A DNA stretch of 64,000 nucleotides, taken from IMG/VR virus record IMGVR_UViG_3300043399_000676. One strand, written 5' to 3'. The notes under the pieces were generated by a model. That model was not told the origin of the DNA and ran no database searches. It saw only the letters and a program-made list of their open reading frames with translations. How positions within the stretch are numbered: the stretch's first letter is position 1; each line of letters opens with the position of its first letter. Made by a program: the position numbers and the translations under genes. Shown here one piece after another: positions 1 to 64,000 of the stretch. This DNA comes from a virus. Taxonomy: Duplodnaviria; Heunggongvirae; Uroviricota; Caudoviricetes.

Positions 1-69
1 CAAATTAGGATACTGTTGGTTATTTTGATCACATGCTATCGAAGTTATAACTGTTGTGTATTGATTCAT
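1..69 (-). CDS. 5' part of a small gene downstream of the giant fibre (MNQYTTVITSIACDQNNQQYPNL..., runs off the window); possible fibre accessory protein
   Basis: Hand-translated: ATG at 69, AAGGA RBS just upstream, open to the window edge; not in the ORF track. Function guessed from position only. Confidence 0.6.
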   Translation of the reverse strand, partial: MNQYTTVITSIACDQNNQQYPNL

Positions 70-84
70 TTTCTATCCTTATTT

Positions 85-3000
85 TTAAACTGCCGGTGGT
101 GCAGGGATTTCAGTCAAATCTGTTGTCCATGCAAACGTTGCGACACCTGAAACTCCTGCATTTTGATCATTTGAATTGTTTGCAAGTGCACCAACCCCGT
201 ATGTTGTTCCCATTGCAGGTATCCTGCCAGTTGACCTACCTGCTACTGGTTTTATTCTTGACGTTTCCCAAGATATTGCATTGTTGAAATAATGATATCC
301 CATTAAACCACCTGTTCCTGCTTCTTCAGGGGCAACAATATAAATACCGGGCACTGGGTTTCCATCTTTGTCTACAGAAGAAGTCTGTATGACTTCTACC
401 TTTCCACCAAGACCGCCTGCTCCGCCACCACCGCCACCACCGCCACCATCATATATACTTGATCCAAGTATTGGGTATCTTGCTACAATATTTTGCTGTC
501 CGTCTCCCTCTTGTCCAGCTTGTATTAGTGTTAATGTATTTTGCAACGCTGAGTTTGCATCGGTGTAATTGCCGTTCTTGTTTAGGTCTAGTGCAATACG
601 AGCCGAATTTCCTGCGCCACCTCCACCGCCGCCTCCAGGGGCGATTAGCATTGGTTGCCATGTCAAACCATTATCAGTCGAGTATTCTACTGATGTTGAT
701 CCGCCACCTGCTCCACCTCCACCAGAGCTTGCACCTGAAGTATCCCCCGGAGCACCTCCCCTGCCACCTATGTTATATCCGCCTGCAACTGGGACGCCTG
801 CATGAACATACTCACGGCCAGTTTTGCCACCGCCACCGCCTTGACCAACTTTCATTCTTATTCGCTTGGTGTTTGCTGTTGCAGGAAGCTTTGCCATTGC
901 ATACCATGTACCGCCAGCGCCACCGTTACCACCAAACCATCCACCGTCTTGGCTTCCAGCGCCACCTCCTGCACCAACTAAATTAAACGCTATGTTAACT
1001 GCTTCAGTAGTCAAGGTGAATTCTTGCCCAGTTGGAGAAACAGATGTTCCTTGACCTCGGTATATAGTTATCGAAGTGTCCGATATGATAACGGTCGAGC
1101 TTACTGCGATTATAGGTCCAGTAATATTGTTCTTTCTAATGTAGATAAAGAAGTTTTCGCCACCTTCAGTCGTTCTATCTGCGGCAATTGTTCTTGTTAT
1201 TGTACCTAGACCATTTACGATTGATACTTCCCCATTTATATTTTTGTCACCAAAGTCGTCCTTGTCTACACCAGTTGACGTAGACCAATATAGTGTACCG
1301 GAGTATGCAGGAGATCCATATACGTTTACAGTAAATACAACCGAACTTCCTTCGCTCACAAAGTCAACAGAAGGTGTAACTGTTGTGTAAGAAGTATCAA
1401 CGATTGTCTTAGTTGAAGTAAACGCAGATGTAATTGGGACTGTCATCGCAGCATCCAAATACAACTGAATCTTGAAGCTTTCTAATCTAGTATCATAAGT
1501 TGTGTCGTCACCTACTATATCATTAACCAATGCCAAAGTACCTGTGAATGTCTGATTGTTTATAGCAATCTTACCAGACAGCACGTTTCCTGCAATATCA
1601 TCGATTGTAGGAGCGGCATATGCTCCGTCTGGTAAAATTCTCCAATAATACTCAGTCGCATTAGGAACGTTAGAAGTAGTTATCGTGACGTTAACTGTTT
1701 CGCCCTCATTATAAACATCCTTATCCGTCGCAATAGTTACATGCACATCAAGGATCGTGACTTCCGCTGAAGTAGCTACAACCGGGTTAGAGTCAGAGCC
1801 AAGTCTGAAGTCAACCACAAACTTTCTATCTCCTGCTGCCTTTACCCAATCGTAAGGTAAACTAAACGTTAGACTACCTGATGTACCAGAAGTAACAAGA
1901 GTTCCTTTCAAGCTAGATAATCCCAATGTAGCTGGTGTAACAGTTCCTGCACCAGTAGTTGGTCGTACAGTATAGTATACAGTTGTCCCAGAAGGTATAT
2001 TAGTTGTAGTTAATCCAAATGTAATTGACTGCCCTTCTCTTACTGAAGTTGGGCTTCCAACTAACATACTAACATCCTGTATTGAAGTTACTGCGAACGA
2101 AGGAGGAGTAGAGTATGTTATACCATCGACTGTTGCGGATGCCACAAATCTATATACCTCTGGTATTTCTACTTGATTATCGTAAGCTAGATTAACTGTA
2201 ACTGAGGCTGCGTTTGAATTCACGACTGTAGTACCGCTAAGTGTAGCTGGAGAAAAATCAGCACTGTTTAGTGTAGTTGTCCCTGGTGTAATTACCCAGT
2301 TAACCGTAGTTCCATTTGGAATGTTAGTGGTTGCCAAATTGTATGTTGCTGTTTCGCCCTCTTTTGCTGTTGCAGTGTATGACGTAACTTTGATCTCTCT
2401 ATTCTTAACTGTTACTAGCGGACTAGTACCAATCAATGTCCCAGATGCATTGTTTAATTTAACATTTAAATACAAAGTCTCATCAACTTCTGTGTCCAAG
2501 TCAGTCGCAATTACCTTAGTAAGAGTGAAGGCCCCGGATGAGTTAACGTTGAATGTTCCTGCCATGACTCCATCAAACAGATCAGCGCCAGAAGTAGTAC
2601 CAGTTATGTACCAATAGAGAGGAGTACTAGTATCTATGTTACTGGTTTGAATACCAAACGATATGGTTTGTCCTTCGTATATGGTGTTCACTGAAGGAGT
2701 GATTGCACAAGTAACATCCAATATTGTTATTGGTGTTATCGAACGAATCAACGTACCACCTTGACTAGTGTACAAGTTAACTGCTAAAGTTTCTGAACCT
2801 TCAATTAAGCTGTCATTCAATGCAGTCAACGTAAACGACGCTGCTTTATTTGTGAAGTTTAACGTTCCTGAGGTTGGTGTTACATCAGTAGTATTTGTGG
2901 ATTCCCAATACCAGCTAGAAGCATAGGAATTTCTTACTGTTATAGTTGCAGAGTTTCCTTCTTTTATCGAAGGTACTGTTGCTGGCTCAACAATAATCGT

Positions 3001-6000
3001 AGTATCTTTAACCGTTATAACTCCACTAGTCAATTCAGGTAACATTACAACTGACTGTGCATTGTTGGCTGTTACTCTTAACTGAACCTGCATATCACCT
3101 TCAATTACTGTATCAGTTTTGAATGTGATTGGAATGTTCACTGTTGCAGGAGTTCCACTAAACGTCCCGCTTCCACTTATCGCACCAGTAACGTGTTCAG
3201 TTAAATTCAATGATGCATCAGTAGAGCCAGTTTTTATTAGACTCCAAGAATAAGTAGTCGCATTACAGTTGGTTGCAGTCAACTGGAATGTTACTGTGTC
3301 ACCTTCGTTAACAGTTGTAGCAGTGTTAGGTGTGATTGCGATTGACCTGTCTGCGATTGTTATGTCTGAAGAACTTCCAATAACAGTACCTGAAGCACTA
3401 CCTATTCTAACATCAACTCTAAATCTTTCATTACCCTCAAGATCATTATCAAACTTGATTTGTCTAGTCAATGCGACCGTTGAGCTAGTAGTCACGTTAA
3501 ATGTACCTTCTAGCCCTTCGATGACATAATCAAATTTGTCCAATGATCCGAATGTTGGTTCAATTTTCCAATACAATGTAGTTCCTGCTGCAATACCAAA
3601 CGTGTCAAATGTAAGAGTGAATGAATCTCCCTCTGCGACAGTCGTTGGTACTGGTTGTTTCTCAACAACGTTGACATCAGAAATTGTAACCGTTGGGCAA
3701 GGAGCGCTCAACGGTATCAATGTTCCTGATCCAGCTGGATTGCTAGTGTACAAGTCAATCACAAAGCTTTCCGTATTCTCTCTGGATGAATCATATGCTG
3801 AAGTTAACGTAAACGCCCCTGTTCCATTTGTTAGACTTAGGGTTCCCTCAATTGCTGTCGAGAAATCGCCAGAATTGACTGTACCGGATACTGTTCTAAC
3901 TTTCCAATACACGCTTGCTAATGTTGTATCAGCAGTTACAGTAAACGTAACTGATTCATTTTCAGCAATTGCAGTTTTGTTGGTTTGAATAAGTATAGAC
4001 TTGTTCTTAACCGTGATAACACCGCTATTTACAGTAGGTGAAACTGTAGTTCCTTGTGTATTCTTTACTGTTACTGCAAGTTGAACTTGCATATCCCCTT
4101 CATTGATTGAGTCTGCCTTAAATTGCACAGGGACGTTGACAGTAGCTGAATTACCACTAAATGTTCCGCTTCCACTTACTGCACCAGTAACATGATCAAC
4201 AAGATTCAAGGTAGAACTAGTAGATCCTGTTTTTACAAGTGACCAATTATATCCAAGTCCGTCACAATTAGCAGCAGAAATTTGGAATGTTACTGTGTCA
4301 CCTTCGTTAACGGTTGTTGCAGAACTTGGAGTTACACTGAACGATCTATCTGTCATAGTAACTTCAGGTGAACTTCCAATAACAGTGCCTGAGGCACTAC
4401 CTATTCTAACATCAACTCTAAACTTATCGTTATTATCTGACTGGTTATCAAATGCAATCTGTTTAGTCCAAGTGCAAGTTAAGTCGGATGCGACAGTAAA
4501 TGTACCCGCTAATGTATTTGGAACAAAGTCAGAACCGTTGACTGTGCCTGATGTAGGAACTACTTCCCAATATAATGTTGTTCCAGCAGTTAAGCCAAAC
4601 GTATTGAATTTTACGTTCAATGGCTCGCCTTCAGCAACAGTGATTGCAGATATTGGATCAGCCACTACATTGACATCAGAAATTGTAACTGTTGGACAAG
4701 GAGCATTCAAGGTTATTAATGTACCTGATCCTGCCGGGTTACTTGTATACAAATCGATCACGAAGCTCTCAGTGTTTTCTCTTGACGAATCATATATTGA
4801 GGTTAGTGTAATTGTACCACTACCTGATGTTAAGTTTAGTGTGCCTTCAACTGCTCCGGCAAAATCGTTTCCATCGACTGTACCAGATACTGATCTTAAC
4901 TTCCAATATACACTACTAACACTAGTTCCTGTTGTCACAGTAAAGGTTACTGATTCATTTTCTTTGATTGCAGTCTTGTTAGATGTAATAGTGTAGTTTA
5001 CATCAGTGATTGATATTGTTCCAGTAGAAGCATTTATCACAGTACCTGCAATTGTAGTTGTTGCGTCTACTACAAACGTCTCTGTGCCTTCGAATGAATA
5101 ATCTGAGGCAATTGGAAGATTAAATGTTGCAGCGTTACTGTTGATCTGAACATTACCTGTTGATCCATTTCCAAAGTCAGCAGAAGTGATTCCGGTAGAA
5201 ATTCCTCTAACCGACCAGTCTACTACCGTTCCATTTGGTATGTTTTGGCTAGCCAATGTAAAGGTTAGAGTGCCACCTTCTGATACGGTTGTGCTGCTTG
5301 GTGTAATTGTCAACCAACGATTTAGGATAGTTACTGCCTCTGTTGTGTGCAACAATGTTCCAGTTGCTGATCCTAAATAAAAGCTAACAGTAAATGTCTC
5401 AGAAGTCTCGCTATTGCTATTATCAAGTGCTGCTCTTCTTGAGAAAGTTCCGATGTTATTATTTACTGTAATTGATCCTGATAGTTTTCCATCTGTAAAA
5501 TCAGAGCCAGTGATGTTTCCGCCATTTGCTACCCAAAATAGTGTAGTTGGAGATGGCAAGTTGGTAGTAGTTATATCAAATACGACTTCATCACCCTCTA
5601 GAATTGTAGTTGCAGATGCGACAGAACTAACAGTTACATCACCTATTGTTACTTCTTGACTTGAAACTAATAAAGTTCCACCTGATGAATTAAACAAGTC
5701 AACTACAAATTTATTATCTACTTCATTTGTTGCAGTATCAACGACTGGTGTTAGAGTAAACGAACCTGTGCCTGCAACCAATGTTATACTACCAGTCATC
5801 GAAGAACTAAAGTCAGCCGAAGTAACTGCGTTTGCACCAGTTGATCTTACTGACCAAAAGTAGGTAGAAGTAGGATTAGAACTTGAATTAACTGTAAACT
5901 TTACGTTTTCACCTTCTCTTACCAAATTCTTATCAGCAATAATGCTAACGGCAAGATCAGTTATGCTTATAACTGGGCTTGTTGCAATAACAGGTCCTGT

Positions 6001-9000
6001 ACTTGGATCAACTAATCTTACGTCAACGACAAATTGTTCTAATCCTTCAGAATTAGAATCAACTTTCATTTGTAGAGAAAACGATGCAGTTGTATTAGTT
6101 GTTACTGCGATAGTTCCTGATACTGGTCCAGTAAAGTCGTTTGAATCGACTGAGTTACCAGTTATTGATCTAACTGCCCAATACAAGTTAGTATTGCTTA
6201 TGTTACCTAATGCTAAGTTAAAGACAATAGGAGTTGTATCATTCTCAGATATTGATGTCACTGACGGTGTAATTACAACAGTTACATCACTTAATGTGAA
6301 TGAAGGTCCTGTTGCGACTTTGTTTGTAAACCCAGAATCAGTGAACAACTCGACCACATAAACTTCTGCGCCCTCTAGCGGAGAAGTAGTCTTATCATAT
6401 GAAGAAGTTATGGTAAGTTTATCTGAGCCAGTTGTTACAAATGACCCACTTGTCTGTGTAAAATCGCTGGTAGCAAGAGTACCAGTGGTTGCTCTTAGTC
6501 TCCAATATATAGTTGTTCCGTTATTGACCCCAGCAAGAGCGACATTATATCTAATCCATTCACCTTCTTTTATTGTAGAAGTTCCAGATGAAGATGTGTC
6601 GAATGTTAGAGCATAAACCACATCAGTTATTGTAACTTGACTACTTTCTGCAAGCAACGTTCCGCCTTTTGCAGTATACAATTCGATCTTGAATCTTTCG
6701 TCACCTTCTACGTTTTGTGCTGTTAAGTCTCTTACAATTGATCTAGTCAACGTATAAGTTGAGGAAGATAATGTGAATGTACCCTCTATTGCACCGTCAC
6801 TAAAGTCTGCACCATTGACTGTTCCTAAAGTAGGTACTAATCTCCAATATACGGATGTCCCAATAGAAACGCCAGATGTTGCTATCTCAAAGTCTACAGA
6901 TTCACCTTCCTTAACTGTAAGTGTACTTGGAGTAATAGAATAGGTAACATCTGTTATTGACACTGGACTAGAAGTTACTAACACAAATCCGTCTTGTGTT
7001 TTAATATCCATCACAAACTGCTCGGTACCCTCTGAAGAAAGATCATATGCAATTGTCTTGTTCACAACACCAGTACTATTCGAAATAGTTACATTACCTG
7101 TCAATATTCCGTCAGTAAAGTCAGAAGATGTAATTGAACTTCCATTGTGGCCTCTTATTTCCCAAATAAGATTTGCACCAGTTGTTATATTAGTTGCAGA
7201 AATGTCAAATCTAACATTTGCACCTTCCTTTACAGTCAAAGTAGAAGGAGTTACTGTCGCAACAACGTCCTTGATAGTAATGACCGCCGAATTCGCAAAA
7301 ACTGTACCTGAAGTACTTCCAGTTCTGATCTGCACTCTAAAGGTTTCATCATTTTCAACTAACAAATCATTTGCCATATTGATTGTGAACGTACCCATTC
7401 CTGAGTTAGCCCAGAATGAACCAGAGTTTATTCCATTTCTAAAATCAGATGAATCGACGTTTGCACCAATTACAGTCCAATACAACTGAGTATTTGCTAA
7501 GTTGGTTGCGTTAACAGTACAGTTAAAGCTGCTTCCTTCTGCTACCGTGATAGGTGTAGTTGGTGATACAACAATGCTTGACGTATCGAGTATGGTGACA
7601 ACCGTGTTTGCAAGAACCGAATTTGCAAGGTTCTTCAATCTAAAGTTAATCTGTTCAGTCCCTTCTAACTGTGCATCGTTAGATATGGTTTTGAGAACTG
7701 TTCCAGTTCCTCCATTGATCGTAACATTACCTGACAGTCCACCTACCACATCATTAATGTCACCACCTGGATATAAGCTGTTGAACGGTTCTATATCCCA
7801 GTTTAGCACTGTGCCATTCGCTACATTAGTTGCAGTTATATTAAATGTTAAGACGTTACCTTCTGTGACAGGATTTGGAGTACCCACTACCGAATAAGAA
7901 GAGGCACTCTGTGAAGTATCATTAATGGTTATCTCGACAGATTGACCTATAATCTGAACATCACTCTCATTTCTTCTGAGTTCAACTTTAAATTTCTCTG
8001 TAGTTGGTTCAGTTAGATTATCCGCAGTCACAGTAACTGAGAAAGTTCCTGTATTATTGCTTACACTCACTGTGCCCTGAGTTGCTGAAAAGTCTCCGGG
8101 TAAAATGTTATCAGTTGTCCCTACTACTTTCCAATATAAGGTAGTTGCGGGTGATGCTGCCAAGCCAGTTGTAGTAACAGTAAATGTAACTGCGTTGCCT
8201 TCATCAACAGCATTGCCTACCGCATTGTGTGTAATAGCACAAGTAAATGCATCAGTGATGGTAATAGTATTTGTTGATGTTATACCAGTCGTTGCACTTG
8301 CAGTTGCCTTTAATCTTACCTTAAACGTTTCTGCGCCTTCAGTTAACAACTCATCTCTAATTGTCAATGTGATTGGGGTAACTGCCGAGTTTGATTGTAT
8401 TGTGACTGAACCACTTGTTGCAGTAGTGAAGTCATAATTTACAAGACCAGTTGATGCGTCTGTGATATCCCAATAATAAACAGTACCATCTGCTACGTTA
8501 GTCGTTGTAACTGCTACTGTTAAGGTTTGGCCCTCTGCAATAGTAGTTGCACTTGGTGTGAGTGTAAAAGAAATATCACGCAGTGTTACTTCTGCACTTT
8601 CTGCAAGTGGGTTATTCGAAGAATCTTTCAGAATGAGTTTAAAAGTTTTATCACCTTCAACCGCATTGTTAATTGAGGCAATCTTTGTTACTCTGCCCTG
8701 ATCTCCTACTACCTTTACTGTTCCTGTCAATGCAGTTTCAGTAAAATCAGATCCTATGGCAGTCCCTGTAATCTCCCAATTAAAGGTAGTATTATCAGGA
8801 ACATTAGTGGTGAACACATCAAAATTGACTGTTTCACCTTCTTTGATTGTTAGCGCACTTGGCACAACTGAGTAACCAACGTCTCTAATAGAAACGTATT
8901 CACTAGTTGCAATAACCGGACCTGAATGACTTCCTGTCCTTATTTGAATTGCAAAGTTCTCTGTTCCTTCAGCCGATCCGCCATCAACCACCGCAGTTCT

Positions 9001-12000
9001 ATCAATGTAGAAAATATTAGTTGATGTAAATGTGAATGTCCCAGTTAATGTGTTGTCCGTAAAGTCTGCATCCGCAGTTGTACCTATTGTTGTCCAATAT
9101 AAAGTCGGAGTTGTTGCAAAGTTTGTTGTCCTTACTGTAAATCTAACAACTTCACCTTCTCGTATAACACTCTTATTGGCTGTAATCGTAACTGCACTAG
9201 TGTCGGCGACATTAATCTTTGGACTAGTGTAGATAATTCCGCCATTTTGAACTGGCCTTAAGTTAATGTAGAAATGTTCTTGACCTTCTTCAATCAAGTC
9301 GTTAAGAATTGGAACAGAGAACGTTGCAGTACCCGAACCATTAATAGTTATACTTCCCGATAATACAGAGGGTGAAAAATCATTTGCTATTGTAGTTCCA
9401 ACGACATCCCAGTAATAAACTCTTCCAGCAGGTACGTTAGTAGTTGTAACAGTTGCAACAATAGTGTCACCTTCGTTGACGCTAATTGTACCGTCTGCTC
9501 CTGTTCCCTTGTCCAAACTAACAACCACAACCTCTGGGTAAACAGAAGTATCTATTATTGAGACTAACGAACTGGTTCTAAGGATTGGACCAGTTCTTGA
9601 ATCTCTTCTTACCTGTAGGAAAAATGTCTCAGTTCCCTCAGTTCTAAGGTCAGAAACTACAGCTAAGGTAACCTTTCCTTTATTTCCTAAAATTTCTACT
9701 TCACCTGCAGGTTCTTGCAAACCAAAGTCAGCAATATCAACCATCCCACCTAATGTCCAATAGAAAATAGTTCTATCTGCTACACCAGTTGTGGTGATAT
9801 CAAATGTAATAGAACTTCCTTCTGAAACAGTAGTCGGATTTGCAATCAACGTAGTTGTACTGTCTGTTATAAAAATCTCTGGTGATGTTGCTAAACTGAT
9901 CGTGTCCGTCGGGGCAGCAAGAAGATTCAAGAAAAATGACTCTGATCCTTCTTGGATATAGTCCTTAAACGTAGTTAGATTAATTGTACCTTTGTTATTT
10001 GAAACTAGTACACTTCCTGAAATTGCACTAGAAAAGTCATTCGCATCAACAGTGCCTGTAGCCGCAGTTATTTTCCAGTAAAATGTAGTTGGAATAGTCA
10101 GGTTTGTAGTATTAACTGTAAATGTTATTACGTCACCTTCATTAACTGTAGTAGCCGAAGGAACAATTTGATATGTTGGGCTGGAAAGTGAAGTATCATT
10201 GACTGTAACTTCTTGACTTGTAGCCAAAACTGTCTTAGACAAGGCAGAAGCTGTCAATTCAATTACAAATTTTTCAACTCCTTCTGTTAGCGAGTCAGGT
10301 CTGACAGTAAGTTGAAATGAACCTGCACCTTCATAAGTAGGCGCATTAGTGTACTCAATCAAAACTTCACCTGAATCAACGTTCTCTACGAAATCTGCTT
10401 TGTCAACCGATCCTTGTACTGAACGTATCTTCCAATATAGATTTCCTTCAGGTACATATTGAGTAACTACATTGAAAGTAATAGTTGAAGTGCTTTCGTT
10501 GAATGAGGTCGCCGATGCAGCAATGGAGTAAAAAGGATCATTGACTGAAGAATCAACGATAGAAACAATTGTACTTGATAACACTAAGCTTCCAATTGAA
10601 TATGTCGGAGAGGTATAAATCTTCAATACAAACCTTTCAACTCCTTCAGTAGTTCCATCTGCCTTAATAGCGCGAACAATTGATGCTTTATCACCAATTA
10701 CGTTTACTGTTCCAGTTAGTGTATCGTCACTAAAGTCGCCAGCTAGCGGAGTCTTATCATTAATATTTCCAGTCGCTTCGACTCTCCAATACAATGGAGT
10801 TTGATCTGCTACGAATGCTGTCAATACGTTGAAGGTTACCGTTGCTCCCTCATTCACAACTGTAACGTTTGGAGTAACAGAAATGTAATTTGGCAAATTC
10901 TTGGATGTATCAACAACTGTAATTTCTTGACTTGTTGCAACTACTGGACCAGACACTGAACCTGTTCTAAGTTGAACTGTAAATGTTTCAGTACCTTCAG
11001 TTTTTAAGTCAGTTAGTAGTTGTCTAGTAAACGTACCTGTGTTATTAGTAATAGAAACATTTCCAGATGCCGATTGATCTGTAAAGTCATCTGCACCTGC
11101 TGTACCTAATACAGTCCAATATAATGTTCCGCTTCCAAAGTTGGTGGTTGTTACGTTAAAGTTTACTGTTCCTCCCTCATTTACAGAAACAATATCTGCG
11201 ACTACTGCATAAGTCGGAGGTGTCAACGAAGTATCTACAACTGTGACGTTTGTGGAATATGCTTTTACCTGAGCAGATGGATTTACATTAGGATCTTCTG
11301 CATACAGATTTACTCTGAAAATCTCTGTCCCTTCAGAGCTAAGGTCTCTTGATAGAGTTCTTGAGAACGTTCCTTTTCCTAATGTATCAATTACAACTGT
11401 CCCAGTTAAAGTAGAATCAACGAAGTCCGCAGCTTCGATTGTTCCGCTTACTGGAATAACAGTCCAATATAATGTAGTACCTGCAAGAACTTGTGTAGTT
11501 GTCACTTCAAAGATTGCGGTACTTCCTTCATTCATACTAGTCAATATTGGACCACCCAAACTGCCAGAGACACGAAGGTCATATGTCGCAGGAGTAAGAG
11601 AAGTATCGTTTATAACAATTGGACTGGAGGTTGCAACTATTCTCCCCGAGATTGAACCAGTTCTAACTTGAATTCTAAAGTTTTCATTTCCCTCAGTAGT
11701 AACGTCTGCATTAGTTGTTATGGTAAAACTACATTGATTGTTGATAACCGATGAAGTGTATCCAGTTGAAAAGTCTGCATTTGATACAGTTCCCAAAGGT
11801 GTCCAATACAATGCAGTTCCATTCTCAAGATTAGTTGTGTTAACTTCTGCAATGATTGTCGATCCTTCATCCATCTCAACAATACCATAGGCTTTGCCAG
11901 TCATTGATCCTGAGGCAGTTGTGAGTGTTTTTACTGATCCACCTTGTGTATCAGAAATCTTGAATTTTGTTTCTGAGACGATGGAATGGACATAATAAGT

Positions 12001-13428
12001 GGTAGCTAATAGTACTCCACCAAACACAGTTCCAGTAAATTCTATAGGACCATTTTCTACCATGTTCGCAGTAGAACTACAGGTAAATGTATGGTCGGAT
12101 GAGCTTGATGCAGTAATTGTAAGTGGTTTGTATACAAATAGCTGGAAAGTCGGTTCGACTGCTGCACCTGCTGTAATAGTTTGTGCAGAAGTTAACGGAT
12201 TAACAGTTACGTTCGTACTAATTGGTCTTAGCTGAGAAATTTTGCTAGTAAGAATTCCAGTATTGTTCTCATCTGGCAATCCTCCCACTGGCATTACATA
12301 ATCGTCAATCGCACTAATAGTAAGAATTACTTGGGTATTATCTGCACTCTTTCTTGCGTAAACTTCAAACCTATTACCTGGATAAAATCCAGTTGGATCT
12401 TCTGTCTTTAGGAAAAGCTGGTTACTAGTTGTTAAATCTTCCCAACCCAAACCATATACTGTTACGTTTGGATCTGATACATTTGCATATGTAGTGTCGG
12501 AGTAATTTATAGAAATAACACCGGTCGCATCATACATTGCGTTCCATGCGTCATTTTTTGGTCTTTCATCATTACCAGTTCTAGATACATCAATTAAAAG
12601 TTTCCCGCCTGCATTAAAAAAGTATCTTAGATTCTGTGCTGACCCATCGCCTAACGTGCTTCCAGTAATTGTTACAGTATGTGTTAGTGTACCGTTCCAT
12701 GCAAGATTTTGAGTTGCTACTGCAAGTAACTCTGACTGCAATTCAGTAGGATCGGCATCTAACCTATCTTGGTCTAAGAAGTCTGCAAAGCTTTGATATT
12801 GTGCTAGGATCTCATCAGAAACTTCAATTCCTGAAGAAATCACTGCTAGATCCTGTCCTGTGTTTCCTGTACCGCTTCCAATAGTTATACCTATTTGATG
12901 CTGTCTGGCTTTAACCATGTCAGATCGCAAATTATTCCATTGCAAACTGCTAATGTTTGAATTTTGTGCTAATGGTGCTGATCTTACTGTTTGACCGTAT
13001 CCCCTGCTACCTGAACCTTGTCCTAAGACTGCTCCTACTTTAATTGCAATTGCGTTAAAGTCTTCAACTGCGATTGCATCCACTGTCGAAACATACTTAA
13101 CTTGAAGTATTGCTCCAGCAACTGGCAACGTACCAGACACATAAGTTACTGGTACAGTATAATATGTAGTGTTATTAACTGCAGGACCAGACAATTCAAA
13201 CAATATAATGTTTGTTCCGTCTGTTATGTATACCTTTCCATAATCTGGTGGTGTACCTGTTGCCCCAAAAGTAGCAAGAACAGAACCATTCGAAAGTCCA
13301 GTGTTATCTTTCTCATTTATGTACAAAGATGTAACATCTGCAATCGTTGTATCATCGAATCTTAGTGATCCATTTGTTCCTATTCCTGCTGCTGTTGATG
13401 CGCTAAAAGTATATTTTAATACGGCCAT
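85..13428 (-). CDS. Giant tail fibre/adhesin (4447 aa): N-terminal virion-attachment region, roughly 30-35 Calx-beta/Ig-like repeats, C-terminal glycine-rich domain
   Basis: ~105-aa repeating pattern EG-x-V-x-F...LYW...DF...SG...D-xxx-EG-x-E-x-F...V-x-I-x-D; C-terminal GAGGG/GGGGG-rich domain typical of phage fibre tips; lies in the tail operon. Repeat count estimated from length. Confidence 0.8.
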   Translation of the reverse strand: MAVLKYTFSASTAAGIGTNGSLRFDDTTIADVTSLYINEKDNTGLSNGSVLATFGATGTPPDYGKVYITDGTNIILFELSGPAVNNTTYYTVPVTYVSGTLPVAGAILQVKYVSTVDAIAVEDFNAIAIKVGAVLGQGSGSRGYGQTVRSAPLAQNSNISSLQWNNLRSDMVKARQHQIGITIGSGTGNTGQDLAVISSGIEVSDEILAQYQSFADFLDQDRLDADPTELQSELLAVATQNLAWNGTLTHTVTITGSTLGDGSAQNLRYFFNAGGKLLIDVSRTGNDERPKNDAWNAMYDATGVISINYSDTTYANVSDPNVTVYGLGWEDLTTSNQLFLKTEDPTGFYPGNRFEVYARKSADNTQVILTISAIDDYVMPVGGLPDENNTGILTSKISQLRPISTNVTVNPLTSAQTITAGAAVEPTFQLFVYKPLTITASSSSDHTFTCSSTANMVENGPIEFTGTVFGGVLLATTYYVHSIVSETKFKISDTQGGSVKTLTTASGSMTGKAYGIVEMDEGSTIIAEVNTTNLENGTALYWTPLGTVSNADFSTGYTSSVINNQCSFTITTNADVTTEGNENFRIQVRTGSISGRIVATSSPIVINDTSLTPATYDLRVSGSLGGPILTSMNEGSTAIFEVTTTQVLAGTTLYWTVIPVSGTIEAADFVDSTLTGTVVIDTLGKGTFSRTLSRDLSSEGTEIFRVNLYAEDPNVNPSAQVKAYSTNVTVVDTSLTPPTYAVVADIVSVNEGGTVNFNVTTTNFGSGTLYWTVLGTAGADDFTDQSASGNVSITNNTGTFTRQLLTDLKTEGTETFTVQLRTGSVSGPVVATSQEITVVDTSKNLPNYISVTPNVTVVNEGATVTFNVLTAFVADQTPLYWRVEATGNINDKTPLAGDFSDDTLTGTVNVIGDKASIVRAIKADGTTEGVERFVLKIYTSPTYSIGSLVLSSTIVSIVDSSVNDPFYSIAASATSFNESTSTITFNVVTQYVPEGNLYWKIRSVQGSVDKADFVENVDSGEVLIEYTNAPTYEGAGSFQLTVRPDSLTEGVEKFVIELTASALSKTVLATSQEVTVNDTSLSSPTYQIVPSATTVNEGDVITFTVNTTNLTIPTTFYWKITAATGTVDANDFSSAISGSVLVSNNKGTINLTTFKDYIQEGSESFFLNLLAAPTDTISLATSPEIFITDSTTTLIANPTTVSEGSSITFDITTTGVADRTIFYWTLGGMVDIADFGLQEPAGEVEILGNKGKVTLAVVSDLRTEGTETFFLQVRRDSRTGPILRTSSLVSIIDTSVYPEVVVVSLDKGTGADGTISVNEGDTIVATVTTTNVPAGRVYYWDVVGTTIANDFSPSVLSGSITINGSGTATFSVPILNDLIEEGQEHFYINLRPVQNGGIIYTSPKINVADTSAVTITANKSVIREGEVVRFTVRTTNFATTPTLYWTTIGTTADADFTDNTLTGTFTFTSTNIFYIDRTAVVDGGSAEGTENFAIQIRTGSHSGPVIATSEYVSIRDVGYSVVPSALTIKEGETVNFDVFTTNVPDNTTFNWEITGTAIGSDFTETALTGTVKVVGDQGRVTKIASINNAVEGDKTFKLILKDSSNNPLAESAEVTLRDISFTLTPSATTIAEGQTLTVAVTTTNVADGTVYYWDITDASTGLVNYDFTTATSGSVTIQSNSAVTPITLTIRDELLTEGAETFKVRLKATASATTGITSTNTITITDAFTCAITHNAVGNAVDEGNAVTFTVTTTGLAASPATTLYWKVVGTTDNILPGDFSATQGTVSVSNNTGTFSVTVTADNLTEPTTEKFKVELRRNESDVQIIGQSVEITINDTSQSASSYSVVGTPNPVTEGNVLTFNITATNVANGTVLNWDIEPFNSLYPGGDINDVVGGLSGNVTINGGTGTVLKTISNDAQLEGTEQINFRLKNLANSVLANTVVTILDTSSIVVSPTTPITVAEGSSFNCTVNATNLANTQLYWTVIGANVDSSDFRNGINSGSFWANSGMGTFTINMANDLLVENDETFRVQIRTGSTSGTVFANSAVITIKDVVATVTPSTLTVKEGANVRFDISATNITTGANLIWEIRGHNGSSITSSDFTDGILTGNVTISNSTGVVNKTIAYDLSSEGTEQFVMDIKTQDGFVLVTSSPVSITDVTYSITPSTLTVKEGESVDFEIATSGVSIGTSVYWRLVPTLGTVNGADFSDGAIEGTFTLSSSTYTLTRSIVRDLTAQNVEGDERFKIELYTAKGGTLLAESSQVTITDVVYALTFDTSSSGTSTIKEGEWIRYNVALAGVNNGTTIYWRLRATTGTLATSDFTQTSGSFVTTGSDKLTITSSYDKTTSPLEGAEVYVVELFTDSGFTNKVATGPSFTLSDVTVVITPSVTSISENDTTPIVFNLALGNISNTNLYWAVRSITGNSVDSNDFTGPVSGTIAVTTNTTASFSLQMKVDSNSEGLEQFVVDVRLVDPSTGPVIATSPVISITDLAVSIIADKNLVREGENVKFTVNSSSNPTSTYFWSVRSTGANAVTSADFSSSMTGSITLVAGTGSFTLTPVVDTATNEVDNKFVVDLFNSSGGTLLVSSQEVTIGDVTVSSVASATTILEGDEVVFDITTTNLPSPTTLFWVANGGNITGSDFTDGKLSGSITVNNNIGTFSRRAALDNSNSETSETFTVSFYLGSATGTLLHTTEAVTILNRWLTITPSSTTVSEGGTLTFTLASQNIPNGTVVDWSVRGISTGITSADFGNGSTGNVQINSNAATFNLPIASDYSFEGTETFVVDATTTIAGTVINASTGTISITDVNYTITSNKTAIKENESVTFTVTTGTSVSSVYWKLRSVSGTVDGNDFAGAVEGTLNLTSGSGTITLTSIYDSSRENTESFVIDLYTSNPAGSGTLITLNAPCPTVTISDVNVVADPISAITVAEGEPLNVKFNTFGLTAGTTLYWEVVPTSGTVNGSDFVPNTLAGTFTVASDLTCTWTKQIAFDNQSDNNDKFRVDVRIGSASGTVIGSSPEVTMTDRSFSVTPSSATTVNEGDTVTFQISAANCDGLGYNWSLVKTGSTSSTLNLVDHVTGAVSGSGTFSGNSATVNVPVQFKADSINEGDMQVQLAVTVKNTQGTTVSPTVNSGVITVKNKSILIQTNKTAIAENESVTFTVTADTTLASVYWKVRTVSGTVNSGDFSTAIEGTLSLTNGTGAFTLTSAYDSSRENTESFVIDLYTSNPAGSGTLIPLSAPCPTVTISDVNVVEKQPVPTTVAEGDSFTLTFDTFGIAAGTTLYWKIEPTFGSLDKFDYVIEGLEGTFNVTTSSTVALTRQIKFDNDLEGNERFRVDVRIGSASGTVIGSSSDITIADRSIAITPNTATTVNEGDTVTFQLTATNCNATTYSWSLIKTGSTDASLNLTEHVTGAISGSGTFSGTPATVNIPITFKTDTVIEGDMQVQLRVTANNAQSVVMLPELTSGVITVKDTTIIVEPATVPSIKEGNSATITVRNSYASSWYWESTNTTDVTPTSGTLNFTNKAASFTLTALNDSLIEGSETLAVNLYTSQGGTLIRSITPITILDVTCAITPSVNTIYEGQTISFGIQTSNIDTSTPLYWYITGTTSGADLFDGVMAGTFNVNSSGAFTLTKVIATDLDTEVDETLYLNVKLNNASGTLIGTSPLVTVKNREIKVTSYTATAKEGETATYNLATTNIPNGTTVNWVITPGTTTLNSADFSPATLSGTTVVNSNAASVTVNLAYDNQVEIPEVYRFVASATVDGITYSTPPSFAVTSIQDVSMLVGSPTSVREGQSITFGLTTTNIPSGTTVYYTVRPTTGAGTVTPATLGLSSLKGTLVTSGTSGSLTFSLPYDWVKAAGDRKFVVDFRLGSDSNPVVATSAEVTILDVHVTIATDKDVYNEGETVNVTITTSNVPNATEYYWRILPDGAYAAPTIDDIAGNVLSGKIAINNQTFTGTLALVNDIVGDDTTYDTRLESFKIQLYLDAAMTVPITSAFTSTKTIVDTSYTTVTPSVDFVSEGSSVVFTVNVYGSPAYSGTLYWSTSTGVDKDDFGDKNINGEVSIVNGLGTITRTIAADRTTEGGENFFIYIRKNNITGPIIAVSSTVIISDTSITIYRGQGTSVSPTGQEFTLTTEAVNIAFNLVGAGGGAGSQDGGWFGGNGGAGGTWYAMAKLPATANTKRIRMKVGQGGGGGKTGREYVHAGVPVAGGYNIGGRGGAPGDTSGASSGGGGAGGGSTSVEYSTDNGLTWQPMLIAPGGGGGGGAGNSARIALDLNKNGNYTDANSALQNTLTLIQAGQEGDGQQNIVARYPILGSSIYDGGGGGGGGGAGGLGGKVEVIQTSSVDKDGNPVPGIYIVAPEEAGTGGLMGYHYFNNAISWETSRIKPVAGRSTGRIPAMGTTYGVGALANNSNDQNAGVSGVATFAWTTDLTEIPAPPAV
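3003..5000. repeat. Tandem ~999-bp (333-aa, three-module) duplication inside the giant fibre gene
   Basis: Matching segments at a constant 999-bp offset (gaacttccaataacagt 3371/4370; ttgacatcagaaattgtaac 3671/4670; ttactgtgtcaccttcgttaac 3291/4290); YDSSRENTESFVIDLYTSNPAGSGTLI occurs twice. Boundaries approximate. Confidence 0.85.
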
Positions 13429-13440
13429 GGTAATTTTTCT

Positions 13441-14655
13441 TTAGTGAATGATAACTATTGCTTCGACGGTGCCTTCCTCAGTTGAAAGTTTATCTGCCAA
13501 AGCACGACCTATTGAATTGAATGCATTTGCTTCGCCCTTGGCTGCTGCCCTAGCAAAGCCATTGCCTGCACTCACCAGGCGGTCACCCTTCTTAATTGTT
13601 CCCTTAACTTTGACTTTGACTCGTCCACTGACTGCAACTGCTGGGTGAGTCTCATCTGTTCCTGCTCCACTGTTCATTAAGTAAGCAGCAGTATTACTAA
13701 TGACCCCAAACACATTATCACTAAGGTCATCAACCACCGCGGTGATTTCTTTCTCACCACCAAGCTCGACTACTGTGCCCGGTTCATATATTGCATCAGA
13801 TTCAAAACGTTCTGCTAAGTCAGCGTATGTTGCAGTTAGTCGTGATCCAGGAGTCAATCCCCAAATACCAGAAATACTACCGCCGCCAGTGAGTAGACTG
13901 GTTGTAACGCTAGTTGCTGTAATGTTTCCATTGAAACGCTGTCCCGCAGAATAACCTGTGCTGTTGCCGTTCAAATAAACATAAACATTTGAATCACTGT
14001 AATTTGATGGGTTATATGGTTGACCGTTTGCGTAGTAATAGTTTGGAGCAAACACACCACTTGGTGTTAGTCGAACATTTGACGTACCACCGGCAGTATT
14101 TGCAATCTGAATTGTATTGTTAACTGTCCATGTTCCAGTTAACGTGCCTGGTGTACCAACTGCGCCTGTTGAAATAATTGCAGTTTCAACTGCACCGATT
14201 ACTGCATTAGTTGTAATATTCGCTGCATTTGCAACTAAACTTTCTGTTACTGTTGCAATTCTAACAGTAATTGTGTCACCATTAAATGCATTCAGAGATC
14301 GAATATTATTCCCAGTGATATTTCCACTGACAATAATATTACCAAAGTTTGTGTCAGAGTATGCGTTTGTTGTAGTTACAACTAACCAAGACCCTGGATC
14401 AGTAGTACCATCAGCAGGACAAACTCTAAGCGTTCCATCGTTTGAGTTAAACCAAAGTTGTCCCTTTAATGGATTTGAGGGGACATTTGCTCCTGCAAAA
14501 TTTTCAAGGAGATGAACAAAGTTTGTGTCCAAAACTTGACCATAGCCTGCATAGTTTCTTCCAGGAAGACCTAATGCTGTGCTTGTAGTGTCGATAGTAC
14601 CGTCTTGTATCGTTGTTAACGTTGTACCATCGCTTCTAATTATCGTATACGCCAT
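13441..14655 (-). CDS. Short tail fibre/virion structural protein with a C-terminal chaperone-like domain
   Basis: N-terminal G(R/K)NYAGYG...NFVHLLENFA...P.NP..GQLWF motif and C-terminal YADLAERF...GRV.VKV.G...KGDRLV motif, both recurrent in large-myophage fibre proteins; GGAG RBS. Confidence 0.7.
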   Translation of the reverse strand: MAYTIIRSDGTTLTTIQDGTIDTTSTALGLPGRNYAGYGQVLDTNFVHLLENFAGANVPSNPLKGQLWFNSNDGTLRVCPADGTTDPGSWLVVTTTNAYSDTNFGNIIVSGNITGNNIRSLNAFNGDTITVRIATVTESLVANAANITTNAVIGAVETAIISTGAVGTPGTLTGTWTVNNTIQIANTAGGTSNVRLTPSGVFAPNYYYANGQPYNPSNYSDSNVYVYLNGNSTGYSAGQRFNGNITATSVTTSLLTGGGSISGIWGLTPGSRLTATYADLAERFESDAIYEPGTVVELGGEKEITAVVDDLSDNVFGVISNTAAYLMNSGAGTDETHPAVAVSGRVKVKVKGTIKKGDRLVSAGNGFARAAAKGEANAFNSIGRALADKLSTEEGTVEAIVIIH

Positions 14656-14684
14656 TTTAAGTTTGCTCCGCTAAGTGCTTTCAG

Positions 14685-14691
14685 TATTTAT
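14685..14691 (-). promoter_or_regulatory. T4-like late promoter box ATAAATA
   Basis: In the short intergenic gap upstream of the 14655 start; matches the gp55-type TATAAATA core. Confidence 0.7.
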
Positions 14692-14698
14692 CACTACA

Positions 14699-15319
14699 TT
14701 ACAATGTAACCAAGTTGGTCAATGATTGGATGCGGATTGTATAGTCGATTTGAAGTTGTCTGTTCAAGCTTTTTTGAACAGGATGAAAAACTGCATGACT
14801 AATTAGCCTTAGTTGTTCTCCACCTGCTGCATCTAATCCATAACTAACTAACAATCCAAGTTCATCAAAAATATAATCAGATTCCATTTGAGTAGCATTG
14901 TCGAATGCTGCCTGTCCTGAAGGCTCACCATAATCTAAAAGACATTGAATGAGAATGTCAGTATAAACTTTTCCCACAGTGTGAGAAATAAGCATCTTGT
15001 TTCTAGTGGGGTCTAGATTCAAAACACTGGTATCGTCAATAACTTTTGAATAAGTTTGGTTATATAATGAGGCATTTTGCCCTATTGTATTTGTTGGCAA
15101 GTAAGTTATAATACCCGTTTCGTCTACACTTGATCCCCCATTACCAAATGCCATTCTGAATAGCTGCCCATATCCTCTACTACTAAACGTAGATGCGATA
15201 GCTTCGCTTATATTCTCATAGTGAATGCCGTTATGTTGGTCAACAAAGACCTCATTGGTGTTAGGATCGCTGATTTTAAAGAATCCCTCGACCCCTAGTT
15301 TTATTGTGGAATTGCTCAC
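14699..15319 (-). CDS. Virion structural/baseplate protein (206 aa, GTG start)
   Basis: C-terminal CLLDYGEP...YIFDELGL...HAVFHPVQKSLNR..QIDYTIRI pattern typical of baseplate proteins in large myophages; AGAGG RBS. Confidence 0.7.
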   Translation of the reverse strand: MSNSTIKLGVEGFFKISDPNTNEVFVDQHNGIHYENISEAIASTFSSRGYGQLFRMAFGNGGSSVDETGIITYLPTNTIGQNASLYNQTYSKVIDDTSVLNLDPTRNKMLISHTVGKVYTDILIQCLLDYGEPSGQAAFDNATQMESDYIFDELGLLVSYGLDAAGGEQLRLISHAVFHPVQKSLNRQLQIDYTIRIQSLTNLVTL

Positions 15320-15331
15320 GAATGTTCCTCT

Positions 15332-15475
15332 TTATTCATCACCTCGGATTTGAACGTACACTTCTTCATTATTAGGATCAAAAATCTTGATTGCTGAAGA
15401 AAAATGTACGCCCGAAATCTCGTTTGGTTTAGTGTTTTGTACGTCTTTTGACTGCTGTTCAGGTTGATTTTCCAT
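15332..15475 (-). CDS. Small 47-aa protein (MENQPEQQSKDVQNTKPNEISGVHFSSAIKIFDPNNEEVYVQIRGDE)
   Basis: Hand-translated; fills the gap between two genes; ATAAATA box 6 nt upstream of the ATG; resembles the N-terminus of the next gene. Confidence 0.7.
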   Translation of the reverse strand: MENQPEQQSKDVQNTKPNEISGVHFSSAIKIFDPNNEEVYVQIRGDE

Positions 15476-15481
15476 ATTAAT

Positions 15482-15488
15482 TATTTAT
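15482..15488 (-). promoter_or_regulatory. Late promoter box ATAAATA, 6 nt upstream of ATG
   Basis: ATAAATA-attaat-ATG on the minus strand. Confidence 0.65.
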
Positions 15489-15493
15489 CAATT

Positions 15494-18400
15494 TCATTGT
15501 GGTGGATATTTAGTTAATGACGAAAGATCCGCAATCTCATCTGCCTCTAGCAAACTAAACACAGTAGTAAACGAAGGAATAAATTCTTGCGCTCCTGTTC
15601 CATTTACGCCCCTGGTCAATCCAGAAAGTGTGTTAAGCGCAATCACTGTACCAGTTGCTTGTCCTAAAGTATCACCATTTGCAGTTGCAGTAAACGTCAC
15701 GCCAACTGTATTTGAACTTGCTCCCAGCGATGTAAAATCTGCGTTACCAAGCGTTTGTATAGTGTATTTTCTTCCTATTCGTATTTCTGATACATTTTGG
15801 GTAGGATTTATAATAGAGAATCGAATCTCTTCTCCATTCACTAATATAAAATTACCAAAGTCTATATCAACTTGAATAACGTCACCGGCTTGTACTTTTG
15901 CAAAAACAGTATTTTCATCCTCTAATGGAACAAGCATATGGACTTCGATTGCTAGATTTTCTCTTGTCCAATAGAAGTCATTTCTTTGAGTCGTTGTGCT
16001 TTGTACCAAAGTTATTCCTTTTGTCAAGTTGCGAAGAGTCATGTTTTTTATTTCAGTAGTAATACCCGGCAAGTTCAACTCATAAAGTCTATAACCCAGT
16101 TTTTCATAATACAAGTAGTCATAATCACCGTCATCATCTTCTCTTGCAAGAGTAGTATAGGTTTCGGAGGTAGTTACTCTTGTTACATCGTTAAGAATAA
16201 CTTGATTATCGGTTATGAACAAAGGTTCTACTAACCAAGTTTTATTGAATACATTGATGTTATAAGCAGTTGTATTGTTGAGCCTATCAATAAACAATCT
16301 GTACTCTTGCTGATTTGGAACAACGAACGGGGTCATTGCATTAATAAGAATCTGCTCTGTAGAAGCTACCCCTGTTAATAACCCAACATAGTTTGTACCT
16401 CGATAGTCATAGAAGAAAACCTTGTCTGAGTTTATCCTATTACCGTCTACAGTAACCCACAATCTGTTTGGATCAATCATTGCCCCAAGTTTAGTATTAT
16501 TGAGTAGAATTCCTTTTATAGTTTCCCCTGACTTAACTCCCCATATCACCCCATCTGACGAAGTACCAGATGCTAATAGAGGAATATTTACAGTGTTATC
16601 AATATACACTTGATATAATCTTACAGTTTGACTGTCAACAACTTCCACTTGAAGAGGGGTTAAGTTAATCTCAGTAGCGCCTGAAACTCCATTCAACAAG
16701 ACAACATCTCCTGTTGTTAAATCATGTGGAGTCTTTGTAGTTACAACTGATACCGAGTTAATACTCTCAAGCGTAGCAATCTCAGCAAAGGTTGCAGTTG
16801 CCGCATCCAATGTCATGTATTGTCCTGTCAAGTTACTAAACGTAATAACTCCTATCTTGTCGCCTACTACTAAAGGAACAGAGTTATCTATGACAAGAGT
16901 ATTACCAGCAAGAGAATACTTAGTATTAGATAAACGCACACCATTAACACTAACGATCAATGTAGAAATTGCATTGGAATCTAAGAAGTTAGTCAATACA
17001 AAATTTCTTGTTGATGTAAACGTGAATACTTCGGCTTCGGGAATGGAATAAACTCCATTTGCATCAGAGTAGATAACGTAAGAAATATAGGTAGTCTCAG
17101 GGTCATATAAACTATTAAATCTGAGAATTGTTCTATTATCCGATGACTTTTCTAAACCAAAAGAACTAGTGGTTAACCGTTGCCCATTAACAAAAACATA
17201 GGTAGCTCCTTGACTTGTTTCGCTGAATAGTTGATCTATATAAATGATAGAATCCCCACTATCTTCTCGAAGAGGTGTATCATCTGTAGTTGATCGTACT
17301 AACTGCGGGCCATTACCAAGCTCGTAAAGTTCTACCATTATTGAATAAGATGAATCTAATGGGCTTGTGAGAGTGATCTCCTTTGTTACCCAGTTAATTG
17401 TATAATCAATATCTAAGTAGAGCCTTGGACCCCTGTTTGTAGTATCAAGTATCTTGAATATATTAATGCTAGTTGGTGTTTGTATAACGCCACGGAATGA
17501 TATTTGATTTGACGCATTAGGTTTAGTAACAAACGAAGTCATCTCAAACCCTAGATATTCATAAGTCTCAGGGTCCCAACCTGCCGATGGTTTTGTTCTA
17601 ACGTACATACTAATAGTGTCAGTTATAACGCCAGACATCATTTCCTCAGGGCTGTAACCAGCAGTAAATGTATCGCCAGTTACATTGTACAGGCTTTCAT
17701 CGGCAGTGGAAAGAATTCTTCGTTCGGTCCAGTTCAATCCATCTGCACTTACGAACACTACACCATTCGATGATCCAATTAAATATTCTGTTCCAGACCA
17801 AGTAATTGCATATAGGTCGTTTGTAGTATCTATCCCAGTAACATTTGCCCAAGTCATACCGTCAACCGAGGAAATAATTTTTCCATTGTTTCCAATCGCA
17901 ATAAAATTACCATTTTGGTAGATTACGTCTCTCAATGTCTCTGTTGTACCAGAACTAGTAGCTAACCAGTTGTATCCGTTAGTACTGTAAATGATAGTGC
18001 CTTCTTCACCAACTGCGACAATAACAGAAGAGTTATTTGCTATTGCATTTAAAGAAAGATTTGTCACTGGTGAAATTCTAGTCCAAGTGTTTCCTTGGTC
18101 ATTACTTACCGCAATCAAGTCTGTATTTTGAATAGAATAAACACCATCCGTAACGACAGATGTCTGTCCTTTTCCTACCGCAACAAATCCTTCAAAGAAT
18201 GAAACATCGATATACTTGACTGCATTAAATTCATTTAACAAATCAACTGCGTTTGAGAATGTAAACACAGGATTCCAGTCCACACCATTAATACTTTTGA
18301 ATATCTCGTATCCAACTGAGATATAAACCCCATCAAAGTAATCGACGGAATTCAATTGAGTAGTTTCAATAGCCAATGCAGAACTATCATACCCTTGATC

Positions 18401-21400
18401 ACCATATTCACCTTCATCAAATGAACTTAGCGGTCCTTGTGATATCCAACTTACTGCATCATATGACACTAGCATCGGTGTCGATGAGTTCTTCACAGTT
18501 ACATAGTATTCACGCTTTCGTTGACCCACTAACTCAAATGTTAAATAACCAATACCATCAGTCAAATCTTTGGTCGGACCAGCTAATGTTTCTGAGATTG
18601 TAAACTGAGTTTCATTTTCAATCGACTTAACATAATAAGTTTGACCCACTATGATACCACCAAATGGGACATTACCACTAAAGACGATTGGTTTATCAAG
18701 TTCAAGATACAAAGTACTTGCACAGGTAATGAAGTCTGAGGTAGCAGAGGATCTTGTTATAGGAATGATTAGATTTTGAGTTTCGCCAGAATAAAATATG
18801 CTACTAACATCAAACTTTTGTGTAGATATCGATTGAATAGACCAATTGATACCGTCTTCACTTATGCAGGTTGACGCGGTAGTCTCTGAGTTTAAGATAG
18901 CGACATACCTATTTCCATCCCAAACTACATCTCTAACAACCTGTTCGATACCATAAAATGGTTTATCTTTTAGAATTGTATCCAGCGGGTATTGTTCTTC
19001 TGGAGCAAATGGATTTCCATAGTAAATGTTGTATGGGTAGGTAAGACCATTAATCAACTGAGTCAAATCTTTTCCTGGCATGTTTACAGTTGGCCCATAA
19101 AATGCAGTAATTCGATCAAGAGCATTTAGGCTAACATCATCACTCTTTACTTCTCTCCATTTATCATAATCAAATTCAACATCACTGTTGCTTTCAATAC
19201 ATTCATATAAAGAACCGTTGAACATTACTCGACTAGCATCAAAGTTAAATATTTCAGGAATGAATAGATAGGCTTGATTAGTCTCGTAATCGCCAGTAAC
19301 AACTTTAGTTGTTAACGTTGGGTTCTCGTACAATGCAAATGAATTTTGATTTTTTTGTACTGCTGTCATCCAAATATTGGAACTACCAGGTAAAACACCC
19401 ATTACACCTTCAGTAATTTCTCCCCAATAATCAGTTTCAGTTGGCAAAGTATTGTTTGGAACTGGTTGAGACGGAGTATAATACTTTCCATCATACCTAA
19501 CAATGTCACCTAAGGTATACGCTGTATCTAACTCCCAATCACCTAAGTGACTCAATGCATATTGCTGTCCTTCAAAACTTACAATCTGACCGTAGTAATA
19601 TGTGGTATTAGCATTCCATTCTCCGATATAATTATTCAGATGCTTAACGTAAAATACCCTTAATGACTCTCTCAGCGGTGCTCCAGTAACGTTCAATGAG
19701 TAAACCACATCTTCAATCGCTGTTTCTGTGTTTTGATCGAAATCCTCATAAGTTTTCATCACAGTAATTGTTACATCGTTTACACCGCTTACTCCACCAA
19801 ACTCAGACCCATCGACTTGAACTTGATGTCCAACAGGGAAACCCGAACCTCCATCGGTTACAATCGCACCAAACTTGTTGTAAACATTTCCATTTGAGAA
19901 AAATGGGTAAACAATGTTAACAACCATTGGTGTTCCACCTGGTGTAGGTGATGCGAACGTTTTCGTAACTGAAACTTCCTCAGGTACACCAATTACTCTT
20001 GCCCCGTCTATCTGTTTAGGACTGAGAGTTGTTCTTGTCAAGTCAACTGACCAAACTAACCCATCATCTTGTATGAATTTTCCTATTAAGAACAATAGGT
20101 TATTGCTCAGTGAAGAGAACCCGCTAGATGATGCAGTTTCTTCTTGCGTACTCGCCAAAGCGTTAGTTTGATCTATCGCACCAGAGTAAAAAGCACCAGA
20201 CACCCAATCTGTAATATTGGTAGTGAAGGAAGTTCTGTCAAATTTTATCTTTGGCTTAATCTGCTTTGCAGGAGAAGAAGAAACTATAGGAACAACCTTA
20301 GCAGTCAATGAAAGAGACCCTAACTCCAGCCCTGTTAGCGCGATGCGATGAGTATCGACTGATGCATCGAACTCATAAAAATACAGAGAAATTTTATTAA
20401 TACCAACTACACGAACATAATAGTAGTAGTCGTTTATCAATTCACTACCTGGAATTGGATCTTCATTCGTTGAAAACTTAACTAAATCACCATTAATAAA
20501 TGAATGATTTTCAATAGTAATAACGTTTTTGCTTGAATCAACGTCATCCGCAACAAAGTTAAATGTCAATGAGGGTTCTATTGTGAGCGTAGGCTGAACT
20601 GCATATCCGTCGCCTGAATCAACTACAACTATATTTGAAACTCGGTCACCTTTCATTTCAACTCTAAACTTCGCTTCCCTTCTAGGTGCGGGATACCTAG
20701 TAGTGTCAATTGAAGCAAATACTTTTGGAGTAAATGAATAGAGCCTACCTGAGTTCAAAACAACGACACCAGGTAAATTAGTAATAATTGGCGTGCCAGG
20801 CAAATGAACCGCCGGTTCTGATTCAAATGCTCCTCTAGTTACTCCTTGTAGTTTTCCTGTTATTCGATTGATGCTTGTGTATCCAATCAACTCGTTTTCA
20901 ACTTTAATAATACCTGACTCAGGGAAACTATATCCGTTATCAACGAACAACTCAGTAGCAGTAATTGAAACGTATGAAGCTAAAGTTGATACTTGGAAGT
21001 CGTTTACCCCTTCGATTCTTAGACCATAGTTATTGAACCAAGACTGGTAAATTCCACTTTGCCAAATATCTTCGTTAATATTGAAACTGTCACCAAATGA
21101 AGTACCGTACGTTAGCTGCGGCGAAACAAATCTGTCAATGTTTTCGTCGTAGTACGCTGGCAAGTCAAAGTCAGAAATATCACCAAAGTATGGTTCAAGT
21201 TTCTTATACTTTAATTGGAAGTCCTTTATCACAACGTGATAAGGTTTAACTTCATTAATGTACCCAGACAATAATGTTTGATCTGCAAGTTGGTATTTTG
21301 GAGAGCTTTCTAATTCGCTAACTGTCTGAGTTACATCAACGAACGAGGTTTTGTTTAACCAATTGCTGTATGAGTTTACCAAGTTATTTTCGGACTTGAT

Positions 21401-24400
21401 GTACTCAAACATGAGGATTAAACTCTTATTTCTATGAATGATTAGATCATTGACAAAAATCTCTTCATTCAAAGACCGTATGATGTTCTTTGTTTCTTCT
21501 ACTGGAATTTGGTTAAAGGTTTCAGAACCAAAATACCCATCACCAAATCCCTCATTTGTAGATGAATAATCCCATAGCGAAGATTTAAATTGGATAGTTC
21601 CTTTTTCTAATCCAATTCTAACCCAATTACCTTGAGTAAAAATGTGCGTTTCTCTTAAGCCATTGCCATTCCTTGCAACTGCTGCAATTAGGCCTTCATA
21701 TGCTTCAAGCGTATAAAGATCGCTAAATCTTGCAACTTCGACAGTAGGTTTAGTAGTATCGGAATATCCACTTGCCCACCAATTGGTTAATTCCCAATAA
21801 GACGGGGTGTCAACAACTAGATAAGCTTCCCCTCCTTGCTCACTAAATTCTGTTTTGAAGATTAACTGAGGATTTCTAGTCTCAGTGATTGGGAACTGCG
21901 ATAATACCGAGTTTGCATACGTCAAGTAATTCTTCAACGCCTGCAATCTATCAACGAAAAATCCCTGTCTTGGACGAACAAGAACGCCATATTTTAATGA
22001 CTCAGGTAATCTATGGTCAGGAACAGTTTGACCGTTACTATCCATTCCTGCCAAGCTGTCAATAAACTTAGCATAAAGTTGAGTCGGTTCTTGTTGTATT
22101 CTTCTAGGCAACCCTGACAAGAAGTCATCCGCATTGCCCTCTCTTATTAGAGAAAACTTCTGATAACTTGTATCGTCTGAAGATCCATTTGCAACACCAA
22201 CGTGAAGAATAGAATCATCCTTTATAAACTCAGCGCAGTTATACAATCCAAATTTATCACTTGAATAGCCTGCAAAATAAGCGATTCCTGAATTTTGAGG
22301 ATTCAATATATAAAAGGCGATAATAACATCAGACAATGTTTTGCCCATGTTTTCAAATACAAGCCCGGTGTTTCTAACCCAAAAGTAATATCTTGGAGAA
22401 AGAATATTAGCTGCATTTGTTTCATATCTTGTAACAAAATCAGTTGTATTCTTTGGAACACCTGGTCCTGCATAAGCTTCTGGCTTAACTGTGCTTTCAA
22501 TCCATGTATAGACTGCAATATCACTACCAGGGAAAATTGTTCCCCAATATTTACTGTTATAAACTGTATCGTTTTGATGATAATCGACAAATCTTACGTT
22601 AGTTGTGTCAAACCAAATGCGACCAACATAGTGTTTGTCCCAAACTAAATTGCCATTAAGAATCTCTCCGTCTCTGTTATATCCAGCCGGATCAGTCGAA
22701 GTAATGAAGTCAATATTTTGTTGCACTGCACCTAGCAACTTACCTTGTAATGGATCAATGTAGTCTATCAAGCCATACGTTTCTTTTGTATTGCTACTGA
22801 ATATTTGTATGTCTTGAAGTTTGTTGACATCAACAATTTCAGACGGGCTTCTGAATACTGACCAGTTTGCCTTGTTGAGAGCATTTTCAAAATGGAACGC
22901 TTTTCCATTAGTTTCACTTACGTTTTCGTAGTCAGGTACACCAACCATAACGTTGTAGTAACTAAAGTCTAGCGATCTACCAAAGTTAGGATAGATTCCA
23001 TTGTGTTCTCTAAAGTCAACAATACTCTGTGCAAATGCAAATTGACCTGGATCATCAATTGATTCATTTACATTTTGTAGGTAATCGTACATGTAAACGC
23101 TTCCTGCATTTACAGTACCATCAACAAACTTAGTAAAGTCATTATCAAAGTAAGTGTCGTTATCCTTACTATCATCAAAGAAGTCAAATGTTGTGCTTGT
23201 AAATCTAGTATCAGCCGGAGCACTTACGATGAACGATCCATATTGATTAAACTTAATGTTATCACCAAATTGACTTGATCCAAGTTTGTGAACTGAAGTT
23301 ATTTCCTGAGTCTTTTGGTAAAGAGTAAATCCTAGTGATGTCAAAACACTTGCATCAAAAACACTTACGTTTAACTTATTATGAACTGGATTTAGGCTTT
23401 CGTTTATTAGAGTAATAACTAGTTTGTTTTCTAATGCATAAGCATTTACGTTATTAATTCCACTAGTGTTTATACTGTTAACTACGGTTGCCAAATCACC
23501 TTGAATCGTCAATCTAAACCCATTGATTAAAATGTCAACTGGGCTACCAATTGTTTGAAAATCAGATGTGGCTTTAATTAGTCCATACTTTTTGCCACCA
23601 TTGGTAAAACGATAAACAACTCCTTCCTTTCCGTCAGATGAAATTCTGAACGGAGCACCTGCTAGTAATTCATCACCCGCATAACTTGTGTCCAGTCCCT
23701 TTCCAAATCTAATGTGAGGTCTTCCGTCATTTATTTCAGAGGAGTTAATAGTCTGTATTCTGACAAATTTATTTGTATGAACAGTTATGATATCTCCCGC
23801 GCTTAACTCAAGCCCTTCAATCACTGAAGCATTTACAGAGTAGTCATCTACTTGACGAAGTGGTTCAAAGTTCTTAAGAACTCGCGTAACTGTATTAGGT
23901 GTCCATCCTAAGTCAACAGAAGTTTCGTTGCTATCTTGAATTTCAAATGTTTGAACTATTCTATCAAAGATATGAACAGTTCCAGTTTCTATCAAAACCG
24001 AAGACTCGTTTGTTTCTGGTGCTGAAACAAATATCTTTGATCCATCATCATTCGTGCTTATTCTATATCCAAATTTATCAGTTGGGATAGAGGTAGCAGG
24101 AACAATGAAATCATCGTCAACCAAATAATAATTATGTTTAGCGAAATAAATTGTTCCAATTGCATGTGGTTGAGTCAATGTAGAAGTAAATGATATCCTT
24201 GAGTTTGTCCCATCAAAAGAAACACCGCTAACAAGATAAGTTTCATTTCCACTATTACTAAATGATAGTCTTGTGCCAGGTAGGATCGTAGCAGTTTGAT
24301 TTCCAGTAACCGTTACGAATCCTTGACCTACTAGAGTAGCGGAAGTCATTACAAGACCAGTGCTTGAAAATGCCCAATCTTGATTCTTAGCGTAAGCATA

Positions 24401-27400
24401 AACTTTGTTATTTGCAGTTGATCCGACATAAATCCATTGGTTATCTTTAGATATTGCTAGACCAGTTCCCCAATCTGTATCTGACAAATTCGGTGCATCA
24501 ATTGTCTGCTGTAATCTAAGTTCCTTTAACCCATTCGAAGTTATTGCTTGATACACATATATTTTTCTATCTGTATCTAACGTACCATTTGGCTGAGAGA
24601 TCAACACCATATCATCACTATGGGCAATAGTTGTTCCAAATGTTTCTGAATTAACAATTTCTTCAGGAGATTCCAATTGACCAATCTTGTACAAGAACGC
24701 TTTACCTACGTTCGCTACTGTACCGTCTTTTGGTTCAGTTACAATGAATCCCAAGTTTGGAATGTATGCAACTGCTTCTCCAAATGTTGTATTGGAATCT
24801 TTTTCTAGCGAAAGTACTTCTTTGTAATTCAAAGTTTTTCTATAAACGGCCCACGCTCCTGAAACATCTTCATCAACCCAAACGTCAGTTGAATTAAATG
24901 CGGTGTTGGTTAACGGCAAACTTGCAATTTCACTTCCCTTGCTCACTCTATGTGGTTGGAACTTAAATGCAAGTCCAGCGCCCCTTACGTTAAGCATAGA
25001 GAATGCAAGTGACTTTGCAACTCTTACTGTGTTAACAGCAGGTGTAGACAATACTGTATAATACCCATCCATCTCAGGCGAGAAGTAGATTAATCCAAAT
25101 GGATCGTCTATTGCTAATCCATGCGGTGCATTAAATACGAGGTTCACTGTACCATCAAGATTATTATTACACTCAACTACGAGAACTCCATTATTACAAC
25201 TTGTACCATCATATGCACCCAAAGATATAGGTGAGTACACTCTCCATGTACCTTTGTAATCTGCTAACCAAACATAGTCATTATGGTACAACGTAGAAAT
25301 TGATTCTGTGTTTGATGTTAGGCTTGTCAAGTTGTATGCATTAACTTTAATATCATCAAAATTAACATAACCAGCATACGGAAGTTTTGAGCTTTCATAG
25401 TTGGTTGTGGGCAAGACATTTGCATTTGGAAGCTGTCTATCAAAATTATATACATCGTACAATGGAACTGACTGTTGAACATCCGTCAAGCTATTGTTAA
25501 AGATCATTCCAATGATATTTGGATTACTAATTAACTTTGACTGATCCAATTTAACATCAAAAAAGCTTGCGTTTAAAACTCCACCGTACTCTCCAGATTT
25601 AATTGCCCAGTTTTCAAAGATATCATAATCGATTGATCCCTGTTGTAAAGTGACTCCATTAAAGTTGTTAGCAGCATTAAATGTTCCCTTTGTTTTTATC
25701 ATGTTCTTGTAAACATTAACTTGGGAAACATCAGTCAGATTAGCGTCTGACAAATACTGCCTTGGTCGATAACCAATAGAAGAGAATCCTAGCAAGTTTG
25801 TATCATACTCTAAGTTTGTTCTATTGATATCATAGAAAATAGTACTTTCATATGCCGCTAAACTTGGATTAGGCAACAGGCCCTTTTGAACAGTATTATA
25901 ATCTGTTTTTACCCAATCAGTATCACTAAACGAACTGCTTGGCTGAACTACCTTTGTTGCGACCCAGTAATTGTTTTTGTACTTTACAATCACTCCCTTA
26001 GTGTAACCAATGTTTGGTTTCCATTCTTCAATGTTGTCTTGATTAAGAATGAATCCATAAGCATTTACACTACCATCCCAATCAGCAGTCTTAGAACCCT
26101 TAACCAATATTCGTTGCTGACGTAACCCAGTCGTTAAGTTGTAAATCCTATCATTGAATATCGTAGTGTTATTGAAAACTACCACGTGTTCCATATTAAA
26201 TAGGTTTGCCTTGAAGAAGCAAAGACTATCACCTTCGTTTAATGCCCTAACATTGAATTCTGTTCCATCTCGGTAAACACAAAGGTCTTTAAGTTCAATT
26301 GGAAGCAGATTCTGATTTAGAACAATATTCTCTTTCAATGTTAAAGGTTGTACGATTGAACTTTCTTTGTTGATTGTTATTACCTTCGCAGATGGATTGA
26401 CGTTTATAGTTGCGCCCTCTTCCCAACCAGATTGTGTCCAATACAATACTTCCAGAATCATTTGATTCCAACTTATTGCGTTACCGGATTCAATTTGATT
26501 AAATTGCATTCCGGCATTTTCTAAATAAACACCATATGATTTCAAGAACTCTGCAACTGCCTGAATTGTGAAGAATTCTGTCCCGTATGGAACAGCTACA
26601 ATTTCATCCGTGTACTCTTTGCTTACCTTTACTGTTCTGTTTCCTAGAGTCAAGATTTCAAAAATGCCATTGTTTTTAGGAACGGCAGTCTTAAAATAAG
26701 CTTTGTTTTGCGAATTACCCCAAATCTTATGTCCAGTCCTAGTCTTTTGTATTATGATTGAAGAGTATTCAATATTTTCAAATGGTTGATTATCATAAAG
26801 CAATACTGAATAACTAGCATCAGGAATCAATAATGATGTATTCTTAGTAGTTGGTGTACTCTTTTCAACATAAAACTTTAACAAGTCTTTGTCACTAAAA
26901 CCAGCCAGTCTATATGCAAGCCTAACATCCAAGTTGTCCTTGACATCAGTCAACATTTCGACCGCATTTATTCCAAACTGCTTTTCGTAATCAACGATCC
27001 AGTTGATGTAACTATGCTTAGGAATTCCTGACCCGTATATTTCCAAATCAGAAACACGATAATGTCTCCTGTTGTTAAGCAGAAACTGGTTAAATTCTTC
27101 GTTTAATCTGTATTTGTCAGTATCAATAAACAAGCCAAAGAACTTTGCAGGTTCAGTTAATACAAACAACTTCATCAAGTCAAACGGCCAAGTGCTACTC
27201 TTAATATAAGATGCCTCAGTTGGTCCAACATCACCTACTTCCCATTCATTTTTAAATATTACATCGTTGTAGTTACCTACTATTGTATAAAATGGAGAGA
27301 TTAGTTTCCCTTGACTGTCAACTGGAATAATTTTTAGTAAGTCAGGTCTTTTTCTAGTTTCTATAACTCTTGGCGATCCATTGTTCCAATCAATACCATT

Positions 27401-30400
27401 TGCTAAGTCATTCCACAAAACCAAGTTATCACTCGTGTATGGTGCAGATCCGTAGCGAGAATCCCACCATACTGGTTTGTTTGAAAAGCCTAGCATTTCC
27501 CACGGAGCAACGTGAGGTCTATCAGTGTCATACAACCACAAGTAAACTCCTCTCCAACCACCTTGTTCAATTGGAGTTTTTAGTAATCGATTTTCACTAT
27601 CAGTATAGTTCCAAGTAAATGGATTATCTTGATCGTAAAATCTAGTTTTAAAGTCTAATCTGTTTTGACCTACCCAGTTTAAGAATCCTAACGAGTACAT
27701 TTCATTTAGATCGTGCAAGGGAATAGCTGATCTAAATTGCCCAGGTTTAATGTCATCAGATGACATTGCAGGTTTGACTGGTACTTTAAGGTTATTGTAA
27801 ATTCTCTTTTCAAATTCAAATAATACCTTGTCTCGTATGTCTTGTAGTAAGCCATCGTTATACTCACCATATAACTTGGTTAAGCTACCGTCATGCCCTT
27901 TTAAGAAATATGTTGGTTGAAGGTAAGTGTCATCAAGATAAACAGTAGGTTCAAATGATTGGTACAATCCTAGTTTAGTTGGTGTGTTTGGAACAAAACT
28001 TCCATAGGTTTGGTTGTATTCCTTGATTGTGATCACATCACCAATCTGCAAGTCTACATTAACTGTAATAGAAGGACTGTTATCACTTATAACATAGTCC
28101 TTGTCCTTTACTAGCAGAGTTCTATATGTTAAACCGTCTTGGGTTCTGGTCAAGTAAACCAATACTCCATTGTAGTTTGCAACTCCAAAGTTATAAACTC
28201 TACTTAAGTTAAATTGACTAGTATCAGTAAAGTTATTAAAGTTGTAACTGTTTATAATATACGGAGTACCCAAAGGCACCATGTCACTCCAAAAGAATGC
28301 ACTATCGCTATCTTTTGTGGATGCAATCAGTTCAAGGATAGAATCAAGCATCTCATCAGGTGCATAGATGTTTCCAAAGTTAACTTTTGTAGTGGTATCA
28401 ACAATTAATGATTTGAATTTTACATACTCATTTGCATTGTATGTTAGCGCATTAAATATATTGTGGCTAGTGTTTCTTAAGAACATCGCCGAAAATACCA
28501 TAGAGGCACTATGCTGAACTATTTTAGTTCCGTAGTTAATTAGCTTCCCTTGATCTCTGTAGTTATTTGAACCTAGTGAACTTCCAGATATATAAGGAAA
28601 GTTTTTGAAAATTGTTTGATAGTGACCTCTTATCTCACCTATGCTAACAGAGTTTATATCTTCGTTGAATGGGTTATTACTTAAATTAAGAGGAATATCA
28701 AAATACGCCTGCTTACTAACCATTTCACTCAACAAAAGAACTTGCACTGGAGTGCCTGCACTTACAAGTTGTGAAGTCGTAATAAAGGTGTTATTGCCCT
28801 CTATCAAAACCGTAAATTGACTAGGTGTTAATCTTGCGTTATCAACGTAAACTTGCACAGGAGCCCAAGGAGTTTGAGTCACTGATTTTGCAGGAATGTC
28901 ACAAACAAAAGAGTTAGTAGTTGAAGTCGGGACAATGTTAAAGATTTGATATTGAAAAGAAGGTCCTGCTGCTGTTTCCCAGCCAAGCAACTTTTTATAA
29001 TCGTTTAAGGTTTGAAACTCTTGAACATATCCTTCATTAACATTCTTAGTTATTACCTGTCTATTTTGAACATAGGTAAACTTATCCGAATTAAAATTCG
29101 TATCAAAGCTAATGTCACCTAAGTTATAAACAGCACTGTATTTGATTGGGAACCCTAACACTGTATCATTCGCTCCAGTGCCTTCTCCATATGAGAATAA
29201 CTTTGTACCTAAGAAAGAACTACTTGGATATACTGTTTGATCAGATAAACTAACTCCGTTTATGTCGATAACATCAAACAAAGGTGGCTGATTTAGCGTA
29301 AGCTTTTCTTGCGAAGTTTCCCACTCAGTACCAGTAAAATAGAAAGCTTTTCCATACTGAGAAACCATGCTAGGAGTATTTGGATATCTAACTAGTATTT
29401 GTTCTCCTACTTGTATGGGCTCTTCGTTCGTCTCTGACAATGTTATGATTGGATTTATCTTCAATGTCCCAATCATAACACCAGTGTCTGCGTCACCTGA
29501 CGAGATATCAATTATAGTCCCTGAACTGTCCTTTAATTTTATAGAAGTTTCATCTATAATTTCAGCAATGTAATAGTTGATAGGTGATAATCCACCAAAC
29601 GGTGTTCCAGACAGGCTAAGCATTGCATCCACTACTAAATCAGCGGTATTGCTAACTGTGATGACATCCGACGCTTCTGTTTTTGTAACAGCAACCTTTA
29701 CTTCTTTTATCTTTTCGATGTTAACAGTATAGATTGTTTTTCTTCTGACACTATCCTCTTCATTTGCAAAGATTACTCTTGCACCATCGAATAGTGGAAC
29801 GGCTGCTAAACGAGTTGGATCTTCAGTTGCAGTACCTCTGTTAGTTTGATCACTTGTAAAAAAGAAAACATTGTTTTCAGAATCAACCTCAAAGCCCGCC
29901 ACTCTCAATGGACCACTGGATTCAAATGCGTTTCTTACAGAAAAATCTATAAAGTCAACTATGCCTTTGCTTTGAATGCCAGAGTCGAATAATTTTAGAT
30001 TTGGATAGAATTCAATAATTGGTCTTTTTGCTCTTGCAGTTTCAGAGTTTAAAACGCCAAGAATAGTTGGATCATTATTATATCGAGCGGTCGCAGCAAT
30101 TACGTCATAGTGAAACCAACGATTACTTCTTGACCATGGATTTGCGTCAATGCTTGAACGATTTATAGTAATATAATCCGGGGTGAGCGGGACTTCTTCC
30201 GTTAATTCATAATTCTGTGTATCAAAGGATAAGATGTCAAAAGGAGAATAGACTCCTTGACTAAACTTTTCTAGCACAACTAAAGATTTCACATCTATTA
30301 GTTTTATCCCAGTTCCTACTCCTTCAACGTAAAACTCTCTGTTTCTATATTGAGGGCTAAATGTATCACCAAAAAAGATTACTTTTAAACCATTTGTAAA

Positions 30401-32218
30401 TACTACCCCGTTTGGACTGGTGTAATATCTTTCACCTAGTATGTCTCTTTCAACATCAATAATAGTTTGGAATGTATCATCGACAAGTCTAATTTTCCCT
30501 ACTTTATCTGGGTTACTTGAGTCCTGATAATATAAAGTATCTAGTTCTGCTGCTAAGTAAGGTACGAGTGTAATAACACCGTTTGGTGATCGAATAAAGT
30601 TTCTGTTTATCCACTGTTTACCAAATAATGCTGTTATCTTTTGATCAGTAGGTAATGTTCCTGCTACGGTTAAGTAAATGACTGGATCTTCATCACCAAG
30701 TAAATTCACTTGGAATAAAGTATTATTCACTACAACGTTTGCGCCATCTTCATAAACACCAGTGTTGGTTGACGCAACCATGAACCCGCTTGATATAGGA
30801 AGATTTAATTTACTGCCACCAGGAACAGCAGAAATAGTAAAGCGTGTTTGATCTATTATGTCTTTGATAAAGTATTCGGTATCAGTTGATAGATCACCAA
30901 AAGAAATTCCGCTAAACGAAATCGACTCGTCTGGTTGGAATCCCACGGTTGAGTTACAAACAAGAACACCAGTTGTAAACGTAGAGAGCGTCATTGACCC
31001 AACATCAGGTGTAAGCGTAAGTTTAACACCACCTGGAGTTGCCGAAACAGTAAAAGAAGTATCGCTTAGAATTTCTTTTATGTAGTAAGTAGCCGAAGAA
31101 GAAATGCCTCCAAACTCTGTTCCACTAAATGTAATTTCTTCGTTTTCAACAAACCCAGCAGTTGATTGGCAGATGATCGAACTATCACCGTAAACTTCAA
31201 AAGCAGTATTGGTTAAGGTAGTGGTAGTTATTTCAGTTATATTTGCTGAGATTGGAGTATTGAAAACGGGATCATTTTCACCAAACTCCCCGTAACCAAA
31301 GAACTTACTTACATATGCTTTAACACCAGGTTCTGTTCCGTAGAACATCAATGACTTGCCGTTTAGTGCTAGCACACTGTCGATTCCGTTTACTTCACTT
31401 ATTCTTTTTCCGTTGATTTGTTCGAATGGCAACGAGGAAACAAGGTCTACAGTAAAAGTCCCCGGCACTTTAAATGCTTGCTGTGCGTCTCTGAAGGGAA
31501 CGTCAAAGTAAATAACACCGTTGGAAACTCCATTGTTTGAAACACCTAGAATTTCTCTAGTGTTTACGTTTACTTGTATAGGATCATAACCAGTGACCCC
31601 AGGTACACCTTGAATCCACAGTGGGTTTTCTTGGTTTACTCTAAATGAGTAAGTTGATCCCCTCAATAAAAATATAGTAGGATTTATACCTTCGATTTCG
31701 GAAGAATCACCTGTGATTCGATATCCCAAATTAGTATCAGTAATTGTAAAATCTATGTCACTGGATGCAAGTTCCGTTGTAACTTGAACTGCGCTAGGAC
31801 CGGATGGAAGCCAATAATACTGAGAATAGTTAATTAGCTTGTCCAAACAAACAAACGAATCCCATGAATAGAATTGATTTGAAAACAATTTCTCATGATT
31901 TTCTACGTTGCTGCCCTCGATCTTAACTGAATCTATAAACCCTGGATAGGTTAATAGATCCCTTGCAACGTCTGTATCTTTCTTCAAAAAGACAACGGCT
32001 GGATCAAGTTGGTAGTCATTTCTTGATTTATTAAACTCAATGACATACTTATCCGATGCGTTGACACCGTACCCAAATTTACTACCAATAAATCCTTCAA
32101 TTTTAGTAGTATTACCTGGTTGAACCAGTTGATCAAGCGTGGCGCTTAAAAACTGTTTGTTGTCTTTTGTTCTGAAGATTTCAGGAAGAAAATCAATAGT
32201 GCGAATTTTGGAAATCAT
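15494..32218 (-). CDS. Giant baseplate wedge/virion structural protein (5574 aa; gp7-like position) with beta-propeller repeats and CBM-like Trp modules
   Basis: Single 16.7-kb ORF directly after gp6-like; FG-GAP-like (FG..VA/FG..IS) and BNR-like (S.DG..W) repeats; W.....Y..G.IV.Y modules; YINEVKPYH motif. Confidence 0.7.
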   Translation of the reverse strand: MISKIRTIDFLPEIFRTKDNKQFLSATLDQLVQPGNTTKIEGFIGSKFGYGVNASDKYVIEFNKSRNDYQLDPAVVFLKKDTDVARDLLTYPGFIDSVKIEGSNVENHEKLFSNQFYSWDSFVCLDKLINYSQYYWLPSGPSAVQVTTELASSDIDFTITDTNLGYRITGDSSEIEGINPTIFLLRGSTYSFRVNQENPLWIQGVPGVTGYDPIQVNVNTREILGVSNNGVSNGVIYFDVPFRDAQQAFKVPGTFTVDLVSSLPFEQINGKRISEVNGIDSVLALNGKSLMFYGTEPGVKAYVSKFFGYGEFGENDPVFNTPISANITEITTTTLTNTAFEVYGDSSIICQSTAGFVENEEITFSGTEFGGISSSATYYIKEILSDTSFTVSATPGGVKLTLTPDVGSMTLSTFTTGVLVCNSTVGFQPDESISFSGISFGDLSTDTEYFIKDIIDQTRFTISAVPGGSKLNLPISSGFMVASTNTGVYEDGANVVVNNTLFQVNLLGDEDPVIYLTVAGTLPTDQKITALFGKQWINRNFIRSPNGVITLVPYLAAELDTLYYQDSSNPDKVGKIRLVDDTFQTIIDVERDILGERYYTSPNGVVFTNGLKVIFFGDTFSPQYRNREFYVEGVGTGIKLIDVKSLVVLEKFSQGVYSPFDILSFDTQNYELTEEVPLTPDYITINRSSIDANPWSRSNRWFHYDVIAATARYNNDPTILGVLNSETARAKRPIIEFYPNLKLFDSGIQSKGIVDFIDFSVRNAFESSGPLRVAGFEVDSENNVFFFTSDQTNRGTATEDPTRLAAVPLFDGARVIFANEEDSVRRKTIYTVNIEKIKEVKVAVTKTEASDVITVSNTADLVVDAMLSLSGTPFGGLSPINYYIAEIIDETSIKLKDSSGTIIDISSGDADTGVMIGTLKINPIITLSETNEEPIQVGEQILVRYPNTPSMVSQYGKAFYFTGTEWETSQEKLTLNQPPLFDVIDINGVSLSDQTVYPSSSFLGTKLFSYGEGTGANDTVLGFPIKYSAVYNLGDISFDTNFNSDKFTYVQNRQVITKNVNEGYVQEFQTLNDYKKLLGWETAAGPSFQYQIFNIVPTSTTNSFVCDIPAKSVTQTPWAPVQVYVDNARLTPSQFTVLIEGNNTFITTSQLVSAGTPVQVLLLSEMVSKQAYFDIPLNLSNNPFNEDINSVSIGEIRGHYQTIFKNFPYISGSSLGSNNYRDQGKLINYGTKIVQHSASMVFSAMFLRNTSHNIFNALTYNANEYVKFKSLIVDTTTKVNFGNIYAPDEMLDSILELIASTKDSDSAFFWSDMVPLGTPYIINSYNFNNFTDTSQFNLSRVYNFGVANYNGVLVYLTRTQDGLTYRTLLVKDKDYVISDNSPSITVNVDLQIGDVITIKEYNQTYGSFVPNTPTKLGLYQSFEPTVYLDDTYLQPTYFLKGHDGSLTKLYGEYNDGLLQDIRDKVLFEFEKRIYNNLKVPVKPAMSSDDIKPGQFRSAIPLHDLNEMYSLGFLNWVGQNRLDFKTRFYDQDNPFTWNYTDSENRLLKTPIEQGGWRGVYLWLYDTDRPHVAPWEMLGFSNKPVWWDSRYGSAPYTSDNLVLWNDLANGIDWNNGSPRVIETRKRPDLLKIIPVDSQGKLISPFYTIVGNYNDVIFKNEWEVGDVGPTEASYIKSSTWPFDLMKLFVLTEPAKFFGLFIDTDKYRLNEEFNQFLLNNRRHYRVSDLEIYGSGIPKHSYINWIVDYEKQFGINAVEMLTDVKDNLDVRLAYRLAGFSDKDLLKFYVEKSTPTTKNTSLLIPDASYSVLLYDNQPFENIEYSSIIIQKTRTGHKIWGNSQNKAYFKTAVPKNNGIFEILTLGNRTVKVSKEYTDEIVAVPYGTEFFTIQAVAEFLKSYGVYLENAGMQFNQIESGNAISWNQMILEVLYWTQSGWEEGATINVNPSAKVITINKESSIVQPLTLKENIVLNQNLLPIELKDLCVYRDGTEFNVRALNEGDSLCFFKANLFNMEHVVVFNNTTIFNDRIYNLTTGLRQQRILVKGSKTADWDGSVNAYGFILNQDNIEEWKPNIGYTKGVIVKYKNNYWVATKVVQPSSSFSDTDWVKTDYNTVQKGLLPNPSLAAYESTIFYDINRTNLEYDTNLLGFSSIGYRPRQYLSDANLTDVSQVNVYKNMIKTKGTFNAANNFNGVTLQQGSIDYDIFENWAIKSGEYGGVLNASFFDVKLDQSKLISNPNIIGMIFNNSLTDVQQSVPLYDVYNFDRQLPNANVLPTTNYESSKLPYAGYVNFDDIKVNAYNLTSLTSNTESISTLYHNDYVWLADYKGTWRVYSPISLGAYDGTSCNNGVLVVECNNNLDGTVNLVFNAPHGLAIDDPFGLIYFSPEMDGYYTVLSTPAVNTVRVAKSLAFSMLNVRGAGLAFKFQPHRVSKGSEIASLPLTNTAFNSTDVWVDEDVSGAWAVYRKTLNYKEVLSLEKDSNTTFGEAVAYIPNLGFIVTEPKDGTVANVGKAFLYKIGQLESPEEIVNSETFGTTIAHSDDMVLISQPNGTLDTDRKIYVYQAITSNGLKELRLQQTIDAPNLSDTDWGTGLAISKDNQWIYVGSTANNKVYAYAKNQDWAFSSTGLVMTSATLVGQGFVTVTGNQTATILPGTRLSFSNSGNETYLVSGVSFDGTNSRISFTSTLTQPHAIGTIYFAKHNYYLVDDDFIVPATSIPTDKFGYRISTNDDGSKIFVSAPETNESSVLIETGTVHIFDRIVQTFEIQDSNETSVDLGWTPNTVTRVLKNFEPLRQVDDYSVNASVIEGLELSAGDIITVHTNKFVRIQTINSSEINDGRPHIRFGKGLDTSYAGDELLAGAPFRISSDGKEGVVYRFTNGGKKYGLIKATSDFQTIGSPVDILINGFRLTIQGDLATVVNSINTSGINNVNAYALENKLVITLINESLNPVHNKLNVSVFDASVLTSLGFTLYQKTQEITSVHKLGSSQFGDNIKFNQYGSFIVSAPADTRFTSTTFDFFDDSKDNDTYFDNDFTKFVDGTVNAGSVYMYDYLQNVNESIDDPGQFAFAQSIVDFREHNGIYPNFGRSLDFSYYNVMVGVPDYENVSETNGKAFHFENALNKANWSVFRSPSEIVDVNKLQDIQIFSSNTKETYGLIDYIDPLQGKLLGAVQQNIDFITSTDPAGYNRDGEILNGNLVWDKHYVGRIWFDTTNVRFVDYHQNDTVYNSKYWGTIFPGSDIAVYTWIESTVKPEAYAGPGVPKNTTDFVTRYETNAANILSPRYYFWVRNTGLVFENMGKTLSDVIIAFYILNPQNSGIAYFAGYSSDKFGLYNCAEFIKDDSILHVGVANGSSDDTSYQKFSLIREGNADDFLSGLPRRIQQEPTQLYAKFIDSLAGMDSNGQTVPDHRLPESLKYGVLVRPRQGFFVDRLQALKNYLTYANSVLSQFPITETRNPQLIFKTEFSEQGGEAYLVVDTPSYWELTNWWASGYSDTTKPTVEVARFSDLYTLEAYEGLIAAVARNGNGLRETHIFTQGNWVRIGLEKGTIQFKSSLWDYSSTNEGFGDGYFGSETFNQIPVEETKNIIRSLNEEIFVNDLIIHRNKSLILMFEYIKSENNLVNSYSNWLNKTSFVDVTQTVSELESSPKYQLADQTLLSGYINEVKPYHVVIKDFQLKYKKLEPYFGDISDFDLPAYYDENIDRFVSPQLTYGTSFGDSFNINEDIWQSGIYQSWFNNYGLRIEGVNDFQVSTLASYVSITATELFVDNGYSFPESGIIKVENELIGYTSINRITGKLQGVTRGAFESEPAVHLPGTPIITNLPGVVVLNSGRLYSFTPKVFASIDTTRYPAPRREAKFRVEMKGDRVSNIVVVDSGDGYAVQPTLTIEPSLTFNFVADDVDSSKNVITIENHSFINGDLVKFSTNEDPIPGSELINDYYYYVRVVGINKISLYFYEFDASVDTHRIALTGLELGSLSLTAKVVPIVSSSPAKQIKPKIKFDRTSFTTNITDWVSGAFYSGAIDQTNALASTQEETASSSGFSSLSNNLLFLIGKFIQDDGLVWSVDLTRTTLSPKQIDGARVIGVPEEVSVTKTFASPTPGGTPMVVNIVYPFFSNGNVYNKFGAIVTDGGSGFPVGHQVQVDGSEFGGVSGVNDVTITVMKTYEDFDQNTETAIEDVVYSLNVTGAPLRESLRVFYVKHLNNYIGEWNANTTYYYGQIVSFEGQQYALSHLGDWELDTAYTLGDIVRYDGKYYTPSQPVPNNTLPTETDYWGEITEGVMGVLPGSSNIWMTAVQKNQNSFALYENPTLTTKVVTGDYETNQAYLFIPEIFNFDASRVMFNGSLYECIESNSDVEFDYDKWREVKSDDVSLNALDRITAFYGPTVNMPGKDLTQLINGLTYPYNIYYGNPFAPEEQYPLDTILKDKPFYGIEQVVRDVVWDGNRYVAILNSETTASTCISEDGINWSIQSISTQKFDVSSIFYSGETQNLIIPITRSSATSDFITCASTLYLELDKPIVFSGNVPFGGIIVGQTYYVKSIENETQFTISETLAGPTKDLTDGIGYLTFELVGQRKREYYVTVKNSSTPMLVSYDAVSWISQGPLSSFDEGEYGDQGYDSSALAIETTQLNSVDYFDGVYISVGYEIFKSINGVDWNPVFTFSNAVDLLNEFNAVKYIDVSFFEGFVAVGKGQTSVVTDGVYSIQNTDLIAVSNDQGNTWTRISPVTNLSLNAIANNSSVIVAVGEEGTIIYSTNGYNWLATSSGTTETLRDVIYQNGNFIAIGNNGKIISSVDGMTWANVTGIDTTNDLYAITWSGTEYLIGSSNGVVFVSADGLNWTERRILSTADESLYNVTGDTFTAGYSPEEMMSGVITDTISMYVRTKPSAGWDPETYEYLGFEMTSFVTKPNASNQISFRGVIQTPTSINIFKILDTTNRGPRLYLDIDYTINWVTKEITLTSPLDSSYSIMVELYELGNGPQLVRSTTDDTPLREDSGDSIIYIDQLFSETSQGATYVFVNGQRLTTSSFGLEKSSDNRTILRFNSLYDPETTYISYVIYSDANGVYSIPEAEVFTFTSTRNFVLTNFLDSNAISTLIVSVNGVRLSNTKYSLAGNTLVIDNSVPLVVGDKIGVITFSNLTGQYMTLDAATATFAEIATLESINSVSVVTTKTPHDLTTGDVVLLNGVSGATEINLTPLQVEVVDSQTVRLYQVYIDNTVNIPLLASGTSSDGVIWGVKSGETIKGILLNNTKLGAMIDPNRLWVTVDGNRINSDKVFFYDYRGTNYVGLLTGVASTEQILINAMTPFVVPNQQEYRLFIDRLNNTTAYNINVFNKTWLVEPLFITDNQVILNDVTRVTTSETYTTLAREDDDGDYDYLYYEKLGYRLYELNLPGITTEIKNMTLRNLTKGITLVQSTTTQRNDFYWTRENLAIEVHMLVPLEDENTVFAKVQAGDVIQVDIDFGNFILVNGEEIRFSIINPTQNVSEIRIGRKYTIQTLGNADFTSLGASSNTVGVTFTATANGDTLGQATGTVIALNTLSGLTRGVNGTGAQEFIPSFTTVFSLLEADEIADLSSLTKYPPQ

Positions 32219-32246
32219 ATGGTATAATCACTTAAGGTTATACTCA

Positions 32247-32253
32247 TATTTAT
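32247..32253 (-). promoter_or_regulatory. Late promoter box ATAAATA
   Basis: Intergenic, upstream of the 32218 start. Confidence 0.65.
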
Positions 32254-32297
32254 TGCCGCATAAAACTACTATTATTTAGGATCTTCTTCCTTTTATC

Positions 32298-35200
32298 TTA
32301 CGAAGGTAACAATTCTGCGTTTGTAAGCGCGGATACAACAACTATATCAGTTGCTTGTGCAGCGTTGACAAATATTTCATACGGAGCGCATCGTATTTCA
32401 TATAGAGCACCAAACGACAACGTTGGATCTTTTGGAACGATAACAACCGAACTTACATAGTCACCTAACTCTTTATGAAGATATGCAGATAGCTCAGAGA
32501 AGTAGAAAGTGTCTCCGAAGTTCCAATTATCAATATTGAAATATTCGTTGATTGTATCTAACACTGCTGAACGGATTTCTGAGTCGCTTGCTCTCGTAGA
32601 AGAGGATTTTATTACCTTTATGGTAGCTTGCAACTTAGGAGCTGCTTTATTTCCAAACAAAGGTTTAAACTTTACACTGTTAAGAATTACGCTGTCACTC
32701 ATCATCTTATAATCGTTGATTTTGCTATATGCGTCAGTTAGCTGATTTATTGTAGGTATCTCTGGCTCAATTAACGTGTCAGTTGTATCCTTGATCCAAT
32801 TGTTATAACTATTGTAATAGGCCTGTGTTACCAAATACAAATCAATGATGTTGGTTGTACCTGGATTAATTCTAGATGTGTTATTTGAATTGTGCCTATA
32901 TTGGAAGAAGAATCCTTGTCTACCAGTACTTAGTGTATAGTTCGAAAGTTCAACCACATTCATCAGATTTAAAATAGTATTATCTTTTTCAATTGTGAAA
33001 AACTTATCCATCGCATAAGCGTAGAATACTTGACCTTCAGGGTATTCATACTTTACTGTCTCTATTTGAGATTGATTAGCATAAGTGAAAACTACATCCG
33101 AAGTTGGTACTACTTGCACTCTGTCTAAGAGGTATGCATCTGTTACTTTTTGGAAGAACGTATACTTTCCAAAAGTCGAGCCACCTTGTTCATACCCAGT
33201 TAAAGAAGCAAAAAAGTCTGGATCAACGGTGATGTTGCTATTGTCTTGATGAGTGCAAGTAACTTCAACTGAATAGTCATCTGCGTATCCATCAGCTTGC
33301 ACTGGTTGTCCAATGATGTTAAGAATATAATCTCTGCCCAATGCGTTTAATGAGTTAGGCTTTGTATTTGTTTTCAGCACGTTGATGTGATCTTTGAGAA
33401 TCTTCCCACTCTTTGGATCATACACAAGCTTGTCAGTTTCAAATACAAATCTAGTATCAGCAACGCTTCCAAAGAAGTAAGATATGGATTTGTATGTCAT
33501 GCCATATCTATTGTTTCCTAAACTTGTAAATTTTATAAATGCATTTGGGTCATTGATTTCTGCGATTGACCATCTTTCCTGAACAGTGGTCAATGTATTG
33601 TCGAATACCAATGAAAAATTTTGTCCAAGTTCAATTCTTCTGATACACTCTTGAATTAGTGATGATGATAAGCTATTACTGAATGATGGTATGATTAAAG
33701 ACATCTTACAACCATCGCTGATTATTCCTTTAAGTGTAATTGGTCCAGTGTTGTCTGACATTGCACCATTGCCAATATTATAACCATCACCAATAACATT
33801 TAAAATACTTGTCCAATATGAAGTAGTTTGATCTGGGTTTGTTCCTAACGGGACAAGTTTATTCTTTTCGTTAAACGTAAATCCAATAGGCGCTTCAATT
33901 TTAAGAAGGGCGCCCACTGTTGCATATGCAAGGTTCGTCGTAGAATAGATACCAATTGGTACAGGAATCTCAACTGGTTGACCGCTTATAGTTTCTTTGA
34001 CATAAAAATATCCAGTGCAATCACTACCATTAACTGAGAGTTGTTTCCAATAAACTGCGGTGGTGTACGGAGTAGCATTTCCAGGAACAAATTTTGGATC
34101 AAATCTTGAAAAAATCTTTTCGTAGTAATGTCTAACCCTTCTACTTCCTAATATGGAAACAAAATCTTCAGTTAAGAACTGAACAACGTCGTTGACGCTG
34201 TTAACTGTAAAGGAAACGCTACCATCTGAATCGTCTTGAAACAATGCACCATCCGAACTAAAGCTATTTGTACTTGAATACTTGCTAGTAGGATCGAGTA
34301 GGTCAAAGTTTCTGGCTACTCCAATACTGGTTCTATTAACTGCCTTACTTTTGATTATTGAACTGAAAAGTGTAAACGGAAAACTATTATAATCTTCTCC
34401 GTTTACCATTCTGTTTTGCGTATAGAATCTAGAAGGAGCACGTTCTTTTATATTTGTCAGACTTTCTCTTGCTTGAGCATTAGTTACAGGCAGCTGCAAG
34501 TCTAGTGTCATTGTAAGAGTTTCCACTCGTCCATATCTACTTTGATAAGACAACGAAACTGAAATATTTCTAAGTTCGTTAATCTGAATTGTATAGGTAA
34601 GTGCGTTGCTCGATCTTAAATAAGCCCTAAACGTTCCAATAGGTATCTCACCAAATACACCGTCACCAAATATAAAACTAATTACATCGTTTGCACCTGA
34701 ATTGACTGAAAATACTTTCTTCTCAGCCGTTGACTTTCGCATAGAGTTATCGTAGATATTCTCTACTTGTGTCCATTGTGTTCTATCACCAGTTGTATTG
34801 TCAACTTGAAACAACCAAGTATCATCGTTATTGATTCCTTCTACGTTAACATCAACTACTTGATTTGAAACCTGCTGGCTGATAGTAAAGTCATAGTTGA
34901 TCAATGAACCTTGTTTGAAATAACAGAAGAACCCAGTGTTTGGAGAACCATAGCCAAGCTTATCATTTCTGTACAGAATATTAAACTTACCATTAGGTGA
35001 AGGAGGTATTTCGTATACAAAATCTTCGTCTAAACTAGTAACACTAACTAGTTCAAAGTTCATAGGTGTTCCGCTTACTGTTCCACTGAAGGGAACGATC
35101 GGCAAACTATTGCCCGGCAAGCTAATAGAATACTCATCTGTTTTTACATTTTGAATAGTATTGGAATTACCAGGTCTTCCAACACGCTGTGAATCAATCA

Positions 35201-35690
35201 AGGAAGCATTAATGATCGAATGAAACTGCTCAAGCCATTGTGGATTTGCAGGATCATTCCATATGACAGGTACACCACTTAGATTTAAACCATTGATGTC
35301 TGTTATATTTTCAGTTGTTTGTATGCTTGTTATTTTTATAAATCCGCGAGCGGCTAGATTTCGTTTTGGTGTATAGTTGATTAAGTTGGCTAACTTAATT
35401 ACGCTGTCTCTTCGTTCAGCAGTATCGATGAAATTTTCTCTTGCATTCAAGTCTCCTCTAAATGCAAGTGCTTGTCCCATAAATGCAATTATATCTAAAA
35501 GAGCAATGTACTCACTACTTTCAGTATAGTCGTTAAAAGTTTCTGGATAGTACAATCGCAAGTAATCAACGAAACTTTTTCTTAACGTTTCGTAATCGTA
35601 ACTTTGAAAATCAGCTTGCCTAAATGTTTGGTAAAGGGTCTTCCAATCATTTGCGCCAAAAATTGCAGACTGTCTTGAACTAGTAGCCAT
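32298..35690 (-). CDS. gp6: Baseplate wedge subunit, T4 gp6-like (1130 aa)
   Basis: N-terminal D(Y/F)E.LR...FNDY.ESS....LLD.IA......ENFIDTA..R.SV..LA....Y.P motif; FGDG.FG; ES...IK.RAP....QNR.V...DY. Confidence 0.85.
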   Translation of the reverse strand: MATSSRQSAIFGANDWKTLYQTFRQADFQSYDYETLRKSFVDYLRLYYPETFNDYTESSEYIALLDIIAFMGQALAFRGDLNARENFIDTAERRDSVIKLANLINYTPKRNLAARGFIKITSIQTTENITDINGLNLSGVPVIWNDPANPQWLEQFHSIINASLIDSQRVGRPGNSNTIQNVKTDEYSISLPGNSLPIVPFSGTVSGTPMNFELVSVTSLDEDFVYEIPPSPNGKFNILYRNDKLGYGSPNTGFFCYFKQGSLINYDFTISQQVSNQVVDVNVEGINNDDTWLFQVDNTTGDRTQWTQVENIYDNSMRKSTAEKKVFSVNSGANDVISFIFGDGVFGEIPIGTFRAYLRSSNALTYTIQINELRNISVSLSYQSRYGRVETLTMTLDLQLPVTNAQARESLTNIKERAPSRFYTQNRMVNGEDYNSFPFTLFSSIIKSKAVNRTSIGVARNFDLLDPTSKYSSTNSFSSDGALFQDDSDGSVSFTVNSVNDVVQFLTEDFVSILGSRRVRHYYEKIFSRFDPKFVPGNATPYTTAVYWKQLSVNGSDCTGYFYVKETISGQPVEIPVPIGIYSTTNLAYATVGALLKIEAPIGFTFNEKNKLVPLGTNPDQTTSYWTSILNVIGDGYNIGNGAMSDNTGPITLKGIISDGCKMSLIIPSFSNSLSSSLIQECIRRIELGQNFSLVFDNTLTTVQERWSIAEINDPNAFIKFTSLGNNRYGMTYKSISYFFGSVADTRFVFETDKLVYDPKSGKILKDHINVLKTNTKPNSLNALGRDYILNIIGQPVQADGYADDYSVEVTCTHQDNSNITVDPDFFASLTGYEQGGSTFGKYTFFQKVTDAYLLDRVQVVPTSDVVFTYANQSQIETVKYEYPEGQVFYAYAMDKFFTIEKDNTILNLMNVVELSNYTLSTGRQGFFFQYRHNSNNTSRINPGTTNIIDLYLVTQAYYNSYNNWIKDTTDTLIEPEIPTINQLTDAYSKINDYKMMSDSVILNSVKFKPLFGNKAAPKLQATIKVIKSSSTRASDSEIRSAVLDTINEYFNIDNWNFGDTFYFSELSAYLHKELGDYVSSVVIVPKDPTLSFGALYEIRCAPYEIFVNAAQATDIVVVSALTNAELLPS

Positions 35691-35712
35691 AATTATACTC
35701 TCAGATGTAGTA

Positions 35713-35719
35713 TATTTAT
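35713..35719 (-). promoter_or_regulatory. Late promoter box ATAAATA
   Basis: Intergenic, upstream of gp6-like. Confidence 0.65.
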
Positions 35720-35737
35720 CGTCGGAAAAATTAGAGG

Positions 35738-36217
35738 TTACGCAAGTGTAGCGATCCCTGCAGCCTGATCAAAAATAAACTGCAAGTTTAAAACTTCGTT
35801 GTTTGGTGAGATTGCGATTTCGACTTGTACCAAAATTGTATTGTTGTCGAATGAAACCTCAATGATGTTTGGAATGATCCTAGGATCTTGCTCAATGATT
35901 CTTCTTACTTCTTGTTCGACTTGATTTTGAACAATAGTTGTATTGGGCTCAAATAAAAGACCCCACAAAGAAGTTCCATACGATGGGTTGCCTGGTTTTG
36001 ATCCTTGTGGAATATTAAATGCATTGATTAAATCTTGCACCACTGCTTCATTATCCACTACTGTAAACTTTTTATTGTTAACAACTGGGATTACTCCGCC
36101 ATTGACGCCTCCGTAAACGCCAGTTGTAACTATTCCCATTTCTGAGCTAGTAGAGTTCACGCTCCTGTTTGTTGTTTTACAAGAATTTAACGTAGAAAAC
36201 CCAATGTACGTTGGCAT
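35738..36217 (-). CDS. gp25: Baseplate wedge protein, gp25-like
   Basis: V.QDL.N...I..G.K..NP.YG..L..LLFEP...EV.RII..DPR pattern; adjacent to gp6-like. Confidence 0.85.
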   Translation of the reverse strand: MPTYIGFSTLNSCKTTNRSVNSTSSEMGIVTTGVYGGVNGGVIPVVNNKKFTVVDNEAVVQDLINAFNIPQGSKPGNPSYGTSLWGLLFEPNTTIVQNQVEQEVRRIIEQDPRIIPNIIEVSFDNNTILVQVEIAISPNNEVLNLQFIFDQAAGIATLA

Positions 36218-36219
36218 AA

Positions 36220-37071
36220 TTATTTAACTCCAGGAATTTGAACTCTTGGGTCAAACATAAGTGCAGCGTCGTAAGCATTTATAGTAGGTACTGATGTGAC
36301 TGTCTTGACTGCTTTAGTTGAAGCCAATACAGGAACTTCTGCACCAAATCCTAATGCGGCTGCTGCGGCTGCTAATCCTGCCATCACTCCAGATGGTATA
36401 ACGGAACTTATTGCATTCATTAAACTACTCCCTGCTGAACTTAATGCACTCGACACTTGACCAGCGATATTTCCTACTGCACTTGTAACACTTGAAATTG
36501 CACCATTTACCATATTACTAATTGATGAAATTCCACCGGTGAGATTATTCAGCCCTGCTGCCAATGACCCGGTTATGTTACTAACCGCGCTTGTGACTCC
36601 AGCGATTGCCTCGCTTGCAGCACCGGCAATCTGACTTCCTATTGCCCCAGCTGCTCCTGCTACCTGTGTAACTGCTCCTTGTACCGCAGATGCAGCTTGC
36701 CCAGCGATTGCAGTTGCTGCGTTTTGTAGCGAAGAAGCCGATCCCGTTACACCACCCAATGCAGATGTAACCGAGTTTATTGCACCAGATACTGCTCCTT
36801 GTGCTTGTGCGGCTGCACCAGACAACGAGTTAACAACGCCTGAAACTTGTGATGAAACTTGCGATACTGCGCTTGACACCGCAGACGTACCTGAAGAAAT
36901 CAAATTGGACGCTGACGCAGCAACCCCTGCGACTGGATCAAGAGACCCAACTGCTTGTAGTGAGGCGGAAAGTCCTGCCATACCAGAAAGAGTTTGGTCT
37001 GCTAGATTTGCAGCAAATGTTCCTACGCTGCTTAAACTAGATAGTGATGATACATTAGGTGCGATTGCCAT
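36220..37071 (-). CDS. Low-complexity Ala/Ser/Gly/Val-rich protein (283 aa) in the baseplate cluster
   Basis: ORF tightly coupled to its neighbours; quasi-periodic small-residue sequence. Confidence 0.7.
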   Translation of the reverse strand: MAIAPNVSSLSSLSSVGTFAANLADQTLSGMAGLSASLQAVGSLDPVAGVAASASNLISSGTSAVSSAVSQVSSQVSGVVNSLSGAAAQAQGAVSGAINSVTSALGGVTGSASSLQNAATAIAGQAASAVQGAVTQVAGAAGAIGSQIAGAASEAIAGVTSAVSNITGSLAAGLNNLTGGISSISNMVNGAISSVTSAVGNIAGQVSSALSSAGSSLMNAISSVIPSGVMAGLAAAAAALGFGAEVPVLASTKAVKTVTSVPTINAYDAALMFDPRVQIPGVK

Positions 37072-37072
37072 A

Positions 37073-37627
37073 TTAAATTATCCCATTTTTTCTTGCTTCT
37101 ATTGCATGATCCACACTTGTGGTTGCTGCAACGTTTAAAATTCCTGCTACTTTACCCGGTGGATCATCTTCTTGAATGATGTTTCTCATTATCAATTGCT
37201 TTCGTGTAAATGAAAAAACATCAATCCTAGCATTTACTTGTGCAGTCTTGTTTAACAAAAACTGTGTTACATTATTTATGTAGTATTTACCAGTGAAAAG
37301 ATTGGGAGGGATCATAGTTTCTAAACTTTTAGATTCGTCTATTCTTGCGTTAACAATGACATCTGACCCGTTCTTTAGTACACCTGCTATTACTAACTGA
37401 GTAGGTGTTTGCCCAAGATCACCGATTGCTAAAGTAACTTTGCCATCATAGTTATAGAATATTTCAAAGCCTTTTGTTTTTAAATTAGGGAAAGACGCAG
37501 CAGCAGTTACTGCATTTTGTCCAATTAAAGCAGATGTGACGGTTGAATCAAATGCTCCCCCAATTGCGTTTGGCATAGGAACAGTTGAGATGACTGCCTT
37601 AGTGACCAAAGCGTCTTTAATTTCCAT
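37073..37627 (-). CDS. Hypothetical baseplate-associated protein (184 aa), possibly a degenerate lysozyme-like fold
   Basis: Start overlaps the gp5-like stop (TAATG); G..G.TP.QL..AG.LK...FTGK..I.....FL.N...Q pattern. Confidence 0.55.
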   Translation of the reverse strand: MEIKDALVTKAVISTVPMPNAIGGAFDSTVTSALIGQNAVTAAASFPNLKTKGFEIFYNYDGKVTLAIGDLGQTPTQLVIAGVLKNGSDVIVNARIDESKSLETMIPPNLFTGKYYINNVTQFLLNKTAQVNARIDVFSFTRKQLIMRNIIQEDDPPGKVAGILNVAATTSVDHAIEARKNGII

Positions 37628-39051
37628 TATCTTACCTCAAAGTTAACTTTTACGTCAACACCAAAATTAGCACCAGTCCAAGGTGAGTGTGCTGGACATC
37701 TCGATGTAATGCTTGGTAATTTTAGTGGCAATGGCCAAAATCCTGTGGGTTTTAGAATAGTCTCGTCGTGCAATTTAATTGGTATAGCCGGGACTTTTTG
37801 TGGAACAAGACATGTGCTTCCGGAGTTAATATTTACGGGTGATCCATTTATATATGTGGTCGCGCTACTTGCATACGATGCGTCACCACCAGACAACATG
37901 CTCATGCCTCCATCCACTTTAACGGTGAAACTACTGATCACATACTGGTTAAACGTAGTTCCAACTCTAAAGTTCATATCTTTTTTAGTAGTGACATTTA
38001 ATTGTTCTGCGTAAATGTTCATTTTTTTCTTCGCATGGAAGTTAATGTCTCTATCAGCATGTAAATTGACATCTCCTTCAGAACGAACATTAAAACTGTT
38101 TGCGGTGTACATGTCAATTGTACCTTCGAGGCCCATTTCTATCCAAGACTTACCACTTGAATGCATAATGAAAATTGATTGAATTGTATCATTCATCATA
38201 ATCATATGACCAGTGGTTGTACGCAAACGCATCAATTGATCCGCACCGCCAGCATCACCATCATCCATTGTAAACGTGTGGCCACCTCGCCTTGCATCAA
38301 CGTTTAATGAGGGATCTGATCCTCCAATCCTCGGAGCATCTTTTTGTCCGCCCATATAAACAGGTCGACCTGGAGTACTTATACCAAATACTCTACTAGG
38401 TGATTCTCTCATTGCACTTGATCCGATTACTCCTCGATCTGGATCACGAATTAATCCTTGATGAAACAGAACCGCTGCATGATATGAATGAACTGGTTTA
38501 ATTTCTGTTTCGTAAAAAATTGATCCAGCGATGCTAGGGTCATTATCGTTTATTTCAGTAACAGGAAATCTAGGCACATCTACATATTTCTGTGCTTCAA
38601 CTGGATTCAATGTTGCCTCGCTTGGAGGGACAGATCCAATTGCAGGAATCATTTGATTAAATGCAGGTTGCGGGATGCATCCAATATAGTACCCAAAGTT
38701 AATATCACCACGCAAGAAAATACAAACTACATGCGTCTCTAAGTCAGGCGGGGTATACCAAAATCCATAAGAATGGGGATCGTTAATATATTTACCTACC
38801 CCGGACCTTGGTGAAGGACCGTTTGTTTGTCCATAAAAAGGGGACATATAACTTACTGTTACCCAACTGTTTCTATCATCAGGATCAGATGCACCAAACT
38901 CGGAGATATAAACTTGTAGTCGACCACTCTTAAGAGAATCGACATTGTTTTTTACAATCCCCAAAACTGGATAATTGACAACCTTTTGACCAGGTTTATC
39001 GGGACTAAACCCTGATGTTACACCCCTAACTTTTGAAACGTCATCTGCCAT
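37627..39051 (-). CDS. gp5: Baseplate central spike, gp5/VgrG-like (OB fold + beta-helix), with no internal T4-type lysozyme
   Basis: G.VKNN.D....GRLQV.I...SYGFW..PPD OB-fold motif; RESPSRVFGISTPG; GGH.F.MDDGD; RLRT..GH...M.D; C-terminal R.PAH.PW. Confidence 0.8.
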   Translation of the reverse strand: MADDVSKVRGVTSGFSPDKPGQKVVNYPVLGIVKNNVDSLKSGRLQVYISEFGASDPDDRNSWVTVSYMSPFYGQTNGPSPRSGVGKYINDPHSYGFWYTPPDLETHVVCIFLRGDINFGYYIGCIPQPAFNQMIPAIGSVPPSEATLNPVEAQKYVDVPRFPVTEINDNDPSIAGSIFYETEIKPVHSYHAAVLFHQGLIRDPDRGVIGSSAMRESPSRVFGISTPGRPVYMGGQKDAPRIGGSDPSLNVDARRGGHTFTMDDGDAGGADQLMRLRTTTGHMIMMNDTIQSIFIMHSSGKSWIEMGLEGTIDMYTANSFNVRSEGDVNLHADRDINFHAKKKMNIYAEQLNVTTKKDMNFRVGTTFNQYVISSFTVKVDGGMSMLSGGDASYASSATTYINGSPVNINSGSTCLVPQKVPAIPIKLHDETILKPTGFWPLPLKLPSITSRCPAHSPWTGANFGVDVKVNFEVR

Positions 39052-39055
39052 TTAT

Positions 39056-41488
39056 TTATCCTTGATATTCGAATTGCCCCGCATCTTCATCCTGACCTGC
39101 GGGAGTTGGTTTGATTTCTTGTTCGATTGGAGTAGGTGCTGATACTGGTGTATCTTGTACATTTGCACCTGCATTTGCCGGGGCTGCAGGAGCAGACTGA
39201 TTTGGTGGAGGATTATTAGAAATCACAAAGCCTCCACCGTATACATTGTTTAATCGATCATCTAAAACTAGAAATGCATCCAAATTCTGTGTAAATTTTC
39301 CTTTACTAAACGAACTTTTAACAGAACGTAGTTGATAAACAAATCCAGTAGGTGCTTCAGTTTTGGCTGAAGCATAGAATCTAATGTCACGGTTAACATC
39401 CATAGTTCCATCATCTTTTTTAAAGTCGGTTACTTGTTGGAAAATAATTTCAACAAAAACCTGTCCTCCTGTTGGATTAATCGTAAAATTATCCATACCA
39501 TAAAACGATTCGAACAGTTTATTTAACCCTGCACTGGTGGAGTAAATTATATAATCTGGATCTCCTGTTATTTGAATGTTAGTTTCTATCGTATCACCCG
39601 GTGAATAAAGGTCCGTCATAACACCCTCGACTGGAATAGCCGACCTAGCCGATCTATTTGCTTGCATGGCGTCTGGTGCAGCGGTGGTATCAGTAATACC
39701 ACCGTATGCTGGATTCCCTACATTATCTGGAGCTGATTTAACGTAATACAAGTTATTAAAATTTTGCTCATAACTTAAAATGTTTGTATTTTTTCCAGTG
39801 TACCAATACTCATATACCTTGTGAGGACCTAAGTATTGAGATGGATTGCCAAATGCTGAACGAAGGTACGGAACTTTATATGTTTGAACCATGTAGGTTA
39901 TTTTATAGGTAAAAGTATTTCTTTCTTTTGAAAACCCCTTTACTTCTACCTTTGGAGTAATAGTAAACCATTTCATCGGTTCTGCTGACTTATTTTCATC
40001 ATAGCTATTGCCGTTTGGGTTTTGCTCACTACCTGTTCTATTTGTCTTTAAGACTTTCACCATTTTTTCTGGGAAAGAGCTGACTGCAATCATTTGTTCT
40101 ATTGTTTGAATAATAGATTGCCCCTCTGGTATTGTAAACGTTTTTGTATTTTTATTAGGAGCTGCTACCTGAGTTAGGTTTTGACTAGAGTTTACAGTTT
40201 GGTTAATTTTACCTAAATTATTACCGTCTAGTTCTTTTACTCTGTCAAACTCTTTTTTTAGTTTTGAGTTTACTAACAAAGCGTTTTTAATTTCGGTGAT
40301 AGCGTCAGGTGAGTATTCAATTTTGTAATCAGTCGTTATAGTAAGCTTTGCATTTTCACCATTTTTTCTAGGTTTTAGAAATTTTTGCTGCTCATCATTC
40401 ATATGATCGATAAAACTTTGAATAGCATCACCCACTGTAATTGCGCTAACTTCACAGTTAGATTTAACTCGACCATCGATTTGTCCTATGCCTATTAATT
40501 CATTCACGTTTGCGGCTGTTACTTTATAACAAGTGACTCTTCCGTCCAATTTAAATTCTATTTTTGTTATTTTTATTGCAAACACTCGTTCAAATAACCC
40601 ATTCTTATCAACCAAGGAAACATCATTTCCTCCTTTATAAGTATCTCCAGTTACAACATTTCCGTCTTTGTCATACCCAAAGAATCTTATTGCAATTGCG
40701 TAGTGTTGATTTATTGCGCTTTGACTTTGTGAAATTCCAGGTATTTTTGATTTAGCTAATATGGTTTTGGCCGCAGTTGTAAGTCTATTAACAAAAGAAA
40801 TACTATAAGGCTCATAAATATTAAACTCAAAGTCAATCGATGAGGTTGTTGCTGGGTTATTTTCAATCGCAGTTTTTGTATCAAACTTTAAGTCATCAAT
40901 ATAAACATCTAACTTTTCAAACCCAGGAGCTCTCTTTACTTTGTCAGGAGTTGGTTGCCCACTACTACCACTTTGACAAACTAAAACTGCTTCCCCTCTT
41001 TCTATCGCTCTAGCTAAACCAGGACCACCTTCTGCTACTAAACTATTTTGTGCTTCCGGGGTAAGCATATAAAGACTAATTTGATATGTAAAACTAGAAA
41101 AGTCATCAAGCGGATTGCTTTTTCTCCTACCGACTGGTCCAGTTGACGTAGATTTTTTTGGGCTATCTGTTTTATTTACCCCAGTGTTTGTGTTAGATCG
41201 TGAAAGTAAATTAGAAGCGATCTTATTTCTATTTGTAACTGGGGAAAGTAAATTCGTAACTGCTGTTTTGGCCTGACCGGGTGCTGATGAAGCCAATCTA
41301 CTGAGTGAAGAAACCCCTGAAGTCACAGAATTAACTGTATTGTTTACAGCACTAGAAATACCTTGAATGCCACCAGTGAGTGAACCGAATGGCACTCCTA
41401 TATCTTCTTGTATTGAATTCTGAGCTTTTGCTAATGCACCAGTTAGTCCGCTTATAAACGGAGGGTCAGTTAGATTGAAAAATGACAT
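39056..41488 (-). CDS. Baseplate hub protein (gp27-like position, 810 aa)
   Basis: NPLD.F.SFTY..SL, F.IYEPY, K.Y.YWYTGKNT.IL, I.I.GDPDY, V.S.F..GKFTQ.L motifs; between gp53-like and gp5-like genes. Confidence 0.65.
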   Translation of the reverse strand: MSFFNLTDPPFISGLTGALAKAQNSIQEDIGVPFGSLTGGIQGISSAVNNTVNSVTSGVSSLSRLASSAPGQAKTAVTNLLSPVTNRNKIASNLLSRSNTNTGVNKTDSPKKSTSTGPVGRRKSNPLDDFSSFTYQISLYMLTPEAQNSLVAEGGPGLARAIERGEAVLVCQSGSSGQPTPDKVKRAPGFEKLDVYIDDLKFDTKTAIENNPATTSSIDFEFNIYEPYSISFVNRLTTAAKTILAKSKIPGISQSQSAINQHYAIAIRFFGYDKDGNVVTGDTYKGGNDVSLVDKNGLFERVFAIKITKIEFKLDGRVTCYKVTAANVNELIGIGQIDGRVKSNCEVSAITVGDAIQSFIDHMNDEQQKFLKPRKNGENAKLTITTDYKIEYSPDAITEIKNALLVNSKLKKEFDRVKELDGNNLGKINQTVNSSQNLTQVAAPNKNTKTFTIPEGQSIIQTIEQMIAVSSFPEKMVKVLKTNRTGSEQNPNGNSYDENKSAEPMKWFTITPKVEVKGFSKERNTFTYKITYMVQTYKVPYLRSAFGNPSQYLGPHKVYEYWYTGKNTNILSYEQNFNNLYYVKSAPDNVGNPAYGGITDTTAAPDAMQANRSARSAIPVEGVMTDLYSPGDTIETNIQITGDPDYIIYSTSAGLNKLFESFYGMDNFTINPTGGQVFVEIIFQQVTDFKKDDGTMDVNRDIRFYASAKTEAPTGFVYQLRSVKSSFSKGKFTQNLDAFLVLDDRLNNVYGGGFVISNNPPPNQSAPAAPANAGANVQDTPVSAPTPIEQEIKPTPAGQDEDAGQFEYQG

Positions 41489-41788
41489 TTAGAATCCTAA
41501 TGTTGATTTTAAATTAGTAAGTTTAGGTAAATAGATGTTTGTCCCTGCGACAAAATCAAAAAGAGGATCTTTGAGACGATTGGGATTTCTCTGTGCAAAG
41601 ACCCACCATAACCTACTTTCATTATAAAGATCATGAGCCAGTAAATCTGGTCTTAGATGATAAACTTGGTTTATTGTCCATAGCTGATCTGTTGCATCCA
41701 TAGGAACTTTTCTGTTTTCCATTACATCGAGGTAAAGATTGTCTACAACTGATGTAAAAAAGTAAGGGCTTACCTTAGAATATGACAT
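41489..41788 (-). CDS. gp53: Baseplate wedge protein, gp53-like (LysM-like); start at 41788 preferred (99 aa)
   Basis: RPDLLA.DLY....LWWVFA.RN...L.DP..DF..G..IYLP motif; ATG overlaps the upstream TAA. Confidence 0.75.
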   Translation of the reverse strand: MSYSKVSPYFFTSVVDNLYLDVMENRKVPMDATDQLWTINQVYHLRPDLLAHDLYNESRLWWVFAQRNPNRLKDPLFDFVAGTNIYLPKLTNLKSTLGF

Positions 41789-43197
41789 TACCAAATTCCT
41801 CTTAGTTTTCCTTGTGCGTATTTCTCAACGCTAAAGTTATTGCTGATATCACTTCTAGTGACAATAGGTATGCAAGTTAAGTTAATTTGCATTTTCGTAG
41901 GAACATAAGTTGCATCTGTTCTAGTCAACGATGTGAACTTAGGAGGTGAGGTCGCAGCACCAGGTCGAAGATTAGAAGAAAACAATCTGTTAAGTCCAGG
42001 TACGTTGACATTTTGTTTATACTTGTAGGGATCTAAGGTTACTCCTGTTGTAGCTTTAGGTCCAGTTCTAATATAGTCAACATCATCCGGTAAATTATAC
42101 TGAAATGTATTAACTAACAAAGGATGATTATCAAATTGATACGGACCTAATCCCGTCAAGAAACACAGCGGCGGAGGTGTACCCCTAACTGGATTTGCAT
42201 CCTGTCCATAAAACATTTTTGTTACACTTCTAAAAAAGTGTATCACTGCTAATAAGTAGTTTGCTTCTTCTAAATCTTGGGCTGTAAAATAAGCAGTTAT
42301 GTTAATTTGACTTACTTCGCTGTTCTTGTATTGATAGAATTTGTAATTCGTATGTGCTAAGTCAGCCGGTTCATAATTCGCCTGATAAGAAAATCCTATT
42401 TGAGGTAAGTAAGGGAAAATTACACCATCTGTTTCTTTTAGTGGAAATAAAGGATCATTTGGCTGCGCTGCTCTGTAAAGATAAGTTGCACTCTTTGCAA
42501 GAGACAACTTAACTCTCCAATCACCATTTGCTTTGCTTGTAGGTTCTTCGGATGCTATCTTAGCTGTGTTCGCTCTGTTTAGGTCTGTATTGATTCCCAA
42601 TTCACCTAATGCAGCATCAGTAGGTAAATCAGTATTGATACCCAGTTCTCCGACATCAGCAACCCCATCTGGCACTGGTGGTTCAGTTAATGCTGTATTG
42701 ATTCCCAATTCACCTAATGCAGCATCAGTAGGTAAATCAGTATTGATACCCAGTTCTCCGACATCAGCGACCCCATCTGGCACAGGTGGATCTTCTAACG
42801 GTACAGGAGGAGAAGAGGTTTCTTGCAGACTTAATGAGATTCGATTTGTAACTTCATCAATACTGACAGGTGCCCACCCTCTAGCAACAAAAAAGTTATC
42901 TTCTGTTCCGGTGAGTCGTTGATCGGTTACACTCGTGCTGGTTGCGCTTATACCACTAACTATGCCCCTTAGCCCTACACCACCACCTCCTCCTGCTCCC
43001 TCTTGCTCTAATTGTCTTGCTAAGCCGGTAACTATATTATCTAAATTTGTGTTTGTATAACCGAAACTTACGATTTGAGATGCTACTTGCCCCGTCGGGG
43101 CCGTAACAGTAATAGTCTGCTCGTTGGTCACAGTGTCCAAAACACTAGTAGTAACTGTCCCATCAGTGGCTGTGTAAGTACTCGTATATTGTGGCAT
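41788..43197 (-). CDS. Baseplate/tail-tube initiator-like protein (gp48/gp54-like C-terminal domain) with an internal repeat
   Basis: DWRV.LSL...T.GVIFPY.P.I...Y.ANY....H.NY...F.RSVTKMFYG...G.PPP...L.G.G motif set. Confidence 0.65.
   Translation of the reverse strand: MPQYTSTYTATDGTVTTSVLDTVTNEQTITVTAPTGQVASQIVSFGYTNTNLDNIVTGLARQLEQEGAGGGGGVGLRGIVSGISATSTSVTDQRLTGTEDNFFVARGWAPVSIDEVTNRISLSLQETSSPPVPLEDPPVPDGVADVGELGINTDLPTDAALGELGINTALTEPPVPDGVADVGELGINTDLPTDAALGELGINTDLNRANTAKIASEEPTSKANGDWRVKLSLAKSATYLYRAAQPNDPLFPLKETDGVIFPYLPQIGFSYQANYEPADLAHTNYKFYQYKNSEVSQINITAYFTAQDLEEANYLLAVIHFFRSVTKMFYGQDANPVRGTPPPLCFLTGLGPYQFDNHPLLVNTFQYNLPDDVDYIRTGPKATTGVTLDPYKYKQNVNVPGLNRLFSSNLRPGAATSPPKFTSLTRTDATYVPTKMQINLTCIPIVTRSDISNNFSVEKYAQGKLRGIW
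42585..42789. repeat. Near-perfect direct repeat at 108-bp (36-aa) offset; ELGINT sub-motif occurs four times
   Basis: ctgtattgattcccaattcacctaatgcagcatcagtaggtaaatc... at 42585 and 42693. Confidence 0.9.
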
Positions 43198-43219
43198 ATT
43201 AAACTTTAATCCTCAGTTA

Positions 43220-43236
43220 TATTTATCAGATAAATA
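43220..43236. promoter_or_regulatory. Back-to-back late promoter boxes (TATTTATC-A-GATAAATA palindrome)
   Basis: The minus-strand box (43220-43226) precedes the tail operon; the plus-strand box (43230-43236) points into the endonuclease gene in antisense. Confidence 0.6.
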
Positions 43237-43304
43237 AAGTACTATTTTTACCTTTCCCTCTTAGGATTGCTTTCTCCTATCAATCCTGTTAAAGTCTTAC
43301 ACAT

Positions 43305-43940
43305 TCACAAAAGGATTTTAAACTTGCAATTATCAAAATGATACCTATTCATGTTTGTTACCCCACCCTCTTTTCCACAGTGGGTGCATATTACAGTTCT
43401 TTGGGGACCTCTAGGTACACCTAATTTTTTTGCACTCAATTCAGGTCTTTTTTTACCTTTTAACTTACTAGGTTTACCAGTCTTTCCAGCACTAATTGCA
43501 GGATTCTTTTTGCCCTTTCTTGCCCTATTTGACTCTGCTAACTTTGCTGCATGAGACGGAGATTTAGGTTTTCCTTTTAACGGACTAGGTATCCCTTTCT
43601 TAGCATCACTCATCCTTTTTCTAGTCTCTTCACTCCTGATACAACCTGATGCACCTTCACCGCCGTCCGTTTTATTTCTTAAAATTCCTTTGTTTAGGTC
43701 TTTCCTGCCATACCACCTAATCATTCTACGTTCGACGGCAAGAGCACCTAATTCAGTTAAATTGGATTCAAGAATTACAATTCTTTCATTGTTATTTGGT
43801 GCGCTAATGGGTTCGCATTTCATTTTTATCCAGGCGCGGTGACCTTTGCCCTTCCCAATATAATACGGTGAGCCGTCTTTTCTAAGATAGGCGTATACAT
43901 AAAAACCAAATGGTGGATTTTTTCTTGAATAAATAGACAT
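43305..43940 (-). CDS. Free-standing GIY-YIG-family homing endonuclease with a NUMOD3 motif and a C-terminal Zn-finger-like motif
   Basis: YVY(x10)YIGKG, catalytic-type R, E (ALAVE) and N (LRNKTDGGEG); RSEETRKRMS NUMOD3; CTHC...H...C; GGAG RBS. Confidence 0.85.
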   Translation of the reverse strand: MSIYSRKNPPFGFYVYAYLRKDGSPYYIGKGKGHRAWIKMKCEPISAPNNNERIVILESNLTELGALAVERRMIRWYGRKDLNKGILRNKTDGGEGASGCIRSEETRKRMSDAKKGIPSPLKGKPKSPSHAAKLAESNRARKGKKNPAISAGKTGKPSKLKGKKRPELSAKKLGVPRGPQRTVICTHCGKEGGVTNMNRYHFDNCKFKILL

Positions 43941-44007
43941 GCTGATGCTCCTTCATAGCGTTAGAGTAGTTGGGAATTCCCGTTCCGCGAACTACATTCT
44001 TATTTAT
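43941..44007 (-). promoter_or_regulatory. Late promoter ATAAATA (44001-44007) plus a structured 5' leader of the endonuclease gene
   Basis: Minus strand reads ATAAATA agaat GTAGTT cgc GGAA cgggaa TTCC c AACTAC tctaac GCT atgaagg AGC atcagc ATG. Confidence 0.6.
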
Positions 44008-44016
44008 GCAAAATAT

Positions 44017-44045
44017 TTGATATTTTGCCGTATCTATATTATACT
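44017..44045 (+). promoter_or_regulatory. Sigma70-like promoter TTGATA-17 bp-TATACT
   Basis: Near-consensus hexamers with 17-bp spacing upstream of ATG 44070. Confidence 0.6.
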
Positions 44046-44069
44046 TTCCATACTAAAAGGCAACCATCA

Positions 44070-44984
44070 ATGACCATACAATCCTCCCTACCACCTGCAA
44101 AAAAAGTAAACTATTTAAATAATAAAGACATCTTGAAAGAGATTCATCTAAGCAAGAACTCATACTGTTCATTCAAGACAGAAGAGGATAACAAATATGA
44201 CCTAATCATAGATTTTCCGCATGAACCTCTAGAGAGGTCGTTTGAATATATGTTAAAAGAAGACACCCTTGAAAAGGCAAAGGAAAAAAGGGCTGCTAGG
44301 ATTTTTGTTGAGACTGGAGAAAAAGTCGATTGCTCAACTATCCAAACGTCCGACTTAGTATTCAGAGTCATGACATGGGATCATATTCCACTTTCAAATA
44401 AAAAGCCAAAGAAAGTCGAAGCAAAGAAATCCGTAAAGGAAATATTTGCATTCGAGGAAGACGATAGCGAACCCTCATTTGAAGATTTAGAAGATGTCGC
44501 AACTAAAGGGGAGGTTGACGACATGGTGCATGTTAAAGTAAACTTTCCTCCATTCCAGCATTTCAAGATTGACAAAAACAACTCAGTCGAGTGTGTGGGT
44601 AAGAGTCATTGGAAAGGTACAATCAACGACGGTGAATTTTGTAAAGATCATGGTCAGATCACCGACAAACTTGCCCGAATATACATTATGATGTGTGAAA
44701 AGTACGCAATGAAATACAACTGGCGAGGGTATACTTATAATGACGAAATGAGAAACAGCGGAATTCTTCAGCTAACTTATGTAGGACTTAGATTCAACGA
44801 AGCCAAAAGTGTAAACCCGTTTTCGTATTTTACACAAGTAATAACAAATAGCTTCTTACGCATTCTTAATTTGGAGAAGAAAGGTCAGAATCTGCGAGAT
44901 GATATTCTAGAGATGAATGGGCTAAACCCATCATATACTAGACAGTTTAATAACTCTAGATCGCTGTCATCAGACGGTGACTGA
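44070..44984 (+). CDS. gp55: Late-transcription sigma factor, T4 gp55-like (start 44070 preferred over TTG 44025)
   Basis: VNYLNNKD.L.EI, NWRGYTY.DEM, F...KS.NPF.YFTQ...NSFLR.L..EKK motifs; next to gp47/gp46 as in T4-like phages. Confidence 0.85.
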   Translation: MTIQSSLPPAKKVNYLNNKDILKEIHLSKNSYCSFKTEEDNKYDLIIDFPHEPLERSFEYMLKEDTLEKAKEKRAARIFVETGEKVDCSTIQTSDLVFRVMTWDHIPLSNKKPKKVEAKKSVKEIFAFEEDDSEPSFEDLEDVATKGEVDDMVHVKVNFPPFQHFKIDKNNSVECVGKSHWKGTINDGEFCKDHGQITDKLARIYIMMCEKYAMKYNWRGYTYNDEMRNSGILQLTYVGLRFNEAKSVNPFSYFTQVITNSFLRILNLEKKGQNLRDDILEMNGLNPSYTRQFNNSRSLSSDGD

Positions 44985-44998
44985 TTCTTCCAACCAAT

Positions 44999-45027
44999 TT
45001 GCATCTTTCATTCAATTACAGTAAAAT
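44999..45027 (+). promoter_or_regulatory. Sigma70-like promoter TTGCAT-17 bp-TAAAAT, 6 nt before the gp47 ATG
   Basis: Hexamers with 17-bp spacing; no SD sequence between the -10 box and the ATG. Confidence 0.55.
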
Positions 45028-45033
45028 ACTACC

Positions 45034-46044
45034 ATGAGCAATTTATTTAAAAAAGCGGCAGTTCTTACTGACCTACACGTTGGACTAAAAAACAATAGTG
45101 TAGTTCATAACGAAGATTGTATTCAATTCGTTGAATGGTTTATTGAATCTGCAAAAAAGGAAGGATGTGATGTTTGTCTTTGTTTAGGTGATTGGCACAA
45201 TCATAGGGCTACAATTAACATTCTTAGCCTAAACTACTCTATGCGGTGTTTGGAAAAGCTGAACGCAGGATTTTCCAAAGTCTATTTTATTACTGGTAAT
45301 CATGATCTTTTTTATCGTGAGAACAGAACCGTTCATAGCGTAGCTTGGGCAGCGTATCTGCCAAACGTTGAAGTAATTAATGACATTTGGTCAGAGGGAG
45401 ATGTTACATTGTGCCCTTGGCTCGTCGGTGACGAGAACAAAAAGTTAAAGAAGATCAAGACCAAATATACATTTGGGCACTTTGAACTTCCCAATTTTTA
45501 CATGAACGCACAAATCTTGATGCCTGATCACGGACAATATACTGAAGATATGTTTAATGGAACTGAACATGTCTTCAGTGGTCACTTTCATAAGCGTCAA
45601 ACTAACAAGAATATTACTTACATCGGGAACGCATTCCCACACAACTATTCAGATGTTGGTGATAAAGAACGTGGAATGATGATTTTGGAATGGGGGAAAG
45701 CACCAAAATTTTATTCTTGGCCTAATCAACCATTGTATAATGTGTTTTCACTTAGTGAAATCCTAGACAAGCCAGAAGATTTACTCATACCAAAAAGTCA
45801 TGTAAAAGTAAATCTTGATATTCCGATTAGTTACGAGGAAGCAAACTTCATTAGAGAGACTCTGATCCCGCAATACAATTTGCGAGAAATGGCTCTTATT
45901 CCTGCAAAATCAGAGGAGTTATTTGATACTGCATCTGAAACGAAATTTGAAAGTGTAGACAAGACTGTTATTGATCAAATCAATTCCATCGACAGTAAAA
46001 CATACGACAAGAAGATTCTATTGGAAATTTATAATTCTCTATGA
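45034..46044 (+). CDS. gp47: Recombination endonuclease subunit (Mre11/SbcD-like metallophosphoesterase)
   Basis: TDLHVG, LGDW, TGNHD, FGHFE, SGHFH motifs. Confidence 0.92.
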   Translation: MSNLFKKAAVLTDLHVGLKNNSVVHNEDCIQFVEWFIESAKKEGCDVCLCLGDWHNHRATINILSLNYSMRCLEKLNAGFSKVYFITGNHDLFYRENRTVHSVAWAAYLPNVEVINDIWSEGDVTLCPWLVGDENKKLKKIKTKYTFGHFELPNFYMNAQILMPDHGQYTEDMFNGTEHVFSGHFHKRQTNKNITYIGNAFPHNYSDVGDKERGMMILEWGKAPKFYSWPNQPLYNVFSLSEILDKPEDLLIPKSHVKVNLDIPISYEEANFIRETLIPQYNLREMALIPAKSEELFDTASETKFESVDKTVIDQINSIDSKTYDKKILLEIYNSL

Positions 46045-48107
46045 TTCAAATCAAACACGTTACGCTAAAAAACTTCCTAAGCATTGGACAAGCAACACAA
46101 TCTGTAAATTTTGACAGCAAAGATTTAACTCTCATCTTAGGTGAAAATTTGGATTTGGGTGGTGACGGTGCTCGTAACGGCACTGGGAAAACCTCTCTGA
46201 TCCAAGCATTGTGTTATGGATTGTTTGGTCAACCAATTAACAATATTCGAAAGGATAATCTAATCAATCGTACAAATGGCAAAGCAATGCTTGTAACGGT
46301 TGATTTTAGTGTTGGGAAAAAGAACTACCGAATTGAACGGGGAAGGAAGCCAAACATCCTTAGGTTTTATGTTGACAACGAACAACAAAAAACCCAGGAT
46401 GATGCTCAGGGTGAGAACAAAGAGACACAAGCAGCAATTGAAAAAATTCTTTGCATGTCACCTGACCTCTTTAGACACATTGTTGCCTTAAACACCTATA
46501 GCGAACCTTTTCTGGCCATGAAAACAAATGATCAGAGAATGATTAGCGAACAATTGCTGGGCGTTACTCTACTAAGCGAAAAGGCAGAAAACCTAAAGAC
46601 GCTAATCAAAGAAACTAAGGATTCAATCCAATCAGAAGAGTTCAGAATCAAAGCCATTGCGGAAGCAAACAAACGGGTATCTGAACAAATTGAAAGCCTA
46701 AAACGTAGAGAAAAACTTTGGATTGCCAAGCACAATGAAGACCTGAATAAACTTATCACCGAATACGATGAGCTATCCAAAATTGACATTGTAACAGAAT
46801 TGCAGGCGCACAAAGATTTAATGGTTTGGGTCGATGCAAAGAAACACAACGATGATTATGAATCGTTGTTGGCTCGCCAATCTGCTTGGAAACAAAAGCA
46901 ACAAACGGATATCCAAACACTAGAAAAAAAGCTTGCGAAACTAAACAACGTTGATATTCTTTCAGAGCTAAAGGCGCATAAGGAGTTGGCGTTATACAAC
47001 CAACTTGTCAAAGATGCTGCAAACCAAGCGACGGAGAAAAAACGCATCATAAAGGATTTGGAGAAAGCCAAATCGCAAGTTACCAAATTCACCGAAGAGG
47101 TACAAACTCTTCTTGATCACAAATGTTATGCATGTGGTCAAGAATTTCATGATGCTAGTCATACTGAAGTACTTGCAAAGAAACAACAGTCCCTAGCAGA
47201 AGCAGAAAGTGATGCTACTCAATTGCAGAGTAAACTATCAGAACTGAATAATTCTGAGATTGTTGTAGGTGAAAAACCCGAAACTCATTATAAGCTTGAA
47301 TCAGAGGCGTTTCAACATTCTGGATTGATTCAACAAGTCGAAGGACAAATCCGAGACAAAAAGAATGAGATTGATCCATATGCAGAACAAATTTCAGAAA
47401 TGACTCTAATTGAGTTAGGAGAAAAACCCAAAACCCATTATACTACAGAGGCAGAGGCAGTAAAACATAGTTCTCGTGTAGATACTTTGGGATCGGAAAT
47501 TTTAAAGAAAACCGAGGAGTCTGATCCATACTCAGAACAAATTTCAGAGATGGAGCAGAATGCAATCCAAGAAGTCAACTTTGATACTATAAATGACCTG
47601 AATGCAAAATTAGATCATCAAAAGTTCATTCTTGATCTTCTAACCAGTAAGGATAGCTTTGTCAGAAAGAAAATTATTGACCAAAATTTATCATACTTGA
47701 ATCGAAGGCTTACACATTATCTTGACAAAATGGGACTACCGCATCAAGTTGTTTTCAAAAACGACCTATCAGTCGAGATTACCGAACTAGGTAGAGACTT
47801 AGACTTTCATAATCTTTCCCGTGGAGAAATGTCCCGAGTGATTCTATCGCTATCATGGGCGTTCTTGGACGTTTGGGAATGCCTATACCAACCAATTAAC
47901 CTACTGTTAATTGATGAATTGCTTGATGGTGGCATGGATTCAATTGGAGTAGAAAATGCAATGAGCATTCTAAAAGAAATGAATCGCGGACGTAAGAAGT
48001 CGGTTTGGCTAATTTCTCATCGTGAAGAACTAGTTAGTCGTGTAGGTAGCGTTCTAAAGGTTGTAAAAGAAAATGGTTTTTCTACCTATCAAAGTGACGA
48101 GACATAA
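46041..48107 (+). CDS. gp46: Recombination exonuclease ATPase subunit (Rad50/SbcC-like)
   Basis: KNFLSIG, Walker A NGTGKT, CYAC zinc hook, LSRGE signature, LLLIDE Walker B, ISH. Confidence 0.93.
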   Translation: MIQIKHVTLKNFLSIGQATQSVNFDSKDLTLILGENLDLGGDGARNGTGKTSLIQALCYGLFGQPINNIRKDNLINRTNGKAMLVTVDFSVGKKNYRIERGRKPNILRFYVDNEQQKTQDDAQGENKETQAAIEKILCMSPDLFRHIVALNTYSEPFLAMKTNDQRMISEQLLGVTLLSEKAENLKTLIKETKDSIQSEEFRIKAIAEANKRVSEQIESLKRREKLWIAKHNEDLNKLITEYDELSKIDIVTELQAHKDLMVWVDAKKHNDDYESLLARQSAWKQKQQTDIQTLEKKLAKLNNVDILSELKAHKELALYNQLVKDAANQATEKKRIIKDLEKAKSQVTKFTEEVQTLLDHKCYACGQEFHDASHTEVLAKKQQSLAEAESDATQLQSKLSELNNSEIVVGEKPETHYKLESEAFQHSGLIQQVEGQIRDKKNEIDPYAEQISEMTLIELGEKPKTHYTTEAEAVKHSSRVDTLGSEILKKTEESDPYSEQISEMEQNAIQEVNFDTINDLNAKLDHQKFILDLLTSKDSFVRKKIIDQNLSYLNRRLTHYLDKMGLPHQVVFKNDLSVEITELGRDLDFHNLSRGEMSRVILSLSWAFLDVWECLYQPINLLLIDELLDGGMDSIGVENAMSILKEMNRGRKKSVWLISHREELVSRVGSVLKVVKENGFSTYQSDET

Positions 48108-48143
48108 AAAATATCGTATCATTAGACAATGATAAGTAGTTGT

Positions 48144-48713
48144 ATGCCATCAGCGTCAAAAATTAAAGGATCAGGATTTGAAAGGGAAATTGCAAAGTAC
48201 CTTTCAGACCTTTACGGAGAAAGTTTCGTAAGGGCCGCACATTCAGGAGCTTTCGTTGGTGGCACTAACCAGACTCGCAAGGAGTCATTATCTGAATCAC
48301 AGATCAGAGGTTTTAAAGGCGACATTATCCCGGGTGACAGTTTCTCTCTGCTAAACGTAGAGTGTAAATTCTACGGAGATTTCGCATTCCATAGTTTGTT
48401 TACTGGAAAACACAGCCAGTTAGACAAATGGCTTGAACAACTTCTTGATGCTGCTGATGAAGGTGATCTATCTGTACTTTTCATGAAGTTCAATCGCCGC
48501 GGTCGTTATGTTGCAGTTCAAGCTGCATTGACTTGGGTGACTGACTTTTTCTTCTTCTACGGAAGCAAAAAGTACGGAGATTGGTATATTATGGAAATGG
48601 AAACATTCTTTAGGCTCAACAAAGACTTATTTAAGGCATATTCAGGCACCACGCCACAACTCAATACTGACTCAAATAATAGCTCAACTGATACCAAATC
48701 TAACCCAACATAA
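48144..48713 (+). CDS. Holliday junction resolvase-like PD-(D/E)xK nuclease (start 48144 preferred over 48129)
   Basis: SK.KGS.FERE.A..L...F.R...SGA..GG...GDI...VECK motif; ATAAGTA box 5 nt upstream of ATG 48144. Confidence 0.75.
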   Translation: MPSASKIKGSGFEREIAKYLSDLYGESFVRAAHSGAFVGGTNQTRKESLSESQIRGFKGDIIPGDSFSLLNVECKFYGDFAFHSLFTGKHSQLDKWLEQLLDAADEGDLSVLFMKFNRRGRYVAVQAALTWVTDFFFFYGSKKYGDWYIMEMETFFRLNKDLFKAYSGTTPQLNTDSNNSSTDTKSNPT

Positions 48714-48734
48714 AACTCAAAATGAGGGCCTTTG

Positions 48735-49175
48735 CAGTTCTAGTCCGATGAAGAAGTAGAGAACTGAGACAATTTGTTTGATCGGGGCTTGCTCGATCCT
48801 CCTGGAGATTGTACAGGTTGTGCTGTGCCGTCAGATTCTGGAGAAGGCGATGTTGCGAAGATAAAGCAACATTCGGAATACCGACAGGGCTCTCGTTATG
48901 AGTGCGAACCCTGAATGAGTCTATAGCTTACTCTGTTTATTGCGGCTATAGAACATGCGTCGATTTCAACTAGTAAACCGTATCACATAAAAACTGGTAT
49001 AGGTTGAAGCTTGAACTGCGGCCCCTATGAATACCTTACAGGTCGACCGGTGGCGGTGCATCAGCCAGATAATAGCTATTTGCATCGAGGGGATAAACAG
49101 CAAAGGAGGAAACGAAAGTATCTTAACCTTTGGTAGTGCTGAAACAGCACTACCATGGATTCCTCGAAAGTGAGT
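48735..49175 (+). ncRNA. Candidate large structured non-coding RNA of unknown class (~440 nt)
   Basis: ORF-free, GC-richer than its flanks, about ten stems visible by eye; G.U-compatible pairs and GAAA loops favour the plus strand. Boundaries approximate. Confidence 0.6.
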
Positions 49176-49236
49176 AAAAGAAAGACAGATTAAATATTAC
49201 TCCTAATCACTTAAAGAATTATTAAGAATAAAAAAG

Positions 49237-49296
49237 AATCCTGAATGATTGCGAACGTAGTGAGCAAGAATGAAGGATTATTGACCGAAGGTCAAT
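49237..49296 (+). other. Two adjacent hairpins with GNA triloops; the first has three tandem G.A/A.G mismatches
   Basis: AATCCT-GA-AT-GA-TTGC-GA-AC-[GTA]-GT-GA-GCAA-GA-AT-GA-AGGATT and ATTGACC-[GAA]-GGTCAAT. Confidence 0.7.
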
Positions 49297-49326
49297 TACC
49301 TACTAAGAGAAATGAATAGCTATGGC

Positions 49327-52300
49327 TTAAGCTCTTGCGTAGTCCAACGACTTCCCTTGTAGTCTTGTCGATCTCTCTAGCAGATCAATCACCTCATCTA
49401 ACTTACTTAAAATCTCACCTCCCATCTTTAAATTACTAGAATCATCAGGTCTTGCTTGTGCATTTACAGCGGAGATCAATTGATCTAGTTTTCCTGAAAG
49501 AGCGGTTACACCAGACATATCTCCTTGTGATAATTTTTGTTCATTTGCAATGTTCATAGGAGCAGGTGCTCTTGCCATTTGAACTCCAGCTGCTGTTGCT
49601 TGAGGAGGTTCAGTTGGTGGGGTCGGAGCAACTATTGGGGCAGTCGTAGGTGCTGTTGTCGGGGCAGATGCGACTTTAGGTTCAGGTACAGTTACAGGCT
49701 TGTTTATGTCAGCAGGTATTGAACCAAACTGCGCTCTGTATTCATCCGCAAACGCCTGTGCCGCAGTCGTTGGTTTTTTCCTAGAGTTTGCAGGTGAAGC
49801 AGCCGATGCAACTGCGGTTGATCCAGTTGGTTGTGCTGGAGAGGTTGGAGCAGAGATTGAGCCGTCTAACTGTGCGTGTATATGACCACCGGTTGCGTTT
49901 CTACTGGGGTTATTATACTCATCAATTGCCCCACTGAATCCCATTTGTTTAAGCGCAGCAACAATTTGCTTGCCTTCTTCAACTGTTGGAGGCTTTGTCA
50001 AGGTAAAATCGACTGCTTTACCTTGAGTATGCATACTGTTTGGAGTTTCTCTGATATGGAAACGATCATTAAATCCAGTGAATGCATGGAATCCAGGAAT
50101 AGAGGATTGAATCTGTTGGGCTAGCCCTATCATTCTGCTATCTAATGACGCATTAGGTGCCTGAACATCTCCTTGCTTTATTTTCAATCCGGCTGCTCTT
50201 AGCATTTCTTCGCTTGAAGTTATGCTTGAAGCAGCAGAAGCTACGGATGGTGTTGCAGGAGATGAACCTAGAAGAGCCAACGCATTATTTTTTCTGTTTG
50301 CAACTTCAGTCCCGGCTGATCGCTCGTACTTTTTATCTACTACGGCAGCGGCATCTTCTGCGGTTCTTGTTTGACGCAGAGAATCACCTGCTTGTTTCTC
50401 AGTGTTTTTTAGTTCCCAATCAACATATGCAAGTTGTTCTTCAAGGGTGGCAGATTTGACTTCTTTTCCGTACATCTGACGAAACCGTTCAAGTCTATCA
50501 TTTCTCCATTGAGCGATTCCTTGTGCATTTTCTTTTTTGTTAAATGCAGTTGTTGACAGATCCTTACCAGATTCTTGTTGGAGATTACCAACAATGCCCG
50601 CTGCTTGCTCTCTTGTCCATCCCTGTTTGATAAAGAACTCCATTGCTTTAGTAGCGTTTGGAGTTGCGCCTAACCCTGCTGCTGCATTCCCACCTTGTGT
50701 TGCAGCGGGTAACCCGCCTAGTTCCTTCATTCGGGATTGGGCAGCCGCAGTTTCTTTAGCAACACCTAAGTCTACAGCACCCTTCATTCCCATTGATGAA
50801 AGGAAGGTGTTGAATGCTTCGTTGTTTTGTTTAAACTTTAATGGGTCAATCTTTAAATTGGCAAACTCTTCGAATTTTTCGGTTATGGTCTTGCCGTCAA
50901 ACTTCTTAGAAAGATTATCTGATATTGTGTTTGCTAACGTTGATCCCTTAACAGCCTTTACGTTAGAGAAGGCTTCCATGCCTTCAGCAAATGCTTTGAA
51001 ACCTTCAGCCTTAGTTTTGAAGTCTTCAATGCTGCCCGTGATTTTTATCTCACTGAATTTCAAAAGTTTCTTAGCAAGATCATCAATGTTAATACCAGCA
51101 CCAAAAAAGTCGGCTATCTTGGAGAGCAAGGTACTTGAACCTGTTCCTGCTCCTTGATACGAACTTAATGCTTGATCGAATGCAGCCAATGCTTCTGCGT
51201 TTCTAGTAACTATCTCTTTGCTTACGTTGATAGAGTTAAATGTTTCTATTTTTTTCTTCAATGAGGCAAGATCAACGTTTAGGAAGTCAAAGTTATTTAA
51301 CCAAGCTCCTGCACCTGCACCTGCACCTTGGTAAGAGCTTAACGCTTGATCAAAAGTTTTTAGTATGTCTGCATTTACTATAATCTTTTCCTTACTATTA
51401 GGACTAAATTGTGCAAATTCATCAATAAAACTTTTTATTCTCTTTGCTAAAGCTTCAAAGTCTACATTCAACGAATCGAAGTTATTTAACCAAGTACCTA
51501 CTCCTGCTCCTGCTCCTTTGTATTCACCTATCGCAGAGTCAAACGCCTTTAAAATGTCAGCGTTCGATATTATTATGTCTTTCTTAGATGAGTCAATCTT
51601 TTGATTTTCAAATGATTTAATGAAGCTGTTTATTCTCTTTGCTAAAGCTTCAAAGTCTACATTCAACGAATCGAAATTTCCAAGCCAATTACTAATGCTT
51701 CCGCCCTTGTAGCCACTCATTGCATCGTTAAATGCCTTCAGAGCGTTTGCATTTTTTGTAATTTTATCAGTGTCACCTAGTTCAAGCTTGCTAAAATCAA
51801 TAAATCTATCCCAAGGTGTTTTGACTTCGAAGAACTTCGACAACCCTTCTGCGATTCCGATAGAAATAGTTGTACCACCTTTAAGTTTAGACATTGCTTC
51901 GGCAAATGCTCTTAATGCTTCAGCGTTAGTTTTTACCTTGGGTGCATTTTCTATTGGTAACTTAGAAAACTCTACAAATCTGTCCCATGGGGTCTTGACT
52001 TCAAAGAAGTTTGCTAATCCTTCTGCAAGAACACCCGAAATTGTTATCCCACTCTTAAGGGCACTCAATCCTTCAGCAAAAGCTCTTAATGCCTCTGCAT
52101 TGTTTTTCACCTTGGCAGAATCATCTATTGGTAACTTAGAAAACTCTACAAATCTGTCCCACGGAGTTTTAACGTCAAAAATAGAGAAAAGTTTTTCTGC
52201 TATTGCACCTGTAATTGAAGCACTTCCGTTACTTAGGGCAGCCATAGCTTCCCCGAATGCTAGTAATGCTTCTGCGTTTGTTTTTAGTTTAGGTCCGTCT

Positions 52301-55300
52301 ATTGGAAGATTTGAAAAATCTGCAATCTTCTCAAATGGTGTCTTTCCGCCAAAGAACCCAACTAGCCCGTCGACGATACTCGATGCTACATTAGCAAAGC
52401 TTGCTGCCACACCACCGGCAGCAAATACAGCTAATCCACCGCCTAATGCGGTAATTCCTAATCCAACATCAACTAGGTTGTCACCATCGATTCCTGAGAA
52501 TGCTGCCACTCCTTCGGCAAATGTTGGAAGTGCCTTGCCTATTAACCACATTGATGCAGCAGCTCCTGCAGAAATCAATGCGATTGCACCGGAGAAGATT
52601 GCGGCTCCTTTAAGTATTAATGGATTAGCGAACGCAGTAAGACCACCTGCAATTCCTTGTAAAATGCCTTGAATTGCTCCACCTGCTCCTGCTCCAATGC
52701 CTTGGATGAATCCTCCTAGTCCCTTTCCTAAGTCAGTTATCTTACTACCAAAGCTAGGTCCGGTGCGTTCTGAAAGAGAGGATAAATTATCCATTCCCTT
52801 TGCTGACGTAGTAGGTAGATTTCCTGCAATACCTTCTCCGGCTTTTGCTGCTCGCAAGTCTTCAAAGAATTTTTTACGAGCGGCTTTCCCAGCTTCAGTT
52901 GATGCCCTGTTCCTGTATCTGATACTGCCACGTGTTTCCTTGAATGTTTTCAAAAATGCAGCATTATCTGCATCTCTTGCTTGTCGTTTTATAGAATCTC
53001 CTGTCCAACGAGGAGTTCCAATTCCTGTTGCAGCAGTGCTGACTGCCTTAGTAGCATTACCTGCTGTTGCTGCGGTATTTTCGGATAAGGTTGATCCTAA
53101 CTTTCCAGCAGCATCACCTAGTGGTTTTAATAGCTTCTTACTAAGGACAGTGGTAAGAACACCTGCTATTGCTATGCCAGCATAAGACCAGTCTAGTAAC
53201 TTATTGGAATCTAATTCAATTCCAGTTTTATCTTTAATCCAATCTCTAAATGTATCTACTGCGGTACTAAATTTGTCAACACCACTATTAAATTGAGAAG
53301 CATTAGTTGCGTATCTTTCAATTGCTGCACCCAATTGAGTAAACACCATAGCTTGAAGCTTTGCTTGTGATTGTCGATCATTCTCAACTGCCCCAATGTA
53401 TTTTTCTACATTTGGATCTAATTTTTCACCTCTCTTTTGAGCCTCTCTTTGATCTTCTACAAATTTGGCTATTGTCTCAGCGTCATCTTTTCCAGTTTTT
53501 TCTTTGACTGTTCTTCTCAACCCCTCTTGGGCACGGGTAAAATCATTTGCCGCTGCAAATGTGTCACCAAACAGAGAAGTAAATATGCCGCTATCGATCT
53601 TAACTCCACCGGCGTATATTTTTTGTTGTTTGGTAAGTTGCTCACCTACCGTTAGCATCGCTTGTGCAGTATCCTGCTTCTCTACTGCCTGCAATCCTCC
53701 TTGACCCATCATTGTTTGATAGGCTGCTGAATTCTTGTCAACCGCTCCACCTGCGGCGTAGTATCTAGCAGCACCTGCGGCTAGGTTAGTAAGCCCCTTT
53801 GCTTGTAGCTGAGTAGCAATATCTTCCGCTTTTTTTAGTCTAGCTGCCTTTTCGAAATCACCGCTTGCTTCTGCTTCGACTTGTGCAGCTCGCAATTCGC
53901 TTATAGATTGAATTGCTTTTCGCGCTTCTTCTTGCTCTTTTCTAGTTGCACCTGTTATTGCTGCAAGTTTGTCAAGCTCCTCCATATAAGCATATGCGCC
54001 TTTTGTAAGGTCTGCTTGTGACTTGTTTGCTAACGTTCCGCGTTTAGCTTCAGCAGCCATGTACTGCACAATATGCTCATTTTGCTCTTCAGTTGTAATA
54101 CCTAAGCGTAATAAGCTTTTTCCTAATTCATTTGTGGGGCTCGTTATCGAACTAGCAACAGAAACAAACTTGTCAGCGCCATCCCCAACTGAGGCACCGA
54201 ACAATTTCATTTCTTTTGCGTTATTGGTTATTAACGAAGTGTATTGTTCAGTGGAAATACCTAGCTTTTGTTGATTTCTAAAGATATTCTCAAAACCGCC
54301 GCTAGTTGTTCCAGATACTTTTCCAAGCTCATTGAATGATTTGTATAAATCCTCGCCTTGTTTAGACGCAAGCTCGTTTAACTTTGCACCTGCTTTTGCC
54401 GTAGTACCAAATAATGCAAGCGCACCGCCTGCAAATCTTGCTGCTAGTCCTAATCCAGGAATGAGCATTAATGCGAAGCCGATTCCTTGTGCAGCACTTC
54501 CTAGTGTGTCTGCAAACTTGGTAGTGGCTTCGGCACTAACCATTGCACCTCGTCTACCCTCATAAATTGCAGAGGTGTAGCTCTTTATAGCAAGAACGCT
54601 TCCGCTTATTGCAGCCGTAAGCAGTTGTGTGGTTGCACTAAGGCCTATGTTCTGTTTATTTGTCTCTAAAAACTGCTCTGAAAGCTTTGATGATGCTTCT
54701 CCTAACGAATTAATTCTCTTTGATGCGTATTGGAATCCTTCTAGGTCTAAATTCTTTTGTCGTTCTATTCTTTCTAAAACTTTTTCTAGCTTGTCAGTAT
54801 CAACTTCCGCGCCTTTTCCGATCTGTTCGGCGCCCCTTGGTATTTTTAAACTTTGTCTTTCGGCTTTAGTTAAACCTAGTTCATTTAGCTTTGCTAGCTG
54901 GTCATTATCAAGTTTTACAGTAGATCTACCTTCAACTTTAGCCTTTTCTAAAACGTCGTTTAGGTCAATATCCTTTTCAAGAAGGCCTTTTCTTTGATTG
55001 GATCTAAGATCGTTTACAGGAGATGCAGCAGAGGTAGTAGCTCCTGTTATTTCTACTAACTTTGCCTGAAGATCACCAAATATATCAATCAACGCTTCTA
55101 CTTGATTGTTGTATTCCTTTTGAAGAGGTATTGTCTTCTCTTTGGTTAACTTTTCCTCCTCTTCACGAAGCGGAATGGTCTTTTCTTTTGTATGTTGATC
55201 TACTGCTTCAAGAGTTGTGTCGCCTTTGACTGTGGTTTTTAATTCAGGTAGTTTAAATAAAGCAAGTTGGTTTCTAAACAGGTCAAATGCGTTTTTTGTT

Positions 55301-55893
55301 TCTAAAATGGATGCGTTCAATCCACTAGTGTCGATGCTCTTTATTTTTGGTAACGCAAGACTGGCTATCTTTCCTTTAAACTCTTCAAGATCAGTTTGAA
55401 TTTTGCCAATTGATTCTGTTAACCCACTGGTATCGATTGATCCAATAGCAGGTAATTCAAACCCTTTTATTAAGTTATTGAAGTTGTCAATCGATGATTG
55501 TATATCACCTATTGAGCGATTAACTGAAGACGTATCAAACGTAATATTTTCTAGTTTACTTTTGAATGTGGTGGTAGAGGCAAGGATGTCATTAAAAAAT
55601 GGATCTAATCTTTTGGCATCAAGAGACGTAACAAACATGTCAAAGACAGTTTTGACATCAGTTAAGCTTTTGTTGAAGTTATTCAGAATAGCCGCAGTTC
55701 TACCTTGAGTAGAAGCTAGCATGCCGAGATTAACTGAAATTTGCCTAAAGTTGTTTTGAAGGTCGCCTTTGGAGCTGTTTAAGTTGTTGTTTATCTGTGA
55801 TATTTCACCTGATGTACCAAGTAATGTATCTCGCATGCCTATTGTAGCGGCACGAAACTCTTCCAACAGTGCATTTAGTTCTTGATCATCCAT
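49327..55893 (-). CDS. Tape-measure-like tail protein (2188 aa) with C-terminal phage-tail-lysozyme and Zn-peptidase (M15/LAS-like) domains
   Basis: Long helical Ala/Gly-rich protein with 58-65-aa internal repeats; GWT..QAAGIVGNL.QES...GIAQW...R lysozyme motif; S.H..GKAVDF...HIH peptidase motif. Confidence 0.8.
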   Translation of the reverse strand: MDDQELNALLEEFRAATIGMRDTLLGTSGEISQINNNLNSSKGDLQNNFRQISVNLGMLASTQGRTAAILNNFNKSLTDVKTVFDMFVTSLDAKRLDPFFNDILASTTTFKSKLENITFDTSSVNRSIGDIQSSIDNFNNLIKGFELPAIGSIDTSGLTESIGKIQTDLEEFKGKIASLALPKIKSIDTSGLNASILETKNAFDLFRNQLALFKLPELKTTVKGDTTLEAVDQHTKEKTIPLREEEEKLTKEKTIPLQKEYNNQVEALIDIFGDLQAKLVEITGATTSAASPVNDLRSNQRKGLLEKDIDLNDVLEKAKVEGRSTVKLDNDQLAKLNELGLTKAERQSLKIPRGAEQIGKGAEVDTDKLEKVLERIERQKNLDLEGFQYASKRINSLGEASSKLSEQFLETNKQNIGLSATTQLLTAAISGSVLAIKSYTSAIYEGRRGAMVSAEATTKFADTLGSAAQGIGFALMLIPGLGLAARFAGGALALFGTTAKAGAKLNELASKQGEDLYKSFNELGKVSGTTSGGFENIFRNQQKLGISTEQYTSLITNNAKEMKLFGASVGDGADKFVSVASSITSPTNELGKSLLRLGITTEEQNEHIVQYMAAEAKRGTLANKSQADLTKGAYAYMEELDKLAAITGATRKEQEEARKAIQSISELRAAQVEAEASGDFEKAARLKKAEDIATQLQAKGLTNLAAGAARYYAAGGAVDKNSAAYQTMMGQGGLQAVEKQDTAQAMLTVGEQLTKQQKIYAGGVKIDSGIFTSLFGDTFAAANDFTRAQEGLRRTVKEKTGKDDAETIAKFVEDQREAQKRGEKLDPNVEKYIGAVENDRQSQAKLQAMVFTQLGAAIERYATNASQFNSGVDKFSTAVDTFRDWIKDKTGIELDSNKLLDWSYAGIAIAGVLTTVLSKKLLKPLGDAAGKLGSTLSENTAATAGNATKAVSTAATGIGTPRWTGDSIKRQARDADNAAFLKTFKETRGSIRYRNRASTEAGKAARKKFFEDLRAAKAGEGIAGNLPTTSAKGMDNLSSLSERTGPSFGSKITDLGKGLGGFIQGIGAGAGGAIQGILQGIAGGLTAFANPLILKGAAIFSGAIALISAGAAASMWLIGKALPTFAEGVAAFSGIDGDNLVDVGLGITALGGGLAVFAAGGVAASFANVASSIVDGLVGFFGGKTPFEKIADFSNLPIDGPKLKTNAEALLAFGEAMAALSNGSASITGAIAEKLFSIFDVKTPWDRFVEFSKLPIDDSAKVKNNAEALRAFAEGLSALKSGITISGVLAEGLANFFEVKTPWDRFVEFSKLPIENAPKVKTNAEALRAFAEAMSKLKGGTTISIGIAEGLSKFFEVKTPWDRFIDFSKLELGDTDKITKNANALKAFNDAMSGYKGGSISNWLGNFDSLNVDFEALAKRINSFIKSFENQKIDSSKKDIIISNADILKAFDSAIGEYKGAGAGVGTWLNNFDSLNVDFEALAKRIKSFIDEFAQFSPNSKEKIIVNADILKTFDQALSSYQGAGAGAGAWLNNFDFLNVDLASLKKKIETFNSINVSKEIVTRNAEALAAFDQALSSYQGAGTGSSTLLSKIADFFGAGINIDDLAKKLLKFSEIKITGSIEDFKTKAEGFKAFAEGMEAFSNVKAVKGSTLANTISDNLSKKFDGKTITEKFEEFANLKIDPLKFKQNNEAFNTFLSSMGMKGAVDLGVAKETAAAQSRMKELGGLPAATQGGNAAAGLGATPNATKAMEFFIKQGWTREQAAGIVGNLQQESGKDLSTTAFNKKENAQGIAQWRNDRLERFRQMYGKEVKSATLEEQLAYVDWELKNTEKQAGDSLRQTRTAEDAAAVVDKKYERSAGTEVANRKNNALALLGSSPATPSVASAASSITSSEEMLRAAGLKIKQGDVQAPNASLDSRMIGLAQQIQSSIPGFHAFTGFNDRFHIRETPNSMHTQGKAVDFTLTKPPTVEEGKQIVAALKQMGFSGAIDEYNNPSRNATGGHIHAQLDGSISAPTSPAQPTGSTAVASAASPANSRKKPTTAAQAFADEYRAQFGSIPADINKPVTVPEPKVASAPTTAPTTAPIVAPTPPTEPPQATAAGVQMARAPAPMNIANEQKLSQGDMSGVTALSGKLDQLISAVNAQARPDDSSNLKMGGEILSKLDEVIDLLERSTRLQGKSLDYARA
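51430..52165. repeat. Internal repeats of the tape-measure gene (about 174-bp and 195-bp periods)
   Basis: tctattggtaacttagaaaactctacaaatctgtccca twice (~51950, ~52124); ttattctctttgctaaagcttcaaagtctacattcaacgaatcgaa twice (~51435, ~51630). Confidence 0.8.
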
Positions 55894-55919
55894 TTTTTAT
55901 TTTCTGCCTATTTTTAGCC

Positions 55920-55943
55920 TATAAATACGCTCAGTATATTTAT
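55920..55943. promoter_or_regulatory. Face-to-face late promoters: TATAAATA (+, 55920-55927) and ATAAATA (-, 55937-55943)
   Basis: In the 87-bp gap between the divergent tape-measure and gp26-like genes. Confidence 0.7.
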
Positions 55944-55980
55944 GACCGTTTCGTGCGGTAAAATCTAAACAGGAGCACTT

Positions 55981-56811
55981 ATGCTAGATAATAACCCATT
56001 AAAACAATATTTTCGTAGACCGGCCCTTTACGTTAAGCTTCCAAGTGAAGGAAAGTACTACAACGCAAATATTGTCGATATGCCTGAAAATGGCGAACTT
56101 CCAGTTTATCCAATGACTGCGATTGATGAGATAACAAGTAAAACACCTGACGCCCTTTATAACGGAATGGCAATTGTCGAGATCATCAAGAGTTGTATTC
56201 CTTGCATCAAAGATCCTTGGCAGATTTCAAGTATGGATTTGGACGCATTGCTAATTGCTATTCGAATGGCTACAAATGGCAACGAAATGGATTTAGAAAG
56301 CACTTGCCCTAGTTGTACAGAAGAAAACAAGTATGGCTTAAACCTATCGCTTATTTTAGGAAGTTTGAAGCCTGGTGACTATACAGCAGAATTAAAGGTT
56401 GATGGATTGTCTATCAAGTATAGACCATTGACATATAAAGAAGCAAATCAGGGAAATACGGCTCAGATTGAAATGCAGCGAGTTCTCAACAATCTGGCAA
56501 CTCTTCAGGACGAAGATCAACGTACTAAGGCAAGTAGTGATGGTTTAAAAAAGATTAGTAAAATTAGTATGGAAATCGTTGCGAATACAGTTGAATCTAT
56601 TACATTGCCGGATGGTGTAAAAGTTGAAGACAAGAAGTATATTCTTGAGTTCTTAACCAACTGTGACAAAAAGACCTATGCTGCGGTTAGGGACTTTAGC
56701 GTTAAGCTAAGAGAAAGTACAGAAATAAAACCTTTACATTTCAAGTGTGCAGACTGCGGGCATGAGTATGATCAACCATTCACGTTGAATATTTCTGATT
56801 TTTTCGAATGA
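55981..56811 (+). CDS. gp26: Baseplate hub assembly/tail chaperone, T4 gp26-like
   Basis: LPS.G..Y, V.PMTA.DE, D.DALLIAIR.A..G, CPSC and CADC pairs, C-terminal DFF; AGGAG RBS. Confidence 0.7.
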   Translation: MLDNNPLKQYFRRPALYVKLPSEGKYYNANIVDMPENGELPVYPMTAIDEITSKTPDALYNGMAIVEIIKSCIPCIKDPWQISSMDLDALLIAIRMATNGNEMDLESTCPSCTEENKYGLNLSLILGSLKPGDYTAELKVDGLSIKYRPLTYKEANQGNTAQIEMQRVLNNLATLQDEDQRTKASSDGLKKISKISMEIVANTVESITLPDGVKVEDKKYILEFLTNCDKKTYAAVRDFSVKLRESTEIKPLHFKCADCGHEYDQPFTLNISDFFE

Positions 56812-57035
56812 GGCTTCTACACCTTGACAGCGAAGGTATTCAGAAGCTAATTTCAAGTATGGAAAAAGATTGTGAAATCATCAAGAGGACCGCACTAAAG
56901 TTCTCTTGGTATATGCGAGGTGGCGTATCCTATGAGGACATAATGAATATGTCTGCGTTTGAAAGGGAAGAAATAGGAAGAATCATAGATTCTAATATAG
57001 AAACTACCAAAAAGTCTGGGTTAAATTTCTTCTAA
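56808..57035 (+). CDS. Small tail-assembly partner protein (75 aa), overlapping gp26-like in the -1 frame
   Basis: WYMRGG.SY...MNMS..ER..I pattern; ATGA overlap; slippery T TTT TTC at 56799-56805. Confidence 0.7.
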   Translation: MRLLHLDSEGIQKLISSMEKDCEIIKRTALKFSWYMRGGVSYEDIMNMSAFEREEIGRIIDSNIETTKKSGLNFF

Positions 57036-57043
57036 AGTACAAC

Positions 57044-57050
57044 ATAAATA
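57044..57050 (+). promoter_or_regulatory. Late promoter box ATAAATA, 6 nt upstream of the portal ATG
   Basis: ATAAATA-ctgatt-ATG. Confidence 0.7.
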
Positions 57051-57056
57051 CTGATT

Positions 57057-58856
57057 ATGACATATAAGAAACAGTTTAGAAACCCAAATCCTTCGGGAAC
57101 TATGAGTCCCATATCAGGCTCTAATTCCAATTCTGGTGCTTGGAACAGCGCGGGAATGAACAACGAAGTAACTGGTGGTTGGAAAAATTACGAGTTTGGT
57201 TATAAAAATTATCAGTCAAGATTGCCTGAGGTTTATACTGGACACCCCAACAGGATTACTCGTTATAATCAATATGAAATGATGGATGTTGATGCAGAGA
57301 TATGCGCCTGCCTAGATATTATCGCTGAGTTTAGTACACAAACTAACGAACAAAATAATACTCCTTTTGAGATAAATTGGCATGAACAGCCAACTCCAAA
57401 TGAAGTTGAGTTAGTAAAAAAGCAATTGCAACAATGGTGTAAACTTAATGAATTAGATACAAGAACGTTTAAGATTTTTAGAAATGTTTTAAAGTACGGT
57501 GATCAAGTGTTCATTCGTGATCCAGAAAACTTTAAGCTTTATTGGGTTGATATGACAAAGGTAACAAAGGTCATTGTCAACGAAAGTAAAGGTAAAGAAC
57601 CAGAGCAATATGTTATTAAAGATATTAACATAAATTTAGAAAACTTGAGCGTGGCAGAAAAAACTACTACAGATTTCCAAGCTCAACCTCCCACAGCAGG
57701 CTATTCTGCACCTTACAGTTATACTGTTCCTAATGAACCATATGGAACTACTGGCAGTAGATTTAGCTTAGGCGTAAATGAAGCAGCAATCGATGCAAAA
57801 CATATTGTTCATCTAAGTCTTACTGAGGGATTAGATAGATATTGGCCCTTTGGACAATCGATCTTAGAAAACATTTTCAAAGTATACAAGCAAAAAGAAC
57901 TACTAGAAGATGCAATTCTGATTTATCGTGTACAACGTGCCCCGGAGCGAAGAATATTTAAGATCGACGTTGGCAACATGCCTACTCATATGGCAATGGC
58001 ATTTGTTGACAGAATTAAAAATGAAATTCATCAACGAAGGATTCCAAGTGTTCAAGGCGGGCAAAGTGTTTTGGATGCAACATATAATCCTTTGTCTATT
58101 ATGGAAGATTACTTTTTCCCTCAGAATTCTGAAGGAAAAGGTTCGACAGTTGATGTGCTGCCAGGTGGACAAAATCTAGGTGAGATTGACGATCTGAAGT
58201 ACTTCAACAATAGGCTAGCAAGAGGATTAAGAGTACCTAGCTCATATCTACCGACTGGTCCAGACGATGCACAAACTCCTTTGAGTGATGGGCGTGTTGG
58301 TACAGCGATGATACAGGAATTTAGATTCAATCAGTATTGCGAGCGTCTACAGAAGTATGTTTGTCAAAAGTTAGATGACGAATTTAAGTTGTTCATGAGA
58401 TGGAGAGGATTAAATGTCGATTCAAGTTTATTCGATATTAAATTTAACCCTCCTCAAAATTTTGCAGCTTACAGACAGAGTGAATTAGATAAAGATCGCG
58501 TTTCAACCTTTCAAGCAATTGAAGCATTGCCTTACATTAGTAAAAGATTTGCAATGAAAAGGTTCTTGGGATTAACTGAAGAAGAGATTGAAGAAAACTC
58601 AACTCTTTGGCATGAAGAACGTTCTGAACCTGAAGATTCTCAAGTTACCGGCAGTGATCTTAGAAACGTCGGTATTGGTATCGGTGATCTTGAATCAGAT
58701 ATCCAAGCTGGTGAAGAAATTCCACCTGAAGGGGCGGAAGGTATGGAAGGAATGCCTCCTGAAATGACAGCACCTGTTGCAGGTCCTGAAGGAGGAGCTG
58801 GTATGCCGGCGCCTGGTGGAGGAGCACCGGCAGGTGGTCCAGGATTGGGAATGTAA
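57057..58856 (+). CDS. gp20: Portal vertex protein, T4 gp20-like
   Basis: LLEDAILIYR..RAPERRIF.IDVGNMP, EDYFFP...G.GS.V..LPGGQNLGEIDD..YF...L.R.L.VP.S motifs. Confidence 0.95.
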   Translation: MTYKKQFRNPNPSGTMSPISGSNSNSGAWNSAGMNNEVTGGWKNYEFGYKNYQSRLPEVYTGHPNRITRYNQYEMMDVDAEICACLDIIAEFSTQTNEQNNTPFEINWHEQPTPNEVELVKKQLQQWCKLNELDTRTFKIFRNVLKYGDQVFIRDPENFKLYWVDMTKVTKVIVNESKGKEPEQYVIKDININLENLSVAEKTTTDFQAQPPTAGYSAPYSYTVPNEPYGTTGSRFSLGVNEAAIDAKHIVHLSLTEGLDRYWPFGQSILENIFKVYKQKELLEDAILIYRVQRAPERRIFKIDVGNMPTHMAMAFVDRIKNEIHQRRIPSVQGGQSVLDATYNPLSIMEDYFFPQNSEGKGSTVDVLPGGQNLGEIDDLKYFNNRLARGLRVPSSYLPTGPDDAQTPLSDGRVGTAMIQEFRFNQYCERLQKYVCQKLDDEFKLFMRWRGLNVDSSLFDIKFNPPQNFAAYRQSELDKDRVSTFQAIEALPYISKRFAMKRFLGLTEEEIEENSTLWHEERSEPEDSQVTGSDLRNVGIGIGDLESDIQAGEEIPPEGAEGMEGMPPEMTAPVAGPEGGAGMPAPGGGAPAGGPGLGM

Positions 58857-58859
58857 AGA

Positions 58860-58866
58860 ATAAATA
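58860..58866 (+). promoter_or_regulatory. Late promoter box ATAAATA
   Basis: Intergenic, upstream of the 58885 start. Confidence 0.65.
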
Positions 58867-58884
58867 GTTAATAGGAATAAAATC

Positions 58885-59109
58885 GTGAAACTATTTGAAC
58901 TTTATGATCGAGCTATCCCTGGTTATCAAGACTTGGAAGATGATAACAGTAAACCAACTTGGAGAGAACTTAGAAAAACCAAGTTGACTTTGCGTCAAAT
59001 AAGAAAGCTTCGAAAAATGCAGGATGTAAGATCGTTTGAAAAAGCAGAAAATCTCAAACGGGTTCGAAAACAATACAAGCCTGCTGATCAATCACAACCA
59101 ATGATGTAA
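58885..59109 (+). CDS. Small basic head-assembly protein (74 aa, GTG start)
   Basis: AGGA RBS; RKTKLTL.QI.KLR.M pattern; between portal and scaffold genes. Confidence 0.7.
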   Translation: MKLFELYDRAIPGYQDLEDDNSKPTWRELRKTKLTLRQIRKLRKMQDVRSFEKAENLKRVRKQYKPADQSQPMM

Positions 59110-59143
59110 TCTCTAGCATTTTTGATGCTAGCTTGTCAAAACA

Positions 59144-59178
59144 CGCAAAAAATAGCACTTATTTGGCTATTTTTTGCG
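59144..59178. terminator. Inverted repeat, possible terminator or processing hairpin
   Basis: CGCAAAAAATAGC-9 nt-GCTATTTTTTGCG. Confidence 0.5.
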
Positions 59179-59184
59179 GTGCCA

Positions 59185-59192
59185 TATAAATA
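59185..59192 (+). promoter_or_regulatory. Late promoter TATAAATA
   Basis: Exact T4 late consensus upstream of the scaffold-protease-capsid genes. Confidence 0.75.
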
Positions 59193-59228
59193 ACTCTATA
59201 AAGCCATTTACATTTAGGAGAAATCACA

Positions 59229-60143
59229 ATGGATAACAGGAAATTTGAAAAGCTTATTGATTTAATTATCAATGAGAATGAAGAACAAGCCCGTGAACTT
59301 TTTCACGAAATCGTGGTAGAAAAGTCAAGACAAATCTATGAATCATTGATGGACGAAGAAGATGAATCAATGAGTATGCTTGATGAAATTGGAGCAGACT
59401 TAGATGTCGAGCAAAGTGGCGGAACATTTGAGGATGACGAAGACATGGATATGCCTTTGAGTGATGAGGACGATGGATTTGCTGATGATGAAGAAATTGA
59501 TCTTGACGCAGATGAGTTAGATGACATGTCTGATGATGAGGAACTCGAGGATCGTGTTGTTGATCTAGAAGAAAAACTTGATCAACTTATGGCTGAATTT
59601 GAAGAGCTAATGGATCAAGATGATGACATGGGCGACGAAGACATGGACGACGAAGACATGGACATGGGCGACGAAGACATGGAAGACGAAGACATGGAAG
59701 ACGAAGACATGGACATGGACATGGACGACGAAGACATGGACATGGAAGACGAAGACATGGAAGACGATGAAGATTCGTTAGATGAATCTGTTCAACTTCA
59801 AACAGTAAAGAAAGTTTCACACGGTGACAATGGTGCTTATACAACAAGTCCAACACTAACCAAGCCAAGAGTCGTTGCAACTGGCGCAAAGCCAACTGCA
59901 ATGGGGCAAGCAGGTGAATCTGTTCCAACTTCAGCTAAAGCTGCTAACAACTATGCAACTAAAGGGCAAGGTCAACTTAAGGGTGCAGGACAATTTAAAA
60001 ACGCACCAGGACATAAAGGGCAAGACTTGTCAGCCGCTCCAAAGGCAAAGACTTCACAAGAGTCAGGTGTAAATACTAAGAGCCCTGTTGCAGAGTCTAG
60101 AAGAAGAGCACTTAAGCAACAGTTTGGTGCAAAGAGAAAATAA
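59229..60143 (+). CDS. Highly acidic prohead core/scaffold-like protein (304 aa)
   Basis: Asp/Glu/Met-rich centre with a basic C-terminus; between portal and protease (gp67/gp68-like position); AGGAG RBS. Confidence 0.7.
   Translation: MDNRKFEKLIDLIINENEEQARELFHEIVVEKSRQIYESLMDEEDESMSMLDEIGADLDVEQSGGTFEDDEDMDMPLSDEDDGFADDEEIDLDADELDDMSDDEELEDRVVDLEEKLDQLMAEFEELMDQDDDMGDEDMDDEDMDMGDEDMEDEDMEDEDMDMDMDDEDMDMEDEDMEDDEDSLDESVQLQTVKKVSHGDNGAYTTSPTLTKPRVVATGAKPTAMGQAGESVPTSAKAANNYATKGQGQLKGAGQFKNAPGHKGQDLSAAPKAKTSQESGVNTKSPVAESRRRALKQQFGAKRK
59622..59770 (+). repeat. Coding microsatellite-like tract (GACGAAGACATG / GACATG units; DEDM repeats)
   Basis: Directly visible tandem units. Confidence 0.85.
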
Positions 60144-60197
60144 GGTTTCCGAGGTAAATGGCTTTTATTTTTGTGAATATAGAGATAACGGGGGATT

Positions 60198-60854
60198 TTG
60201 AAAATGTATAATAAACGAGTATTGTGTGAGTTCATAAGCCCCCGTGTTTTCTCCGGCATTACCGAGTCTGAAGAAATAGAAGTCAATGGTAAAAAAGAGA
60301 AAAATCTCTATCTAAAGGGAATCTTTATTCAAGGCGATGTTTTAAATGCAAATCAAAGAATATACCCGTCAAGGGAAATTGAAAAAGCAGTTCAAAGCAT
60401 CAGGGAACAAATAAAAGGAGACTACTCAATCTTAGGTGAAGCAGATCATCCAGATGATTTAAAGATCAACCTTGATCGCGTGAGTCATGTCATAACTGAT
60501 ATGTGGATGGATGGTTCAAATGGATTGGGTAAACTTAAAGTTCTACCAACTCCAATGGGTCAGATTATTAAGACAATGTTGGAGAGTGGTGTAAAATTGG
60601 GAGTTAGTAGCAGGGGAAGCGGAAACGTCGATGATGCTACTGGTAAAGTTAGTGACTTTGAAATCGTCACAGTGGATGTCGTTGCACAACCAAGTGCACC
60701 AAATGCCTATCCTACTGCTGTATATGAAGGCATGTTTAACATGCGTCATGGCCACAAAATGATTGAATTGGCAGAAGAGGCAAGAAACGACAAAAGGGTA
60801 CAGAGGTATCTAAAAGACGAAGTGGTTCGTCTGATTAAGGATCTCAAAATTTAA
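60198..60854 (+). CDS. gp21: Prohead protease, T4 gp21-like (start 60198 TTG or 60204 ATG)
   Basis: GIFIQ....N.N.R.Y, GEADHP, RVSH, LGVSSRGSG, DVVA.PSAP.A motifs. Confidence 0.93.
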   Translation: MKMYNKRVLCEFISPRVFSGITESEEIEVNGKKEKNLYLKGIFIQGDVLNANQRIYPSREIEKAVQSIREQIKGDYSILGEADHPDDLKINLDRVSHVITDMWMDGSNGLGKLKVLPTPMGQIIKTMLESGVKLGVSSRGSGNVDDATGKVSDFEIVTVDVVAQPSAPNAYPTAVYEGMFNMRHGHKMIELAEEARNDKRVQRYLKDEVVRLIKDLKI

Positions 60855-60862
60855 AGGGAGTA

Positions 60863-61975
60863 ATGCATAAAATGCTAGAAGCCATAAAACCACTCCTTGA
60901 TCGCGGTATCATCAATGAAGAAACCAGCATCGCCATAAACGAAGCATGGGAATCTAAGTTAAACGAGGCCCGCGAGCAAGTTCGTGCTGAACTTCGTGAG
61001 GAGTTTGCACAAAAGTATGAACACGATAAAAACGTGATGGTCGAAGCCCTTGATAAAATGGTAACTGCAAGCCTTCAGTCTGAAATCGAAGAATTTACGA
61101 TTGAAAAGCAAGCTATGAATGAAGACCGTGTTAAAGCACAAAAGAAATTGCGTGAAAGCGCCGCAAAATTTAATAACTTCCTAGTCACAAAACTAGCAGA
61201 AGAAATCAAAGAGTTGCGTTCTGATCGTGCAATTCAAACCGAAAGTCAAAAGAAATTGGAAGGATTCGTTGTGCATTCTCTTGCAAAAGAAATCAATGAA
61301 TTTAGCCAAGACAAAAGGGCTGTCGTTGAAGCTAAGGTCAAACTAGTAGCAGAGGGCAAGAAGCAACTACAGAAGTTAAAACAAAAGTTTGTTGCAGAAA
61401 GCGCAGAAAGATTGAATTCAGTTATCACTAGTCATCTAAAGGGTGAAATTCGTCAGCTAAAAGAAGATATTACCGCATCTCGTAAGAGCGAGTTTGGTCG
61501 TCGTATTTTTGAATCTTTTGCGAGCGAATATAGTTCAACTTACCTAAATGATAAAGTTGAAATGCGTAAGCTAGTTAATCAGCTTAAGCTAAAAAATAAA
61601 CAGATTGCTGAAGCCATAAAAGCAGCTAACCATGCACAAAAATTGGTTGAAAGTAAAGAACGTGAAGTCAGAATCATTAAAGAGTCCAATCTCCGTGAAA
61701 AGAAACTAGCAGAACTGCTAGGTAATCTAAACGAAGAAAAAGCTAGAGTGATGAAAGACTTACTAGAAAGCGTCCAGACCCCTCGTCTACAGGCCGCTTT
61801 CGATAAATATCTTCCAGCAGTACTAAACAATGCACCAGCAGAGAAAAGGGGTAAAACCGCTCTAACTGAGAGCAAGCAAGTTATTACTGGAGATAAGACT
61901 GCCGTTAAACCACAGGTTGAAGTCGAAGAACGAGATAACGTTATTGAGATAAAACGCTTGGCAGGGCTGAATTAA
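60863..61975 (+). CDS. gp22: Prohead core scaffold protein, T4 gp22-like
   Basis: Long coiled coil, GRRIFE.FA.E motif; between protease and major capsid genes. Confidence 0.8.
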   Translation: MHKMLEAIKPLLDRGIINEETSIAINEAWESKLNEAREQVRAELREEFAQKYEHDKNVMVEALDKMVTASLQSEIEEFTIEKQAMNEDRVKAQKKLRESAAKFNNFLVTKLAEEIKELRSDRAIQTESQKKLEGFVVHSLAKEINEFSQDKRAVVEAKVKLVAEGKKQLQKLKQKFVAESAERLNSVITSHLKGEIRQLKEDITASRKSEFGRRIFESFASEYSSTYLNDKVEMRKLVNQLKLKNKQIAEAIKAANHAQKLVESKEREVRIIKESNLREKKLAELLGNLNEEKARVMKDLLESVQTPRLQAAFDKYLPAVLNNAPAEKRGKTALTESKQVITGDKTAVKPQVEVEERDNVIEIKRLAGLN

Positions 61976-62005
61976 AAACGACATATATATAGGAGAAAAC
62001 AAAAA

Positions 62006-63205
62006 ATGTCAAAAGTTCTATTAGAAAGCCGTTGGGGCGAAACCAAAGAAGCTCTGTTGGAAGGCCTCAAAGGTACTCGTCGCTCAACAATGGGTGTTAT
62101 TCTTGAAAACACTCGCAAAACTCTGTTGCAAGAAAGCTCAGCCGGTACAACTACCGCTGGTAACATTGCAACTCTAAATCGCGTGATTCTACCAGTAATC
62201 CGTCGTGTCATGCCAACAGTTATCGCTAACGAGTTGGTCGGCGTTCAGCCAATGACCGGTCCAGTTGGTCAGATTCACACATTGCGTGTTCGTTATGCTA
62301 ATAGCTTAAACGACACTAGTGCAGCACAAACCAGTGTTACAGCAGGTGAAGAAGCTCTAAGCCCATTCAAAATTGCTCAGGCTTATTCAACCAAAGCTTT
62401 ACTAGATAACACACCAGCAACTAGCTACACTGGTGCTAATACTGCTTCTCTAGAAGGCAATGGTGGTAAGCAGATCAGCGTGCAAATCTTGAGACAGGCT
62501 GTTGAAGCTAAGAGTCGTAAGTTACAAGCTCGCTGGACATTCGAAGCCGCTCAAGACGCACAGTCACAGCATGGTATCGACGTTGAAGCAGAAATCATGG
62601 CTGCTTTAGCTCAAGAGATCACTGCTGAAATTGACCAAGAAATCCTCTTGTCCTTGCGTACACTTGCAACAACTGAAGCAGTTTACGATCAAGCAGCCGT
62701 TAGCGGTACTGCTACTTACGTTGGTGACGAACACGCTGCACTAGCAGTTCTAATCAATCGTGTTGCAAACTTGATCGCTCAACGTACTCGTCGTGGTGCT
62801 GGTAACTGGTGTGTTGTTTCACCGGCTGCTCTAACAGTTCTACAGAGTGCAACAACTTCGGCTTTTGCTCGCACAACAGAAGGCACTTTCGAAGCCCCAA
62901 CTAACACCAAGTTCGTTGGTACGCTAAACGGTGCAATGCGTGTGTTCGTAGACAGCTATGCAACTGATGACAAGCCAGTTCTAGTTGGATACAAAGGCTC
63001 AAGCGAGACAGATGCAGCAGCATTCTATTGCCCATACATTCCATTGATGAGCAGTGGTGTTGTTCTAGATCCAAATACGTTCGAACCAGTCGTATCATTC
63101 ATGACACGTTATGGTTACATCGAACTAACAAACACAGCATCATCGTTCGGTAATGCTGCTGACTATTTGGGTGAAGTCACTCTACAACATCTATCATTCC
63201 AGTAA
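62006..63205 (+). CDS. gp23: Major capsid protein, T4 gp23-like
   Basis: P.IRRVMP..IA..LVGVQPMTGP.GQI..LR.RY, VEAKSRKL.A.WT.E.AQD....HG.D.E.E, FYCPYIPL, TRYG; AGGAG RBS. Confidence 0.97.
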   Translation: MSKVLLESRWGETKEALLEGLKGTRRSTMGVILENTRKTLLQESSAGTTTAGNIATLNRVILPVIRRVMPTVIANELVGVQPMTGPVGQIHTLRVRYANSLNDTSAAQTSVTAGEEALSPFKIAQAYSTKALLDNTPATSYTGANTASLEGNGGKQISVQILRQAVEAKSRKLQARWTFEAAQDAQSQHGIDVEAEIMAALAQEITAEIDQEILLSLRTLATTEAVYDQAAVSGTATYVGDEHAALAVLINRVANLIAQRTRRGAGNWCVVSPAALTVLQSATTSAFARTTEGTFEAPTNTKFVGTLNGAMRVFVDSYATDDKPVLVGYKGSSETDAAAFYCPYIPLMSSGVVLDPNTFEPVVSFMTRYGYIELTNTASSFGNAADYLGEVTLQHLSFQ

Positions 63206-63225
63206 AAAGGTGATAGTTTAAATAT

Positions 63226-63251
63226 AAAAAGGGCGCTTAGGCGCCCTTTTT
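63226..63251 (+). terminator. Rho-independent (bidirectional-type) terminator after the capsid gene
   Basis: AAAAAGGGCGC-TTAG-GCGCCCTTTTT. Confidence 0.85.
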
Positions 63252-63274
63252 ATTGGAAAAATACCTTCGTTTAG

Positions 63275-63281
63275 ATAAATA
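63275..63281 (+). promoter_or_regulatory. Late promoter box ATAAATA
   Basis: Upstream of ATG 63303. Confidence 0.65.
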
Positions 63282-63302
63282 TAGAAATACATGGATTAAA
63301 CT

Positions 63303-64000
63303 ATGAACTCAAAACCTTCAAATAACGAACAACAAGTAGATGAAGCTATGCCAATGGGTGTTTTCAAGAGGGCAGGCAACAAGCTACTTTCTAAGTTACC
63401 CACTTTTGCCCCAAACAAAGCAGGAGCCGCACAAGGTAGATTAGAAACTGGAAAGCTTGCAAATAAAATAATGCCTGCATACAAAAGGCATTTAGGTCAA
63501 ATAGGTGAAGAACCTACCCCAGAGAATATTATAAAGTTTCTTCGACTTGCAGGTCTTCCTACCACTAAGGCAAGCTCAGTACTAAGCTCACTAACAGCCG
63601 AGCCGGCTAGTCCCGCAGCTTCAGTCGGTGCAGATGCACCTGCTCCAACTCCAGCACCCGCTCCAGCACCTGCTCCAACTACTGCAACAGAGTCTGTAAG
63701 AAACATTCTCAACAAGTTGAATGAAGTTGAATCTGCTCCTAAACTATCTGAGAAACAAATAGCTCAAGTTTTTCTTGCTGCTGCTCAAGAACACGCTTCG
63801 TTAAAGGCAGACGCAGAAGCACAACGAGCATTTTCAGGTAATAGAACAGCACCCGCACCTGCACCAAGTCCTGCACCTGCATCAGGTAGTGCACCTGCAC
63901 CAAGTCCTGCACCTGCATCAGGTAGTGCACCTGCACCAAGTCCTGCACCTGCATCAGGTAGTGCACCTGCACCAAGTCCTGCACCTGCATCAGGTAGTGC
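63303..64000 (+). CDS. Partial Pro/Ala-rich protein (MNSKPSNNEQQVDEAMPMGVFKRAG...), possibly an internal head protein; runs off the window
   Basis: Hand-translated, open from 63303 to the window end; absent from the track because it has no stop; late promoter upstream. Confidence 0.75.
   Translation, partial: MNSKPSNNEQQVDEAMPMGVFKRAGNKLLSKLPTFAPNKAGAAQGRLETGKLANKIMPAYKRHLGQIGEEPTPENIIKFLRLAGLPTTKASSVLSSLTAEPASPAASVGADAPAPTPAPAPAPAPTTATESVRNILNKLNEVESAPKLSEKQIAQVFLAAAQEHASLKADAEAQRAFSGNRTAPAPAPSPAPASGSAPAPSPAPASGSAPAPSPAPASGSAPAPSPAPASGS
63855..64000 (+). repeat. Perfect 36-bp coding tandem repeat (APAPSPAPASGS)n, at least 4 copies
   Basis: gcacctgcaccaagtcctgcacctgcatcaggtagt repeated without spacers up to the window edge. 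Confidence 0.92.

Follow-up and report, generated by a model that had tools for sequence, protein, structure and literature searches.

The question raised by this locus is what a phage keeps in a long stretch of DNA that encodes no protein. The window, a stretch of 64,000 nucleotides from the IMG/VR virus record IMGVR_UViG_3300043399_000676, is part of the genome of a T4-like jumbo phage as judged by its gene content, and the interval 48714-49326 contains no ORF of at least 60 aa, as claimed in a first-pass annotation of this DNA. The genes before the gap on the plus strand are, in this order, those of a late sigma factor, SbcD, SbcC and a RusA-like resolvase; beyond it lies a convergent tape-measure gene followed by the genes of the baseplate hub, portal, protease and major head protein. 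The tape-measure and hub genes (49327-56811) are inverted with respect to most relatives, in which the hub gene faces the element described here. Two giant ORFs, 85-13428 (4447 aa) and 15494-32218 (5574 aa), occupy the minus strand.

The upstream neighbour (48144-48713, plus strand) encodes a RusA-like/PD-(D/E)XK Holliday junction resolvase matching phrog_244 (E 2.8e-19) and PF24608 (E 3.4e-26); its ORF opens at 48129, and 48144 is the start that aligns with relatives. An identical resolvase is carried by a contig of 338,587 bases, and the nearest cultured relatives of the enzyme (36-51% identity) belong to SCTP-2, PA5oct-like phages and Phosso. The DNA encoding its C-terminal tail (48688-48700) holds a conserved motif (GACACCA.GTCA in relatives) directly before the RNA, which could be a peptide motif or a promoter or processing signal.

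The gap had been described as packed with stems, and all those named were located where the first-pass annotation had placed them, among them CAGTTCT (48735-48741) with AGAACTG (48760-48766), GATCGGG (48780-48786) with CTCGATC (48792-48798), and the crossing pairings CTGTTTAT (48933-48940) with ATAAACAG (49093-49100) and CCCCT (49022-49026) with AGGGG (49088-49092). Against dinucleotide shuffles, a check that the annotation had named, the whole gap folds better than expected on either strand (z -4.9 plus, -4.0 minus; 20 shuffles each), as does the core (z -2.9 and -3.0; 60 shuffles). Since folding energy is similar on both strands, energy alone cannot assign the strand; this is given by the frequent G-U pair types of the plus-strand structure, in agreement with the plus-strand RNA that had been proposed. 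The window shows no Rfam match at the gathering threshold or at E<=10, and neither Rfam nor ARAGORN returned a tmRNA, RNase P RNA or group I/II intron, the hallmarks of which had already been noted as absent; ARAGORN gave no tRNA either. Mappings by eye onto RNase P and onto a group I intron were both dropped; read in the same way, the nesting of P4/P7 is unlike that of the group I core.

Similarity to the resolvase was used to fetch 80 IMG/VR loci, all of which have a long ORF-free stretch after this gene where the contig reaches. By blastn most of them resemble the window directly. A profile was made from 62 of the sequences, and all 80 loci match it, a result that is circular for those 62. 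An independent pattern scan returned 120 loci, 112 of them true; the resolvase is directly upstream in all 69 of these that can be tested, the other 43 being too short on that side. The pattern is present in ~440 stored IMG/VR stretches, and no relative exceeds 56% identity to the window. When 67 sequences (71 selected, minus 4 with long insertions) are laid on a hand-built structure of 66 pairs, 95.9% of the positions are paired and 43 pairs have changed on both sides, while slid controls of the same structure drop to 31-41%. Covariation thus bears out the large, pseudoknotted and conserved plus-strand structured element that had been proposed; it is conserved and doubly pseudoknotted, and is likely to be an RNA.

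The conserved element spans about 48770-49171 (~400 bases, plus strand). It begins with a 5' module formed by P1 (48780-48798) and P2 (48799-48843; 99.5% of cells paired), followed by P3 (48850-48872), a hairpin of variable length recognized from covarying columns in the alignment. A core multibranch domain, P4-P8 (48879-49052), comprises P4 (48879-83/49048-52), P5 (48885-89/48909-13), P6 (about 48915-48956), P7 (48959-63/49043-47) and a variable P8 (48965-49008), with helices 97.9-100% paired and invariant ACTAC and TACAG linkers. Both crossing helices claimed by the first-pass annotation compensate among the 67 relatives: pseudoknot 1 (48933-48940 with 49093-49100) has 5 of 6 pairs changed on both sides, is 97.5% paired and gives the third-ranked MI pair, and pseudoknot 2 (49022-49026 with 49088-49092) has 4 of 4 such pairs and is 97.6% paired. 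The 3' part consists of the hairpins P9 (49054-49087; 9 of 10 pairs changed on both sides), P10 (49101-49132) and P11 (49131-49155), the last of which is nearly invariant in the window subfamily (98.7% paired). Two of the earlier proposals fared less well. The 5' stem at 48735-48766 is present but private to this phage, outside the conserved element and unaligned in relatives, which have the end of the resolvase gene there; the long GTC..ATTCTG/CGGAAT..GAC helix is absent from the covarying structure, its bases serving P2, P3 and P4 instead.

Two further features of the core were observed. Columns 49035 and 49052 form a perfect covarying pair, better than the P4 pair 48879-49052, and may reflect a third short knot or a base triple. 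The linker at 49013-49018, ACTAC in relatives and ACTGC here, repeats the 3' strand of P11; this repeat is invariant, and the linker could pair with the 5' strand of P11 in an alternative fold that frees the 3' strand.

The strongest covariation that does not reflect pairing is between the loop of P10, the second-last hairpin, and the tail that follows P11. The two words are direct copies, not complements: in the window CGAAAGT occurs in the P10 loop (49113-49119) and again at 49165-49171. Across 71 sequences the score of each loop against its own tail is 6.31, compared with 5.62 +/- 0.11 for shuffled pairings. Loop and tail agree at the first base of the word, which takes four states, in 102 of the 106 sequences that were parsed (20 of 126 were not), and the other 4 all have loop G/tail A, a combination that would be tolerated since an RNA G is allowed on a template T. 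On a tree of the 5' part this base changes 18 times in the loop and 20 times in the tail with only 20 joint changes, a count that may be inflated by recombination moving both words as a block, given their spacing of 50-60 nt. In an anchored table of all 126 sequences, used in place of an unanchored alignment of loops and tails that proved too noisy, the middle base is the same in 124 and the mismatches by state are G/A 12, A/G 5, T/G 5, C/T 3 and others 6, some of them arising from mis-registration. The word varies in length (6-10 nt), toggles between close relatives and takes dozens of unrelated states. The P10 loop word is the predicted anchor, and the complement of the copy on the minus (template) strand its predicted landing site.

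The functional extent of the element is longer on the 3' side, where it includes the copied word and two conserved hairpins at ~49237-49295 (plus strand). Between them lies an AT-rich spacer (49172-49236), unconserved in 53 downstream regions and a candidate unwinding stretch. Hairpin 1 (49237-49279, core 49253-49263) has tandem GA/GA and a GNA loop; its motif is found on the plus strand 46-94 nt past P11 in 49 of 53 relatives, with stems alternating between GC/GC and AC/GT, and in each of 5 genomes it is the sole copy with a flanking stem of at least 4 bp. Hairpin 2 (49281-49295) is a perfect stem with a C-GAA-G loop, and the loops at this place in relatives are C-GAA-G (32), C-GTA-G (6), C-GCA-G (2), GNNA (6) and others (1-2 each). 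GNA loops mark stable DNA hairpins, and folded as DNA the two give z -4.4. After the hairpins, many relatives share a conserved GATAAATGAA-like motif (49309-49319 in the window) that points at the convergent gene and looks like a late promoter; an antisense or primer transcript could start from it.

Queries with the PA5oct and SCTP-2 resolvases led to sister loci. Seven of them lack a profile (HMM) match yet possess the gap and, on the same strand, the hairpin motif that had been defined on the window subfamily; on reading, they proved to be a diverged form of the same element. About 27 more distant loci from these queries have no gap. The sister-form pattern is held by about 1500 stored stretches, and the hairpin motif occurs in 52 of 69 testable sister loci. 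In one subgroup P1-P2 is homologous to that of the first set, with 8 of 25 B1 members matching by blastn (best E 1.7e-14), and locus L576 of family B matches the window at E 1.6e-8. The B1 and B2 profiles match each other's 3' halves, and whole-profile searches cross weakly. A direct profile search of the window against B gave no match, so the window links to the larger element through B1.

In the second subgroup the place of P1-P2 is taken by the Polynucleobacter-1 module of Rfam (RF01718), which exceeds the cut-off (a covariance-model score of at least 37 bits) in 14 of 20 sources of one set and 1 of 14 of another. The window scores below it, and the module was not detected in L052 or L023 either. 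With a length of about 140 nt, RF01718 forms the 5' module in one sister subfamily, and the loci bearing it have in common the CGTTG...TAC.G..CAACCG core, the last hairpin, the copied word and the downstream hairpins; the window differs in having P1-P2 in that module's place. By score the window stands outside RF01718, but it belongs to a larger element that has RF01718 as one front end. The first-pass description of an unnamed large phage RNA holds in part: the window form has no Rfam match, but a first third of the element in the sister subfamily is modelled as RF01718, without the knots, the copied word or a function. In the sections of Weinberg et al. (2010; PMC2864571) available to us, Polynucleobacter-1 is listed with 16 representatives and no function. 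What the window contributes is a subfamily without Rfam match, its link to the other forms and a distinct word state.

Word copying is also seen among the 114 distinct loci of the sister form, where the words themselves are new. Among 97 of them the mean common word is 7.16 nt, against 4.97 +/- 0.12 nt in shuffled pairings, and among 93 the top three covarying column pairs are identity pairs with the same base in 0.98, 0.94 and 0.88 of cases. A same-strand complement, sought by a covariation scan and by eye in the window subfamily, was searched for directly in the sister form, and none of 23 distinct words of at least 7 nt had one within 450 nt, so that in cis the only partner left is the other strand of the DNA.

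These features recall the primer RNA of ColE1-type plasmids. Like the window element, RNA II of ColE1/pMB1 is a structured RNA of several hundred bases in which an internal run recurs close to the 3' end, and it too is followed, downstream on the same strand, by the hairpin motif. In ColE1 (NC_001371) the G runs are at 928-934 and 1176-1181 and the motif is at 1332, its only match there as against 0.07 expected; the likeness was seen by eye before the pattern was written, and the pattern was applied to the sister loci afterwards. The ColE1 hairpin motif also shares an exact match of 15 nt with locus L133. We take the stretch holding it to be ssiA (n'-pas) and the origin to lie at position 1196, and Masukata and Tomizawa are said to have found in 1990 that the G runs anchor the RNA II loop to the template. 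Accessible parts of PMC6317783, PMC3167613 and PMC5778457 set out the general scheme of RNA II R-loop, RNase H and ssiA. Two ColE1-type features are present in the phage element, a loop sequence repeated near the 3' end, which would pair with the template, and a hairpin motif downstream on the strand that would be displaced, recognized here by its sequence. The differences are considerable: the window element has two pseudoknots, carries a word of 6-10 nt that varies where ColE1 has a G run, resides in phage genomes of 330-360 kb, and has no known antisense RNA I or Rop and no RNase HI gene. For RNA II homology, model R1 gave no match on L242 and the B1 profile only E 0.47. By anatomy the element resembles RNA II, but with no homology to it is not a member of that family.

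We favour, with moderate confidence, the reading that the element serves an RNA-primed origin of replication as its primer, in the manner of ColE1 RNA II but without homology to it. From what was observed directly (the fold, the two knots, the covarying word copies, the downstream hairpins, the single copy per genome and the presence in bacterial islands) we infer the following course. The gap would yield a plus-strand RNA, probably as part of the gp55-gp47-gp46-resolvase transcript, and directly behind RNA polymerase the folded core would bring the word in the P10 loop to the copy site on the template strand. The growing RNA would stay hybridised as an R-loop; its 3' end would be trimmed and then extended as the leading-strand primer, while on the displaced plus strand the GNA hairpins would form and would load helicase/primase as ssiA does in ColE1. 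Because the word equals a downstream DNA site and has no partner on its own strand, pairing of the loop with the template strand is the simplest reading. Seven bases are too few to pick a site in 340 kb in trans, which argues for a co-transcriptional action in cis, as in ColE1, and hairpins that are read on the displaced strand fit a loading site.

Among the guesses of the first-pass annotation, the results favour a replication-primer or R-loop RNA, and the analogy with ROOL and GOLLD is weaker. Intermolecular loops in ROOL, GOLLD and OLE are complementary, not direct copies. The window element resembles these RNAs in being large, pseudoknotted and phage-associated, as described in available portions of PMC12286853, and differs in having no Rfam model match. 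A comparison with the phage T4 itself is also pertinent given the T4-like host genome. At the T4 R-loop origins oriF and oriG a transcript left hybridised over an AT-rich stretch primes synthesis, as would happen here; those origins, however, are not known to need more than a promoter and an unwinding element, in contrast to a folded RNA of 400 nt with an anchor word.

If correct, this reading bears on how replication begins in the T4-like jumbo phages of lakes and seas and offers a candidate job for a large phage RNA, a class mostly without assigned jobs. ColE1-style RNA priming would be no plasmid oddity, having arisen again on an unrelated and more complex RNA, and the orphan Polynucleobacter-1 motif would gain a function. 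Carriers are estimated at 400 plus 1500 stored IMG/VR stretches, and builders of orthogonal replicons would take an interest in a natural RNA whose short variable word anchors it to DNA. More tentatively, we suggest a widespread origin without protein initiator that jumbo phages have in common with small bacterial islands: a modular, ornate RNA would locate its own DNA template and invade it by means of a freely reprogrammable loop word of 6-10 bases, and in islands could replace a Rep protein; this broader proposal may well not hold in full.

Each of 6 large genomes examined has a single copy of the element, which in 5 of them lies 4.7-5.6 kb from the main gene-orientation divergence and in the sixth, G015, 18 kb off, although owing to shared synteny these positions amount to close to one observation. 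The GC-skew test gives the origin no support: with the gene-strand effect removed, none of 4 genomes shows a consistent switch in fourfold-site skew at the RNA, and the nearby raw skew minimum coincides with the gene-strand switch. T4-like recombination-dependent replication could blur a skew signal. RNase HI (PF00075) was detected in 0 of 5 genomes, and a 5'-3' exonuclease of the T4 RNase H/Pol I type (PF02739) in 5 of 5.

In GTDB, 6 of 240 pattern loci match the sister profiles, and none of 120 matches of the window-subfamily pattern is real. A loose P2 pattern gave 3 true loci of 120. In Methylococcales contigs and in G019 the cassette lies beside serine resolvases, tyrosine integrases, tRNA or chromosomal genes, and these island copies carry new matched words, one of them of 10 nt. 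The hairpin motif follows the cassette in L963; as a regular expression it is lacking in three Methylococcales island copies and in G015. DUF6641, a neighbour in L963, occurs in 3 of 301 genomes, and at two DUF6641 loci the adjoining slot is filled by a protein gene with no RNA. One island family has in this slot either the RNA (L967), a 192-aa protein or a 439-aa protein. The Atlas neighbours of the 192-aa protein include a REP_ORF2-G2P cluster (0.95; the family is on 11% of members), and the 439-aa protein has a weak DNA_pol_A lead (0.80); neither matched Pfam or PHROGs, nor did the one of them searched against PDB match there. These leads suggest a slot shared by the RNA and replication-like proteins in related islands. 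The 439-aa protein (L970, 2-1318) shows polymerase-A-like motifs by eye and falls near unnamed Atlas clusters (0.96-0.97). In addition, a Kiloniellaceae contig (L724, 1423-1620) holds a GC-rich partial copy of the core beside a terminase-like gene, apparently without the usual 3' domain.

The word copies could instead be twin sites within one RNA, serving a dimeric protein, a pseudo-symmetric fold or a ROOL/GOLLD-like oligomer in an RNA-only or RNA-protein architecture that involves no DNA pairing. In the sister form a TGAC motif is repeated upstream of both words and some arm and tail bases pair, many words contain GNRA-like loops, and a few mismatches are unfit for template pairing, namely loop C/tail T in two lineages (L128/L142 and L214/L229) and some loop A/tail G. 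We nevertheless consider such an architecture unlikely, as the toggling of the word among close relatives and its many unrelated states are hard to reconcile with a protein site, and the strand-specific GNA hairpins and the island slot would be left unexplained.

It is quite unlikely that the RNA anchors to its own DNA only to open a site for cutting or strand invasion by the resolvase or a GIY-YIG nuclease, at the start of packaging or of recombination-dependent replication and with no priming. The resolvase is in the fetched flank of only 4 of 114 distinct sister loci (many flanks are short), the RNA is upstream of it in L518, L520 and L521, and the island copies have no nuclease of these kinds beside them. 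In favour of this reading are the upstream place of the resolvase in all 69 testable loci of the window subfamily, the adjoining gp46 and gp47 genes and the GIY-YIG-like gene that, by eye, precedes many sister loci. The resolvase is a usual neighbour and no needed partner. An RNA-guided resolvase was dropped as the main idea since the RNA travels without this enzyme.

Covariation cannot separate such motifs from single-stranded DNA, as pointed out in the part of Weinberg (2017; PMC5737381) open to us, and the downstream hairpins do look DNA-like, so that the whole element might act as folded single-stranded DNA, as a single-strand origin or a recombination signal. The core, with its many G-U pairs, GNRA-type loops and two pseudoknots, is unlike the GNA-triloop hairpins behind it and makes this very unlikely. 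A cis-regulatory 3' element, or a terminator or antisense device, would suit the position between convergent genes and the possibly cis-regulatory nature of Polynucleobacter-1 mentioned in passages of Weinberg et al. (2010; PMC2864571), but is extremely improbable, as the neighbours change freely, no terminator-like site was found and the copied word would be unaccounted for.

Searches of plasmids for the element gave no match; in cultured phages, blastn with the gap and two sister RNAs gave no real match, and neither model R1 nor either sister profile detected a homolog in PA5oct, SCTP-2 or Phosso. Beyond the 2010 Polynucleobacter-1 table entry, the full RNA and the word copy are undescribed in the open full-text literature searched, although supplements of PMC10690425 may hold fragments. 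In both PA5oct and Phosso the resolvase has a long gene-poor gap next to it. That of PA5oct (L081, 1978-3492; 1.5 kb) is annotated as tiny hypothetical genes and contains a P5-like string and hairpins on the minus strand with no profile match; none of the four ncRNAs given for this phage in the accessible part of PMC7318152 lies in it. In Phosso and a relative (L083, 2486-3500; L512, 1562-2500) a 1-kb gap between RNase HI and the resolvase holds a different folded region (z -3.0), unmatched to the window's family, together with GNA hairpins, and is possibly an analogous origin in a cultured phage.
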